Of a DNA stretch of 55,266 nt, positions 1 to 55,266 are shown one piece after another. The notes under the pieces were generated by a model that had not been told where the DNA came from, did not search any database, and saw only the letters and a program-made list of their open reading frames with translations. The position numbers were made by a program, and so were the translations under genes. The DNA comes from a virus. The stretch's first letter is position 1, and every line of letters starts with the position of its first letter. Location of the stretch: IMG/VR virus record IMGVR_UViG_3300037244_000023; one strand, 5' to 3'.

Positions 1-127
1 TTGCATCAGCAAGAGTTGGATCGGAACCCGAGAACCAGGGTGGACGCGGAAAGGGAGTGGTATGAACACCAGCGGGCAGCGATGATGGCCCCGGATTACA
101 CCCAATCCATGACCGCAAACCAAGCCG
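1..127. repeat. Terminal direct repeat, left copy, identical to 55140-55266; most likely a circular-assembly overlap
   Basis: Read directly: both copies start ttgcatcagcaagagttggatcgg and end accgcaaaccaagccg. A length of 127 equals a common maximal assembler k-mer. Confidence 0.95.
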
Positions 128-138
128 GGAGATTCTGA
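1..138 (+). CDS. 3' end of the wrap-around hypothetical coiled-coil protein gene that starts at 54510 (duplicated copy plus 11 unique nt and the stop)
   Basis: Frame 1 is open from base 1 to TGA at 136-138. It is in phase with the ORF that runs off the window end at 55266. Confidence 0.6.
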   Translation: MHQQELDRNPRTRVDAEREWYEHQRAAMMAPDYTQSMTANQAGRF

Positions 139-305
139 TGAGAAGCGCAACCGCAGTTTCACTCGGATTTGGGTTTGACTTTAAGACCTGGGCAGTAGGC
201 TTCTGGTGGGAGAAGACCAGGGAAATCTTGCCGGGACATGCGCTGACGGTCTGCGTGTTATGCCTGGGATTGCGGGTGTGCGTCCAGGAAGTCATGTTAC
301 CATGA
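138..305 (+). CDS. Small hypothetical protein (55 aa, hydrophobic, Cys-rich C-terminus)
   Basis: The ATG overlaps the upstream stop (TGATG) and the frame is open to TGA at 303-305. It is below the 60-aa cutoff of the ORF track. Confidence 0.3.
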   Translation: MRSATAVSLGFGFDFKTWAVGFWWEKTREILPGHALTVCVLCLGLRVCVQEVMLP

Positions 306-311
306 GCCATT

Positions 312-386
312 TGGGGAGTAGCCAAATGGTAAGGCACCGCGCTTTGAACGCGGCTATTGAAGGTTCGATTCCTTCCTCCCCAGCCA
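312..386 (+). tRNA. tRNA-Gln (anticodon UUG) with encoded CCA
   Basis: Cloverleaf read by hand. Acceptor TGGGGAG/CTCCCCA, anticodon stem CCGCG/CGCGG, loop CTTTGAA, T arm GAAGG-TTCGATT-CCTTC, discriminator G, then CCA. Confidence 0.9.
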
Positions 387-398
387 TAGGAGAAACAC

Positions 399-575
399 AT
401 GAAGTGCCGCCATTGTGGTAAATCAGGCGTTGATGCGCTGTTTGAAGTCCGGCTTTGCTGCGAAGGGAGAAAGAAGCGCCGCATCTGGCTATGTGAGAAG
501 TGTGATGAAGAACTGCAACACCGAATAATTATATTCTTCAACATCAAGTTACCCATAACGGGAGGGATTGTATGA
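399..575 (+). CDS. Small zinc-ribbon-like protein (58 aa; CxxC ... CxxC)
   Basis: AGGAG lies 6 nt upstream of the ATG. Translation is MKCRHCGKSG...LCEKCDEE. The stop overlaps the next ATG (ATGA). Confidence 0.5.
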   Translation: MKCRHCGKSGVDALFEVRLCCEGRKKRRIWLCEKCDEELQHRIIIFFNIKLPITGGIV

Positions 576-691
576 AGCAAGGTTACACCGACATCACCAT
601 GGTTCTGGACCGCAGCGGGTCCATGAGCCGCATCCACACCGACACCATCGGTGGGATCAACCAGAGTGACTATGATGCCCAGAAGCGATAA
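572..691 (+). pseudogene. N-terminal fragment of a vWA-domain protein (MIDAS motif only, 39 codons)
   Basis: Translation MKQGYTDITMVLDRSGSMSRIHTDTIGGIN matches the DxSxS start of phage vWA proteins. It stops after 39 codons and no continuation exists in any frame. Confidence 0.45.
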
Positions 692-878
692 CTCCACCGC
701 AGACCTGGACCAGCAGGACCGGAATTTGGGGCAAGAACTATTCCGCATAACCGCACTCACTACGTTGGAGGGGATAACCATTGCGCTGGAAGCACTAGGG
801 GAGATTCTGAAAAGCCCGGTGGAGAACAGCCATGGCCTCGCCAGGATCGCCCTTGACAGGATCAAGGCTCTGAAGTAA
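651..878 (+). CDS. Hypothetical helical protein (likely starts at an internal ATG near 672)
   Basis: ORF from the track. It is followed directly by a strong intrinsic terminator. Confidence 0.35.
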   Translation: MGSTRVTMMPRSDNSTADLDQQDRNLGQELFRITALTTLEGITIALEALGEILKSPVENSHGLARIALDRIKALK

Positions 879-946
879 GTTGGGGATGGTTAGGGATGGG
901 CGCTTCCTGATCCAAGCGACCCACTTCATAGTGTCCTCCAAGACGG

Positions 947-976
947 CCCCCAGGTTATCGTGACCTGGGGGTTTTT
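947..976 (+). terminator. Rho-independent terminator (possibly bidirectional)
   Basis: 9-bp stem cccccaggt/acctggggg, 7-nt loop, then TTTTT. It sits between convergent ORFs 651-878 (+) and 977-1165 (-). Confidence 0.75.
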
Positions 977-1165
977 CTATGTACGCTTGACCAGGATGAC
1001 CGGAACATCCTTCTCCTTGAGGCGGTCGGCAGTTTCCGCCTTCTCCATGGCCAATTTGCGTCTCTGCTTTTCCAGCCGCTTCTTCTCGGCCCGCTCCCGG
1101 TCCCGCGCATCACGAAATTCATGAGCCAGGAAATCAGTCAACACATAGGGGACGCGACGATCCAT
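977..1165 (-). CDS. Hypothetical charged helical protein (62 aa from the SD-preceded ATG; the ORF is open to 1210)
   Basis: GGGAGGAG precedes the ATG of MDRRVPYVL... It is an isolated minus-strand gene in a plus-strand region. Confidence 0.4.
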   Translation of the reverse strand: MDRRVPYVLTDFLAHEFRDARDRERAEKKRLEKQRRKLAMEKAETADRLKEKDVPVILVKRT

Positions 1166-1712
1166 AAACTCCTCCCAACCAAGCATAATGTGCCCAGCGC
1201 CCATTGACAAGGAACCAGCAAGGGTGGACCATTATTCCAAGGCGGTCACGCACCGCTGATAGAGGAACCCGATGGTGGCACCCCAGAACTGCGAGAAATG
1301 CCAACAGAGCGACGAGCTAGCGGGAAATCTTCATCGAAGCCGTGAGTTGAAGGCGGCAAAATCTGGTCGGCGTTTAGTGCCGCTTGCCAGAGGAAAGGCT
1401 GTATGGACATTTGGCTCAAAGTTCATACAGGACAGTTCGATAGGCCGAGCAGATACACGGGAGCGATCCCCCTGGAATGGTGAACCGCACTCCAGACTCC
1501 ACAAGAGTAATCTGTTGCACTAATCTGTCTGTATCAGTATCCAGACCTGAGCGCATAATACTCACATCCTAAGATGGAGGCTCTTTGTCTGTCTAAATGT
1601 CACTAGTTTGATCTCAGCATTCCAAATATCAAGTAAAACTGTAATCTACTGCAATACTTGCCCATCATACAGGTGGGCTTTTTGTTGTTCCGATCAGTGA
1701 ATTCAAAAATCG

Positions 1713-1771
1713 CCAAATTTTTGGGGGAGGGAAATTGTGAATTTGGGAATTCCAAAATTTTTGGGGAGGGG
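1713..1771. repeat. Two direct copies of CCAAA(A)TTTTTGGGG(G)AGGG flanking a GAATT...AATTC inverted repeat
   Basis: Read directly at 1713-1731 and 1752-1771. Confidence 0.85.
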
Positions 1772-1981
1772 ATATCCCTCGCGCCCCCCGGTCCAAGCTT
1801 GTGGTCCCCAGTCCCCCCGGTCATTCTTACCCACAGCCAGGGTCGGGCTAGGCCAGCGTTGCCCAGCAGCACAGGTAGACTGGGCAGGACGTGCCTAGCC
1901 AGGCTGGGGAGCTGGGCATATCTTGTATGATAAGGATAAGATTAATGTTTATTTTATTGGGTGAGTGGGCAAGAAAGGATA

Positions 1982-2020
1982 TCCTCCTGTTGCACTAGGC
2001 GTCCTCCCGTTGCACTAGGC
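1982..2020. repeat. Tandem direct repeat, 2 x about 20 bp (TCCTCCYGTTGCACTAGGC)
   Basis: Read directly: tcctcctgttgcactaggc g tcctcccgttgcactaggc. Confidence 0.9.
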
Positions 2021-2566
2021 ATGCTTTGCTTGATCCTTCCATCCAATGATATCAGCAGCATGTATGATGCACATGTTACCCAGCATTGAATGCATGATGA
2101 GCAATGTATTATAGATACCATGTGTAAACACTAGATGCATAGTATGGGATGCTAACGCATTAAGATGCATGGATAGGCTCATGGAATATGAGTAAGGTAT
2201 GCTCATGTATAGAGCATGGATACTTTGTAGTCACAGTGTGTAATAAGTAGTCACTCATCTAGTAGTACGAACGGTCGTTCTATTTTCAGCTCAGACTAGA
2301 ACCTAGTTCTAAATAGAAATCATTTTCATCTGGCCTACCCTGTCAAAACAGAACTCATTTCTACATGAAAACCATTTTCATTTAGCCATCGGTCAAGGTC
2401 GAGCTTGCCGACCAGCATGTGCCGAATCCGATTGGGTAGGCTAGATGTATCCCTGGCATCCTGGGCCCTCCTGGCGCAAGCATGGGCCATCCTGGGAACC
2501 TTGGGCCATATCCTCTATTAGTGTGCGATCCATCCATCCGTTGTGTGATATTCGTCACATGAGGTA

Positions 2567-2595
2567 TTGACGTTTAAACCCAACGGACATATCCT
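2567..2595 (+). promoter_or_regulatory. Sigma70-like promoter (TTGACG-17-TATCCT) overlapping a GTTTAAAC site
   Basis: Hexamers and spacing were read directly. It lies 37 nt upstream of the 2632 ORF. Confidence 0.45.
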
Positions 2596-2631
2596 TCCAT
2601 TGGGTCGATTGATCCAAACGGAGGAACGCAA

Positions 2632-2703
2632 ATGAACATACGCTTTTTGGTCTGTGCCATCCTAGGCGGTATCGTTTCAATCCTTGTTTCCATCCTCTTC
2701 TAA
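2632..2703 (+). CDS. Very small hydrophobic peptide (23 aa)
   Basis: GGAGG lies 8 nt upstream. Translation is MNIRFLVCAILGGIVSILVSILF. Confidence 0.3.
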   Translation: MNIRFLVCAILGGIVSILVSILF

Positions 2704-2713
2704 GGGGAATCCA

Positions 2714-3292
2714 ATGCCATCCATAGCCATAGATGCTCGTGAATCATGGCTCCATGCCGTGACTGATGCCATCCGGCCCTGGTACGCGGCCCTTGGTCAT
2801 CCAATCCCCGAGGTCCAGCTAGCTTGCGGTTTTCCGTCATCCGGTATCCGGTCTAAAACAATCGGGGAATGTTGGAGCCCAGCGGCTAGTGCAGATGGTC
2901 GCAAGCCTCAAATATTCATTCATCCTAAATATGACAATGCCGTGACCGTGGCTGAAATCCTAGTGCATGAACTGGTCCATGCGGCTGTAGGGAACAAGTG
3001 TAAACATCATGGGCCATTTAAGACTACGGCATTAGCCATAGGGCTTGAGGGGGATATGAAGGCCACCCATGCCGGGGCCGCGCTAATTGAACGTCTGGGG
3101 CCAGTCCTGGAAGCCATCGGCCCCTATCCTCATTCTGCCCTAGCCGGTCTAGTGAATCCCAAAAAGAAGCAGACCACCCGCATGATCAAATGCACATGCC
3201 CCGGATGCGGCTATGTGATTCGTACTACCCGGCAATGGCTAGACAAGGCCATCCCCCAATGTGGCATATGCGAGGCCCCTTTCACATATTGA
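2714..3292 (+). CDS. SprT-like zinc metalloprotease-fold protein with a C-terminal zinc ribbon
   Basis: HExxH motif in ILVHELVHAAVG and a C-terminal CTCPGCG...CGICE. The ATG at 2714 is preceded by AAGGGG; the track ORF starts at 2684. Confidence 0.6.
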   Translation: MPSIAIDARESWLHAVTDAIRPWYAALGHPIPEVQLACGFPSSGIRSKTIGECWSPAASADGRKPQIFIHPKYDNAVTVAEILVHELVHAAVGNKCKHHGPFKTTALAIGLEGDMKATHAGAALIERLGPVLEAIGPYPHSALAGLVNPKKKQTTRMIKCTCPGCGYVIRTTRQWLDKAIPQCGICEAPFTY

Positions 3293-3362
3293 TGTTTAAA
3301 CGCAAGGAAATAATTCCTTGCACATTGTTCCAATGAGTGTAACCTGAACTGGAGGAAAGACC

Positions 3363-3590
3363 ATGAATCGATCCAATCCAATCGAATCCATCCTGGACGC
3401 GGCCCATAGCCAACCTGGGATGTATTCCATCGTCCGAATCTGGCCCCGGATTGAGCGGCTAGCAATCCATCTGAAACGGTCGAACGCCACGGATCAATAT
3501 CATGCCCTGGCCCTGGCCGGTCAAAAAATCGCTCAGGTATGGCGGGGCTATGACGGGAATGCGTATATCCTCAGGCAAACGGGGAACTGA
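3363..3590 (+). CDS. Hypothetical protein (75 aa)
   Basis: GGAGGAAAG Shine-Dalgarno sequence upstream of the ATG. Confidence 0.6.
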   Translation: MNRSNPIESILDAAHSQPGMYSIVRIWPRIERLAIHLKRSNATDQYHALALAGQKIAQVWRGYDGNAYILRQTGN

Positions 3591-3756
3591 CCATTACTAG
3601 CTATGATATCAACCATCCGCCTACAATCCACAATCAATCATCCCAATGGGTTTCTTCCAAAACGAATATTGAAACCTGAAACCGGAATTGACGATTTGAC
3701 CGTCTAGACGGTCAATAAATTCGGGCAATCCCGCCCGGATGTTTTTGGAGGCTCCA

Positions 3757-4224
3757 ATGAACCATATTTCCAACATCACTGGCATCCTGGCCGTGGGCGA
3801 TACCCTGTCGTTTCGTGACGAAGCCGACAATATCCTGACCTATACGGTCAAGACTACTCGCCGCTCCAATCTGCCCTATCTGGCGCACAACGATGGGGAT
3901 AACCGGGAAATTTTCGCGGCCCTGGATATGAGTGGCGCGGATATCGCGGCCATGGCGCAGGCCGCCTACGGCTATGCCGCGACCGGCCCCAAGTTCCCCC
4001 GCGCGCAGTCCAATGATTTCGCGGCCCTGACGCGGTTGGCAAACGCCATTTTTGCCAAGATCTCCAGCCCGGCCCCCAGCCCGGCCCCCGTCCCGGCCCC
4101 GGTCGCCCCGCCCTTCCCGGCCCCGGTCGCCCCGCCCTTCCCGGCCCCCGTCACGGTCAAGAGTGGCAAGTACTCCGTCACAATTTCTCTGACGGAGGCG
4201 GGGATCACTATCGTTATCAGCTAG
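3757..4224 (+). CDS. Hypothetical protein with a Pro/Ala-rich repeat linker
   Basis: GGAGG precedes the ATG at 3757. It contains PAPVAPPFPAPVAPPF. Confidence 0.6.
   Translation: MNHISNITGILAVGDTLSFRDEADNILTYTVKTTRRSNLPYLAHNDGDNREIFAALDMSGADIAAMAQAAYGYAATGPKFPRAQSNDFAALTRLANAIFAKISSPAPSPAPVPAPVAPPFPAPVAPPFPAPVTVKSGKYSVTISLTEAGITIVIS
4093..4140 (+). repeat. Perfect 24-bp tandem duplication inside the 3757-4224 gene
   Basis: ccggccccggtcgccccgcccttc occurs twice, read directly. Confidence 0.9.
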
Positions 4225-4260
4225 GGCCGCGCCCCGGCTGATAATCCATCTAATCCAGCG

Positions 4261-4281
4261 GGGCCGGGTGAGTACCGGCCC
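4261..4281 (+). terminator. GC-rich hairpin after the 3757-4224 gene (weak U-tract)
   Basis: Stem gggccgg/ccggccc with a 7-nt loop. It is followed by tgcttgcGTTTAAAC. Confidence 0.35.
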
Positions 4282-4312
4282 TGCTTGCGTTTAAACACAC
4301 TGGAGGCTAACT

Positions 4313-4489
4313 ATGTCAATTCCTATCCTGCTAATACTCAAGACGGTCATCCTCAAAGAGGGCCCCCGGCCCAATCCACGTATTCCAGGGGCCAAAGACC
4401 TAGAGGTTCAGGCCCAGACGATCAAGAAAACCGGCCCTGGTAAGATCCCCTGCCCTTTTGTCGTCGCACCTAAGAAAATGGAGGATTGA
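4313..4489 (+). CDS. Small hypothetical protein (58 aa)
   Basis: GGAGG lies 7 nt upstream. Translation is MSIPILLILKTVILKEG... Confidence 0.4.
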   Translation: MSIPILLILKTVILKEGPRPNPRIPGAKDLEVQAQTIKKTGPGKIPCPFVVAPKKMED

Positions 4490-4493
4490 TCCC

Positions 4494-6128
4494 ATGTGTA
4501 TGAATTGTCTGAAAAAAGCAATTGAGCGACGGATTAATCATCTGTATTCCCAGGGGGAAAGGTGGCTAGCCCAGGAAATCAAGCTAGAAAAACATCCGGC
4601 AGTTATGGACGCAGCGGTACTGGCAATTGAAGCCTATGCTAAAACACTAGGTATGGCCTGGCATGATTCCGAAAAAGCAGTTGATTACTGCAATGAAATT
4701 GCTATAATTATTGCCAAGGAATACCCGCATTCCGCTATTGAAGATGCTGGGCAAGTATCATATACACAGTGTATGGAACATGGAGAAATTGGCCGTCATA
4801 CCGTCTGCAAATTGGGACGGTATGTTGCAAAACATTTTCCGGCATTACCTGGGGATGTTGTTGAAACCATTGTTGTCAAATATAAACAAGCAAGCGCCAT
4901 GAATTTTCGCATTGTGACCGATCAAGAATTGACAGCGGCTATGATCCGGTCAGTCGCACATAGTTGTATGCACCGATGTGACCATAACGGGACAATGCAT
5001 TGGGATGAGGAGAATCATCCGTACAAGGTATACTCTTCCCGGCTGGGCTGGGGAATGGCAGTTCGGGAAGACGGCAATGGAAAAGGAAAGGCCCGGTCAA
5101 TTGTGCGTTTAAACGAAAAAAAATTCATCCGTATCTATGGCTCGGATGCTAATGAATCCCATCAAACCATCGGAGATGATCCACCACTGAGAGAATGGCT
5201 AACACTACAGGGGTTTAGTACATGTCGGGATTTTACCGGATGCAAAATTGAGCGTATCCCCATGTGTGGCCGGGCTGATTTTCTGGCCCCTTACATTGAT
5301 GGCGAAGTTAAAAAAGCATTTCTTGACAAAGAAGATAAAAATGCATTGTTGGTTAATCCAAAGGGCAATTTGTCATTACAAAATACCGGGGGAAGAACCT
5401 CGGTACTGTATGAGATTCGGGAAGGGCAGACGCTATGTTCTGACTCCACCTGGTGCCCTGATGAACTGGTTCAGATATGCGCCGATGGTCGTATATTCCG
5501 CCGGGATAACTGTCGATTTATTGATCGAAGGCAGGAATGGTACCATTGGGAACATTGCATTGAAGTTAACGGGAAATTGGAATATCGGCAAGATGTTGTC
5601 ATTGCCACAACATTTAATGGTTCCAGGAATTATGTACTCAAGGCAGATTGTCAACAGATTAAAAGAAATGGGTACACACAGTGGGCACTTAATTCTCATT
5701 TAACTGCTGATTTTAGGGGAGAATTGCACTATACAGAAGCATTGATCCAATTGACCGGAGGGGTCAAAAAAGGCCAATATGCGCTAAAGATCAAAACATG
5801 CACTCGGGACCGCGATGGGGCCATCCTTCTAAAACAGGATGCCGGACATTTCAATTACCATCTTACCCCGGAACAATGGGAGCCTATGCTGGGCGATCAA
5901 GTGAAATTAAGTGAATATGGACTCAAGAAATATGGTAGATCATTAGCTAATCCTGATAATGTTGCAGGCATTATTAAATTCGCATATAACAGTGATCAAT
6001 ATTACGGTGTCGAATGGAAGAACGGCTATCATAATTTCTATGATGAAAACCGCTCTCTTGAATTGATTGCAACCGCGTCCCAATTACAAAAGCGTACCGC
6101 CCAGGAAAGGATGGCTACCAGTGTTTAA
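4494..6128 (+). CDS. Large hypothetical protein (about 544 aa), Cys/His/Trp-rich, no domain recognised
   Basis: Long ORF. The ATG at 4494 is preceded by GGAGG; the track ORF starts at 4458. The region looks visibly more AT-rich than its neighbours. Confidence 0.7.
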   Translation: MCMNCLKKAIERRINHLYSQGERWLAQEIKLEKHPAVMDAAVLAIEAYAKTLGMAWHDSEKAVDYCNEIAIIIAKEYPHSAIEDAGQVSYTQCMEHGEIGRHTVCKLGRYVAKHFPALPGDVVETIVVKYKQASAMNFRIVTDQELTAAMIRSVAHSCMHRCDHNGTMHWDEENHPYKVYSSRLGWGMAVREDGNGKGKARSIVRLNEKKFIRIYGSDANESHQTIGDDPPLREWLTLQGFSTCRDFTGCKIERIPMCGRADFLAPYIDGEVKKAFLDKEDKNALLVNPKGNLSLQNTGGRTSVLYEIREGQTLCSDSTWCPDELVQICADGRIFRRDNCRFIDRRQEWYHWEHCIEVNGKLEYRQDVVIATTFNGSRNYVLKADCQQIKRNGYTQWALNSHLTADFRGELHYTEALIQLTGGVKKGQYALKIKTCTRDRDGAILLKQDAGHFNYHLTPEQWEPMLGDQVKLSEYGLKKYGRSLANPDNVAGIIKFAYNSDQYYGVEWKNGYHNFYDENRSLELIATASQLQKRTAQERMATSV

Positions 6129-7215
6129 AAAAAAGAAAGAACCCAAGACAATCCTGGATTGTCCTGAGCCAATCCTTTGGCATCTTCTGTCAACCAAGCG
6201 GCCCCACGGTTCCAAGGGCATCCAAGAGTGTATGACACATATTGAAGCACTGGCCCCAAGGGGGTCCGTGATTCATCGGGATACCTGGGATAACCTTTGG
6301 ATTGATTGTCGAGGGGAAACAGGGGCCAAGACGATGTTTGCGGCGCATTTGGATACCGTGGAGGCCAGGGGCCAGGAAGGGCTGAATACCTTGCTCTGGT
6401 ATCACTCTGGGTGGGTGGATACCGCCGGTAAAGCCATCCTGGGAGCCGATGACGGGGCCGGATGCGCCATGCTGGTATCTCTGATGATGGGAGGCATCCC
6501 GGCCCTTTATGTGTTTACACAGGGTGAGGAATGTGGGGGCCTTGCGGCTAAGGAGGCGGCCAAAGATACCATCCAATTGACTGGGATTGATCGCTGTATC
6601 GCCTTTGATCGCAAGGGTAACAGGGATATTGTGGCAGATCAGGCCAGGGGCGTTTTAGCCTCCCGCGCGTTTGTCACGGACCTAGCAAGCAAGTTAGGGA
6701 TGGGCCATACCTGGAGCACTGGTAGTTACACCGATTCATCCGAATTTTCCGGTACCATCAAGGAAATAGTAAATATTTCAATAGGGTACACGGCCAATCA
6801 TTCTGTAAACGAACGGCTGGATTACCTGTATTTCAAAAATCTTAGAACTGCTTGCCTAGCCCTGGATTGGGAGTCCTTGCCCACCGTCGGGCCTGACCCA
6901 GCGGCTAACAAATGGCGCAAATATGGGAATGCCGGTTACCAGGGCTGGGACGGTAACGACTGGTGGAATGATGACGCATACGTGTCCAGAGGGTCCAAGG
7001 GCCATCAGCCGGCCCTACCTTTGATTACCTTGGACAAATGCCCCTGGATTGGGGAGGCTCGAATTTTGGCCGATTCGCTGGGCTTTGATTCAGACGTTGA
7101 TGAGGCCCTCACTACCAAGCTATCTCAAAGTCTAAAGGACATGTACGATTTAGGCGGTATTCATGCTCGACAAGATATCTACAAAGTGAGAGGGACAGCT
7201 AAGATCATCAATTGA
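6121..7215 (+). CDS. M20/M28/M42-type dinuclear zinc peptidase-like protein
   Basis: Ligand-like motifs appear in order: AAHLDTV, LGADDGAGCA, TQGEECGG, AFDRKG, TANHS. The start is uncertain (GTG 6121, with the ORF open from 6067). Confidence 0.6.
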   Translation: MFKKKKEPKTILDCPEPILWHLLSTKRPHGSKGIQECMTHIEALAPRGSVIHRDTWDNLWIDCRGETGAKTMFAAHLDTVEARGQEGLNTLLWYHSGWVDTAGKAILGADDGAGCAMLVSLMMGGIPALYVFTQGEECGGLAAKEAAKDTIQLTGIDRCIAFDRKGNRDIVADQARGVLASRAFVTDLASKLGMGHTWSTGSYTDSSEFSGTIKEIVNISIGYTANHSVNERLDYLYFKNLRTACLALDWESLPTVGPDPAANKWRKYGNAGYQGWDGNDWWNDDAYVSRGSKGHQPALPLITLDKCPWIGEARILADSLGFDSDVDEALTTKLSQSLKDMYDLGGIHARQDIYKVRGTAKIIN

Positions 7216-7223
7216 TACCATAG

Positions 7224-7279
7224 CCCCGGATTAACCCCCAGGATGGGCCATTCCCACCTGGGGGTTATTGTATCCGGGG
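7224..7279 (+). terminator. Nested GC-rich double hairpin downstream of the peptidase gene
   Basis: Outer stem ccccggat/atccgggg encloses inner stem cccccagg/cctggggg. There is no clear U-tract. Confidence 0.4.
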
Positions 7280-7790
7280 CATTCCTTTGTCTCATCCTGG
7301 GATACGTTTTGTTTAAACATATAGAAAGGAGGCCGGACAGGTCCACAAAAATAGACTGCAAAATTGACTCGACAAATATTGCCGACCGGCTATATTTATA
7401 GGGTAGATTCTGCCCATAACCAGGCAGGATTTGCCCAGGCAGGGGTGATAGTGGGCAGATTTTGCCGAATTGCGGGGCGCGGGCGGGAATACGCCCGTGG
7501 AGATTCTCTCCTCCCATGGCCAGCCGCACACCATCGTCCGAATCCCCATACGGATATGGGAATCTGCCCAAACGAATTCTATTATATAGTGTGGCACGGC
7601 GTATCTGCACAACACTTTATAAATGGGGCGCGGAGGGGGAACCCCCAGAATTGGCTGGGATTTTATTTTTTTTTTGGGGGCCGGGTTATCACACGTTTAA
7701 ACGCAGCAAATTTTTTTTTCATCAAGCATCTTGCAATCTCATCCACTGGGTCTATCATAGGGAGTGCAACATCAGAACACCGGAGGCACG

Positions 7791-7886
7791 ATGCGACACT
7801 GGCTCTTGCTTGCTTTGATCCTGGCAATGATCGGCGCTGGGATTGTTCGGTGGGGGCCAAGCGCGTGGGCCGCAACTTTCAACTGA
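7791..7886 (+). CDS. Small membrane or signal-like peptide (31 aa)
   Basis: GGAGG lies 5 nt upstream. Translation is MRHWLLLALILAMIGAGIVRWG... Confidence 0.35.
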   Translation: MRHWLLLALILAMIGAGIVRWGPSAWAATFN

Positions 7887-7897
7887 CTGGAGGGCAT

Positions 7898-15584: not shown

Positions 15585-15926
15585 TCATGCCTCGATTTCC
15601 CAACGGAGACGCATTACGGCACTGTGGCCCGACTGGGAGAAGGAAACGATATAGCCGAGTTTCTTGTAATGATTGCTAAGCATAGAAAGCAATGCTTGCA
15701 TCCCCTCGCTAAAGCCCTTTTCTGAAAATTCAGGGTCTTCCATATTCACCAATAGCCCATGCTGACCACGGGCCTTGGCAGCACGAATCTCTTTGTCAAT
15801 ATATGCATATAGTGCATTTAGGTCACGCTGGAGATCAGAATCTCCGGGGGGCAGGATCAATGCCATATCTTTTGCCGCAAGGGGTGAGGAAGACATCATG
15901 AATGCAAGAGCGAGGGGTTGGATCAT
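15585..15926 (-). CDS. Hypothetical protein with a hydrophobic N-terminal signal-like segment, downstream partner of the Tlde1-like gene
   Basis: Begins MIQPLALAFMMSSSPLAAKD. Its start overlaps the upstream stop by 4 nt. Confidence 0.5.
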   Translation of the reverse strand: MIQPLALAFMMSSSPLAAKDMALILPPGDSDLQRDLNALYAYIDKEIRAAKARGQHGLLVNMEDPEFSEKGFSEGMQALLSMLSNHYKKLGYIVSFSQSGHSAVMRLRWEIEA

Positions 15927-16297
15927 GCCACCACCTGTAAGCGGGTATCCCCGGAATCCGCAATGGCTTGGCGGTATGGAAGCCCGAGGATCACGCAGCC
16001 ATCGCTGGACAACTCAGGGTGGGCCGCTTCAGCCCCATGAACGTCAAACCCTCCGCGCCCTTCCATATCATTGTCTGCATCGGGTATCAGTTTAAACACC
16101 ACATTACCTAGATGGGGCAGATCGAATGGTCCGGTAATGGTGTACCAGCCCTGGACGATGGGGCCATGATCCTTGATAAATTCCGAGTCTGGGTTGTTCA
16201 TATCCTGACCGACTTCGTTATTCCCAGAGAACCCCTGCGCGGTGGTCCCGTCTGGGTAGGTCCAGATACCCGTGGATTCAGAATAGGTGTGACTCAT
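15923..16297 (-). CDS. DUF2778/Tlde1-like (YkuD-fold L,D-transpeptidase/carboxypeptidase-type) protein; candidate cell-wall enzyme
   Basis: The pattern GWYTITGPF...FKLIPD...GRGGFDVHG...SSDGCVIL...R matches the G-Y..L-P..GR..F-IHG..S-GCI signature of this family. Confidence 0.55.
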   Translation of the reverse strand: MSHTYSESTGIWTYPDGTTAQGFSGNNEVGQDMNNPDSEFIKDHGPIVQGWYTITGPFDLPHLGNVVFKLIPDADNDMEGRGGFDVHGAEAAHPELSSDGCVILGLPYRQAIADSGDTRLQVVA

Positions 16298-16339
16298 CTG
16301 ACATGCTCCAGGAAACCCCGTCCTTTAGGGCGGAGATAT

Positions 16340-16618
16340 TTACTTATTCTCCCATCCATGCCGCGCTGCGGCAATTTCAAGATAAGTGATACGGTCCAAT
16401 TCCTTGGCCCTGACTTCCCGGTACTCCTGAAGTTCCTGCCTGAATTCCGCCATTCTTGATTCTATATTCTTGTTCTGTTCAATAATGGCCGTGCTCTTTT
16501 CGCTGAGATCAACGGTTTTGAGGCAAAGCCAGCCAACCAATCCGGTTGATACACAAAATAAGCCCACAAAGACATATACGATGATTTCGTTGAATATAAC
16601 TTTGTTATCAGCCGTCAT
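16340..16618 (-). CDS. N-terminal TM plus coiled-coil protein (spanin- or holin-like)
   Basis: AAGGGGAAAGGA precedes the ATG at 16618. It has the TM segment IIVYVFVGLFCVSTGLVGWLCL followed by a charged helix. The track ORF extends to 16750. Confidence 0.5.
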   Translation of the reverse strand: MTADNKVIFNEIIVYVFVGLFCVSTGLVGWLCLKTVDLSEKSTAIIEQNKNIESRMAEFRQELQEYREVRAKELDRITYLEIAAARHGWENK

Positions 16619-16778
16619 CTGTGTCCTTTCCCCTTGGGCGTCTTTGGTTTCACTTTCTTTGGTAGGTGCTTCCCCTTCGTTGCCGCATCCCATTCGGAGA
16701 CTGCGCTGGGACCGCCCAGTGCTTCTTCTCCTGCGGGAGTGTGCCCCCATTTCCTCTGCTGATTAGATTTCCAGGGCA

Positions 16779-17096
16779 TCACTTACCTCCGAATCCACCA
16801 CCACCCTTGCCACCACCAGCCCCGAATGTGCCAGAGTCCCCAGAATCAAAACTTCCATATGCAGCGGCAAGTGCATCAATGTCCCCCTTATACGCTGAAC
16901 CCCCCATCTTCTTCAGGGTGCGGGTCTGGGCACTCTGCTCATCCATGGCATCAGGGTCAGGAGTATCCCCCTGGACCTGTTTCTTGGTCTTGGGTTTGCC
17001 AGCAAACTCCATCATCTGCTTATTGACGGTGTGTTTAAACTGGTTCTTCTTCATCTGCATGAACTGTGGGTAGATACTGCCTGGATTACTTGCCAT
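16779..17096 (-). CDS. Hypothetical protein with a Gly-rich C-terminus
   Basis: ORF from the track, part of the tightly packed minus-strand gene string. Confidence 0.5.
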   Translation of the reverse strand: MASNPGSIYPQFMQMKKNQFKHTVNKQMMEFAGKPKTKKQVQGDTPDPDAMDEQSAQTRTLKKMGGSAYKGDIDALAAAYGSFDSGDSGTFGAGGGKGGGGFGGK

Positions 17097-17325
17097 GTTT
17101 CATCTCCGTGTATGGCTGGTAGGTCTTTTTTAGAATACGCCGCGCATCGCAGAACTCCTCTGCGGCAGCAACACGAAGTTTATGCCGTTTGGCACGGCAA
17201 GCGGCTTCAGCCTCCCCTTCCTTGGGGGACTTGGCTTTCAGTTGGTCAATCTTGTGCATCTTGGCATCAAAGGTCTGCCTGATCTGGGCTTCTCGCTGTT
17301 GATTGAATTGCGTGTAAATGCTCAT
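17086..17325 (-). CDS. Hypothetical basic helical protein (79 aa)
   Basis: ORF from the track; its start overlaps the upstream stop. Confidence 0.5.
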   Translation of the reverse strand: MSIYTQFNQQREAQIRQTFDAKMHKIDQLKAKSPKEGEAEAACRAKRHKLRVAAAEEFCDARRILKKTYQPYTEMKHGK

Positions 17326-19808
17326 CGGTCTGCCCTTTCTCCAAGGGTTCTGGTTGCGCCAATACCCAAGACCTTCGGAATCTGATTGGTCACTAAGTTC
17401 ACATATTCCTTGGACTTGGGAGACAAATGAGCGGCACTTTGAAGCAACACTCGCCCCTGCGGGTCAGTCATGAGCTTCAGCGCATTCTCTTTATTCATCC
17501 AGTCATATGCTTTACTGGCGACCCCCATGACTGTGGGTTGAACCAATTCCCGCAATTGCGTTTGCATGGGAGGAGTGCCTCTGGCAACGTCAGCACCAGC
17601 CACGGTTCTCATGATCTTTGCCATGCCCAGAGAAATCCGGCTGTCTTCCCCGCCAGGGAAGGCCACCTTCATGGTTCCCCTGTTGTGATATTGATCTAGC
17701 ACATCAGCAACTTTGCCCGCATTGAACGTGCGCCCCATAGACCCGCCTTGGGTGACTTCCCCTGCATTCAGCGCATCTTCCATAAGCCCCCAACGCACAG
17801 CCTTTTGGCCTTTAGAGGGGAGAATGTTAAAGAACCGCTGTTGCTCTGCGGGGTCTTTAGTCTTGAATAGTTTGGCGGCGGCGGTGGCATCGGTATCAGC
17901 CAGAGCCTTACCGAAAGCGTCATCCTTGAATGGGACTACTTTATCTTTATAGAATGCGGAAGCATCATCATATAACTTACCCACTTCTGGGTTCTTCTTG
18001 GCAAAATCAGCCAAGTCCTTTTCAATGGCCGTAACCGTATCTCGGTATGCACTAATTTCAGTAGCAGTTAGTCCCTTTTGGCCCGCTACCACTGTCCCCT
18101 TTTCTGCGGCTCTGACCCTATCCAATAGGGAAGTCCGAAGCCTACGCAAGCCACCGAAGGTCATGTCCTGGGTAGCGGGAATTTCTGGGGTTCCAGGAGT
18201 GGGGAAATTGGGGGCGGGAGGGGCGGGAGCGGAAACTCCACCACGGGCGGTAAAAGAAACAGGCCCGGTGGGGGCAGGAGAAGAAAACCCCAACCCATCA
18301 AGACTCGGCTGTGCTTGGCTAGGAGTGCCCAGATTAGGTTGCTGGTTGGCACTCCCTACCATGGAGGGGCCATGTGCGCCGGGGATCAAGTCAGGGGCAC
18401 CCGGCGCTTCAGGAACCAGCCCCATGGACCCGCTCCCGCCAACCGTGGGAGTCCCAGGCTTGCCCTCAACCCCCTTCTGAATCTTTTGCAGGAAATTGTG
18501 GCCCGTTTCCCCCATCTCTGCGGAATTGCTCCCGAGCCGCTTGATACTGGATTGTAACTGAGCCCTTAGATGGTCCCCAGGCAGATTACCAAGGGGGTTA
18601 GCTGCCGCTTCAGCCAAATCAAATTTCGCATCAGCGGTCAACTTATCCAGGAACAGGGAAACATTCCCACTGTGTTTTACAATGGTTTGCCAATCTTCAC
18701 CAGAATTTTTAATGGCAGTCAAAAGTGCAGTTGCTTGGTTAGCCCGCTTCCCCGCACCAGCGGCAGCGGCTTCAATCGCATCCAGATTGCCCCACCCCTC
18801 TTTGAGCGCGGTTTGCTTGAGATCATCCACAACTCCCTGGACATGGGCTAGGGATTCCTGATTCACCATGCGTCGGTTCCGCATCATTTCGCGGTTATTC
18901 ATAGCCATGCTATTTTGCTGTGCTTGCATGGTCTGATCACCTGTGGCATCGGCCCAGGTGGCACTCTTAATGCCCCGTTGATGGAGTTCATCCATCAATT
19001 CTGGCGCACCAGCATATTCAGGGTTGATCTTGGCCCCCAATCCAAATTTTTCAGCTAGAGTGGGGAACTTTTCAGCCAGGGCGGCAACCGCTTTAGACCC
19101 CATCCAACTAACTGCTTTCTCAGCGGGGAGGGAAGCCAAACCAAATGCGCCACCAACCCCCGTAGACAGCCAAGTGGCATTTGGGTCAAGCCCTGCATAT
19201 GCAGCACCGATACCCACCCTGGTCATAAGCTGTTTGCCCAAGGTGGCTTCTGCCCCAGCCCCACCAAGCAAGTTCATGGGGTTAGCAACTACCTGATTGA
19301 TTACAGGATGGCCTACCCCTTGTTCCATCTGCCTTCGTTCTGCTTCAATCCCCTTGTCCCGCGCAGATTCTTTGTTGTAAGTCTCATCGCTAACCAGTCC
19401 CATGGAATGCAATGCGTTTAACCCATGGCTCCAAATCCCACGCATGGGTTGCTGGAAATTGGAGTGGGCTAACAGCAAGTTATTCTTGATCCCCGCCATG
19501 GCTTCCGGCTTGGCAGCTTCCGCTTCGGGGGTAGTGAGAGCGTTTAAACCGCCAGGACTATGTGCCGCAGCCTGAGAACCGGCGGAAATCTGTTCGTTGC
19601 TGGGATGTGCCGCCCCGGCATCGCTGTATCCAGTAGGTGCAGGAGGTTTCGTGGGAGTAGCCGCAACCCCTGCATCCTGATTGGTCGTGCCCGCCTGGGG
19701 GGGAGTAGATTGTTTCGCTTGCAATGCCCGTAGACGAGTTGCCAATTCCGGGGTTATAACGTCCGGCATATCAACAACTGACCCATCTGGCATTGTTACT
19801 TGCGGCAT
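17322..19808 (-). CDS. Large virion-associated protein (828 aa; putative internal/ejection-type protein)
   Basis: Long Ala/Gly/Gln/Pro-rich ORF. It is the last of three consecutive such genes downstream of the tail genes, as in podovirus internal-protein modules. Confidence 0.55.
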   Translation of the reverse strand: MPQVTMPDGSVVDMPDVITPELATRLRALQAKQSTPPQAGTTNQDAGVAATPTKPPAPTGYSDAGAAHPSNEQISAGSQAAAHSPGGLNALTTPEAEAAKPEAMAGIKNNLLLAHSNFQQPMRGIWSHGLNALHSMGLVSDETYNKESARDKGIEAERRQMEQGVGHPVINQVVANPMNLLGGAGAEATLGKQLMTRVGIGAAYAGLDPNATWLSTGVGGAFGLASLPAEKAVSWMGSKAVAALAEKFPTLAEKFGLGAKINPEYAGAPELMDELHQRGIKSATWADATGDQTMQAQQNSMAMNNREMMRNRRMVNQESLAHVQGVVDDLKQTALKEGWGNLDAIEAAAAGAGKRANQATALLTAIKNSGEDWQTIVKHSGNVSLFLDKLTADAKFDLAEAAANPLGNLPGDHLRAQLQSSIKRLGSNSAEMGETGHNFLQKIQKGVEGKPGTPTVGGSGSMGLVPEAPGAPDLIPGAHGPSMVGSANQQPNLGTPSQAQPSLDGLGFSSPAPTGPVSFTARGGVSAPAPPAPNFPTPGTPEIPATQDMTFGGLRRLRTSLLDRVRAAEKGTVVAGQKGLTATEISAYRDTVTAIEKDLADFAKKNPEVGKLYDDASAFYKDKVVPFKDDAFGKALADTDATAAAKLFKTKDPAEQQRFFNILPSKGQKAVRWGLMEDALNAGEVTQGGSMGRTFNAGKVADVLDQYHNRGTMKVAFPGGEDSRISLGMAKIMRTVAGADVARGTPPMQTQLRELVQPTVMGVASKAYDWMNKENALKLMTDPQGRVLLQSAAHLSPKSKEYVNLVTNQIPKVLGIGATRTLGERADR

Positions 19809-19809
19809 C

Positions 19810-21396
19810 TTAAACTCCGTGCTTGGTTAGATAGTCAGCAAGAGGAATTGCTGGCGCTTTCGCTGCGGGAGGTTGTGGGGCTTCGGTGCCCCCACCCCCA
19901 CCACCCCGATTTCCAGGGGTATGCTTAATACCAAGACTTTGCAGCACTTCAAGGGATGCCGGGTCCATCAGGTTCAGGGGAACCCGGTTGGGGTTGCTGC
20001 GGTTCAGGATGTTTTCCTTGGCTGCAACTGTCTTATCCATCAGATTACCAACCGCATGGAGTTTAGCGATAATCACACTCAACGGCGCATCCGGGTTGAA
20101 TACCGCTTCTCGCTTGAGATCACCTGTCACATTCTGACCAGCGCCCAAAGCCTTGCCATATTCTTCCGAAAGGGACAATGCCGTGGTATATAACTCAGCA
20201 AGAGTTTCGTTGCCTTGTGCATGTGACTTCAGCCAGTTTAGACTATGGTTAACAATGTCTGATCTGGTTGCATTATCAAGAGGCCCCAATGTCTTCTGGA
20301 AGTCGCCAATGTGGCCAAGCGCAGCGTTACTTGCCGTGACTTGTGCATCCTTCATGGCATCTTGCTTTAGCTTGTAGTCGCGGAAGGATACATTGTGATC
20401 AATCTTTGCGCCCCAAGCCTGAATGGTCTTGTCAATCACCGTGCTGCGGCTACCGCCAGGGGGAAGATCGCCATTCATGTACTGGTCAAGCAGGTTCACA
20501 TAATTAGGGGCTTTCTTCTGCGCTTCCTTGAACGCAGGGTGATCGCGCCAAGGACGGGCCGGGTCAGATTCCATTTCTACGGGATTACCAGAAGAAGGCA
20601 TTTGCATCATAAGGGCCATCGACCCAGATGCTTTGGGCGCATTTATTGCTTTGATTCTGTTCTCGGCATCTTCATGTGAGATGTCTCCCCTTTTCTCTGA
20701 CAATCTTATTTTAGCAACTTCTTCTAACTGCGGCTTATTGGCAGTATTCTCGGAAGCGGTTACTCTTGCGTTGGCCGAATTTTCAGATGCAGTCACCCTA
20801 CTCCCAGCCATTAGGGATGCAGAGAATTTCTTAGTTTCCATATCAGCAAGTTCTTTGGGGGTGAACCCCATGTGGTCCAGTGCATCTTTATTCATGCCTT
20901 GAATTATGTTCCCATCCTTGTCCTTGCCAACAACCGCATTCCTTGTGGGATCATATTCAACTTTGGCAATATCTGGAGATAAGATCCCGGCACGGTGCCC
21001 AACTTCAAGGGCCTTGTCATAATCATTAACCCTGGATGCTTGCCCCATCAAGGATAGCGCAAGGTCCATCTTCTGCCCGCGCAAGGTCTGCGCTTGCTGC
21101 GTGGCTGCATTAGCCTGATCACCACGCCCAGCCGCAGCCATGTCCTGTGCGGATTTCTGATATGCAGAAATCTGATTATTATAATTGGCCAAGAGGTCAT
21201 TTGACTGCGGTTGTCCAGCCATATTCCCAGCCAGGGACTTGCTCATATCAAGCCCGCCCTGGACCTTATTTTGTTCCTCTGCCGCCTGAGATTGGCCAAT
21301 AGATGCTTTGGCTTGTGCGAGTTGAAGTCCTGCGATGTCCTGCGGCACATTTGCCAGTGCACTTCCTGCCGCTGATAATGCTAGACCGTTAGCCAT
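19810..21396 (-). CDS. Virion-associated protein (528 aa; putative internal protein)
   Basis: Assigned from composition and position. It sits 1 nt from both neighbours. Confidence 0.55.
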   Translation of the reverse strand: MANGLALSAAGSALANVPQDIAGLQLAQAKASIGQSQAAEEQNKVQGGLDMSKSLAGNMAGQPQSNDLLANYNNQISAYQKSAQDMAAAGRGDQANAATQQAQTLRGQKMDLALSLMGQASRVNDYDKALEVGHRAGILSPDIAKVEYDPTRNAVVGKDKDGNIIQGMNKDALDHMGFTPKELADMETKKFSASLMAGSRVTASENSANARVTASENTANKPQLEEVAKIRLSEKRGDISHEDAENRIKAINAPKASGSMALMMQMPSSGNPVEMESDPARPWRDHPAFKEAQKKAPNYVNLLDQYMNGDLPPGGSRSTVIDKTIQAWGAKIDHNVSFRDYKLKQDAMKDAQVTASNAALGHIGDFQKTLGPLDNATRSDIVNHSLNWLKSHAQGNETLAELYTTALSLSEEYGKALGAGQNVTGDLKREAVFNPDAPLSVIIAKLHAVGNLMDKTVAAKENILNRSNPNRVPLNLMDPASLEVLQSLGIKHTPGNRGGGGGGTEAPQPPAAKAPAIPLADYLTKHGV

Positions 21397-22359
21397 TTAA
21401 TCCCCCGCCACAGCAAATGAATCCCACAGGTTTAAGCCGCCACCCATATCTGTAGGGGGTGTCCCAGTTTCGGCAGGAACGCCACCCCCGGTCTGAGACA
21501 TATCCCCTCCAGCAGGGAATTCTGAACCGCCACTTGGAGTGCCAGTCGATCCCATGCCGGGATTCCCACCGAAGCCCTGTAGGGGCAACGCAGAATATTG
21601 TTCAGGGACCCCTGCCGCCGCTGCCATATTGTTTTCTTGCACATAGGGGCTGTTCATATCAACACCATTCTCTGCGGTGCCATTGGTCCCATCGTTGGTT
21701 GTCCCACCCGGCAACTTCAGCCCGCCATTCAGCACCCCAGCCAACCCCTTGCCGAAAGCGCCAAATCCCTGTTGCATCCCTTGGTTGGCCAATGCCTGTT
21801 GCCCAGCACCAAACTTCATGGAAGAAGTTAACGCCCCTACATCAAGCTGGGTATTGCCAAGAGGGTTGTAGTGTTGTAGAAGATCCATGCCAAGTTTATT
21901 TCTGGCCTGGAGGCCGGTGTTGAACGCACTTGACAATTCGCCCACCCTGCCCATTTCGATGCCCTGTTGGCCAGCGGCTTGGGCACCAGAACCAACCATC
22001 CCCATCTTGGCCATTTGGCCGCCCAATCGTTGCTGGGATTGTTGCGCCTGGGTATTGATGGCTCCCAGGTTCGCACCGTAGTTCATCGGCAACGGGCTGG
22101 CGGCTTCGTGCGCCATTTGGGTTTCGATGGGTTGGTAAACCTGCGCTTGCTGGGCAGCGAAGGCGTCCCGCTTGGCTTGGTCAGCGGCTATGGCTGCTTT
22201 CTGCTGTTGCTCATATTCACTTTCCTTATTGCCGGACATGATGCCGCCAGCGAGGCCTATAACCCCACCAACAGCGGCTCCCCATGGCCCCCCGACTGCG
22301 AACCCAGCCCCTGCCCCCTGTACGGTGCTGCTTGCATCCTGTCCTGCGTTGCTACCCAT
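21397..22359 (-). CDS. Gly/Gln-rich virion-associated protein (320 aa) with an N-terminal Gly-zipper hydrophobic segment
   Basis: Contains GFAVGGPWGAAVGGVIGLAGGIMSG followed by Q/G-rich sequence. Confidence 0.55.
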   Translation of the reverse strand: MGSNAGQDASSTVQGAGAGFAVGGPWGAAVGGVIGLAGGIMSGNKESEYEQQQKAAIAADQAKRDAFAAQQAQVYQPIETQMAHEAASPLPMNYGANLGAINTQAQQSQQRLGGQMAKMGMVGSGAQAAGQQGIEMGRVGELSSAFNTGLQARNKLGMDLLQHYNPLGNTQLDVGALTSSMKFGAGQQALANQGMQQGFGAFGKGLAGVLNGGLKLPGGTTNDGTNGTAENGVDMNSPYVQENNMAAAAGVPEQYSALPLQGFGGNPGMGSTGTPSGGSEFPAGGDMSQTGGGVPAETGTPPTDMGGGLNLWDSFAVAGD

Positions 22360-22360
22360 G

Positions 22361-23041
22361 CTATGCCTCAGTTAAACTGCTGGGCGAGAATTGCCTATCG
22401 CCTATGGTTAAAAGTATCGGGTTAGATGAGGTCAAAAGCAACGGTTCCCAGTCCAGTAAAAGCGCCATACGGTTGTATGTTTGCAGTCCCTTCATAAGAA
22501 GTCCGTTTCTATAGCACATTACAAAGAACCCGGCAAAATTTGCCTGTTCCTGTGGACATATATCGGGTAGTGGGAAGCCAGCATCAATGGCAAAATCATA
22601 TAGGTCGTTATCAAGCATGACATATGAATCCAGGGTGCATTCCAGGACGATGGTGTCATCAACGATACCGATCTGTTTAAACCCCATCCACTTGGCGAAA
22701 GCGACCACATATTGATGGTGGAGTTTGCACTTGGTAACAACCCGCTGAATATCCAATTCGGTAAAAACCATGCGCTGCCCCGCCCTGGCTAGGTCACGGG
22801 CATATTGGCCCCTATGATCCGGGTCAAAGGTGGTATGGACTTCCAGCGTTTCATGGTCGATAGGCTTGCACCAGAAAACGCCATGGTCATCCAGCAGGAA
22901 GAACCCCGGCAGGTTCTCGGGCTTGGCGTTGGGGTTCTTCAGCATGGTTTCGCCAGAAGCCCCCGCCCTGGAGAGGATGGCCTTGATTTGTGAGAGATCG
23001 TCAGCCGTAGCAAGTTTCAAAACTTCTCCCCTCGCGGCCAT
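22361..23041 (-). CDS. Hypothetical protein (227 aa from Met167 of the track ORF)
   Basis: The protein-like sequence begins at MAARGEVLKLATADDL. The upstream 166 codons overlap the fibre gene and are not protein-like. Confidence 0.5.
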   Translation of the reverse strand: MAARGEVLKLATADDLSQIKAILSRAGASGETMLKNPNAKPENLPGFFLLDDHGVFWCKPIDHETLEVHTTFDPDHRGQYARDLARAGQRMVFTELDIQRVVTKCKLHHQYVVAFAKWMGFKQIGIVDDTIVLECTLDSYVMLDNDLYDFAIDAGFPLPDICPQEQANFAGFFVMCYRNGLLMKGLQTYNRMALLLDWEPLLLTSSNPILLTIGDRQFSPSSLTEA

Positions 23042-23340
23042 AGCTGGCCAAAGTTCGGTCTGGGGTTCTGATAGACGGGCGGGAAAGTGGTGGCGACCCG
23101 CCAACTGGCGCGGTTCATTATCAGGTTGATGGTTGGGAGAGGTAGGATGATTGTGATGAAGGTTCTGGCCTTGAAGACAACAAAAGTAAATCTTGAATAG
23201 AGTGGGTTGATACTGAAGATGGGCGCAGCCGCCATAAAGATCCGCTTGGAAGATACATTGATTGGCATCTTCGGCAGCATGTTGTTCCAGCGCATGGTCA
23301 CGCCGGTCGGAGCGAGAAGGTTCTTGACGGGGGAAGCCAT
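23017..23340 (-). CDS. Small hydrophobic protein (107 aa)
   Basis: Starts 4 nt after the stop of the upstream gene and fills an otherwise empty gap. Confidence 0.35.
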   Translation of the reverse strand: MASPVKNLLAPTGVTMRWNNMLPKMPINVSSKRIFMAAAPIFSINPLYSRFTFVVFKARTFITIILPLPTINLIMNRASWRVATTFPPVYQNPRPNFGQLWPRGEKF

Positions 23341-23343
23341 GGG

Positions 23344-25290
23344 TTAGGTCGGGGTCTGATAGCCACCGAACAACAGTCCGGTGTTGAAGATGACATACCA
23401 CGCACCGATGAAGACAGTGGTACCCACGGGGAACGCTAGCGCGGTGGTCGCGTATTTGGCCCGTGCGCAGCCAGTGAACTGCGTCCCACCGCCACCGCCA
23501 CCAGCATATTGGATGATCTCCCCATCGATGACCAACCACCCAGCCACAGGGAAGCCAGTGGTGGAGGCCACGTTGATCGTGGTGTCTCCTGTGGCGACCG
23601 CCGTGGTGATGGTGGTGGTGAAGTCATTGCTGGGCGCGACCATCAACTGCTCAGAGGACGGGCCGGTGCCTGTGTATTTATACCAATCCAAATTGGCGAA
23701 AGATGGCCAAGTTCCTTGGGAGTAGGTGCCACCATCACCGCAAGCATAACCAGCGAAATTACCAGAAATGACAGAAAGACGATGGATAGAATATGTGGTC
23801 CCAGGAAAATTACTCGTATTCCCCGCAAATATACCCTCCCCGTATGCGGTCACCAACACACTGCCCCAAATACCATTACTTGCAGAATTGCTGACTGTGT
23901 CCTCCAGTATTCCAGGGAAAATCATTTTTGACCAAGTAGAAGGTGAATAGTAACTAGATTCCAGGTCTTTTGTGCCTCCATATGTGGCTCCTTGTAGAGC
24001 ACCAACAGCACTCCAGTAGTGAGAATACCTCCCTGTGCCGTCGGCACTCACGGCAACATCGTCTGTCCCAACAATCAACTCAATGGGAGTGCAAGGCATT
24101 CCATATGCCGCAAGGTCGGAAGTCGGGAGTTGTGAAAGGGTGCTGGCGCTGTCTCCATAGCAAGCATGGACAGGACCGTAGTAGCCCGAATTGGTCTTGG
24201 TCGCCAGAGCGATGCCGCGACTACACACCTGGAGATAGTAAATGAACCCGTTGGTGAGGTCGGTGGTCAAGGAAGCCACTACCGGGAAACCACATCCTTG
24301 AACCCCGACTGCCTGTGCGTAATTCCCGCGCAGTCGAGTGGTGATATTGACGGAGGTCATCACCGCCTGGGAGCCAGGAGTCTTCTGGACTGCGATGATC
24401 TGCCCCCCTCCAACAACCCCCACCAATGGTGTCGGCCAGATCCAATTCCATGCGGTGAAGTTTGGATCTACGCTGGAGGCCAAGGCATTGTAAAGGCCGC
24501 GTGCATTCTGCTGAGAGGTATTGCCGCCCCCTCCAGTAAAACTGACCGTGGTGCCGTTGGTGACGCTCAACGTGACCGCTCCACTACCCGCCGTGTCGAA
24601 ACTGAAGACCATGGGCATAGCCGTCAGTAGCTCCTGGAGCGGCTGTAAAGTCATGGTCGTGGCGCTGAAATTTATTCGCAGAATATCTCGGGCCACACTG
24701 TTCCCAATGACCTCAGTGACGGGCGGGATGAAGTCCGCGAACTGCTGGGTGGTGATCCAGTTCTTTGGGGTGCTGGAATCCTCCAGACACCACTCACTAA
24801 AGTATTGGTTAGTAGTTGAGCCACTGACCGTGCTGCGCCAATACTGATGAGATCCAGCACCCACAATGGTGAACTTGCGCCTTTCCTGCACTCCCCAGTT
24901 GGTGGGGGTGAAGGTCTGGAGCACGGTGAAGCCAGTAGTGAGCGAGGTGTCCGAATACTCGATGGTTACGGAAGCGGGCATGTCGATCTGTATCCCACCC
25001 TCATAGTCGTAGTACGCCTGCATATAGAGCGCCGTGGGAGTGAAGCCACCAATCACCTGAACAGCGATAGTCTGTGGGGTGGTCCCTGTCTGCCCAGCCC
25101 ACGTGGTCGGGATCATGTCAAGAGCGCCGGCTGGGTTGGTGATGGAGCCACCTACCGCCGTGGGAGCCAACCCCTGGCGCAGACACTGCCAGTTGCCTGC
25201 CTGCATCGCTGCCACAATCACACCCTGTGCTTGTGCGATGGAGTCCCCCAGCGGGATCAAAGCGGAAGACCATCCGGCGAAAGTTGACAT
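23344..25290 (-). CDS. Tail fibre/spike-like structural protein (648 aa)
   Basis: Thr/Gly/Ser-rich, beta-type composition, located in the tail module. Confidence 0.5.
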   Translation of the reverse strand: MSTFAGWSSALIPLGDSIAQAQGVIVAAMQAGNWQCLRQGLAPTAVGGSITNPAGALDMIPTTWAGQTGTTPQTIAVQVIGGFTPTALYMQAYYDYEGGIQIDMPASVTIEYSDTSLTTGFTVLQTFTPTNWGVQERRKFTIVGAGSHQYWRSTVSGSTTNQYFSEWCLEDSSTPKNWITTQQFADFIPPVTEVIGNSVARDILRINFSATTMTLQPLQELLTAMPMVFSFDTAGSGAVTLSVTNGTTVSFTGGGGNTSQQNARGLYNALASSVDPNFTAWNWIWPTPLVGVVGGGQIIAVQKTPGSQAVMTSVNITTRLRGNYAQAVGVQGCGFPVVASLTTDLTNGFIYYLQVCSRGIALATKTNSGYYGPVHACYGDSASTLSQLPTSDLAAYGMPCTPIELIVGTDDVAVSADGTGRYSHYWSAVGALQGATYGGTKDLESSYYSPSTWSKMIFPGILEDTVSNSASNGIWGSVLVTAYGEGIFAGNTSNFPGTTYSIHRLSVISGNFAGYACGDGGTYSQGTWPSFANLDWYKYTGTGPSSEQLMVAPSNDFTTTITTAVATGDTTINVASTTGFPVAGWLVIDGEIIQYAGGGGGGTQFTGCARAKYATTALAFPVGTTVFIGAWYVIFNTGLLFGGYQTPT

Positions 25291-25292
25291 GG

Positions 25293-25868
25293 TTACTCCA
25301 TGATTAACATAGTGGCGTTGATGATGACGGCGGAAGAAGAAGCACTATTATTTTGTATGTTGAAATACATCTGCGGTGATTCAGTGGCATCCTGGTTTGG
25401 GCAGATCGGGATCGGCGTGATATACCAACTTAATGCGCCAGGGATGAACAGCATCTCCAGATACATCCCGTGATTGCCAACCGGGTCAATGGTCTGCACT
25501 CGCAGTTGATCGGCCAACGCAGCGGCATGCGTTCCGTAGATCCGCACTCGGCAGGGCACGTTGACGCTCATATTGAAGAAGAAGAACGTATGTCCCCCCA
25601 TCGGCACGGTGTCGATCTCGTAGGTGTTGGATCCCAGCACGTTGCTGGTGAAGGTGAAGGGCGCCCGGTAGACCGTGGGCGGGACCGGGGTTGGGGCTGG
25701 CGAGATGTCCGGGGTTGTGGGTAATCCTGTCCCCGCCCCGCTGATGGATTGGTTCTGCTCAATAATGGTCAACTTCCCATGGGCACGGGTAACATCGGAA
25801 TTGATCGTATTTAAAACGCGATTCAATTCCTGAACATCGTTGCTGTGGACCAGATAGGATTTTGCCAT
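25293..25868 (-). CDS. Structural protein (191 aa) with an N-terminal helix, a Pro-rich linker and a beta-rich C-domain
   Basis: ORF from the track, tightly coupled to its neighbours. Confidence 0.5.
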   Translation of the reverse strand: MAKSYLVHSNDVQELNRVLNTINSDVTRAHGKLTIIEQNQSISGAGTGLPTTPDISPAPTPVPPTVYRAPFTFTSNVLGSNTYEIDTVPMGGHTFFFFNMSVNVPCRVRIYGTHAAALADQLRVQTIDPVGNHGMYLEMLFIPGALSWYITPIPICPNQDATESPQMYFNIQNNSASSSAVIINATMLIME

Positions 25869-28800
25869 TATTCCTTCCCCTCCCCTTGCTTGTCTTCACC
25901 AGCCATGGGATCGAAGCCAAGCTCGATGACGCGCACAACCCCATCCCCACAACCCTCCACAGAGCAAGAGAAGCCCCAGGAACCGGGCGGCAACAGGATA
26001 CGGGATGGGTGGATGGGGCTTTCGGAAAGGGTCAATGTGGTGGCAGTCGCACCAGTAGCCATGGTCTGAAGCGCACCATCAATGAATACCCGAATCTGGT
26101 GAGTCCCAGACCCATTTAAACGAACCTCGCGCCACCGCTTCCGCATGGAGGGCGCACCGGCAGTTACCTCGGAAGTCCTCCAGCGCATCGGCACGTTCTG
26201 CCCGAAGGTGGGGTTAAAGCGGTAGATTGCTTGGGTGGAAACAGATATCTGCGCGGTGAAACTTGCATTAAATTGGCTTTCGGATATGGCTAAGTTTGTT
26301 TGATTTGATGGGTCATTATATGGGTCAATCGTCAACAGTGCATAGCATTCACCCGTGCTGGAGACATGCATATCAGTCGGCTTGAACCCAAGAGTGGTAA
26401 TTGGGTAATTTGGCAGAACAAACGCAAGTTGTGCAATCCCAAGATCAACACACCAACACGGGTTGCCTTGGAACTCATTTGTGGGGCTATTTGCGAAATA
26501 CAGGTAATACTTATTCTGCCAAACAAAACTTCGGGCTTCATAGATCAGGCCGGTGAGCGGCTTATCCTTGGCGGTTACAAGCCCAAACCCATCAGCGGCG
26601 GGGATCGGGTTCATCCCAATATCCAATAGCGCACCATATGCGCTGGTATGATCCGTAGTAAACCACCAGAAGTTCTGAGCGGTAATCCCACCAATGAATG
26701 CACTAGGTTCAGTCATCAACCGATAAGGGATGAACCGCTCGGTGATGCTGGATGCGGTCATGCCATGAATCATCATCAACCCGCGCTTGGCTAGATAGAT
26801 GATGTGCTCACCAAGCACCCTAGGGCTATAAGGGGCAATACATCCACTTGCCATCAACTGCGTCATACTTATCTGACCAGGGAGGAACCCGTCCAGTCGG
26901 TAGACCCCATTTTCGCAGAACACATAAATACCACCACCATAAGCCAGGATCGCTTGAGGGGGGAAGGCAAATGACTGAACGTAGATTCCAGGCCAAGCAT
27001 CGGGTTCGCTGGTGGGGGTCCACCTGACGGTATTCCCGTCAATCATAAACAACATGCCGTTGTAAAGCTGGGGGCAATACCCGTTGGGGGGAGGCGGCTG
27101 GAAGGAAACTACCCCGCCCGTCACCACATCGTTGTAGAAAGTGGGGATACTAAGGCCAAGGCCGGTCACGCCCACGGTATCAGTATAGGAAGTCACCGTA
27201 ATGGGTTGTTGGCTAACCAGATTGAAAGTAGCCCCAGCATCACCAGCACGGTAGATATTCCAATATTTGTAATATCCATTGTTGGGGACATCATACAGCG
27301 AACCAATAGTGACAGGAGTATATTGTGGGGATTGAGCAGGTGTATAAATATTCAGGAAATTAGGGACGGTAAACAAACTCAATGAATCTTGGTAATAAGT
27401 GGCAACCCCAATCATATTGTTGTACTGGGCAGATGTGATATTTATCACATCCTGGTCAACCCCCGCCCAGCCAGGGGTACCGATAATAATTGCCCCTGCC
27501 GAAGATAGGGTGGCGGGGCTGGTAGTGAAAGTCCCAGCAAGATAGTTCCCCTCCACATTTAACTGGTAATAATAAATTTTATAAGAAGTTGCACCGGGGA
27601 TGCTTGGGAAAGTAACCTGTATATTACTAACACCACCAAGGGTTATAGGCGCATACGCGGAGTCACTAATGATAGTTGTGCCATTTAGCGCCTGAACCAT
27701 AATATAATAGGTTCCAGCAGAGAATGCAGCACCACCAACAGCAGCAAGGGTTGGTGCGGTTGTGGCGCTGACAGGAGAAACCCCAACAAAGGGGCTTGCA
27801 GCAAGGTAAATGGCTGAGGGGAGAGTGGTCATCCCTGCCGAGGCAGGGACCGCTTCGGACATCACAATGATCTGGCCCATGGAAGTGGCACTTGGGTTTT
27901 CCCAAGAAATAGGAGCGGAAGTGTTGATGGGATTGTAAATAATGCCGGTCTGGTTTGAAGCTGGGAATTTGGCAATGGTCGGGTATGAATTGGATGCATA
28001 ATCGTTGATGTCAGTGAATATGGCTGTTTGCCCTTGGATGATCCCAACAACTTGATACACAGTCCCATTATACCGGACTATGACATATCCAGTTGCACCA
28101 TTGACACCAGCCCATGAAATAGTTACTGCGCTTGTTGATCCCGCCGTAACAACAATTAATGAAGGGGATACGGCGGTAGTGATTGGGAGAGTCGCGGGAT
28201 AGCCAGTTATCCCCGTTACGGTTCCCCTGACCGCGCAAATCGCATATTGGTATGTCCCGGCAGGAATGGCCCCACCTGTGGCGGAATTGAGGACAAGTGC
28301 GGGGGTAGTAGGGTTAACCAATGCTGTCGGGATGCTGAATGCGTAGGGGGTCGCGGTAGGGTCATTGGCGAAGACCAATTTCATCCCATTCACCCACCAG
28401 GGGGAATTGAAAGCAGTCAACCCAAGACTCAAAACCGCATCTGCACCAGTATATGTTATCCCAAGAATCGTATAATTCGGAAAGATATTGCTTGACCCAA
28501 GAGTTAACCCAGAATATTGAGTAGAAGTAGCATAGAACCCATCTGCATTCGGGTTTCTGGTAATGGTTCTGACAAAACTGGAACTGGTGGTATTTGAAAT
28601 GGGGCTTGGGCCGCTTTCATCCGGCATCGTCCCAACATCACGGGTATAGGTGTAAACATAGGTTATTGGGTTAAGCGGCTGGTAATTGACAGCATACGCG
28701 CCAGAAGGGGAATTGCTCCCAGAATCAGTGACAGCCACGGCCCCAGCGCCAAGGGTGAACAGGGTTTGCTCTGACCCTAGTATGCGGCCGAAGACAACGT

Positions 28801-29419
28801 AACCAGTCGCCAGCGCAACTGGCGTCCAGGTGAGATTGATGGTGCCTGTAGTGATGTTTACACCACCAGACTGGGGAATATTGACTATCACCGCACCAGA
28901 CGGAGGCATCACTTGCCCATTGATGATGGCGGAAATCCGGTATGAATACTGGCCCGTGCCCAGATACCCACCAGTGGTCAACACGGTGGCCAGGAAGGTC
29001 GTAGGGGTGTCGCTGGTGGTGGCGGTAATGGTGGGTGGCACGAGAGGGACGGGCGTTCCTAGCTGTGCCTGAACGCCATTAACTACCTTCTGCGGGATCA
29101 GGTGGCTTGTCACATACGTCCCAGCGGGGGCGATCAACGATTCACAGAAATAAACCCTGGTCTGGGAATTGACATATTCTCCGGTGTAGGCACGATAAAG
29201 CGCAGAGAAAAACCAATTATTTTTGAATTCCCAAATACAGGTAGTCCCAGAAGGGATACCACCAGAAATACCAATATACGGCTCAGGGAATTTGAATGGG
29301 TGCATACTCCCGCTTCTCAAGTCAATATTGTCGGCCAAAACAATATAACCTTCCGGCATCAACCGCTTTTCGGTTACAACATTGATGCCTCTTGAGAAGT
29401 CAACCTTGTAGGTTTTCAT
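25868..29419 (-). CDS. Very large tail protein (1183 aa) with several fibronectin-III-like repeats
   Basis: FN3-type signatures: INLTWTPVALATGYVVFGR, VTISWAGVNGATGYVIVRY, IQVTFPSIPGATSYKIYYY. Confidence 0.6.
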   Translation of the reverse strand: MKTYKVDFSRGINVVTEKRLMPEGYIVLADNIDLRSGSMHPFKFPEPYIGISGGIPSGTTCIWEFKNNWFFSALYRAYTGEYVNSQTRVYFCESLIAPAGTYVTSHLIPQKVVNGVQAQLGTPVPLVPPTITATTSDTPTTFLATVLTTGGYLGTGQYSYRISAIINGQVMPPSGAVIVNIPQSGGVNITTGTINLTWTPVALATGYVVFGRILGSEQTLFTLGAGAVAVTDSGSNSPSGAYAVNYQPLNPITYVYTYTRDVGTMPDESGPSPISNTTSSSFVRTITRNPNADGFYATSTQYSGLTLGSSNIFPNYTILGITYTGADAVLSLGLTAFNSPWWVNGMKLVFANDPTATPYAFSIPTALVNPTTPALVLNSATGGAIPAGTYQYAICAVRGTVTGITGYPATLPITTAVSPSLIVVTAGSTSAVTISWAGVNGATGYVIVRYNGTVYQVVGIIQGQTAIFTDINDYASNSYPTIAKFPASNQTGIIYNPINTSAPISWENPSATSMGQIIVMSEAVPASAGMTTLPSAIYLAASPFVGVSPVSATTAPTLAAVGGAAFSAGTYYIMVQALNGTTIISDSAYAPITLGGVSNIQVTFPSIPGATSYKIYYYQLNVEGNYLAGTFTTSPATLSSAGAIIIGTPGWAGVDQDVINITSAQYNNMIGVATYYQDSLSLFTVPNFLNIYTPAQSPQYTPVTIGSLYDVPNNGYYKYWNIYRAGDAGATFNLVSQQPITVTSYTDTVGVTGLGLSIPTFYNDVVTGGVVSFQPPPPNGYCPQLYNGMLFMIDGNTVRWTPTSEPDAWPGIYVQSFAFPPQAILAYGGGIYVFCENGVYRLDGFLPGQISMTQLMASGCIAPYSPRVLGEHIIYLAKRGLMMIHGMTASSITERFIPYRLMTEPSAFIGGITAQNFWWFTTDHTSAYGALLDIGMNPIPAADGFGLVTAKDKPLTGLIYEARSFVWQNKYYLYFANSPTNEFQGNPCWCVDLGIAQLAFVLPNYPITTLGFKPTDMHVSSTGECYALLTIDPYNDPSNQTNLAISESQFNASFTAQISVSTQAIYRFNPTFGQNVPMRWRTSEVTAGAPSMRKRWREVRLNGSGTHQIRVFIDGALQTMATGATATTLTLSESPIHPSRILLPPGSWGFSCSVEGCGDGVVRVIELGFDPMAGEDKQGEGKE

Positions 29420-30151
29420 CTATGCCTTCTGCTTCATGGCAATAATCATGAATGTGAAACCAGCCGCATAAGGGTTGGTACTAACCCAGATCGAGGAAGA
29501 CCATGCCATACCCACTGGGCTTTGAACCGTAAACAAAGTTTCTGTAGCAGCACCACCATTGGGAGAAGGGTAAGATGATTGGACAGCATATGCAACACAA
29601 TCGGCGGTCCCAACGGCAGTCCCATCTGGATAAGACAGGGTAAACCCGGCCACATTGGCGCTACCGGCACCCGCAACGATGGGGACATTAAGGTTGTATG
29701 GGCTTTGCGTCCCACCAAAGTTAAAATATCCAAATGCTAAGTTAGACCGAATACCTGGGACCACGATGGATGCCAGGGCATTACCAACCGCTTCGGACAC
29801 CAATGAATTCAACGCGTTCTGGAGGTTATACAAATCCAGCATGGTCGCCATAACGCTGGATTTGGAAGTGATCGTGGGGGGTACCGCAAATGGGGTATTC
29901 CCATCGGCGGTCATAATGCCGTTCAGCCCAGAAACCGCACCGGAAGTCCCCCCACCAGATAGCGGGAATAACCCAAATGCTGCTTGATCGCCAGATCCTA
30001 CAATATTCCATCCAGTATTTCCCGAATTTCTAGCGAGCCAAATTCCATCATCAGTATGCGCCCAAATACTCCCAGGTCCACCAAACCCACTAAGTGCAGA
30101 GGGGTCTTGAGAGGATGGGCTGGAATACATTTTTGCAACGGTGATGGTCAT
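29420..30151 (-). CDS. Fibre-like paralogue 3 (243 aa; lacks the N-terminal domain of paralogues 1 and 2)
   Basis: Shares MTADGNTPFAVPP, VPGIRSNLAFG, SYPDGTAVGTADC and a C-terminal FMIIAMK with the two upstream genes. Confidence 0.65.
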   Translation of the reverse strand: MTITVAKMYSSPSSQDPSALSGFGGPGSIWAHTDDGIWLARNSGNTGWNIVGSGDQAAFGLFPLSGGGTSGAVSGLNGIMTADGNTPFAVPPTITSKSSVMATMLDLYNLQNALNSLVSEAVGNALASIVVPGIRSNLAFGYFNFGGTQSPYNLNVPIVAGAGSANVAGFTLSYPDGTAVGTADCVAYAVQSSYPSPNGGAATETLFTVQSPVGMAWSSSIWVSTNPYAAGFTFMIIAMKQKA

Positions 30152-31098
30152 TGTGCGGTCGGCTTTATAGCAATGATCATATATTCAAACGTTGTGGCAA
30201 CTAGAACATTATTTGAATTATACCATGCTACCCATATCATCCCTTTGGTATCTGACATGGATAGATTCGAAATAGCACTGGTCCCACCACCATTATTCCC
30301 AATGTTGTTCATAGTGGCAAACCCATAACAATCAGAGGACTGGACAACGGTGCCGTCTTGATAGGTCAATCCCAAACTCGTTATGATTGTGTTCAAGTTG
30401 ACTGGGTTAGTTGCCCCCCCAACGGCAGGGCCAGCAGTCCCAAATGCGAACACGATATTTGCTCTCAGCCCAGGAGAAGGGATCACACTAATAGACTGTG
30501 CGGTTATGGTTTGAATCAACCCGACCAAATAAGATTGCAGCGCATTAATGTCTGCGATGGTTGCAATAATACTGTTTTGTGCCAATGATTCGGGAGGTTT
30601 AGTAATAGCAGTTGTCCCATCGGCAGTCACCAGAGTTGTTCCAAGGATAGCGCCACTCATGGCCCCCCCAGACTGGGCTAACATCCCCAGCCCAATTTGG
30701 TCGCCATAACCCATGGGAACCCATGCGGTCCCTGCTTTATTTCTTATGAGATACAGATTTGTATCCGTTTGATACCATACATTACCCCCACCAGTTTCCT
30801 GATATATGCTATTCCCCAGGGTGTTATACATTGTTTGGCTAGAAAGAGCCCCAGGGATCGTTGATAACTGATAAAACCCAACACCCCCAGCGGTCCCCGA
30901 TATTTGCCAAAGAACGATGGTTCCAGTGGCAATCCCTGATCCAGAGACGGGCTGGCCAGGAAGGATGGGTAGCGCAGAAGCAACCGACACATTAATGACA
31001 GACCCAGAACATGAAGCTGTAAAGTAATAATAAGGGTAGACTCCAGCAGGGTCAGTGTTGGATGGACTTTGATAGATGTAACCTAAAACTATTGCCAT
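30148..31098 (-). CDS. Fibre-like paralogue 2 (316 aa)
   Basis: Shares LPILPGQPVSG, VTADGTTAITKPP, SPGLRANIVFAFG, TYQDGTVVQSSDCYGFA and a C-terminal YMIIAIKPTA. Confidence 0.65.
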   Translation of the reverse strand: MAIVLGYIYQSPSNTDPAGVYPYYYFTASCSGSVINVSVASALPILPGQPVSGSGIATGTIVLWQISGTAGGVGFYQLSTIPGALSSQTMYNTLGNSIYQETGGGNVWYQTDTNLYLIRNKAGTAWVPMGYGDQIGLGMLAQSGGAMSGAILGTTLVTADGTTAITKPPESLAQNSIIATIADINALQSYLVGLIQTITAQSISVIPSPGLRANIVFAFGTAGPAVGGATNPVNLNTIITSLGLTYQDGTVVQSSDCYGFATMNNIGNNGGGTSAISNLSMSDTKGMIWVAWYNSNNVLVATTFEYMIIAIKPTAQ

Positions 31099-31099
31099 T

Positions 31100-32062
31100 T
31101 TATGCCGTTGGTTTGATTGCGATGACCATGTAGTTCATTAGATATGAATATATTGCACCACCACCCATAAATTGCGAATATGCTGCCCATGACATTCCAT
31201 TAGATCCTGCTTGTGGTTGGCAATAGGTCATTTCTTCAATTCCACTGCCAAAATAATGCCATGTTGCGATAGATGCAAATCCATAACAATCGGATGCGTT
31301 TACCACAGTCCCATCTGGATAAGTCATCCCAGTTACAGGGATCGAGTAATAGACAAGCGTAGTCCCACCCTGAAGACCAATCTGGCCAAACCCAAATGCC
31401 ATACTGGAACGAATACCAGGAACACCAATTTGTTGTATTGATGCGTTTACCTGCGTGTTAATCTGGGAAACCAAGGATGATTCAATATTATCAATATCTG
31501 CTAGAGTCGCAGCCCGGCTTAACTTACTGGTTACATAGGGAGGCGCGGTAAAGGGGGTATTCCCATCAGCGGTCAACAGGCCATTGGAACCAGTCATCGC
31601 AGAAGAAAGTGTTCCCCCGGAACGAGGCAGTAGCCCAAAATTAGGTAGTTCAGATGATCCAATAAGATTCCACCCATTATTAGCTGTATTTCGATTATAA
31701 AGATTGTGTTGATTCCAGTCGTAGAATAAAGACCCAGGACCGGCTTGCCCAAATTGGCTAAGGGTTATCTGCATGGTTTCGCTAGGGATGGGATCACTTA
31801 TGACGCTAAGCGCATAAGTCCCAAGATTGCCCGTCCCACTTGCCCCGTTTGTGCCATATGGCAGTACCTGTGCCCCAAATGGCATGGATTCCCCAGTAAC
31901 GGTTTGCCCTGGTAGAATCGGAACGGTCCCCCCACCAGATAGAAATGTCACGTTCAAAAGATTGCTGACACCAGGGGAAGATGCCGTCATGGTATTAACC
32001 AACGCTGGGTCAAATGAGGGGCTAGTCCCTACGCTCAGGAAAATACTAGAAGGGTTGATCAC
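31100..32062 (-). CDS. Fibre-like paralogue 1 (320 aa)
   Basis: Shares VPILPGQTVTG, LTADGNTPFTAPP, VPGIRSSMAFGFG, TYPDGTVVNASDCYGFA and a C-terminal YMVIAIKPTA. Confidence 0.65.
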   Translation of the reverse strand: MINPSSIFLSVGTSPSFDPALVNTMTASSPGVSNLLNVTFLSGGGTVPILPGQTVTGESMPFGAQVLPYGTNGASGTGNLGTYALSVISDPIPSETMQITLSQFGQAGPGSLFYDWNQHNLYNRNTANNGWNLIGSSELPNFGLLPRSGGTLSSAMTGSNGLLTADGNTPFTAPPYVTSKLSRAATLADIDNIESSLVSQINTQVNASIQQIGVPGIRSSMAFGFGQIGLQGGTTLVYYSIPVTGMTYPDGTVVNASDCYGFASIATWHYFGSGIEEMTYCQPQAGSNGMSWAAYSQFMGGGAIYSYLMNYMVIAIKPTA

Positions 32063-32838
32063 TGGGAAATGGACTTAGATTGTAGCAATTGGGTGAATGT
32101 ATCCATATACATCTTGGCAGTTGCAAGAGAAGTAGTATCACTCTGGTCCATGGCAAGTAGCCATGAAGCGGCTGCATACTTAACATATTGTTGAACGCGA
32201 TCTGGGATTCTGTTATCAATATAGTCTGAAGGGTTCGACAATAATGCAGGTTGCTGGATGTAACCAACAGTCAAATATCCATTTAGGGTAGAAGATGTTT
32301 GCTGTTGAAAAGGTTGGGGAAAAACAATGATACGAGATGAGTCATAGAAATCCCATCGTTGGGGTATCCCATACTGCGTACGCCAGTTAGGGTTATACAG
32401 GTCTTCTTGTTCAATCGTGGTCTTATTTAGCGGGATGGTTGCGTTGATGAATGGTGGGTAAGATGGCCATAGCCCATAGTTAAGATTGCCATAGCCAAAT
32501 AGACACGCTTTGATTTCAATATAATCAGTCAGGTCGTAATTAGTGGTCCCATCAGGGTATAGCCCATAAAGGCTGAAAGGAATCCAAGGTGGGATCAGTG
32601 TTGAATTTTGATCACCAACAAAATTTGGCGTATATGCGTATGCAGGGCCATTATATGTTTGGGGGATGATCACATCAATATAGGTATACCCCATCAAGGT
32701 GTTCATTTCTTTGATGGCATAATTGATGGCATCATTCAACTGTGCTGTGGAAAATCGAGTCCCGCTAAAATCTCCCAGCAACCCCTGAAGATCGGTCTGG
32801 AGTTGTGAGAGTTGATAGTTCGTGCTGGGAGTTGACAT
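32059..32838 (-). CDS. Virion structural protein (259 aa; adaptor/tail candidate)
   Basis: Lies between the head and fibre genes and has overlapping start and stop codons. Confidence 0.45.
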   Translation of the reverse strand: MSTPSTNYQLSQLQTDLQGLLGDFSGTRFSTAQLNDAINYAIKEMNTLMGYTYIDVIIPQTYNGPAYAYTPNFVGDQNSTLIPPWIPFSLYGLYPDGTTNYDLTDYIEIKACLFGYGNLNYGLWPSYPPFINATIPLNKTTIEQEDLYNPNWRTQYGIPQRWDFYDSSRIIVFPQPFQQQTSSTLNGYLTVGYIQQPALLSNPSDYIDNRIPDRVQQYVKYAAASWLLAMDQSDTTSLATAKMYMDTFTQLLQSKSISQ

Positions 32839-34175
32839 TAATTAGGCCCCGGCATCAGTGTTGGGTTATATGCGAAGGGGAAGTATCGATTACCACGACC
32901 ACCAAAGAGAGGAGCGCGGTACTTAGGGGAGCCGCCTGTCCCCAACGCACCCATAGCACGAAGGGCGCTGGTGTTCCGGTCGTATTCTGCACGGCGGTTT
33001 TCCGCTAGGATCAAGTTCTGTTCCTTTCCTGGAACGGAAAGCCAATCTGCCAACGCCCCATTGATGATGGCTTCGTGGGCTTCATCGGGAAGATTCAACA
33101 CCACATCAGCGATATCGCCAGTGGGGAGGGCATTGTAGGTGATTTCAATGGCAGTTTGATAGCCCTGCGTGGGGTATAGATCCAGGATCACCCCAGCGTA
33201 TTGGGTAAAGGTAGGATTGGCAACCGTAACCCCAGAAACAGCGCCAATGGTAGTCTGCATCTGACCTTGCCGCTGGCTCCATGATCCCGCCTTGGTGATA
33301 TTGGTCATGGTGGTGCCAGAGGTTTGGCTAGAGTTCCAGGATGACTTGGGCCGATTGGTATAAAGTTGTGTGGTCTGCCAATTCACTTGGCGCAGCGTGT
33401 CATAGTTTTCCAGCGGGGTTACGCTCCAGGTAGACCCGTTGGACTGTAGGACATCACCACCCTTGCAGGTTAAAGTACCAGTATTTACTGGACCCTGATA
33501 AACGATATAGAAAGCACCATTCACCATATCAGTTGCATCAGGAACGGGGTTGCTGGTCATATTGGTAGAAACGCTCACCGTCCCCAGGTTGGTGTTGGAT
33601 AAGGTATAAGGGCTAGAAGTACCAGCAGAGATGTAGGGCGGGGCCGTACCCGCGTAACTGGGCAAATAAACATATTGACCAACATTCAATGCACCAGCAG
33701 AAACACTTTGGACGGTCAATTGATTACCAGCGATAGTGGCTTTGAATGCGGCATTCCCAGTGGCGAATGCCCACCCCGCAAAGGTTCCGATAGAGAAGAA
33801 AGGCAGCGTCACCGTCCTAACCTGAAGAACCCGGATGACTTCCGCCGAGGTCTTCTGGTTAGGGGCTGTGTTGATTCCACTCAGGTCATCAGGGGTTGAT
33901 CCATCCCAAGTGGTTGGCAAAATCAGTTTATTGGAGTCCGATGGAAGTAGGTAATTGGGCAATCCTGCATTCCAGTATGGGATTCTACTGGTCAACAGAA
34001 TTTGGTTTACAACGTTCCCTATCGGATAAACCGTGGTGATGACTTGGCCAAGTTGCGATTCGCGGAATACCTGCTTGGCAGCTTCCTGAAGCAATCGTTC
34101 TGCAAGCCCAAGGTCGAGATCAGGGCGCATATATGAAATATGGAGGACCATATCCCTGATCGTCAGGTTTGCCAT
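32838..34175 (-). CDS. Virion structural protein (445 aa)
   Basis: Lies downstream of the capsid module. Confidence 0.45.
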   Translation of the reverse strand: MANLTIRDMVLHISYMRPDLDLGLAERLLQEAAKQVFRESQLGQVITTVYPIGNVVNQILLTSRIPYWNAGLPNYLLPSDSNKLILPTTWDGSTPDDLSGINTAPNQKTSAEVIRVLQVRTVTLPFFSIGTFAGWAFATGNAAFKATIAGNQLTVQSVSAGALNVGQYVYLPSYAGTAPPYISAGTSSPYTLSNTNLGTVSVSTNMTSNPVPDATDMVNGAFYIVYQGPVNTGTLTCKGGDVLQSNGSTWSVTPLENYDTLRQVNWQTTQLYTNRPKSSWNSSQTSGTTMTNITKAGSWSQRQGQMQTTIGAVSGVTVANPTFTQYAGVILDLYPTQGYQTAIEITYNALPTGDIADVVLNLPDEAHEAIINGALADWLSVPGKEQNLILAENRRAEYDRNTSALRAMGALGTGGSPKYRAPLFGGRGNRYFPFAYNPTLMPGPN

Positions 34176-34181
34176 GGTTTA

Positions 34182-34616
34182 CTATCCTTTGATGGGAAAC
34201 TCGTCAGCCCTGGCACGAATAACCAAGGCGGTCTGCTTTTGAAGAATCTGGAGGATTAGATCCCTTCGCCGGATGCCCTTGACATCATACAAGCGACCAA
34301 TTTCCTGCAACTTACGCATGTTGCACCCCTCAAGCTCTCGCTCTGTGTAAACGGGACGCCGTTCGGAACCTTCATCACCGTCAACCTCAACAGTGTTCTG
34401 CTCATGTTCATCCATGATCAGGGTAAATTCCGGCTGGGTTCCCTCAGAACGCATCTTGGCCTGATAATACAGGATGTCCCACTTGGCACGGGGGTCAAGA
34501 TTTCTCAGGAAAGAGTGCCCGGTCCAGTTGTTGATGATTTCCTTGCAGTCCCGGCATTCCAACTTGATTTCTGCGGGCGGATACTGAGTATCCATGGTTA
34601 CAGTAGCTTGCGGCAT
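34182..34616 (-). CDS. Hypothetical protein with a C-terminal Rho-N/SAP-like helical motif
   Basis: Contains MRKLQEIGRLYDVKGIRRRDLILQILQKQ. Confidence 0.45.
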   Translation of the reverse strand: MPQATVTMDTQYPPAEIKLECRDCKEIINNWTGHSFLRNLDPRAKWDILYYQAKMRSEGTQPEFTLIMDEHEQNTVEVDGDEGSERRPVYTERELEGCNMRKLQEIGRLYDVKGIRRRDLILQILQKQTALVIRARADEFPIKG

Positions 34617-34689
34617 GGGTTAACCTCTTTGAAGTTGATGGGAGAATGCGGGGGCCGTGTCGCGCACGATCATAAGCCCCCGCGATTGT

Positions 34690-35613
34690 TTAGTTAAGAC
34701 AGGCGCTGATTTCAACCAGAAGCCAGGGCTTCGTCACCAGGAACCCGAAGAAGTTCTGGCAGCGGGTGCCGATACCGAACTTATTGGGCAGGATGATGTC
34801 GGCCTGGACATTGGTGAACTTGGTGGCCATGGTGGTCGCTTCAGGATGCCCCGCAACGGCCAGGTAGGGGGAACCGCTGGTACCGGCACCAGGGACAAAC
34901 GGACTCTGGAGCACGTTGAAGCCATTGATGTAGGCCAGGAAGCCCTCATAAAGAGCACCCTTGGGGATGCCCGCATTCAGCGCATAGAACGCGGGGTTGG
35001 CAGTCAGGCCGAGCCTCATGTTGGGGTGGATGACCAGATAGCGGTCTTCCCACGGGGCAACGTCAATGCCGTTACCAGCACCAACGTCAAGGTACTGAGA
35101 AGCCTGGGCAACCGCAGTCACAGCGTTGGTGTAAGGCTGAGTGGCGGAAATACCAGACTGCCAAGCAGTAGTCGCGCCGGTGGTGAGGGTGATCACGTTG
35201 GCTGCGGAAGCGTAAACAGAACCCAGAATGGTGGATTCAATCGCCATACGCAGTTTATTGATCATTTCGTTGATCAGTGCGCCTTCCATGTCAACGTCAA
35301 TCGCGGAGCGATCAACGTCAGTCACCCAGTATGCACCGTTAAACGCATAGTTGATGACAAGCTGGAGGGCAGACGCCTGGATGGACTGCCAGTTCACATC
35401 ACCATCGTTGGTGGCCGCACTGACAACCACATCAGGGATCTGACGCAGGTTGACCGTGGTGCCTGGTCCGAGGATGTCCCCTTCCCAGTTCGTATTGCAC
35501 ATGTAGTTGGTGATACTACCGGCATAGAACTTCTGGATGAACTGCAAGGGGTAAAGCTGGGGCTTGAAGGCAGAAAGGTTGTTGAAAGCACTACCAGTGA
35601 TGTTGCCAGCCAT
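34690..35613 (-). CDS. Major capsid protein (P22-coat-like)
   Basis: Contains NTNWEGDILGPGTTVNLRQIPDV (compare the coat-family y/f-eG-i...GdtV-v-r-P motif). 307 aa, downstream of the scaffold gene. Confidence 0.8.
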   Translation of the reverse strand: MAGNITGSAFNNLSAFKPQLYPLQFIQKFYAGSITNYMCNTNWEGDILGPGTTVNLRQIPDVVVSAATNDGDVNWQSIQASALQLVINYAFNGAYWVTDVDRSAIDVDMEGALINEMINKLRMAIESTILGSVYASAANVITLTTGATTAWQSGISATQPYTNAVTAVAQASQYLDVGAGNGIDVAPWEDRYLVIHPNMRLGLTANPAFYALNAGIPKGALYEGFLAYINGFNVLQSPFVPGAGTSGSPYLAVAGHPEATTMATKFTNVQADIILPNKFGIGTRCQNFFGFLVTKPWLLVEISACLN

Positions 35614-35625
35614 GTTAGTTCTCCT

Positions 35626-36111
35626 TTACTCAGTCACGGGGTTGGTGTAGGGGATCAGCGAAGATGCGAGGAAACCCACATCAATCACAGCACCCGTGGC
35701 GGCAGCGGTGGTACCGAGCGTAACCAGGAGATAGTCCGAAGCCACCGGATAATACTTCCAGGTGGACGCGGCACTCAGGGTAACGCCAGTCGCAGCGGTG
35801 GAGAAGTTGGAAATATACTGGGTAACGGAACTAGAGTCACCCACGCTGACGGTGCTACTAGCCGCACCAGCGGTGATAACATACATCCAGACCGCGATGA
35901 CAAACGCGCCCTGGTCAATTACGTTGGTTCGGACCACATCCCCGGTCAGGGGGGTGAGGCCGTTCCAATCGGGGGAATTCTGCACGGTGAAAGCCCTGCG
36001 CCGAATACGAGTCGGGGGGCCTTCCCAAAGCTGTTCCTGGCGATTGTTCATGTAACCGGTGTTAGAGCCAGTAGTCAGAGGAATCGTCAGGTCGGTAACG
36101 GGGTTAGACAT
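35626..36111 (-). CDS. Small beta-rich head-associated protein (decoration candidate)
   Basis: Lies between the scaffold and coat genes and is Thr/Ser/Ala/Val-rich. Confidence 0.4.
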   Translation of the reverse strand: MSNPVTDLTIPLTTGSNTGYMNNRQEQLWEGPPTRIRRRAFTVQNSPDWNGLTPLTGDVVRTNVIDQGAFVIAVWMYVITAGAASSTVSVGDSSSVTQYISNFSTAATGVTLSAASTWKYYPVASDYLLVTLGTTAAATGAVIDVGFLASSLIPYTNPVTE

Positions 36112-36129
36112 TTCCTATCCTATGATGAA

Positions 36130-37251
36130 TTATTGGTTGGGTTTGAGTCGTTCAAATCGGGTCATAAAATTCTTGGCTTCCGCCATCTTCAAATCCCGAA
36201 TTTCCTTAGAATTCTTGGTATTGGTTGCTTCACGCATGAGTTTGTCCATAATCGACTGGGCATTGCGGATCTCATCGGTGGTCAGAGGCGGTTCCTGGGT
36301 TCGGGTTTCAACCCGAGTAGGAGCGGAGCCAGAGATTTGTGCGGCGAGATCGCCCGGTGTGGGCTGGCGGCTGGAGGTTCCAACCGGCATTTGGGACGCT
36401 TTGAACTCATTAACCACCTTTGCCACAAAGAACGGGGTATGCCCTCTGGGGTTAACAATAGCTGCGGAATACTCTGCTGGCATCTGTTGCGTCCAGGCAA
36501 CCAGTGCTGGGCCTTTTGCGCCACCATCTGCATAGTCCATGTAATCAGGGACCAGCTTGGTGAACACATCATCCCAAGTCTGTTGCCGAGTCGTATTTTG
36601 ATGCTGGAGGAGTGCTTCCTGCCGTTGTTTTTCCTGATCTCGCAATTCTTGAAGCTCTGCCTGATGCTTGCGCTCCATGGCTTCCATTTGCTGCTTGGTA
36701 GTCATGCTCAATCGCCGGAAGCGATCCGCAACAACAGGGTCCAGGGTTTCCAGTTCCGTATCCAATTCGGGTTCGTAAGCGGAAGCCTGGGGCTTCTTGA
36801 AAAGCTCTTTCAGTTCAGCGATCTGGGTAGTAAGACTATCCAGTTGGCTCTTGGTGGTTTCCCGTTCCGTCTTCAGGTCTTGCGCCAGAACAGCACTTCG
36901 CTGCATGGCGGGGGTAAGGGCCTGACACGCTTCTCGGTACTGCTTCTGGAGTTTGGCGTATTCCTCAGCGGTCACAGTCGGACTAGGTTCAACGACAGGG
37001 GCCGGGGGAGGCGGGGCGGGGGCTGCGGGCAATTCAATGACCGTAGGGGTTGAGAAATTGGCGGGGTCAGTATTAGACCCGGTTCCAACAGGCTGGGCTT
37101 CAGTGGTGACAGGGGGCAGTCCGGGCTGGCTAACCTGGGTATTACCCTGGTTGAGATTTGCCAGAACAGCATCCAGTTCCTTCTGACGCCTTGCGGCATC
37201 GTGGTTGGGAACGCGCTTGAGGGTTGTGGGATCGTATTCAGTAGTGGTCAC
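36130..37251 (-). CDS. Scaffolding protein (putative)
   Basis: Long charged coiled-coil sequence (ELKELFKK, QMEAMERKHQAELQELRDQEKQRQE), located between the portal and coat genes. Confidence 0.6.
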   Translation of the reverse strand: MTTTEYDPTTLKRVPNHDAARRQKELDAVLANLNQGNTQVSQPGLPPVTTEAQPVGTGSNTDPANFSTPTVIELPAAPAPPPPAPVVEPSPTVTAEEYAKLQKQYREACQALTPAMQRSAVLAQDLKTERETTKSQLDSLTTQIAELKELFKKPQASAYEPELDTELETLDPVVADRFRRLSMTTKQQMEAMERKHQAELQELRDQEKQRQEALLQHQNTTRQQTWDDVFTKLVPDYMDYADGGAKGPALVAWTQQMPAEYSAAIVNPRGHTPFFVAKVVNEFKASQMPVGTSSRQPTPGDLAAQISGSAPTRVETRTQEPPLTTDEIRNAQSIMDKLMREATNTKNSKEIRDLKMAEAKNFMTRFERLKPNQ

Positions 37252-37273
37252 GGGGGTCTCCTGTCAGGCTCTA

Positions 37274-37513
37274 TTAGGTTGCTGACGTTGTATTGCTAGG
37301 GTTGATAAGGCTTAATAGGTCTTTCACTAGCGCAATGCGCCCCTGGATGATGTTGATACAAACGGGGTCACGTTCAATCTTCTCCAAATTATCGCGGTAA
37401 CTTTCCCGCGCACGGATAAGCCATTCAGCTAAAATTTGCATCTGCTCGGATTGGTGCATCGCGCTGAGTTTGGTGCAAAGTTGAATGATCGGGACTTCTT
37501 CAAACCGTCTCAT
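37274..37513 (-). CDS. Hypothetical protein (79 aa)
   Basis: ORF from the track; its start overlaps the portal stop. Confidence 0.5.
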   Translation of the reverse strand: MRRFEEVPIIQLCTKLSAMHQSEQMQILAEWLIRARESYRDNLEKIERDPVCINIIQGRIALVKDLLSLINPSNTTSAT

Positions 37514-39807
37514 CGCCTTCGCCCCCTATGAGTAGTCGCTGGTTTAGAGGGACGGGTGGGAGGGGCTTTGGTCGGAGCCGCACCTTCTTCCGGCTGGGGC
37601 AATAGGTGGGGATGCCGTTCAAGCGGGTTATGCGCCGGTTCAAATGGGCGATTCCCCATCTCATGCCCAATCTGGCTGGCTTCGTTGACGTTGCCAAGGT
37701 GCGCCATGTGGTCTTCTTCTGCCATGGCACCCGTGATCGCCGGGGTATTGATGTTGTAAATCTGGTTGGCGAGTTGCATATAAGCCAGCCGCAGGGGGCT
37801 ATTCTCTGGGGCTTCCTTGACCAGTTCGATCACCGCATCCTTGAGTGGCATCTCTGCCCGCAGTTTCGGCTGGGCCTGGACACTGGCCTGGATGCCAGCA
37901 TTGTAAGCGGCATTCTTCTGGGCTTCCGCAGCCTTCTTCTGCTGAATTTCCAGATATTCGGAATCAGAATAGACCAAATCCTCATTTACCAGACCACTAT
38001 AGCGCAGGTAACTGTTGAAGAAATTGGACATCTTCAAGCGGTCTGCTTGTTCCGGCAGGTTGCCGATGTTCTGGAGCAAGAGTTGCATAGCTTCAGTCAG
38101 GGATTCCCGCGCCAGCAAGCCCTTCACCCCATGAGCGGTAACCCGGTATGCGCCCTGAATGGCCGGGTCTTTGGAGAACATCTGGAAGAACCGGATCTTC
38201 TTCTGAGTGCTGGGAACGATATAGTTGGCTTCAATATTGTAAACAGCAGTTTTGAGCGTGGTCAGCGCATTGTTCCACTGGAGGTTCGCGCCACCGAAGG
38301 TCCGGTTATGGGCACCTTCGGTTGAACCATTCAGGAACTTGGGGAGGCCAGTCTGTTCATCCGCAAGCCGTTCCTCATTCTGCTGAATTTGCAGCATCTC
38401 CGCGAATTCATAGGTGGGCATGAAGAATTCGATGGGCTTCATGGTGGTACCGATCTTGCCCCGAACACCCCAAATCTTACGGGGAGCAATCTCCAGGACA
38501 GTGGTGATGTCTGCCAATTGGTCTACATCCACCATCATCTGTGGGGCAACGCACATAGCCATGGCATCCATCAGTGCTCGTTCACACCCCTGAATGCCAT
38601 CATGTTGATCGAACATCATCTCTGCAACGCCAACACCCCAGATCGAGTTGGTCGCAATGGAGTAGGGCACAAAGTAGAAGGGAAGCCGCTCATTATGCAG
38701 TTCGCTGATGGCTACCTTGATAACCTCATTGCCCATCACCCAAATCTGAGCCACCAGCCGACTATCCATCTGCTTCCTGGTGATTCCTTTAACGCCATTA
38801 TCAGCAAGATCCTTGCCGGTCAGATAGCCCCACCATTGGAAGCATACGAACCGGCCATTGGGTACCGTCTGCTGGGGTTGTTTGTTTAAACTGTTAACCG
38901 ATGTTTCCCAGAAAGTCGGTTGCCAAATCCCATTAGGATGCTTCTCTAAAAGGTCTTTGATTTTCTCTTTATCAAAGGTGGGGTCATCCATCATCCCCAT
39001 GACCTGACCCTTGCCTAGCGGCATCCGCCAGATCATAAACCGAGCCATTTCAACCGTGGTTGCACCGGGGTCCGGGTAAATATCCAGAGGGCAAATGCGT
39101 TCCATCTGGGGCAGATATTCATCAAACAGCCCCATGTCGATCATCTGCTTCAGTGCCTTCTTATTGAAGGGCTTCTTTTCTACCGGGGTCCAAACGGATG
39201 AGTCTTCTTCCTCATCCTCTGCGGGTTCTTCCGATATTTCAGAATTCTGAATGGCCAGCGGCCCCATGACAATGCCGGTGCCGAACACCACCAGATCCCA
39301 CAGAACCAACAGCAACTTATCCGTCAGGCGAGTATAATCATCGCCTTTCTTGATTTTTGCGGTTAGCCTATCAGCCTTCTTCCCGGCTGCCTGGAATAGC
39401 ATGTCCCGAATTTGGTCAACTGGGGTGCCCTTCTGGAGCAACCCCCACGCTGCCTTCGGGTCCATCGCTTCTGGGTCTGGGTCAATAGTGAAGCAATCCT
39501 GCCCAGGAGGGCAAACAATAGGCATCAAAAGAGCAACAGCGGTCTGTAGTTTGGGCCTAGTGGAGTTTACTGCTGCTTGGCTAGTTGTTGACTCTGAACT
39601 ATCGTCCAGTAAATAATATGCACGGCTGTTAAATAGTGCCCGCAGAAAGACTTGCTGTTCCTGGAAAATGCGGGCTGAAGATGCCATTTGGAAATCGTGC
39701 ATCACTCTTACTGCAAGGGTTTCACCATCCCTACCGCCACCACCATACCCCTCAACTACTGATGGGGGGGCAGACGGTTCTGATATTAATGAAAGCCCTT
39801 GGGGCAT
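37510..39807 (-). CDS. Portal protein (putative, 765 aa)
   Basis: Called from size and position, immediately downstream of TerL and upstream of the scaffold and coat genes. Confidence 0.7.
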   Translation of the reverse strand: MPQGLSLISEPSAPPSVVEGYGGGGRDGETLAVRVMHDFQMASSARIFQEQQVFLRALFNSRAYYLLDDSSESTTSQAAVNSTRPKLQTAVALLMPIVCPPGQDCFTIDPDPEAMDPKAAWGLLQKGTPVDQIRDMLFQAAGKKADRLTAKIKKGDDYTRLTDKLLLVLWDLVVFGTGIVMGPLAIQNSEISEEPAEDEEEDSSVWTPVEKKPFNKKALKQMIDMGLFDEYLPQMERICPLDIYPDPGATTVEMARFMIWRMPLGKGQVMGMMDDPTFDKEKIKDLLEKHPNGIWQPTFWETSVNSLNKQPQQTVPNGRFVCFQWWGYLTGKDLADNGVKGITRKQMDSRLVAQIWVMGNEVIKVAISELHNERLPFYFVPYSIATNSIWGVGVAEMMFDQHDGIQGCERALMDAMAMCVAPQMMVDVDQLADITTVLEIAPRKIWGVRGKIGTTMKPIEFFMPTYEFAEMLQIQQNEERLADEQTGLPKFLNGSTEGAHNRTFGGANLQWNNALTTLKTAVYNIEANYIVPSTQKKIRFFQMFSKDPAIQGAYRVTAHGVKGLLARESLTEAMQLLLQNIGNLPEQADRLKMSNFFNSYLRYSGLVNEDLVYSDSEYLEIQQKKAAEAQKNAAYNAGIQASVQAQPKLRAEMPLKDAVIELVKEAPENSPLRLAYMQLANQIYNINTPAITGAMAEEDHMAHLGNVNEASQIGHEMGNRPFEPAHNPLERHPHLLPQPEEGAAPTKAPPTRPSKPATTHRGRRR

Positions 39808-39869
39808 CTATAATCTCCATCCCCCAGTGTGGTGGGCATAATATGCCGTGTCAAGAGGGGGATGAGGAA

Positions 39870-42260
39870 TTAAAGCCCTACCCTACGGTTCTTCGGTGTC
39901 CATTGGACAATTTTAGGGATTGGCTTAACAGTGGTGGTTCCTGGGACTCGCGCTTGGTCAAGGGCCATGATTGCATAACGGAGTGCGTCAATCGTATCAT
40001 CGTGACGTTCTGTTACCTTCATTGCCCCATTCTTCGCCTTTACCATGCGATATGCACCCATTTGCTTAATCAATTCCCTACAAGTAGAGAATATAAACAG
40101 CCGTTTCTCTGCAATCATTTCATTAATCATATGGATGGATTCAAAGACAGATCCACCTTTAGTGATGGCATCCGCAATATCTAACCCATCTTCGCGGAAC
40201 ATATCAAATACGCGCTTACCATCAGTGGGTGATCTTCGATGTGAGCTAGTATCAATCTTAAACTCAATATCCCCCCATGCCCTCAATGCTGCGGAGTGGA
40301 CCCCTGGCAGGTTCCCAGATCGCAGGTATTCTCTGTAAACATATACAGTTGGAGGTTCATTCCTATTTATATATTCCAACGCCAATGCAACCGCACTGGT
40401 CCCATGCTCAAGCCCAACATCTAGCCCACCAATCCTAGGCCAATGTGGCTCCACTTCAAATGGATCAATCACATAATCATCCCTACTGAAAGCAAAGATG
40501 CGCCCTTCCCCAGACCCAGATCGTCCATACAACCGGCTTTCCTGCATCCAAAGTGGCATGGTTTTCTTATGCATTTCGATTTCAGCAGGGTCCAAGGTCT
40601 TGTTCTCCTCCATGTGGAACTCGTAATGGCTACAGTAATCAGATGGCATTTTATCAAGTAGATCCAACATTTCTGGTTCCTCATCTTTTGGATAGTAAGA
40701 CATGATGATATACCCCTGATTATCAATCAGACGCATCTGCACTTCCACAAAGATGTCTATATCAGCTTGCTCATCGAACCATGCCACTTTCCATGCAAAG
40801 CCTTGGAATTTAGCAGCTCCTTGCTCTTTGACCATGAATTCAATACGACATATGCCCCCTGATGCATGTTTCACCAATACCCAGTCCAAACATCCATTGG
40901 TTCCGGCTCTCCATGCATAATCAACAATCAAGTCCTTGGGAATATAGCCAGTGCCAATCTCATGCGGTTCGCCCATCAACTTGACTTGTGCAGATTTCCT
41001 CATTTGTTCTGTACTGATTGAAATAACCCCATATATGTATGCTTCGGTAAATCTTAGCCCCTGCCACCAATCAGGGTAAATACCAGTTATGTGGCAAGCC
41101 ATTGTAAATGCACAACTTTCAGACTTCCCACTATTATGGTTTAAAATATCACCAATAAAATAATTATTGTAATCATCCATCAAAAAATCCCATACAAAAT
41201 CATTGCGGAGGTAATTGATTTGCATTACACTTCTATTGGAGGTGTTAAATGGAGTGGAAACCGAAAGTGGACGGGAGAGGCCGGGGCGTTGGGAAAAATC
41301 AAGCGGGGTATGATTGGCCCGTGGACCAGATGCGGCAATGGGTTGAAATTGATTTGTTGACTCATAAAGAAATTGGCAAAAGGCTTGGAGTAAATCCCAA
41401 GCTCGTTTCCAAAGCGTGTAAGCGGTTTGGAATACGCTGCCAACGCAGAGGGCCGCGTGGCGGCGAAGGGCACCCAGAGTGGAAGGGGGGAAGGAATTTT
41501 GACAAGTATGGGTATATTTTAGTCCATTGCCCAGGGCATCCAATGGCCCGAAAAATGGGGAAGGGGAGGAAGGCTGCGTACGTTCCCGAACATCGGCTTG
41601 TGATGGCTGAATTTCTTGGGCGCATGTTGGAACCGGGCGAAGTTGTCCATCATAAGAATAGCGATGTGACTGATAATCGGATTGAGAACCTTGAATTGTA
41701 TACTTCAAATGGTCAACATCTCCGAGATGAGCTTGCGGGTAGATGTCCCAATTGGTCGCCGGATGGGGAGCAAAGGCTTCGCGTTGCTCGACATAGAGGG
41801 AACATTCAAGCCATCCTTTTGGACCCCACAATAAATGATGCGGTGAAACTACAATTTCAGTTCCATCATCAAACACCAATTGGTATAGATCATCCTTTGC
41901 CTTTTGGAATGGTTGATGAGCCAAAGCAATAACCTTGTTCTTCCCATCCCATGCCCAAACATGAAAATCGCCATTGATTTGGTCAATCCGCATTGTCTGG
42001 TGTGCAACCGGGTCATAAATTAATTGTTCCCCCCCCATACACCTGTTCCCGCCTCTTACATCCACAATCTTGTGTTTATCCGCATGAATCGCAACTTGGT
42101 GATCCTGTGGCTCATATTGGTATAATTTGCCCTCTCGTTTGCGGGATGCCAATGCTTCAATAGCCTCAACCGCTGCATCCGCCTGGGCCAGAGACATCTG
42201 ATCCACCAACGCATCCAGTTCTGCTTCGGTAAACTTGCGTTTTTCGCCAGCCACTTGCAC
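39870..42260 (-). CDS. terL: Terminase large subunit precursor containing a 303-aa intein in the Walker-A loop
   Basis: The exteins join as VRGGNR|SGKSES, giving a G-x4-GKS P-loop. The C-terminal nuclease-type region includes GGLDVG and TIDALRYA. The putative start at 42260 is GTG. Confidence 0.9.
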   Translation of the reverse strand: MQVAGEKRKFTEAELDALVDQMSLAQADAAVEAIEALASRKREGKLYQYEPQDHQVAIHADKHKIVDVRGGNRCMGGEQLIYDPVAHQTMRIDQINGDFHVWAWDGKNKVIALAHQPFQKAKDDLYQLVFDDGTEIVVSPHHLLWGPKGWLECSLYVEQREAFAPHPATNWDIYPQAHLGDVDHLKYTIQGSQSDYQSHRYSYDGQLRPVPTCAQEIQPSQADVRERTQPSSPSPFFGPLDALGNGLKYTHTCQNSFPPSTLGALRRHAALCVGSVFQTAYTLWKRAWDLLQAFCQFLYESTNQFQPIAASGPRANHTPLDFSQRPGLSRPLSVSTPFNTSNRSVMQINYLRNDFVWDFLMDDYNNYFIGDILNHNSGKSESCAFTMACHITGIYPDWWQGLRFTEAYIYGVISISTEQMRKSAQVKLMGEPHEIGTGYIPKDLIVDYAWRAGTNGCLDWVLVKHASGGICRIEFMVKEQGAAKFQGFAWKVAWFDEQADIDIFVEVQMRLIDNQGYIIMSYYPKDEEPEMLDLLDKMPSDYCSHYEFHMEENKTLDPAEIEMHKKTMPLWMQESRLYGRSGSGEGRIFAFSRDDYVIDPFEVEPHWPRIGGLDVGLEHGTSAVALALEYINRNEPPTVYVYREYLRSGNLPGVHSAALRAWGDIEFKIDTSSHRRSPTDGKRVFDMFREDGLDIADAITKGGSVFESIHMINEMIAEKRLFIFSTCRELIKQMGAYRMVKAKNGAMKVTERHDDTIDALRYAIMALDQARVPGTTTVKPIPKIVQWTPKNRRVGL
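41133..42041 (-). mobile_element. Intein (TerL aa 74-376): Cys1 ... His-Asn, with Ser at +1
   Basis: N-terminal block CMGGEQLIYDP, block-B-like GTEIVVSPHHLLWG, and C-terminal block VWDFLMDDYNNYFIGDILNHN followed by S. TGT at 42039-42041 and AAT at 41133-41135 were verified on the reverse strand. Confidence 0.8.
41249..41932 (+). CDS. HNH homing-type endonuclease (HTH plus HNH_3 core), encoded antisense inside the TerL intein
   Basis: GGAGG lies 6 nt upstream of the ATG. It has the HTH segment LTHKEIGKRLGVNPKLVSKACKRFGI and the core GYILVHCPGHP...YVPEHRLVMAEFLGRMLEPGEVVHHKNSDVTDNRIENLELYTSNGQH. Confidence 0.9.
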   Translation: MEWKPKVDGRGRGVGKNQAGYDWPVDQMRQWVEIDLLTHKEIGKRLGVNPKLVSKACKRFGIRCQRRGPRGGEGHPEWKGGRNFDKYGYILVHCPGHPMARKMGKGRKAAYVPEHRLVMAEFLGRMLEPGEVVHHKNSDVTDNRIENLELYTSNGQHLRDELAGRCPNWSPDGEQRLRVARHRGNIQAILLDPTINDAVKLQFQFHHQTPIGIDHPLPFGMVDEPKQ

Positions 42261-42347
42261 CCCCGCTTAAAGAACTTACACTGAAGTTGACCCGTGGTGG
42301 GTCGAGAATGCCCAGTTCCGGGCGCAACCAACCAGAGAAGGAAAGCC

Positions 42348-42755
42348 ATGCAGACCGTCCAAGAAAAACTGAATATCAAGTACCACCGAATCATTGGCAG
42401 CGGGACCATCCAGACCCCTGGCCATTCCACTCTGGCTGAAGCCGCTGTGGTTCTCCCGCCCCAGGCATTTGCCGATGGCCCCCACGGGGAAGTGCTCGGT
42501 GAGCATGTTGACCATATGGAGGGCCACGAAAAGATGCTGGATGCCCACGCCAAGGAAGGGCATCTGGGCAAACACTTTACCCATACTTTCCAGGAGATGA
42601 CTACCCAGGAAGGCTCCGGTATTGATCATCCCGGTGAGTATGACTACAACGAAATGTCCCATCCGCACGAACTGCGTGGTGACGGTGCGAGACACAATCC
42701 GCATCATCCCAAGCATCCTCATCACAGCCGAAGCCACAAGACTCCGCACAAGTAA
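42348..42755 (+). CDS. His-rich hypothetical protein (135 aa) on the strand opposite to the packaging genes
   Basis: GAAGGAAAG lies upstream of the ATG. The sequence looks protein-like whereas the 292-aa antisense ORF does not. The C-terminus reads HNPHHPKHPHHSRSHKTPHK. Confidence 0.5.
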   Translation: MQTVQEKLNIKYHRIIGSGTIQTPGHSTLAEAAVVLPPQAFADGPHGEVLGEHVDHMEGHEKMLDAHAKEGHLGKHFTHTFQEMTTQEGSGIDHPGEYDYNEMSHPHELRGDGARHNPHHPKHPHHSRSHKTPHK

Positions 42756-42764
42756 GGGGGCTTC

Positions 42765-43046
42765 ATGCCTATCAATAACCCGAGTGCCAAACAGGTGCTC
42801 ACCAAGCGTCCCAAGCATCCCCCCTATCTCCAGGGCGATGACCGAGGGGGCAATGTGGCCCATCAGAACATCCACGTAACGAACTGCGAAACGGGTGAAT
42901 CTTTCAGTTGCCACATGGCTGAACCGGCTAACCCCGATCCTTATGCCATGGTGCAGATCAAAGGCAAGTATCTGGAGCGCGTCGAAAAGGAACGCAAGAA
43001 GATCCAGAGCATGTCTGGTGCATTCTCCAATAGCCCCAACACTTAG
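42765..43046 (+). CDS. Hypothetical protein (93 aa)
   Basis: AAGGGGG lies upstream of the ATG, and a strong terminator follows. Confidence 0.55.
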   Translation: MPINNPSAKQVLTKRPKHPPYLQGDDRGGNVAHQNIHVTNCETGESFSCHMAEPANPDPYAMVQIKGKYLERVEKERKKIQSMSGAFSNSPNT

Positions 43047-43066
43047 TTGGTGGTAGCCCCGCGCTG

Positions 43067-43094
43067 GCCCCTCGCTTCGGCGGGGGGCTTTGTT
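43067..43094 (+). terminator. Rho-independent terminator with a C(UUCG)G tetraloop
   Basis: 9-bp stem gcccctcgc/gcggggggc around the ttcg loop, then tttgtt. It sits between the convergent 42765-43046 (+) and 43093-44388 (-) genes. Confidence 0.7.
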
Positions 43095-44388
43095 ATATGG
43101 CATCGGCATCTCCAAACTCAGGGACGGGATGGGACACGGGTTCCATCGGCTCAAGTTCGATGATGTCAGATACCGCTTCGCCCCTAAGCAACATCTTCAG
43201 CTTACGCTTGACCTCCGCTTCGTTCTTCATGTCCAGATTCTCAGTCTGGATGACCTTCTTCTCAATGAATTTGGGTGATTGCAGCGCAGCCCGCTTCATC
43301 AGGAAATTAGTCTGGGCCTTCGCCACCCCCAGTGCTTCCTTGCTGGTATCCGATTCTAGCCCCATGATGATTTCCTGGGCATGGTCCATGAAGACCTGGG
43401 CCTGGATGGTTTCCGCCTGTTCCAGTTCCCTGCGAAAATCCGGGTAATACTGAAGCCACCGGGCAATCTCCAGCATGGAGGGAGTTCCGTTGACCCCCTT
43501 GCAGATGTCCCGCAGCGTCTTCCCCTCAGTGATTGCCCATGGGATGTACTGCATCATCTGGTAGCGGTTGGCTGGTTCCGCATCAATCCGGTAGATGGGT
43601 TGCCGTGCATCGGCCTTGATCCGCATCAGGATACTGCTGAAGGTCTTGTCCGATAGGGTATTGCCACCCTTTTCCCTGGTTGCCAGGATAAAATCCTCAT
43701 CCATGTTGTAGAACTTGGGGGACACCTTCAGGTCTTCCGGCAATGGGCGCAAGTCATTACGCATCTTTGGCTTGGATTTGTCCGGCCCGACCTCCATGGT
43801 GATCCTCTGCCGTTCCAGCGGGTGTTCTGGGATGCTGGAGATGACAATCCCCGCCTCATCTGCGGTAACAAAGATTTCTTCCCGGTTGAATCCCCTGCCG
43901 CCACCCGGCTTGCCATTGGCGTAAATATCGTCGTGCAAGTGATCGGGGAGTTCCCCGCAGACCCAATCACAACTGTAAACCTGCATCTTTTCCAGATTCC
44001 CTTGGAAGATTTCCGGCACATTCTTGTGCGCCTTGGTTGCCCTGACCCAGTATGTCTTGCCAATCAATTTAGCTAGACCACGGGTTAGATAGGGGATGTG
44101 CCCCCGTAGAAATGCCAATCGGCGGAATTTGGTGGCTTCCTGGATGGGCATACGGATACAGGGTTGTTCGGTATCAAACTCCCTGAGAAATGGGATGATG
44201 TCCACCAGATCCCGCGCTACCAGGAACATGATTTCCTTAAATGCAGCCGCTATTAGGTCTTCATCCGTGGCCGTTGTCGGCAGCGGAGTCCTTAAAAGAA
44301 GCCGCCCATCGGAAATCTTTAGATTCGTCTCGGTTTCCCCTCTTTGAACCGTCAGCCTGGGGGTCCGATAGAACGGATAGTAGTTCAT
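43093..44388 (-). CDS. Terminase small-subunit-like protein (TerS-type HTH region in the C-terminal third) fused to an uncharacterised N-terminal domain of about 270 aa
   Basis: ITEGKTLRDICKGVNGTPSMLEIARWLQYYPDFRRELEQAETIQAQVFMDHAQEII resembles the TerS HTH plus helix. The start is uncertain because the ORF overlaps the upstream ORF by 128 nt. Confidence 0.5.
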   Translation of the reverse strand: MNYYPFYRTPRLTVQRGETETNLKISDGRLLLRTPLPTTATDEDLIAAAFKEIMFLVARDLVDIIPFLREFDTEQPCIRMPIQEATKFRRLAFLRGHIPYLTRGLAKLIGKTYWVRATKAHKNVPEIFQGNLEKMQVYSCDWVCGELPDHLHDDIYANGKPGGGRGFNREEIFVTADEAGIVISSIPEHPLERQRITMEVGPDKSKPKMRNDLRPLPEDLKVSPKFYNMDEDFILATREKGGNTLSDKTFSSILMRIKADARQPIYRIDAEPANRYQMMQYIPWAITEGKTLRDICKGVNGTPSMLEIARWLQYYPDFRRELEQAETIQAQVFMDHAQEIIMGLESDTSKEALGVAKAQTNFLMKRAALQSPKFIEKKVIQTENLDMKNEAEVKRKLKMLLRGEAVSDIIELEPMEPVSHPVPEFGDADAI

Positions 44389-44815
44389 TGCTATGCTCCC
44401 TTGGGTCGTTGTAAGCCACTAGGTCTGCCTTTCTAGCCAGGATGGCGATACCAGACCGCATCCTCTTTCGGATTCCGCGCAGGACGGTTTGCCGAGATTC
44501 TTCATTCATATTGGCCGGGATACCCGGCAGGACTTCAAACGCCGAATGGACATTGTTCTTGAACCCACGAATCTTGGTCACTCCAACCAGTAGCGCCTTG
44601 CCAGGACGGTTGCCAATAACCAGCCCCATGATCCACACAAGATGGCCACCCTGATCACTTTCCACACACAATGGGAATTGCGGATACAAATCAACACCAT
44701 TTAGATCCCACCCATGATAAAAGAAGCTGGAATGATCTGCGAACAATTCAACAGACCGGGCAAACGATTTGAAGTCCAGTATGGGGCCAACAAACATATC
44801 CTGTGGTTTCAACAT
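44261..44815 (-). CDS. Hypothetical protein (184 aa)
   Basis: ORF from the track, minus-strand arm. Confidence 0.5.
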   Translation of the reverse strand: MLKPQDMFVGPILDFKSFARSVELFADHSSFFYHGWDLNGVDLYPQFPLCVESDQGGHLVWIMGLVIGNRPGKALLVGVTKIRGFKNNVHSAFEVLPGIPANMNEESRQTVLRGIRKRMRSGIAILARKADLVAYNDPREHSNELLSVLSDPQADGSKRGNRDESKDFRWAASFKDSAADNGHG

Positions 44816-44894
44816 TTATGTCTCCATACACAAAAGGACAGGGTTTTATCCCTGTCCCATGATGCAGCATTTAGTATATATACGCAATACCCGC

Positions 44895-45158
44895 CTAGTC
44901 GGGCTTGTTTCTTGGGCAATGGCCCACGCTGATTTCCTTGGTCAACTCCATCCCTGGAACCCATACCGCCAGTCCATGATGAGGAACAAAGACCGTATCA
45001 TGTTTCTGCTCTGGGCATGTGTAAACGCGAATCTTCCTGATGGACCCCAGAAGGGTAGTCATCAACTTCACACAGTAATTCTCCATATCTACCTTGTCGG
45101 GGGTCAGATACCCACAGGATTCAATTCCGCGATTGTCTACAGTCTTGATCAAATACAT
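44895..45158 (-). CDS. Hypothetical protein (87 aa)
   Basis: ORF from the track. Confidence 0.45.
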   Translation of the reverse strand: MYLIKTVDNRGIESCGYLTPDKVDMENYCVKLMTTLLGSIRKIRVYTCPEQKHDTVFVPHHGLAVWVPGMELTKEISVGHCPRNKPD

Positions 45159-45166
45159 GGCAACTC

Positions 45167-45748
45167 CTAAGAAAGCAGGTTAACCCAACCTTCGGGCGGC
45201 GGCTCAAGCCCATCCATCCAGCGAGTCCGGCCTTCCGCTTTACTCCAATCATATTGGGGTTCCGGGGCTTTCCGGGTGCAGCCAGATATATTACTGTGGT
45301 CCATATTCATTTTGACTTCGCCTATTTCATTTTGATAGACCAGCATCATATCCAGCATGTTCCGAAGGTCTTCCTTGCAGCGGGTATCATGGAACAGAAT
45401 CCAGCCACCCAACTTGAGTCGCTGGAATGCGGCCAGCGCAAAGGGGAAGCGGTCTTCGGCGGTGCCATCCACGAAGACCAGATCAAACAGTTGCCCATCA
45501 CAGCCAGGGAGCCCAAGATTATATTCCATGAGCCGGATCTTGCTGAAATCTGCTCCTAAATCCACCAGATTAGACCGGGTTCGGTCAATCCAATAGGGGT
45601 CAGGCTCCAGGGAATACAACTGGGTCCCACACTGGGCAAAGATCATGGTTGACCCGCCCATGCCAAACTCCAGCGTCTTTCCCGCCCACTTGCCATACTT
45701 CTCCAGTACGGCAGCGTCAAACTTGGAAATAAGGCCCAGGTACTTCAT
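45167..45748 (-). CDS. Class I SAM-dependent methyltransferase
   Basis: Motif I LEFGMGGST, a post-I acidic residue, and DLVFVDG ... WILFHDT. Confidence 0.75.
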   Translation of the reverse strand: MKYLGLISKFDAAVLEKYGKWAGKTLEFGMGGSTMIFAQCGTQLYSLEPDPYWIDRTRSNLVDLGADFSKIRLMEYNLGLPGCDGQLFDLVFVDGTAEDRFPFALAAFQRLKLGGWILFHDTRCKEDLRNMLDMMLVYQNEIGEVKMNMDHSNISGCTRKAPEPQYDWSKAEGRTRWMDGLEPPPEGWVNLLS

Positions 45749-46758
45749 TTTGATTCCTCCGCAATGGCTTCACAAAGTTCCTGGTAGAACTTGTCCCGCA
45801 TATCCCACCAAGTAGTCATGTGTTTTAAAATATAGACCTTCTTCTCCATCTTCAGGGTCAAACCAGCGATCATCTTGGCCGATTGTAAGCAATTATGGTC
45901 AATCAGATACCGCGCCAGCAGGAAATAGGATTCCAGCCGCTCAGGATCGGCATTAATTGCTGCCATATATGCTTCCACAACCTCATTTGCTGGCTTCCGC
46001 TCCATGGCCGCACAGACCGCCAAAAGATGATTAGCCATCCAGATATTCTCCAAATTGTCCTGTTCTGTGACCATTTTCAGGTATTTTCGGAAGTATTCGG
46101 CGGCTTTATCGTAAATTCGGCAATCAGTGAAGCAGCACCCCACCAGGAAGGTATAATATCTATATTCAGATGATTCCTGGGGCCAGTTGGGGAGGTCTTT
46201 TAGGATAGCGATGGCATCATCAATCCCCTTGTTTGGATTCTTCGACCGTGCCCCTTCATGGTGGATCTGGATCTTGATCTGCTCGGGCCGCAATAGACTC
46301 ACGGTCCCCATGCGGTCCAAAACCTCATGCCGAACATACTTCCAGCGCACATCCTGGTCCATACGAATCAAATGGGCACGGAAGTTGGTCATGTCATTCT
46401 CAACATTACCGATGGCATAGATAGGATCGACCAGTGCTTCCTTCAGAAAGGGCATCCCCACTACCATCTCATCATCTGCGTCCATGAGCAACCAATAATC
46501 CTCTGGACCGCGCCCCTCGGCAGGGAGCATGGATGGGATAGCAAGATTCCGGTGGTAGGCGAAGTCATCCTGCCAAGGGCTTGATATAATCTCCCCAGGC
46601 ATTTCTTCCATCACCCTACTAATAATTTCCACGGTATCATCAGTAGACCCAGTATCTACGATCCGATAGGAATCCACCAGCCATTTGACCGAATTGAGAC
46701 ATCGCTCAATACAGTGGCCTTCATTGCGGCAGATCATACTCAAACAGACTTTTGGCAT
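45745..46758 (-). CDS. Family-2 glycosyltransferase with a C-terminal helical-repeat region
   Basis: Motifs LSMICRNEGHCIERCL, IVDTGSTDDT, WQDDFAYHRN, LLMDADDE. Confidence 0.75.
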   Translation of the reverse strand: MPKVCLSMICRNEGHCIERCLNSVKWLVDSYRIVDTGSTDDTVEIISRVMEEMPGEIISSPWQDDFAYHRNLAIPSMLPAEGRGPEDYWLLMDADDEMVVGMPFLKEALVDPIYAIGNVENDMTNFRAHLIRMDQDVRWKYVRHEVLDRMGTVSLLRPEQIKIQIHHEGARSKNPNKGIDDAIAILKDLPNWPQESSEYRYYTFLVGCCFTDCRIYDKAAEYFRKYLKMVTEQDNLENIWMANHLLAVCAAMERKPANEVVEAYMAAINADPERLESYFLLARYLIDHNCLQSAKMIAGLTLKMEKKVYILKHMTTWWDMRDKFYQELCEAIAEESK

Positions 46759-47234
46759 TCTGACTCCAGAGGATGTTTAACCGTAAATGGATATTGAACT
46801 GTTCGCCATCTTACCCATATACCCTGTATTGGGTGGATATACTTATCTGCCATGACTGATACCACCTGACAATCATCACAGTAGAGCAACCCCTTCGCCA
46901 AAGTCTTTACACCCAGATATGTGTAGTAATGTGGCCCCAGTGAGTCGAGTAGTAACTTGAGACAATTATCTAAGTCCGGGCGAATAGCGTGATATGCTGT
47001 CGTTTTACCCTTGAAAAAGAATCTCACTGAGATTGCGAGTGGATATGGGATTGGTTCTTTGATTACATTGTGATACTTCACATAGTCACGGATAAAGTGT
47101 TCCGCTTCCCTGGTTCGCCTTGGGGTAAAAGCCCCCCCATACTTGGACAGACGGGGCCTTCCCTTGGGGGTGGGTGCAAACGGTATCCACATTTCGCCGT
47201 GGAGATCAGGGATGTCGGTAATTGGGTTAGTCAT
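46740..47234 (-). CDS. rusA: RusA-family Holliday junction resolvase
   Basis: Motifs PKGRPR, FTPRRTREAE, RPDLDNCLKLLLDSL, YCDDCQV. The start is taken at MTNPITD. Confidence 0.8.
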   Translation of the reverse strand: MTNPITDIPDLHGEMWIPFAPTPKGRPRLSKYGGAFTPRRTREAEHFIRDYVKYHNVIKEPIPYPLAISVRFFFKGKTTAYHAIRPDLDNCLKLLLDSLGPHYYTYLGVKTLAKGLLYCDDCQVVSVMADKYIHPIQGIWVRWRTVQYPFTVKHPLESECQKSV

Positions 47235-47241
47235 GTGAATG

Positions 47242-47442
47242 CTAACCCTTCCGCATAGCAGCAAGGGCACGGGTGAGGTCTAGGGATGCACGGCGCACCG
47301 CTCCAGTCTCTCTGGAACCAGCCATACACCAGTCTTTCTCGGTAATTACTTTTGGCAATTGATCAGTCTCCCGTAGTTCCTTAACCCGATTCAGGAACCG
47401 CTCGGCTTCCTTCTCTGCTTTCTTGATACCACTAGGTCGCAT
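47242..47442 (-). CDS. Hypothetical protein (66 aa)
   Basis: ORF from the track with a TAATG overlap to the upstream ORF. Confidence 0.5.
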   Translation of the reverse strand: MRPSGIKKAEKEAERFLNRVKELRETDQLPKVITEKDWCMAGSRETGAVRRASLDLTRALAAMRKG

Positions 47443-47591
47443 TATTCGTCCTCCATAAACTTAGCATCCCAGGTATTCTGCCAAAAGTTTATCCATCGCT
47501 GTATGCGACTGTACTGAGTTGTAGCCACTATCCCGATCAATTCTCTGGAATAGATCACAAACTTTTGGTTAAATTCAGTGATTGGCTTCAT
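47442..47591 (-). CDS. Small hypothetical protein (49 aa)
   Basis: The ATG lies 2 nt after the SSB stop. Translation is MKPITEFNQKFVIYSRELIG... Confidence 0.35.
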   Translation of the reverse strand: MKPITEFNQKFVIYSRELIGIVATTQYSRIQRWINFWQNTWDAKFMEDE

Positions 47592-47593
47592 GA

Positions 47594-47992
47594 CTAGAAA
47601 TCAAATTCAGGCTTTTCAACAGGTGCAGCGGGGCCGGTAGAAGTCTCCCCGCCCACACGGTCGGTCTTTTCCATCTTCCCGTAGTCTTCCACGTTGATCT
47701 GCGCTTCGCGGAACTTGACCTCACCCTTGGTCTGTTCCCGGTAGCGCAACTTACCCCGGATCATCAAGCGATTGCCCTTCTTCGCCAGAGGGGCCAGCGT
47801 CTCTGCGGTTTTCTCCCAAGCCACCAAATTGTGCCATTCGGTCTGGGACTTCCACTCTTTCGTAACCGGGTCTTGCCACCGATCCGAAGTTGCCAATGAC
47901 AAGTGAAGCACCTGTTTACCCGCTGGCGTTGTTCTTAGTTCCGCATCTTGCCCCACAAAACCAATAATCACGATTGAGTTCCAGTCTCTCAT
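47594..47992 (-). CDS. ssb: Single-stranded DNA-binding protein
   Basis: OB-fold sequence NSIVIIGFVGQDAELRTTPAGKQVLHLSLATSDRW...TEWHNLVAWEKTAE with an acidic-aromatic tail PEFDF. GGGAG precedes Met104 of the track ORF, and the frame is open in-frame up to 48301. Confidence 0.85.
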   Translation of the reverse strand: MRDWNSIVIIGFVGQDAELRTTPAGKQVLHLSLATSDRWQDPVTKEWKSQTEWHNLVAWEKTAETLAPLAKKGNRLMIRGKLRYREQTKGEVKFREAQINVEDYGKMEKTDRVGGETSTGPAAPVEKPEFDF

Positions 47993-48394
47993 CCCATAGC
48001 TCCCGATGGCTGAAGTGCCATACCCATGATACAACCATCCAAACCCATGCGCCACAAATAATTTCGCCACCCCAAAACGGAGTGGCGGCGGCTTGGTTGG
48101 GTGGAGGTTGCTCTCCCCTTGGGTGTCGATCCCTTCGGCTTTCACCCCGTCATCGACCTTGCGGGGGTGAAGCCGTTTCACAAATTGCGCCGGGGCCAGC
48201 ACCCCCAGGACGGCAGAAATGGGGGTTGTCCAGTCTCCGCGAAGGCCAGAACCCCCGGCGCAAATGAAAGATACAACATTCAGTGCAACAGTCAACCCCA
48301 CCCTGAAATTTATTTTATAGCGATGTTTCGTTAATTTATAAGGAATAAAATAGTAAATTTACGGCATTATACTTAGGGGTGGGGCACCCCCCCC

Positions 48395-48423
48395 TTGTGC
48401 ACCATGGGGGTTTCTCGTAATAT
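48395..48423 (+). promoter_or_regulatory. Sigma70-like promoter (TTGTGC-17-TAATAT) for the plus-strand arm, in an AT-rich divergent region
   Basis: Hexamers and 17-nt spacer were read directly. It lies 30 nt upstream of the 48454 gene. Confidence 0.5.
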
Positions 48424-48453
48424 GAACCATCTACATTTTCCCCTGGAGGTCGC

Positions 48454-48663
48454 ATGACTTGGGTGTTGCAATCGTTTGATGTGCCCGGATTGATGAAGGT
48501 TGACCTACATGGCTCGGCTGTAGCTCTAAGCGGGACAGCGGCCAATGGCTCACCTTCGGCAATCATTATTTTCCCCAAAGCCCAATCTGATGCACATGCC
48601 GCTGCGTTGATGTTAAGACGAGCGGCCAGAAGGTTGGAAGAAATCGGGAAGGAGTTGTCATAA
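48454..48663 (+). CDS. Hypothetical protein (69 aa), first gene of the plus-strand arm
   Basis: GGAGG precedes the ATG. It is preferred over the antisense 137-aa ORF. Confidence 0.55.
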   Translation: MTWVLQSFDVPGLMKVDLHGSAVALSGTAANGSPSAIIIFPKAQSDAHAAALMLRRAARRLEEIGKELS

Positions 48664-49433
48664 TGACAATTTCCCGAACTTGGAACCTCAGACTCAACAT
48701 AGATGAATTCAATGCAGCATATGCCACGCTGGTCAAGGAAGGTGATCATGCATTGTTTCTGGCTGGCCTATTTGCAGGGATCAACAATGCATCTTTGGAT
48801 GATCCAACCGGACCACTCGGGATTGGTTTTCTGATTGGGCAGGGGATGAGGATGGAGGCAGAAGAATTTAGAGCCATGAAGAAAACGGTTGGAGGGAGGG
48901 GTGGAAGGCCCAAAAATAACCTATTGGTTAACCAACAGGTAGACCAACAGGTTAACCAAGTGGTATACCAACAGGTAGACCTATTGGTGAACCCAATCCA
49001 CAATCCACAATCCTTTAACCCTATAACCCCAAACCACAATCCAAAGAAGCCAACTAGGCAAAAACAGCCTAGTTGGAATCAGAAGTTTCCTTTGGATGTT
49101 GTTGAAGCAACCAATGAGATTCTTGAATTCTGGCCAGATGGAAAGAAAGACATTCAACCCAAGAAATGTGCGGCTGATCCTACCCAATACGTCCCAGAGA
49201 CTCATTCCCGCTTCCTTGCCGCAAGATTGGCAGACATTCAGCAGGAAGGTGGTGATTTGAAGATATGTGTTGAGATTGCCAAACAATATGTGGATAGCTA
49301 CAAGAGGGGACGGAACTGGGTCAAGGCCGCTGAATACTTCTTTGGCAAAACAGAAGATGCTAAGTGGAAGGCTTACTACCAGTCAGAGATCACCAACCGG
49401 GAGATTGAAGCACATGAAACAGACCCAGCGTGA
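48663..49433 (+). CDS. Hypothetical protein containing an internal iteron-like array (candidate replication initiator, lambda O-like arrangement)
   Basis: ATGA-coupled to the upstream gene. It contains GGRGGRPKNN followed by the repeat-encoded LLVNQQVDQQVNQVVYQQVDLLVN. The function is inferred from the arrangement only. Confidence 0.5.
   Translation: MTISRTWNLRLNIDEFNAAYATLVKEGDHALFLAGLFAGINNASLDDPTGPLGIGFLIGQGMRMEAEEFRAMKKTVGGRGGRPKNNLLVNQQVDQQVNQVVYQQVDLLVNPIHNPQSFNPITPNHNPKKPTRQKQPSWNQKFPLDVVEATNEILEFWPDGKKDIQPKKCAADPTQYVPETHSRFLAARLADIQQEGGDLKICVEIAKQYVDSYKRGRNWVKAAEYFFGKTEDAKWKAYYQSEITNREIEAHETDPA
48920..48991. repeat. Six tandem 12-bp units (consensus CCAACAGGTWRA; the outer units are CCTATTGGTKAA)
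   Basis: Read directly: cctattggttaa ccaacaggtaga ccaacaggttaa ccaagtggtata ccaacaggtaga cctattggtgaa. Three CACAATCC copies follow. Confidence 0.9.
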
Positions 49434-49794
49434 AGAACAGGATTGGCACTATGAGTGCAAGGCCATGTGGGCAGAACCACACCCGGAGGTCAGGGAAACC
49501 ATCATGGGACTGGTATTCACCCGAACCCTGGGCAAGCGTTGCCCCTACTGTGGGGATATCTTCTTCACCTACCAAGTGGAGGGGCATGAGCGGGAACCCT
49601 ACCGGGTTGACCCAGACTCCGGGGCAAGGGAAACCTGCGGCCACCCGAAATGCTGGGGCGCGGAAGAAGACCGCTTCGTCAAGCAGCAAATTGAATGGCA
49701 CAGAACCCACTTCCGTTCAGAAGGGAATCCTGTGCCAGAACCAAGGGGGGGTGGGAAACTTGTGCCCTTCAAGGGCAGGATTCCCCGTGACTAG
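49414..49794 (+). CDS. Hypothetical Cys/His-containing protein (126 aa)
   Basis: Protein-like from MKQTQREEQDWHYECK, with CPYCG ... CGHPKC. Confidence 0.5.
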   Translation: MKQTQREEQDWHYECKAMWAEPHPEVRETIMGLVFTRTLGKRCPYCGDIFFTYQVEGHEREPYRVDPDSGARETCGHPKCWGAEEDRFVKQQIEWHRTHFRSEGNPVPEPRGGGKLVPFKGRIPRD

Positions 49795-49795
49795 G

Positions 49796-49987
49796 TTAAG
49801 CGGTCCAAGTGTCCTTGCGCCACTGAAGCACGGCATCGTTGTCGTACAGATACTTGCGCCCGACCTTCACGCACTTCGGACCCTTACCGCTGCGCCGAAG
49901 GCCCAGCATGACACTGTAGGTCAGGCCAACGGCAACAGCCGCTTCCTTGGTGTCAATCAGGTTGGCAAACGTGGTTTCGCCACTCAT
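49796..49987 (-). CDS. Excisionase/MerR-type HTH DNA-binding protein (63 aa), transcribed divergently
   Basis: AGGAG lies 5 nt upstream. LIDTKEAAVAVGLTYSVMLGLRRSGKGPKCVKVGRKYLYDNDAVLQW fits the Xis/AlpA-type HTH pattern. Confidence 0.55.
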   Translation of the reverse strand: MSGETTFANLIDTKEAAVAVGLTYSVMLGLRRSGKGPKCVKVGRKYLYDNDAVLQWRKDTWTA

Positions 49988-50057
49988 GGAAACTCCTATT
50001 GGGATTTGTCCCATCATCAGAATAACATTTATTCCACGGCTGTCAAGCAATCTAGTA

Positions 50058-50086
50058 TTGACTTGCTGGGTAAATCTCTCTATCTT
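50058..50086 (+). promoter_or_regulatory. Sigma70-like promoter (TTGACT-17-TATCTT) in the divergent region next to the HTH gene
   Basis: Read directly. An imperfect inverted repeat caagcaa...ttgacttg overlaps the -35 element. Confidence 0.5.
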
Positions 50087-50120
50087 CTGTATGAGGGCAA
50101 ATCCTCCACAGGAGAAAGCA

Positions 50121-50405
50121 ATGATCATCGCCAAACTGAACTGCAACGAAATCGTAGTCATGGCACAGGACGGTCGGCTGTTTGTAGCCGATGTGCGGGA
50201 TATGTCCTGCATGGCCCCGATGGCTTCCGACTCGCCGCCCCAGGAGGACGCGACAACGGATACCACCGTCCCTTTCCAACCACATAATATTTGGAGTTTC
50301 AAATGCCTGTCAACCCCGAAGAAACCCTCCTGGCTTTCCGTGAAAGGTTGGAAGCCGCAACCGAACCAATTCTGGGAGCGGATGGCATCCCAATCCATTG
50401 GCTAG
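50121..50405 (+). CDS. Hypothetical protein (94 aa)
   Basis: AGGAGA precedes the ATG. The C-terminal third overlaps the next gene and looks less protein-like. Confidence 0.35.
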   Translation: MIIAKLNCNEIVVMAQDGRLFVADVRDMSCMAPMASDSPPQEDATTDTTVPFQPHNIWSFKCLSTPKKPSWLSVKGWKPQPNQFWERMASQSIG

Positions 50406-50656
50406 TCAAACAGGTATCCCAGGGCTATCTGATCCTGGATAGCGCTGGGATACTCATTGAATTCGGATTTGGTGGGGTTCGTGCGGAGATCAAACATAAG
50501 ATGAGTGGGCGCACCCTGAAGCCAGAGGAAGCGGGGCCGCTGTTCCAGAAATTCCTGGACTGGCTGGCTGTAAATATCCCACAAACGAAAGAATGGCCCT
50601 TGGAGTTCAGGGACGGGTGCCCTATACTTGAAACTGATCGAAAGGTGCTGGAATGA
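50303..50656 (+). CDS. Hypothetical protein (117 aa)
   Basis: TGGAG precedes the ATG at 50303; the track ORF starts at 50291. Confidence 0.5.
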   Translation: MPVNPEETLLAFRERLEAATEPILGADGIPIHWLVKQVSQGYLILDSAGILIEFGFGGVRAEIKHKMSGRTLKPEEAGPLFQKFLDWLAVNIPQTKEWPLEFRDGCPILETDRKVLE

Positions 50657-51249
50657 ACACGCTGAAGTGGGTTCTGATCTCCCTGATTGTCGGTCTTGGG
50701 GTAGGATTTGGGCTTGGCATCTGGAAGCAGGGGGGCCATGAAGCCGCCAAAACCATGGCTGCGGAACTGCAAAAAAGCGCATTGGAGGCACAGGTGAAGA
50801 CTGAATTAAAGTTGCGTGTTGCCCAATCCCAGGCGGCGACCGATGCGCGGAAGAAAGCTAATGATTCCGATGCCCATGCGATGAAGCTGCTGGCGCAACT
50901 GAATCGCCGCCCCAAACCGCTGCCCCCCATCCCCGCCACTGGTCCCGCCTTTGTCCCGGCAACCAACCCTATCTTCCCAATTGCTGATCCACTCAAGGAC
51001 GATGTAATTGCTGCACTAACCCGAGATGTCGCTGACCAGAAGACCCTGGTGTTGAAGTTGACTACCCAGATTGCCACTGATGGGGTGATCATCGCCAATT
51101 ACCAGAAGCAGGACGCGCTGAACAAGATCGCGCTGGATGCCCAAATAGCCGCCAACCGCTCTGCGGGTTGGAAGGGCGGCATCAAGGGCGCGGGACTCAC
51201 CATCGGCATTGAGGGTGTGCTTGCCCTCGGCCACCACTTCTTGCACTAG
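50653..51249 (+). CDS. Membrane-anchored coiled-coil protein (198 aa)
   Basis: N-terminal TM segment WVLISLIVGLGVGFGLGIW followed by a long helical region. Confidence 0.6.
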   Translation: MNTLKWVLISLIVGLGVGFGLGIWKQGGHEAAKTMAAELQKSALEAQVKTELKLRVAQSQAATDARKKANDSDAHAMKLLAQLNRRPKPLPPIPATGPAFVPATNPIFPIADPLKDDVIAALTRDVADQKTLVLKLTTQIATDGVIIANYQKQDALNKIALDAQIAANRSAGWKGGIKGAGLTIGIEGVLALGHHFLH

Positions 51250-51257
51250 GAGGGCCT

Positions 51258-51536
51258 ATGCCCACATCTGAAAATCTCATCTACGGTCTGGTTGGACTGG
51301 TCCTGGGGGGTGGCCTCGGGGTCTGGGGGGGCACCTACATCGGCAAACTGCTGGCCAAGGTCGAAGCATGGCTGGCCAAAGAGAAGGGGGCTGCCGAAGC
51401 GGATGCCGCCCATGTGGCCGCGCTGTTCAAGGAAGTGAAGACCCTGTATGCCGAGTTTGATGCCAAAGCCAAGGCGGATGCCGCTGCGGTGAAGGCGGCT
51501 ACGGATCAGATTGCCCAGGCGGTAGAGAAAGTTTAA
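51258..51536 (+). CDS. Small membrane-anchored Ala/Lys-rich helical protein (92 aa)
   Basis: TM segment LIYGLVGLVLGGGLGVWGG followed by an amphipathic helix. Confidence 0.6.
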   Translation: MPTSENLIYGLVGLVLGGGLGVWGGTYIGKLLAKVEAWLAKEKGAAEADAAHVAALFKEVKTLYAEFDAKAKADAAAVKAATDQIAQAVEKV

Positions 51537-51555
51537 ATATTTTTCACTCGGGGGG

Positions 51556-51583
51556 TTGACATGACCCATCCAAACCCGATACT
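51556..51583 (+). promoter_or_regulatory. Sigma70-like promoter (TTGACA-16-GATACT) in front of the ORF-free RNA locus
   Basis: Read directly, 20 nt after the stop of the 51258-51536 gene. Confidence 0.45.
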
Positions 51584-51928
51584 GGTTAAGCAACAGATCA
51601 TTCTCAACCCTTGGTAGTCAGGCCAACGAGTTCACCGTATTGCACCGAAAGGGGCAACGACTGCACGGGAAACCGTGCTCCAGCTGGAGCAATCCAGCAT
51701 TTGTGTAGCCGGGGCAACTCGGCATCTCGCAGGACGTGACTGGGCGTATCCCATGTCTGGGTTGGCATCCACAATACAAATGCCCCGTTGCCATATTTCT
51801 CCAAGGGTTCCATTCAGTTCTTTCACAATTCCCCGGCAGTCATGTGGTTGGTTACTTCTTTGGTAGAAAAACACCAACCGCTAGTTTCCTCCGGGTCAAG
51901 AATGTCACAGGGTAGCCACGGAAAGCGG

Positions 51929-52001
51929 TTCATCGTAGCTCAGCTGGTAGAGCGAAAGCCTTGTAAGCTTTAAGTCCCTGGTTCAATTCCAGGCATCCCC
52001 G
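51929..52001 (+). tRNA. tRNA-like element (Thr-type UGU anticodon arm) with an unpaired acceptor stem; probable tRNA-mimic module of a Y RNA, or a pseudo-tRNA
   Basis: D arm GCTC-AGCTGGTA-GAGC, anticodon arm AAAGC-CTTGTAA-GCTTT and T arm CCTGG-TTCAATT-CCAGG are all perfect. The acceptor strands TTCATCG / CATCCCC give only 1 of 7 pairs, and no CCA is encoded. Confidence 0.55.
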
Positions 52002-52043
52002 CGAGGGGTACCCCGCTCCCAATTTTCTCCCTGTGATCTTCTC

Positions 52044-52066
52044 GGCCCCCAAAAGGGGCCTTTTTT
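52044..52066 (+). terminator. Rho-independent terminator
   Basis: Stem ggcccc/ggggcc, 5-nt loop, then TTTTTT. Confidence 0.85.
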
Positions 52067-52076
52067 ATGGAGCAGT

Positions 52077-52256
52077 ATGAAAGCCATGAACGAAACCCCT
52101 AAACAACGCAAGCAGATTCAGGGGATGCAGAAGTTCGGCAGCGTTAACTTGTCAGCTTTGCATCTGTTGCGATCCAGATACACCCCAATCTCCAGAACTG
52201 GCCAATCCACCATGGGACGCATCAAGGCTCATGGCCGTCATCACAAACACATCTAG
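52077..52256 (+). CDS. Small basic protein (59 aa) immediately upstream of the TROVE gene
   Basis: GGAG lies 4 nt upstream. Translation is MKAMNETPKQRKQIQGMQKFG...HGRHHKHI. It is one residue below the track cutoff. Confidence 0.4.
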   Translation: MKAMNETPKQRKQIQGMQKFGSVNLSALHLLRSRYTPISRTGQSTMGRIKAHGRHHKHI

Positions 52257-52265
52257 GAGGGCAGT

Positions 52266-55266: not shown

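Follow-up and report, generated by a model that had tools for sequence, protein, structure and literature searches.

We find that the large terminase (TerL) gene within a 55,266-nucleotide stretch of viral DNA (IMG/VR record IMGVR_UViG_3300037244_000023; hereafter, the window) very probably houses a composite, two-strand selfish element. The element comprises a class-1 intein inserted in the TerL Walker A motif, and an HNH_3 (I-HmuI-like) homing-endonuclease gene that lies antisense in the dispensable middle of that intein. We show its anatomy, the pattern of selection on its two strands, a presence/absence polymorphism, a recombination tract, and the conservation of this arrangement across very divergent terminases. 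Inteins with antisense endonucleases are already known and are rare; we did not find the HNH_3 version described, and it is apparently new. The features of the locus are as follows.

39870–42260, minus strand: TerL precursor ORF, intein included; 796 aa, GTG start (ORF list, Pfam, AF2 model)
42042–42260, minus strand: N-extein (aa 1–73), ending ...VDVRGGNR, the first half of Walker A (alignment with intein-less homologues)
41133–42041, minus strand: class-1-type intein (aa 74–376, 303 codons), running from Cys74 to His375-Asn376 and followed by Ser377; 909 nt missing from siblings
41787–42041, minus strand: Hint N-terminal splicing region (aa 74–158), blocks A and B (C74, S139-P-H-H142; alignment A5, AF2)
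41235–41786, minus strand: intein interior in the terminase frame (aa 159–342), unconserved, probably a disordered linker (AF2, identity comparison)
41133–41234, minus strand: Hint C-terminal splicing region (aa 343–376), blocks F and G (VWDF..., Asp358, His375, Asn376; A5, C-terminal match to Pfam Intein_splicing)
39870–41132, minus strand: C-extein (aa 377–796 and stop), beginning SGKSES..., the second half of Walker A, followed by the ATPase and nuclease domains (alignment, Pfam)
40650–41132, minus strand: recombination (co-conversion) tract covering the initial 483 nt of the C-extein (identity to L006)
41238–41242, plus strand: GGAGG Shine-Dalgarno sequence of the HNH gene, 6 nt before its ATG and inside intein-frame Thr-Ser codons
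41249–41932, plus strand: HNH_3 homing-endonuclease gene, 227 aa, antisense to the intein (Pfam, PHROG, AF2)

An intein interrupts the terminase P-loop

The interrupted gene encodes a complete large terminase, with an ATPase domain that includes Walker A and a C-terminal RNase H-like nuclease domain. It matches Pfam Terminase_6N (aa 377–592) and Terminase_6C (aa 639–766), both above their cut-offs. Foldseek matches of its AF2 model include the D6E terminase (E 1.7e-17), the nuclease domain of the P22 terminase (TM 0.82), and the Sf6 terminase. The gene is flanked by a portal gene (37510–39807) and a small-terminase-like gene (43093–44388).

In-silico removal of aa 74–376 joins the exteins across the P-loop and gives a 493-aa product, which aligns end to end with intein-less terminases of 491–494 aa. 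An intein-less homologue (P0003, 491 aa) is 98% identical to the spliced TerL and has the junction GGNR/AGKSE. The Terminase_6N match also improves on the spliced product, with its start moving to aa 70 (E 4.3e-9). At the DNA level, we compared the window by blastn with three intein-less sibling contigs (L006–L008), which are colinear and 96–99% identical to it (15–18 kb of each compared, spanning the packaging region). The unmatched part is exactly 41131–42041 minus 2 nt, a 909-nt in-frame insertion that is precisely absent from the siblings. The N-extein is 99% identical to L006 up to the junction, with mismatches at 2 of 220 nt. A first-pass annotation, made from the letters alone, had proposed a P-loop intein at 41133–42041, whose deletion would join the exteins. 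The terminase matches, the splicing residues and the indel, which coincides with these coordinates, all bear the proposal out.

The Hint domain is complete

The intein has an intact set of splicing residues. The block A nucleophile, Cys74, directly follows GGNR and is invariant (C1) in a 23-sequence alignment of the family (A5). The block B motif T-x-x-H is present as S139-P-H-H142, in which Ser replaces Thr and the His is invariant (H69 of A5); K47 and G60 of the N-terminal region are likewise invariant. Block F Asp358, the terminal His375-Asn376 and the +1 residue Ser377 are all present, with D107 and N125 of A5 invariant and H124 nearly so. Cys74 and Ser377 were named in the first-pass annotation; its C-terminal splicing block also exists, although VWDF...NHN spans aa 356–376 rather than aa 355–376. 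Mini-inteins without an interior occupy the same insertion site in P0010 and P0013.

The Hint N-terminal region is modelled by AF2 as beta-strands (pLDDT 56–81) and is 72–87% identical in P0001, P0002 and P0004, compared with 36–62% for the intein interior. A profile of the A5 splicing parts matches PDB entries for the NpuDnaB intein (5e-20), Ssp DnaB (1e-18), Mtu RecA (1e-15) and gp41-1 (6e-11), and Foldseek with the AF2 model finds the Ssp DnaB intein (1mi8; E 1.8e-5, rmsd 2.4 A). The HMM searches suggested earlier succeed for the terminase and HNH_3 domains and, with the single sequence, stay below the cut-off for the splicing domain. Against Pfam Intein_splicing (gathering cut-off 35.8), the window sequence alone scores 17.1 bits as the full ORF (aa 91–376) and 24.1 bits with the interior deleted; a relative (L026) reaches 48.5 bits. 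The low score arises because the sequence is divergent and contains a long insert, not because motifs are absent. Judged from sequence and model, the membership of this element among the inteins rests on the family profile together with the fold. Because the catalytic residues are intact and the terminase P-loop is essential, we infer that the intein splices.

The opposite strand encodes an HNH_3 protein

The plus-strand ORF was first read as an HNH protein with a helix-turn-helix segment, its own GGAGG Shine-Dalgarno sequence and a tail that overlaps the Hint N-terminal domain, and each of these points stands. It matches Pfam HNH_3 (PF13392) over aa 115–154 (E 1e-11, 44.7 bits, cut-off 24.8) and 15 HNH families in PHROG, of which PHROG 20891 is the best (E 9e-22). 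A helix-turn-helix-like region (aa 25–60) precedes an HNH core (aa 82–162). Among 82 HNH family members, E114, H134, H135, N143, N147, N154 and H157 are invariant and H115 is nearly so; the beta-beta-alpha-metal residues, that is, the general-base His and the metal-binding Asn/His, are conserved in the window protein. Its AF2 model has a mean pLDDT of 81, with 92–98 in the core. The top PDB match of this model is I-HmuI (1u3e), with a probability of 0.99 but a weak E value (0.097) and a TM of 0.28–0.35 over 102 columns.

The likeness of the window protein to other HNH genes stops near aa 182, and its last ~45 residues come from the ORF continuing across the strand opposite the Hint domain. At its other end, the Hint C-terminal region, read on the plus strand, forms the 5' leader of the HNH gene. 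A GGAG/GAGG-type motif lies 4–18 nt before the HNH start in 45 of 80 related loci. No plus-strand promoter-like sites for the HNH gene were found above chance (3 found versus 2.4 expected). Both the expression of the HNH gene and the cleavage specificity of its product are presumed here.

The two strands are under different constraints

The HNH and TerL ORFs overlap over 228 terminase codons (aa 110–338), of which ~183 fall in the intein interior and ~45 in the Hint N-terminal domain. First codon positions of the HNH gene lie opposite first codon positions of the terminase gene. The terminase frame is held open by selection. When the HNH ORF was shuffled synonymously, the terminase frame stayed open in 0 of 300 shuffles and acquired a mean of 6.5 stops; the window has none. 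The other two antisense frames of the window HNH ORF contain 3 and 9 stops. Across 81 sequences (38.7 kb), stops total 0 in the host frame, compared with 699 and 328 in the remaining antisense frames. The corresponding antisense frame has 2–6 stops in six free-standing HNH_3 genes and is closed in ~110 core-only HNH relatives. The proposal that ~190 intein codons remain stop-free while being the reverse complement of an HNH gene was to be judged by such shuffles and by unrelated HNH_3 genes, and it agrees with both.

These counts also bear on the idea that the open frame is a coincidental by-product of composition or codon usage. Such by-products do occur: a 798-aa plus-strand ORF in this same window (34657–37053) owes its existence entirely to the avoidance of TTA, CTA and TCA in the three head genes it covers. 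The frame offset at the HNH locus differs from that of the 798-aa ORF, however, and synonymous shuffling predicts 6.5 stops where none are found, either here or in the 38.7 kb of relatives. The shuffles, the free-standing HNH_3 genes and the core-only relatives already refute a by-product origin, whose probability we regard as negligible.

Amino acid conservation lies on the HNH strand. Substitutions between the window and L001 number 36/19/100 by HNH codon position, and two further comparisons give 20/15/70 and 34/19/84. Since substitutions are concentrated at HNH third positions, it is the HNH frame that is conserved. Where the HNH tail overlaps the Hint domain, the pattern reverses to 4/10/7. 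Compared with P0001 and P0002, the interior is 36–51% identical in the intein frame, and the same DNA is 80–84% identical in the HNH frame. The HNH copies in L001 and L003 are intact and 78–84% identical to that of the window. In the terminase frame, a Pfam search of the interior gave no match, and AF2 assigns a pLDDT below 50 (~25) to aa 159–275 and 298–342. As modelled, the interior is probably disordered and would need only the absence of stop codons.

The locus is a clean natural antisense overlap in which one strand is constrained in protein sequence and the other only in stop absence. Since the constraints on the two strands differ, it is useful for testing methods that detect overlapping genes and selection. 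For intein engineering, the tolerance of a ~185-aa linker and the compactness of the Hint domain may be of interest.

Siblings and a recombination tract point to mobility

The three intein-less siblings still encode a complete terminase, and no HNH homologue was found in the 15–18 kb of each that covers the packaging region. A sharply bounded divergent tract begins right at the insertion site, covers the initial 483 nt of the C-extein and has 77.2% identity to L006; identity is 99.1% over the 777 nt that follow and 99% on the upstream side of the intein. The tract contains ~110 differences from L006, mostly at third positions, and only 11 amino acid changes. The +1 Ser and SGKSES are common to intein-bearing alleles, whereas intein-less alleles have Ala or Gly at this position and share the motif (A/G)GKSEC. 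As read from these alignments, the tract could mark a gain of the intein by the window lineage. Alternatively, recombination with a divergent intein-free allele could have removed the intein precisely from the sibling.

The siblings bear on the packaging role that the first-pass annotation had offered as an alternative. Under this view, the HNH protein would assist packaging as a partner of the terminase, in the manner of HK97 gp74-type HNH proteins in cos phages, and the location of its gene within the terminase gene would reflect this. The gene is located in the packaging module, a link to terminase genes holds for each of the 130 family members examined, and HNH genes beside terminase genes are a known theme, according to literature cited in PMC3592412. 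Nevertheless, colinear siblings with 96–99% identity have a complete terminase and lack the gene over the 15–18 kb compared. The protein is also of the HNH_3/I-HmuI type, with an N-terminal DNA-binding-like domain as in homing nickases, and not of the small gp74 type. Furthermore, it always accompanies a Hint domain and a polymorphic insertion. In four relatives, the HNH frame has decayed through in-frame stops or frameshifts and the host frame is still open; the HNH protein is therefore dispensable to the host phage. We consider a packaging role very unlikely.

Homing endonuclease genes decay after fixation, and this, together with the four decayed copies, would favour reading the window HNH as a recently stranded, non-functional relic within an intein that stays only since its loss would kill the terminase. 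However, the window ORF is intact, with its start codon, Shine-Dalgarno sequence and every family-invariant residue. A 99% identical copy (L097/L098) and the 78–84% identical copies retain the HNH gene in a purifying pattern, and the existence of an intein-minus sibling, together with the recombination tract, indicates that the cycle of gain and loss is still running. It is thus quite improbable that the window copy is a relic.

We propose the following cycle for the two-strand element. Translation of the terminase mRNA would continue across the stretch antisense to the HNH gene, giving a 796-aa precursor with a disordered linker of ~185 aa between the Hint halves. The Hint domain would fold around this linker and excise itself by means of Cys74, H142, Asp358, His375-Asn376 and Ser377, rejoining GGNR and SGKS into a working P-loop. 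Since splicing would restore the P-loop, we propose that there is little cost to the host phage. The HNH protein, made from the opposite strand with its own ribosome-binding site, would cut or nick the intein-free terminase alleles of co-infecting relatives near the Walker A coding sequence. On repair by recombination, the cut genome would then receive copies of the intein and the HNH gene along with part of the flanking extein DNA. The evidence for site-specific cleavage and biased inheritance is indirect and consists of the presence/absence polymorphism and the 483-nt divergent tract beside the insertion. Selection for mobility would keep the HNH frame, the essential nature of the terminase would keep the other frame free of stops, and the intein-frame amino acid sequence of the interior would drift freely. 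Such HNH enzymes would be new site-specific nucleases against a conserved ATPase motif.

Related elements differ in strand, nuclease type or host frame

Contrary to the first-pass claim that no antisense-nested arrangement had been described, antisense LAGLIDADG genes occur in contiguous inteins, namely the Ssp DnaX and Chloroflexus SpoVR-like inteins (Gorbalenya 1998; Gogarten 2002). In actinophage inteins, antisense genes for LAGLIDADG and VSR-like endonucleases have also been reported (Gosselin, Arsenault & Gogarten, bioRxiv 10.1101/2025.01.02.630785). Some of the described cases lie in terminase large subunits, and the arrangement has been explained by a free-standing endonuclease gene that invaded an intein, followed by joint mobility. 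The window shares with these elements a contiguous intein with an open frame, whose splicing blocks flank an endonuclease ORF on the opposite strand. It differs from them in its nuclease, which is HNH_3 (I-HmuI-like) rather than LAGLIDADG or VSR-like. In the actinophage survey, HNH was reported only as an in-frame intein domain (bioRxiv 10.1101/2025.01.02.630785), and our literature search found no report of an antisense HNH_3 in an intein. Unlike the actinophage cases, the window family is large, has one fixed frame offset in every member examined, and is hosted by metagenomic and Gram-negative-infecting phages.

Other systems share individual parts of the arrangement. Phage-gene inteins with an in-polypeptide HNH_3-type endonuclease likewise combine a Hint splicing domain with this type of nuclease, but the window HNH is a separate protein from the other strand. 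The "hidden" out-of-frame HNH in a phage methylase (ShiLan domain, PMC11855218) is similarly nested in a host ORF that reads through it stop-free, with the host-frame product predicted to be a loop. That HNH shares the strand of its host ORF but is read in another frame, and no splicing domain is detectable there, while the window HNH runs antisense between the two parts of a complete Hint domain. Like the I-HmuI-type HNH nicking endonucleases of phages, whether intron-encoded or free-standing, the window protein has an HNH_3 core and accessory DNA-binding helices, and a co-conversion-like tract lies beside the insertion site. The I-HmuI gene itself, in contrast, has the sense orientation within a group I intron.

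Our findings support a model of intein evolution in which the splicing domain comes first and the endonuclease gene invades later. They provide a large natural series that runs from same-site mini-inteins to copies with decayed endonuclease frames, by way of contiguous inteins in which a free-standing endonuclease gene lies antisense.

The arrangement recurs among divergent terminases

All 130 full-length HNH relatives examined (80 IMG/VR loci and 50 more from metagenomes and MAGs) have the same arrangement: the HNH gene is antisense within an intein at a terminase Walker A motif, with the same frame offset and zero stops. HNH identity across these loci ranges from 35 to 99%. Cultured carriers include Pectobacterium phage Ymer and Pseudoalteromonas phage PHS3. 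Members of the HNH family are carried by at least 593 IMG/VR stretches, and 121 cluster representatives (50% identity) were recovered at E <= 1e-30 among 1.84 billion proteins. Carrier terminases span the Pfam families Terminase_6 and Terminase_3 and can be only ~25–30% identical to that of the window; in those divergent carriers, the HNH protein is 45–62% identical and the Hint domain 30–50%.

This distribution raises the possibility, which we put forward tentatively, that a single old lineage, made up of a Hint domain and an antisense HNH_3 gene at a fixed offset, has spread via the Walker A sites of unrelated terminase families. Under this still speculative reading, the lineage would take in Terminase_6 and Terminase_3 types and two adjacent insertion points, and would be carried by phages and prophages from many bacterial phyla. 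In that event, it may outnumber every other class of non-canonical intein, having been overlooked because gene callers cannot call both strands. In a stronger version, the antisense layout may be adaptive and not a frozen accident, allowing endonuclease timing to be independent of the late terminase transcript. Antisense transcription may also modulate terminase expression, with the intein making the insertion harmless.

The arrangement also exposes a systematic annotation error in public data, including Ymer and PHS3. Terminases are truncated at internal starts or called "hypothetical," or the HNH gene is dropped, which affects terminase phylogenies and packaging-type predictions.

The same annotations could be taken to mean that the locus is a split ("fractured") gene, in which two polypeptides (made, for example, from an internal start) are joined by trans-splicing and the open frame is incidental. 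One polypeptide would comprise the N-extein and the N-terminal intein part, the other the C-terminal intein part and the C-extein. Carrier genes are indeed split or shortened by gene callers and annotators (P0018, 465 aa; L004, 393 aa; PHS3, 392 aa). The nearest solved intein by single-sequence search, gp41-1, stems from a fractured gene, and the HNH gene lies at the exact break position of split inteins. Fractured genes also have a free-standing endonuclease gene at the canonical position between the splicing parts of a phage-type intein, and one such locus is a terminase (Dassa et al. 2009, PMC2677866). There, however, the host gene is in two ORFs and the nucleases are GIY-YIG or Vsr-like; each locus has its three ORFs in the same orientation and contains stop codons and intergenic spacers. 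In the window, the host ORF is continuous and the nuclease gene is antisense and of the HNH_3 type. A fractured gene is highly improbable here: the host frame is uninterrupted in 130 of 130 loci, despite the 35–99% range of HNH identity, which makes sense only if read-through is required.

The large terminase gene is interrupted by an intein

The intein (41133-42041) lies within a minus-strand large terminase ORF, and its interior carries an HNH ORF on the opposite strand. The two entries from the ORF list, and the motif preceding the second, are:

39870-42260, minus strand: terminase ORF, 796 aa
41249-41932, plus strand: HNH ORF, 227 aa
41238-41242, plus strand: GGAGG, ribosome-binding-site-like, six bases 5' of the HNH ATG

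The terminase ORF comprises Terminase_6N (aa 377-592) and Terminase_6C (aa 639-766) domains, both over the Pfam cut-offs, and has a weak Pfam match to Intein_splicing (aa 91-376). The single window sequence does not reach the gathering score of Intein_splicing (17-24 bits versus 35.8), which we attribute to its divergence and long insert. The class-1 catalytic set is present (Cys74, S139-x-x-H142, Asp358, His375-Asn376, and Ser377), and these positions are invariant or near-invariant among 23 relatives in an alignment assembled from hand-checked sequences. A profile of the splicing part matches solved inteins (NpuDnaB, 5e-20; Ssp DnaB, 1e-18; Mtu RecA, 1e-15; gp41-1, 6e-11). In an AlphaFold model of the precursor, the parts belonging to the splicing domain (Hint) align structurally with the Ssp DnaB intein at an rmsd of 2.4 A (E 1.8e-5), and the extein parts have structural matches in the D6E, Sf6, and P22 terminases.

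A search of 5.8 billion proteins detected terminases of 491-494 aa that lack the intein, as well as homologues that have one: three share the long insertion (P0001, P0002, and P0004), and in two others a short mini-intein occupies the identical site (P0010 and P0013). The intein-less terminase P0003 is 98% identical to the window over the exteins, with the junction GGNR^AGKSE (caret, insertion point). The three contigs encoding it align colinearly with the window (96-99% DNA identity) and lack exactly the 909 nt of the element (41131-42041 minus 2 nt). The P-loop intein claimed by the first-pass annotation is thus borne out by an exact indel relative to sibling phages, the catalytic set, and the profile and fold matches; comparing the exteins with intein-less terminases upholds it by homology. 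From these sequence features, we infer that the window intein would splice the terminase precursor.

The intein interior is conserved in the HNH frame

The plus-strand ORF is indeed an HNH gene, as had been claimed: it matches HNH_3 (Pfam, E 1e-11) and fifteen PHROG HNH-endonuclease families (best 9e-22). In its structural model (mean pLDDT 81), aa 25-60 form three helices and aa 82-162 a well-defined core. Among PDB entries, the homing nickase I-HmuI ranks first (probability 0.99), though its E-value is weak (0.097). Read in the intein frame, the interior has no family matches in Pfam or PHROG, and a hidden in-frame domain was dropped on these grounds. In the AlphaFold model, pLDDT is ~25 at aa 159-275 and 298-342 of this frame.

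The relatives L001/L002 (carrying P0001) and L003 (carrying P0002) retain an intact antisense HNH ORF, with the start MEWK in common. Among the window, L001, and L003 loci, identity is 80-84% for HNH and 72-77% for the Hint parts, but only 36-51% for the intein-frame interior. Across HNH aa 1-182, nucleotide differences at HNH codon positions 1/2/3 number 36/19/100 between the window and L001, 20/15/70 between the window and L003, and 34/19/84 between L001 and L003. Differences therefore cluster at HNH wobble positions, corresponding to terminase codon position 2. Where HNH overlaps the Hint N-terminal domain, in its tail (aa 183-227), the pattern is reversed (4/10/7).

This tail (41789-41932, plus strand; terminase aa 110-158) runs ~45 codons beyond the end of family homology. 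In the window's clade it extends into sequence antisense to Hint block B, and more distant relatives end 20-40 codons sooner. The tail is partly helical in the AF2 model, with fairly high confidence, and on that basis it might be functional; against this, substitution patterns there track the Hint frame.

A scan of 40900-42400 for promoters and terminators gave chance-level counts, with no plus-strand promoter standing out, and we therefore make no claim on HNH transcription. A Shine-Dalgarno-like motif precedes HNH in only 45 of 80 relatives. The HNH gene is predicted to be expressed from the plus strand.

The host frame is open beyond chance

In the window, terminase codon position 1 faces HNH codon position 1, so terminase stops would come from NTT^A, NCT^A, and NTC^A at HNH codon boundaries (caret, boundary). 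When the HNH codons were shuffled synonymously, a mean of 6.5 stops arose in the terminase frame, which was stop-free in 0 of 300 shuffles. The remaining two antisense frames over the window HNH contain 3 and 9 stops. Six genuinely free-standing HNH_3 genes (from phages phiH, GiJojo, FlyingTortilla, Weasels2, Thibault, and MulchMansion) contain 2-6 stops each when read in the equivalent frame. Across 81 sequences (38.7 kb), the host (terminase/intein) frame contains 0 stops; the counts for the other antisense frames are 699 and 328. Both stop-depletion checks proposed in the first-pass annotation, the shuffles and the unrelated genes, thus came out in its favor.

Elsewhere in the window, a 798-aa plus-strand ORF without a family match (34657-37053) is antisense to three head-module genes:

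36130-37251, minus strand: head-module gene
35626-36111, minus strand: head-module gene
34690-35613, minus strand: head-module gene matching major head protein PHROG 267

We rejected this ORF as a second nested gene. It is a codon-usage artefact, open by codon usage alone because the frame is codon-complementary and the head genes almost wholly avoid TTA, CTA, and TCA.

Nested loci occur in diverse terminases

The terminase gene DNA had no blastn matches among 50,697 phage records, and relatives were therefore sought through proteins. Over 1360 relatives match the HNH protein at E <= 1e-8, and a cut-off of E <= 1e-30 gives 121 representatives of clusters formed at 50% identity. In relatives with 60-65% identity, HNH at first appeared divergent from an N-terminally truncated terminase. 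This was ruled out, since the terminase frame crosses HNH (798 and 869 codons), with the junctions GSNR^CLGGE...HHN^SGKT and GANQ^CVGGE...NHN^SGKSH.

Scans yielded at least 593 stretches from IMG/VR and at least 260 from metagenomes. Among the best 80 of the at least 593 IMG/VR loci (35-60% identity), the host frame spans the entire HNH match in 80 of 80, at a single frame offset throughout and inside ORFs of 500-1255 codons. Among the best 80 matches per scan, metagenome and genome scans provided 50 further nested full-length relatives; ~110 relatives matching the HNH core only are not nested. One locus with a host frame open for 942 codons (L073) follows the arrangement of the others. No weight was placed on L194, L201, and L211, which stay open throughout the locus and may include masked or very GC-rich sequence.

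We find two adjacent insertion points, GGNR^C...HN^SGK(S/T), the window's type, and ANRxGK^C...HHN^T. Junction types were taken only from directly read sequences; regular-expression calls missed many loci and misplaced some N-termini. The host ORFs fall into different terminase families (Terminase_6 and Terminase_3). Host terminases are only ~25-30% identical to the window's, versus 45-62% for HNH and 30-50% for Hint, which points to spread of the element among unrelated terminases.

Some nested relatives sit on MAG contigs of 342-701 kb. Their placement on such long bacterial contigs suggests that the element also resides in prophages. Nested HNH/intein/terminase loci are found on a 701-kb Planctomycetia contig (L182) and a 342-kb Acidobacteria contig (L188). 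At another locus (L026:452-3976, minus strand), a 1175-aa terminase ORF has the Walker A intein with antisense HNH; a second insertion, matching LAGLIDADG_3, lies downstream of it. This terminase appears to hold two inteins of differing architecture.

The arrangement is also present, but goes unrecognised in the annotation, in two cultured phages:

Pectobacterium phage Ymer (L089; OP748252), 1580-3844: 755-aa intein-containing terminase gene labelled 'hypothetical protein'
Pseudoalteromonas phage PHS3 (L090; KX912252), 1652-4173: 'terminase large subunit' (392 aa) and 'HNH endonuclease'

In PHS3, a 708-codon frame is open across both annotated genes. Terminases annotated from an internal start are those of PHS3 (392 aa), L004 (393 aa), and L005 (465 aa).

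Relation to described inteins

Antisense LAGLIDADG genes have been described in Ssp DnaX and Chloroflexus inteins (Gorbalenya 1998; Gogarten 2002; as cited in preprint 10.1101/2025.01.02.630785), so the principle is known but rare. The first-pass annotation was thus confirmed in its sequence observation and supported in its structural reading, but its claim of novelty was overstated.

Split inteins can have a free-standing GIY-YIG or Vsr-like gene between their halves (Dassa et al. 2009); every ORF there is on one strand, whereas the window HNH is antisense. A methylase has an out-of-frame HNH on the same strand and lacks splicing motifs (PMC11855218), unlike the window HNH, which is antisense and inside an intein. 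A splicing intein with HNH_3 carries it as an in-frame domain (PMC6293099) rather than as a separate antisense ORF. Literature searches for antisense HNH in inteins gave only the 2025 preprint, an actinophage intein survey reporting other nuclease types; most subscription journals were outside their scope, and absence is not proof. The literature searched appears to contain no description of an HNH_3 version, of its link with the terminase Walker A motif, or of how abundant it is.

Possible gain or loss, and apparent decay, of the element

Upstream of the intein, the window and the intein-less sibling L006 show 2 differences across 220 nt. Downstream, identity is only 77.2% over the first 483 nt, with ~110 differences that lie mostly at third positions and change 11 aa, and rises to 99.1% over the following 777 nt. 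The divergent tract starts at the exact insertion site. Ser at +1 and SGKSES, as in the window, are common to intein-bearing alleles, and the sibling's [AG]GKSEC to intein-less ones. The tract could have arisen by co-conversion when the intein was gained, or when the intein was lost precisely through recombination with an intein-free allele of divergent sequence. With L001 and L003 as outgroups, both alleles are near-equally distant (72.3% versus 72.9%), which is uninformative for polarity.

In four relatives (L016, L033, L062, and L084), stops or frameshifts break the HNH frame and the host frame is intact, as expected late in the homing cycle. Judging from their reading frames, these look like decaying endonuclease genes in inteins still needed. 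The HNH protein would presumably cleave intein-free terminase alleles. The first-pass annotation had offered a role in packaging as an alternative; HNH homologues are absent from the rest of the window and from the 15-18 kb available per sibling, which argues against a packaging cofactor.

Despite 96-99% identity, L006 and the window differ by further cassette-like indels:

Window ~45744-45750; L006 5895-6505
Window ~46752-46777; L006 4156-4862
Window 48274-49069; L006 2378-2982

Two small ORFs and a gene for an N6_N4 DNA methyltransferase occur in the sibling and not in the window, and one ~800-nt segment is swapped for unrelated sequence between the two.

What the first reader, a model, noticed from the sequence alone, without database searches (positions are those of the whole stretch)
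51899..52042. tRNA-like element with perfect D, anticodon and T arms but no acceptor helix, clamped by a long-range 14-position stem
Bases 51936-51993 fold as a canonical tRNA body: GCTC/GAGC D stem, AAAGC/GCTTT anticodon stem with a CTTGTAA loop (UGU, Thr-type), and CCTGG-TTCAATT-CCAGG T arm. The seven bases on each side (TTCATCG and CATCCCC) form only one pair, and no CCA is encoded. Instead the 3' side continues into a CCCC-GCGA-GGGG GNRA hairpin. AGCGG (51924-28) can pair with CCGCT (52013-17). The whole element is closed by 51899-51912 pairing with 52029-52042 (13 pairs including one GU, plus one mismatch), right before the terminator. This is not a decodable tRNA. It looks like a tRNA mimic embedded in a larger RNA, with the arm order of a normal tRNA.
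Basis: seen in the sequence. Interest (0 to 1): 0.7.

Follow-up and report, generated by a model that had tools for sequence, protein, structure and literature searches.

The report
Phage Y RNA with tRNA-shaped domain
The tRNA look-alike is real, and is most likely a Y RNA, a small non-coding RNA that partners the Ro60 RNA-binding protein encoded 224 bases downstream in this phage; the kind is known, but this layout (tRNA arms in normal order, acceptor stem almost gone) is a variant the current RNA-family models miss.

Summary
Bases 51935-51994 match the Rfam tRNA model at positions 7-64 only (51.3 bits). ARAGORN calls no tRNA there.

The element lies 224 nt upstream of a Ro60/TROVE+vWA gene (52266-53729), on the same strand, in a phage genome. 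It is the last of three tandem stem-closed RNAs that share one closing module. A conserved sigma-70-like promoter precedes them and an intrinsic terminator follows.

Homologous elements lie upstream of Ro60 genes in phage contigs, metagenomes, and Holophagaceae and Verrucomicrobia genomes. All seven helices covary: 94% of cells pair, against 36-50% when the partners are slid.

I conclude it is a Y RNA. The long-range stem and internal loop form the presumed Ro60-binding module. The D, anticodon and T arms plus a GNRA hairpin form a tRNA-like effector module.

Its arm order matches Deinococcus Yrn1, not the circularly permuted YrlA. Rfam's YrlA model does not detect it, and the Yrn1 model scores only 21.6 bits against a threshold of 80. 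Most relatives keep a 4-bp acceptor-like helix; this copy keeps 1 bp. The "anticodon" loop is not conserved.

Verdict: a new variant of a known kind. Ro60 binding and the effector are inferred, not shown.

The parts
51556..51583 (+). Sigma-70-like promoter (TTGACA, 16-nt spacer, GATACT) preceded by an A/T-rich stretch; presumed start of the Y-RNA array transcript.
   Evidence: Consensus scan, 10 of 12 matches. The same TTGAC[A/T]-N16-CCGATACT lies upstream of the first Y-like element in L125, L003, L001 and L204. Function is inferred.
51606..51814 (+). Y-a: first stem-closed Y-RNA-like element. It has the same closing module (CCCUUGG-UAG-UCAGG ... AUAUUUCU-CCAAGGG) around a multi-hairpin middle with no T arm.
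   Evidence: The fold closes it with a 9-bp terminal stem; z = -3.37 for 51605-51900. The closing module is conserved while the middle varies in L125 and L204. No Rfam match.
51832..51895 (+). Y-b: short hairpin Y-RNA-like element (CCCGG-CAG-UCAUG-UGGUUGGU ... ACCAACC-GCUAGUUUCCU-CCGGG), comparable to YrlB-type hairpin Y RNAs.
   Evidence: Conserved in L124, L001, L003 and L204. RNAalifold predicts 15 pairs, one of them with a compensatory change. It carries the shared 5' motif GGYAGYCA at 51835.
51899..51912 (+). 5' strand of the terminal (long-range) stem of Y-c, the element in the finding.
   Evidence: MFE fold. Covariation across the family, for example C-G to U-A in L204.
51913..51923 (+). 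5' side of the conserved internal loop (UAGCCACGGAA); together with the terminal stem, the presumed Ro60-binding module. G51920-G51921 pair with C52019-C52020.
   Evidence: GG-YAG-YNA is conserved in all 34 family members aligned and in Y-a and Y-b. The 2-bp helix switches between G-C and C-G. Ro60 binding is inferred, not tested.
51924..51928 (+). P2 5' strand (AGCGG), pairing with 52013-52017.
   Evidence: MFE fold. All five pairs show compensatory changes in the family; 98% of cells are paired.
51929..51937 (+). Linker UUCAUCG (tRNA positions 1-7) plus U8 and A9. G51935 pairs with C51994, the only acceptor-like pair.
   Evidence: C[A/U]UCG-UA is nearly invariant across the family. In most relatives it forms about 4 bp with the CGAA/CGAG that follows the T arm.
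51938..51953 (+). D arm (GCUC-AGCUGGUA-GAGC).
   Evidence: Rfam tRNA alignment, MFE fold; nearly invariant in the family.
51955..51971 (+). Anticodon-like arm (AAAGC-CUUGUAA-GCUUU).
   Evidence: All five stem pairs covary. Loop sequence and length (4-8 nt) are not conserved.
51977..51993 (+). T arm (CCUGG-UUCAAUU-CCAGG).
   Evidence: 100% of cells are paired, and three pairs show compensatory changes.
51997..52008 (+). GNRA-capped hairpin (CCCC-GCGA-GGGG) directly after the T arm; proposed stand-in for the acceptor stem, like the closed 'AS' hairpin of YrlA.
   Evidence: MFE fold. Present in the whole family as a GNRA hairpin or a longer hairpin; its outer pair covaries. The stacking role is inferred.
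52013..52028 (+). P2 3' strand (CCGCU), C52019-C52020, and the conserved 3' internal-loop strand CAAUUUUCU.
   Evidence: A(A/G)UUUUCU-CC is conserved across the family and in Y-a and Y-b.
52029..52042 (+). 3' strand of the terminal stem.
52044..52066 (+). Intrinsic terminator (GGCCCC-CAAAA-GGGGCC followed by UUUUUU).
   Evidence: Conserved in all close relatives.
52077..52256 (+). Small basic ORF (59 aa) between the Y RNA terminator and the Ro60 gene; link to the system unknown.
   Evidence: Only five homologues, 64-100% identical. Present in L001 and L204, absent in L003, L124 and L205. No Pfam or PHROG match.
52266..53729 (+). Ro60 orthologue (TROVE/HEAT ring plus vWA domain), 487 aa; presumed protein partner of the Y RNAs.
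   Evidence: Pfam TROVE E 2.5e-15 plus weak vWA_Ro60 and VWA matches. PHROG 850 'RNA-binding protein' E 5e-43. More than 3400 homologues, several named 60 kDa SS-A/Ro.

Best explanation
The element at 51899-52042 is a phage-encoded Y RNA, the non-coding RNA partner of the Ro60 protein encoded 224 nt downstream.

Expression. It is the third of three tandem Y-type RNAs. They are probably transcribed from the conserved promoter at 51556-51583 and ended by the terminator at 52044-52066.

Two modules. The paired 5' and 3' ends, together with the conserved internal loop (5' GGG-UAGCCA..., 3' ...CAAUUUUCU-CCC), form the Ro60-binding module. All three RNAs in the array share this module. The interior forms a five-way junction. 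It holds a tRNA-shaped body: the D, anticodon-like and T arms, with every nucleotide needed for the tRNA tertiary contacts. It also holds a GNRA hairpin after the T arm, which takes the place of the acceptor stem.

Proposed action. By analogy with Deinococcus Yrn1 and Salmonella YrlA, the RNA would dock on the outer face of the Ro60 ring. There it could gate the ring, and its tRNA-like module could tether the ring to a partner, most plausibly host PNPase or another tRNA-recognising factor. This would redirect structured-RNA decay during infection.

Limits. With no acceptor helix, no CCA end and a non-conserved 'anticodon', it does not decode.

Shown: the structure, its conservation and covariation, the linkage to Ro60, and the phage context. 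Inferred: Ro60 binding, the processing steps, the identity of the effector, and coaxial stacking of the GNRA hairpin on the T arm.
For: (1) The tRNA body is real. Read directly from the sequence, the tertiary-contact nucleotides are all present: U8:A14, G15:C48, G18:U55, G19:C56, U54:A58, G26:A44, A9 with U12-A23, and G46 with C13-G22.

(2) Linkage. A TROVE+vWA Ro60 gene starts 224 nt downstream on the same strand. This is the criterion Chen et al. 2014 (PMC4201824) used to identify bacterial and phage Y RNAs: within 4 kb, same strand.

(3) Family. A covariance model built from six close copies finds full-length matches next to and on the same strand as Ro60, upstream in nearly all cases. They occur in phage contigs, in metagenome loci (about 16 of 80), and in genome loci (about 19 of 80; Holophaga 107 bits, Acidobacteria, Saprospiraceae, Akkermansiaceae, Prosthecobacter).

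(4) Covariation. On 21 sequences, 94.1% of cells pair, against 36-50% with partners slid. 32 of 38 pairs show compensatory changes, and 0 of 500 shuffles reach the observed value. An independent MAFFT plus RNAalifold run on 12 sequences predicts the same seven helices, with 19 of 31 pairs compensatory.

(5) A shared closing module. It flanks different interiors: Y-a, Y-b and Y-c in this window, and canonical permuted YrlA copies in sister loci L204, L003 and L128 (Rfam YrlA 28 bits on L204). That is the modular build described for Y RNAs.

(6) Orientation. The Rfam Deinococcus Y RNA model aligns end to end with T arm on T arm, though well below its threshold. Chen et al. state that Yrn1 has this arm orientation, with an anticodon-like arm between the D and T arms.

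(7) Precedent. Phage Ro60 with phage Y-like RNAs and host PNPase forms a RYPER-like complex in Thermus phage phiLo (PMC12135203).
Against: The published 5'-strand motif GNCGAAN0-1G is not present as written; the nearest sequence is ACGGAAAG. Rfam YrlA (RF02553) gives no hit, and Deinococcus_Y_RNA scores only 21.6 bits against a gathering score of 80. No experiment here shows transcription, Ro60 binding or any effector. For Yrn1, deleting the T arm did not visibly change complex assembly, so the role of the tRNA-like module is unknown even in the best-studied case. The covariation alignment A4 was fitted to the model, which favours that structure; offsets this only in part. The terminator between the RNA and the Ro60 gene would also fit a regulatory leader.
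Confidence: 0.85

Rival explanations
1. It is a cis-acting leader of the Ro60 mRNA. The Y-like structures and the terminator would form an attenuator, so that Ro60 protein (or a tRNA-binding factor) binding the leader controls read-through into the small ORF and the Ro60 gene.
For: An intrinsic terminator lies between the element and the Ro60 gene in all close relatives. No separate promoter-like site for Ro60 was found in 51500-52400, so Ro60 expression may depend on read-through.
Against: No alternative (anti-terminator) pairing with the terminator stem is apparent: the terminator folds independently next to the closed element. Known Y RNAs are likewise encoded upstream of rsr on the same strand, co-transcribed and then processed. 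Arrays of 3-5 such elements with different interiors fit stable trans-acting RNAs better than a leader. The two roles are not mutually exclusive.
Confidence: 0.08
2. It is a precursor from which a working tRNA is cut out. RNase P and 3' processing would release a tRNA-Thr(UGU)-like molecule that is then CCA-tailed, and the flanks would be processing signals only.
For: In relatives L003 and L205 the same position has 6 of 7 acceptor pairs, and ARAGORN calls it tRNA-Ile(GAU) or tRNA-Thr(UGU). M. smegmatis YrlA is cut by RNase P and CCA-tailed in vivo.
Against: In this window only one acceptor pair exists, and ARAGORN makes no call. Across the family the acceptor-like helix is usually 4 bp, and the anticodon loop is often 4-6 or 8 nt, for example UUCG. 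Both are incompatible with decoding. The flanks are the most conserved part and covary.
Confidence: 0.03
3. It is a decayed tRNA pseudogene, or an attP-like tRNA fragment left by integration, with fortuitous flanking complementarity.
For: Phages often carry tRNA genes and integrate into them. A real tRNA-Gln lies in the same genome.
Against: All seven helices, including the flanks, are conserved with compensatory changes in dozens of loci, always beside Ro60. The nearest sequences are other embedded modules, not real tRNAs. There is no exact core match in viral contigs. No integrase context was seen near it.
Confidence: 0.02

Closest known systems
Deinococcus radiodurans Yrn1 (Rfam RF01053 Deinococcus_Y_RNA)
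   Same: It is a Ro60-bound RNA encoded upstream of rsr on the same strand. The terminal stem comes from the paired 5' and 3' ends. The interior has normal tRNA arm order: a D-like region, then a 5-bp anticodon-like arm, then a T arm. The Rfam model aligns end to end with T arm on T arm, including the GCAU that follows it.
   Different: The score is far below the family threshold (21.6 against 80 bits). Yrn1 lacks a clear D arm and has a 6-nt loop. This element has a full D arm, a 7-nt loop, a 5-nt variable region, and an extra GNRA hairpin after the T arm. Its Ro-binding strand is not the metazoan-like GGGCCGAAG helix of Yrn1.
YrlA (Rfam RF02553; Chen et al. 2014, PMC4201824; crystal structure 6CU1, bioRxiv 10.1101/312249)
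   Same: It is a Y RNA whose effector module mimics tRNA, with a closed hairpin in place of a free acceptor/CCA end, found in bacteria and phages next to Ro60. In sister loci (L204, L003, L128), canonical YrlA copies carry the same closing module (GG-UAG-YCA......AAUUUUCU-CC, and the GGUU(A)C(A/U)UCG linker) as this element.
   Different: YrlA is circularly permuted: T arm, then acceptor-stem hairpin, then D arm, with the Ro stem where the anticodon stem would be. Here the order is D, anticodon arm, T, and the Ro stem leaves from the acceptor side. Rfam YrlA gives no hit. The GNCGAAN0-1G motif is not matched exactly.
Thermus phage phiLo Yrl1/Yrl2 with phiRo60 (PMC12135203)
   Same: These are phage-encoded Ro60 with tandem Y-like RNAs immediately upstream. 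They were shown to bind the phage Ro60 and to assemble with host PNPase.
   Different: The Ro60 proteins are only 26% identical. In the passages read, the phiLo RNAs were picked out by stem structure and a CGAA motif, with no tRNA-like domain mentioned. No sequence relation to this element was tested.
Canonical tRNA (Rfam RF00005)
   Same: D, anticodon and T arms and all tertiary-contact nucleotides match; 51.3 bits over model positions 7-64.
   Different: There is no acceptor helix (1 pair) and no CCA. It is embedded in a larger closed RNA. The 'anticodon' is not conserved among relatives.

Membership tests
Bacterial/phage Y RNA (Ro60-associated ncRNA, as defined by Chen et al. 2014) | Encoded within about 4 kb of a Ro60/TROVE gene and on the same strand | tested here: met
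   The element ends at 52042. The TROVE+vWA ORF starts at 52266 on the + strand. Nearly all family hits in 160 Ro60 loci are on the Ro60 strand and upstream of the gene.
Bacterial/phage Y RNA (Ro60-associated ncRNA, as defined by Chen et al. 2014) | [quoted passage not shown] | tested here: met
   13 of 14 positions pair. The helix is kept with compensatory changes in 11 of 14 pairs across the family and is predicted independently.
Bacterial/phage Y RNA (Ro60-associated ncRNA, as defined by Chen et al. 2014) | Conserved 5'-strand motif GNCGAAN0-1G (proposed Ro60 contact) | tested here: not met
   There is no CGAA in 51899-51935; the nearest sequence is ACGGAAAG. A different motif, GG-YAG-YNA, is conserved in all 34 aligned members. 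Canonical YrlA copies in sister loci share it, so the binding module looks homologous but diverged.
Bacterial/phage Y RNA (Ro60-associated ncRNA, as defined by Chen et al. 2014) | Physically bound and stabilised by Ro60 | not testable with these tools
   Needs immunoprecipitation or a gel shift with the 52266-53729 protein.
YrlA (Rfam RF02553) | Permuted arm order: T arm, acceptor-stem hairpin, D arm, with the Ro stem in the anticodon-stem position | tested here: not met
   The order here is D (51938-53), anticodon arm (51955-71), T (51977-93).
YrlA (Rfam RF02553) | Score at or above the Rfam gathering threshold (69 bits) | tested here: not met
   No RF02553 match at E up to 10 in 51700-52300. 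The model is in the library: it hits L204 1935-2048 at 28.1 bits.
YrlA (Rfam RF02553) | tRNA-like D and T loops with the nucleotides for tRNA tertiary contacts, and no free CCA end | tested here: met
   U8, A14, G15/C48, G18, G19, U54, U55, C56 and A58 are all present, read and the alignment. A closed GNRA hairpin follows the T arm.
Deinococcus Yrn1 (Rfam RF01053) | Normal orientation: anticodon-like arm between the D region and the T arm, inside the Ro stem | tested here: met
   The orientation of Yrn1 is taken from Chen et al. 2014.
Deinococcus Yrn1 (Rfam RF01053) | Score at or above the Rfam gathering threshold (80 bits) | tested here: not met
   21.6 bits, E 0.24, over the full model length.
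tRNA gene | Seven-base-pair acceptor stem that closes the cloverleaf | tested here: not met
   One pair, G7-C66. The Rfam match stops at model positions 7 and 64. ARAGORN makes no call.
tRNA gene | Anticodon conserved among orthologues | tested here: not met
   Six close copies have loops CUUGUAA, CUGAUAA (twice), CCGCAAG, CUUCGGA and UUUGUAA. Wider relatives have loops of 4-8 nt.

The most novel reading that the evidence does not exclude
Normal-order tRNA-like Y RNAs form a distinct, widespread and so far uncatalogued Y RNA class in phages, Holophagaceae and Verrucomicrobia. Phages deploy them in arrays of 3-5 RNAs that share one Ro60-docking module but carry different effector modules. In the phage lineage the module keeps a true 7-nt anticodon-type loop whose triplet changes between near-identical phages. 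This might mean the RNA serves as bait or decoy for host tRNA-targeting enzymes (anticodon nucleases, modification or repair enzymes), handing them or their products to Ro60 and PNPase. That would link phage Ro60 to the tRNA-damage arms race.
Probability: 0.1. Interest if true: 0.8.

Novelty: new variant of a known kind. Interest (0 to 1): 0.45.

Why it matters
Y RNAs and Ro60 are conserved from bacteria to humans, yet the job of the tRNA-like module is still unknown. A second, non-permuted way of building that module uses the same Ro60-docking flanks as canonical YrlA, sometimes in the same array. This says that selection acts on the tRNA shape itself rather than on one ancestral sequence, and it gives natural variants for finding the effector.

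It also has a practical side. ARAGORN calls several of these elements as tRNA genes (Ile, Thr, His, Asn, Met), so they are probably mis-annotated in genomes, while Rfam's Y RNA models miss them. A dedicated covariance model would fix both problems. Phage arrays of several Y RNAs with one Ro60 suggest that a phage can aim one RNA-decay adaptor at several partners.

Tried and rejected
- DNA search of GenBank phages with 51850-53750 in distant mode found nothing. tblastn with Ro60 found no cultured phage above 42% identity. The lineage is uncultured.
- The 14-mer GGTTCATCGTAGCT in viral contigs mostly hit an unrelated coding gene. Only L001 and L003/L078 carried the element. That scan was largely wasted.
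- A 22-nt exact pattern from the anticodon arm, searched in viral contigs, found nothing. This gives no sign of a recently captured tRNA.
- My first regex classifier for D arms failed because greedy parsing mis-split the D loop. I replaced it with a covariance model.
- Model R1 on cultured-phage Ro60 loci found nothing in the Vibrio phage or the uncultured 635-kb phage. Xanthomonas phage MET23-P3 gave only a partial D-AC-T-GNRA match (28 bits) upstream of its Ro60.
- Rfam scan of 51540-51900, covering Y-a and Y-b, found no meaningful match.
- Pfam and PHROGs on the 59-aa ORF found nothing.
- Sim et al. 2020 (Annu Rev Microbiol) could not be read because it is not held. I therefore cannot exclude that this arm order has been noted in that review or in the supplements of Chen et al. 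2014.
- Rejected explanations: a functional tRNA, a tRNA pseudogene or attP remnant, and tmRNA (ARAGORN finds none).
Full report
**1. The observation**

Rfam's tRNA model matches 51935-51994 on the + strand at 51.3 bits (E 3.7e-8 over the whole window). The match covers only model positions 7-64 of 71, which is the D, anticodon and T arms plus the single 7:66 pair of the acceptor stem. ARAGORN reports one tRNA in the window, tRNA-Gln at 312-386, and nothing here.

- a terminal stem, 51899-51912 with 52029-52042 (13 pairs, one U/C mismatch);
- AGCGG (51924-28) with CCGCU (52013-17);
- the D arm at 51938-53;
- an anticodon-type arm at 51955-71 with loop CUUGUAA;
- the T arm at 51977-93;
- a CCCC-GCGA-GGGG hairpin at 51997-52008;

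The fold has z = -2.57 against dinucleotide shuffles. The seven bases before U8 (UUCAUCG) and the seven after the T stem (CAUCCCC) make one pair. A terminator hairpin with a T-run follows at 52044-52066.

**2. Context**

The window is a phage genome. PHROG matches include terminase large subunit (39870-42260), terminase small subunit, head-tail adaptor/portal (37510-39807), and an internal virion protein.

The ORF at 52266-53729 starts 224 nt after the element on the same strand. It encodes a 487-aa protein with a Pfam TROVE domain (E 2.5e-15) and weak vWA/vWA_Ro60 matches. It also matches PHROG 850 'RNA-binding protein' (E 5e-43). It has thousands of homologues, several labelled 60 kDa SS-A/Ro ribonucleoprotein. 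It is a Ro60 orthologue.

Chen et al. 2014 (PMC4201824) found that bacterial and phage Y RNAs lie within 4 kb of the Ro60 gene on the same strand, and that at least one per species carries a tRNA-like domain. This fits the element's position and gave the working hypothesis.

**3. Relatives**

Searches seeded with the Ro60 protein gave:
- phage contigs L001 and L003;
- 80 metagenome loci;
- 80 genome loci;
- contigs for two close homologues, L204 and L205.

Six distinct close copies exist, with Ro60 74-94% identical: window, L124, L001, L003, L204 and L205. They have nearly identical flanks but different tRNA-like cores. Compensatory changes are visible by eye:
- C-G to U-A in the terminal stem of L204;
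- A-U to G-C in P2;
- G-C to C-G in the 2-bp helix;
- different but paired anticodon and T stems;
- C-G, G-C, G-U and A-U at the outer pair of the GNRA hairpin.

I built covariance model R1 from these six. It finds full-length matches (model positions 1-144) on the Ro60 strand, upstream of the gene in nearly all cases, in much more distant loci:
- L136 at 99 bits, L140 at 77, L192 at 75, and others;
- in named genomes, Holophaga sp. at 107 bits, Holophagaceae at 105 and 91, an Acidobacteria MAG at 96, plus Saprospiraceae, Akkermansiaceae, Prosthecobacter and other Verrucomicrobia.

About 16 of 80 metagenome loci and about 19 of 80 genome loci have a strong full-length hit. This is a lower bound, because the model came from one narrow clade.

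**4. Covariation**

I counted pairs on the 21-sequence model-based alignment:
- 94.1% of cells form standard pairs, against 36-50% when the 3' partners are slid by 1-3 columns;
- 32 of 38 pairs show changes on both sides;
- 0 of 500 column shuffles reach the observed values.

Each of the seven helices is supported: terminal stem 87% paired, 2-bp helix 93%, P2 98%, D 99%, anticodon stem 97%, T 100%, hairpin 94%.

That alignment is fitted to the model, so I also ran MAFFT plus RNAalifold on 12 sequences. It predicts the same architecture, with 19 of 31 pairs compensatory. The long-range clamp is therefore a selected structure, not chance complementarity.

**5. Family anatomy**

From 5' to 3':
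- the terminal stem;
- a conserved GG-YAG-YNA;
- P2;
- a nearly invariant U(A/C/U)C(A/U)UCG-UA;
- a nearly invariant D arm (GCUCA..GGUAGAGC);
- a 5-bp stem whose loop varies in sequence and length (4-8 nt; UUCG, UACC, CCCGC, or 7-nt loops);
- a 5-nt variable region;
- the T arm (GGUUCRAnYCC);
- a short 3' strand that pairs with C(A/U)UCG;
- a hairpin, GNRA-capped in the phage and Holophaga clade and longer in Verrucomicrobia;
- the P2 3' strand;
- A(A/G)UUUUCU-CC;
- the terminal stem 3' strand.

The acceptor-like helix is usually 4 bp (CUUCG with CGAA/CGAG). It reaches 7 of 7 pairs in L208 and 6 of 7 in L003 and L205. It shows covariation, with G7-C66 changing to A7-U66 in L140 (read). It has shrunk to 1-2 bp in the window, L124, L001, L204 and the Holophaga copies. 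So 'no acceptor helix' is true of this copy but not of the family.

ARAGORN calls several family members as tRNAs (Ile-GAU, Thr-UGU, His, Asn, Met). These would be annotation errors.

The window's core is closest, at about 80% identity, to other embedded modules. It is not close to genuine tRNA-Thr(UGU) genes in the same data (38 of 50 positions). A 22-nt exact search in viral contigs found nothing. I see no sign of recent tRNA capture.

**6. An array of Y RNAs**

The region upstream of the element holds two more stem-closed RNAs.
- Y-a (51606-51814) is closed by AACCCUUGG with CCAAGGGUU. Its interior has several hairpins and no T arm.
- Y-b (51832-51895) is a single long hairpin.

Both carry the same closing module as the finding:
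- on the 5' side, GG-UAG-UCA (Y-a), GG-CAG-UCA (Y-b) and GGG-UAG-CCA (Y-c);
- on the 3' side, AUAUUUCU-CC, AGUUUCCU-CC and AAUUUUCU-CC.

The 8-mer GGYAGYCA occurs at 51613, 51835 and 51911. The background is about five occurrences per strand in 55 kb. Y-a's closing module is conserved in L125 and L204, while its interior differs in length and sequence.

In sister loci the same module closes canonical, circularly permuted YrlA RNAs (T arm, then GNRA acceptor hairpin, then D arm). These are in L204 at about 1893-2056, in L003 at about 2595-2739, and in L128. Rfam's YrlA model recognises the L204 copy weakly, at 28 bits with E 0.001. L204 appears to carry five such RNAs in a row.

A promoter-like site lies at 51556-51583 in the window. 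The same TTGAC(A/T)-N16-CCGATACT is conserved ahead of the first element in L125, L003, L001 and L204.

One docking module on interchangeable interiors is the modular design described for Y RNAs. I count this as the strongest indirect evidence that the terminal stem and loop form the Ro60 site.

**7. Mechanism**

Shown here: a conserved, covarying RNA structure with a tRNA-shaped body, linked to a phage Ro60 gene, with a conserved promoter-like site and a terminator.

From published work on Yrn1, YrlA and phage phiLo:
- Y RNAs bind the outer surface of the Ro60 ring through the terminal stem;
- they tether Ro60 to PNPase, improving decay of structured RNA.

Inferred for this element:
- it does the same for the phage Ro60, probably with host PNPase;
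- the GNRA hairpin after the T arm plays the part of YrlA's closed acceptor hairpin, stacking on the T stem to complete the L shape;
- the RNA neither decodes nor accepts an amino acid.

The partner of the tRNA-like module is unknown, even for Yrn1 and YrlA.

**8. Comparison with known families**

Chen et al. state that Yrn1 and YrlA differ in the orientation of the D and T arms, and in whether the stem-loop between them stands for the acceptor or the anticodon arm.

This element has the Yrn1 orientation, and the Rfam Yrn1 model aligns with it end to end. The score, 21.6 bits, is far below the 80-bit threshold. The element also has a complete D arm, a variable region and an extra hairpin that Yrn1 lacks.

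Its docking module resembles that of the YrlA copies in sister loci. It fails YrlA's defining arm order and Rfam threshold, and the GNCGAAN0-1G motif is not matched exactly.

It is therefore a Y RNA by context and architecture, but a member of neither curated family.

**9. Novelty and limits**

The kind is known: tRNA-mimicking Y RNAs beside Ro60, including in phages. New relative to what I could read are:
- a widespread subclass with normal arm order, a full D/anticodon/T body and a degenerate acceptor;
- a docking module shared with permuted YrlA in the same arrays.

I could not read the 2020 review by Sim et al. or the supplements of Chen et al., so prior mention cannot be excluded. No binding or expression evidence exists here.

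I rate it a new variant of a known kind, with interest 0.45.

Noticed in passing
window 51606-51814: Y-a is a roughly 209-nt stem-closed RNA with the same closing module as the finding. Its interior is multi-hairpin (several GNRA or GCAA loops) and is not tRNA-like. That interior differs greatly between close relatives: the window has an extra hairpin, GCUGGAGCAAUCCAGC, that L125 lacks. No Rfam match.
   Followed up: partly
window 51832-51895: Y-b is a conserved 64-nt hairpin with the same GG-CAG-UCA and UUUCCU-CC closing module. Its stem-loop contains UGGUUGGUUACUUC, which resembles the GGUUACUUCG linker of canonical YrlA. It is comparable to the YrlB-type hairpin Y RNAs.
   Followed up: partly
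window 52077-52256: A conserved small basic ORF (59 aa, ending ...GRIKAHGRHHKHI) with its own GGAG ribosome-binding site lies between the Y RNA terminator and the Ro60 gene. It is present in L001 and L204 but absent in L003, L124 and L205. Only five homologues exist in 5.8 billion proteins, and no family matches.
   Followed up: partly
L204 1570-2290: One phage contig appears to carry five Y-type RNAs in tandem behind one promoter: a Y-a-like RNA, a normal-order tRNA-like RNA with a UUCG 'anticodon' loop (1766-1887), a canonical permuted YrlA (about 1893-2056), a Y-b hairpin, and the homologue of the finding (2134-2276). Two real tRNAs lie just upstream (1395-1545).
   Followed up: partly
L003 2847-2920, L205 68-143, L140, L192, L151, L166, L223, L226: ARAGORN calls the embedded tRNA-like modules of several family members as tRNA genes (Ile-GAU, Thr-UGU, Asn, His, Met). 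Their 'acceptor' 5' strands are the conserved Y RNA linker (UUCAUCG or UCCUUCG). These are probably mis-annotated as tRNAs in public genomes.
   Followed up: partly
window 51899-52042 compared with L124 466-608: The two phages have Ro60 proteins 94% identical and almost identical Y RNA flanks. Yet the anticodon-arm and T-arm sequences differ at many positions, and the loop triplet differs (UGU against GAU). The tRNA-like core either evolves much faster than its flanks or is exchanged by recombination. This is unexplained.
   Followed up: no
L290 (Xanthomonas phage MET23-P3) 2295-2365: A partial match (28 bits) to the D, anticodon and T arms plus GNRA-hairpin part of the model lies about 100 nt upstream of this cultured phage's Ro60-like gene. 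It may offer a culturable system for this class.
   Followed up: no
window 312-386: A genuine tRNA-Gln(UUG) lies at the other end of the window. In L001 and L204, real tRNAs sit directly upstream of the Y RNA promoter (tRNA-Gln and tRNA-Pro in L001). The window may therefore be a permuted representation of a circular or terminally redundant genome in which tRNA-Gln lies about 4 kb from the array.
   Followed up: no
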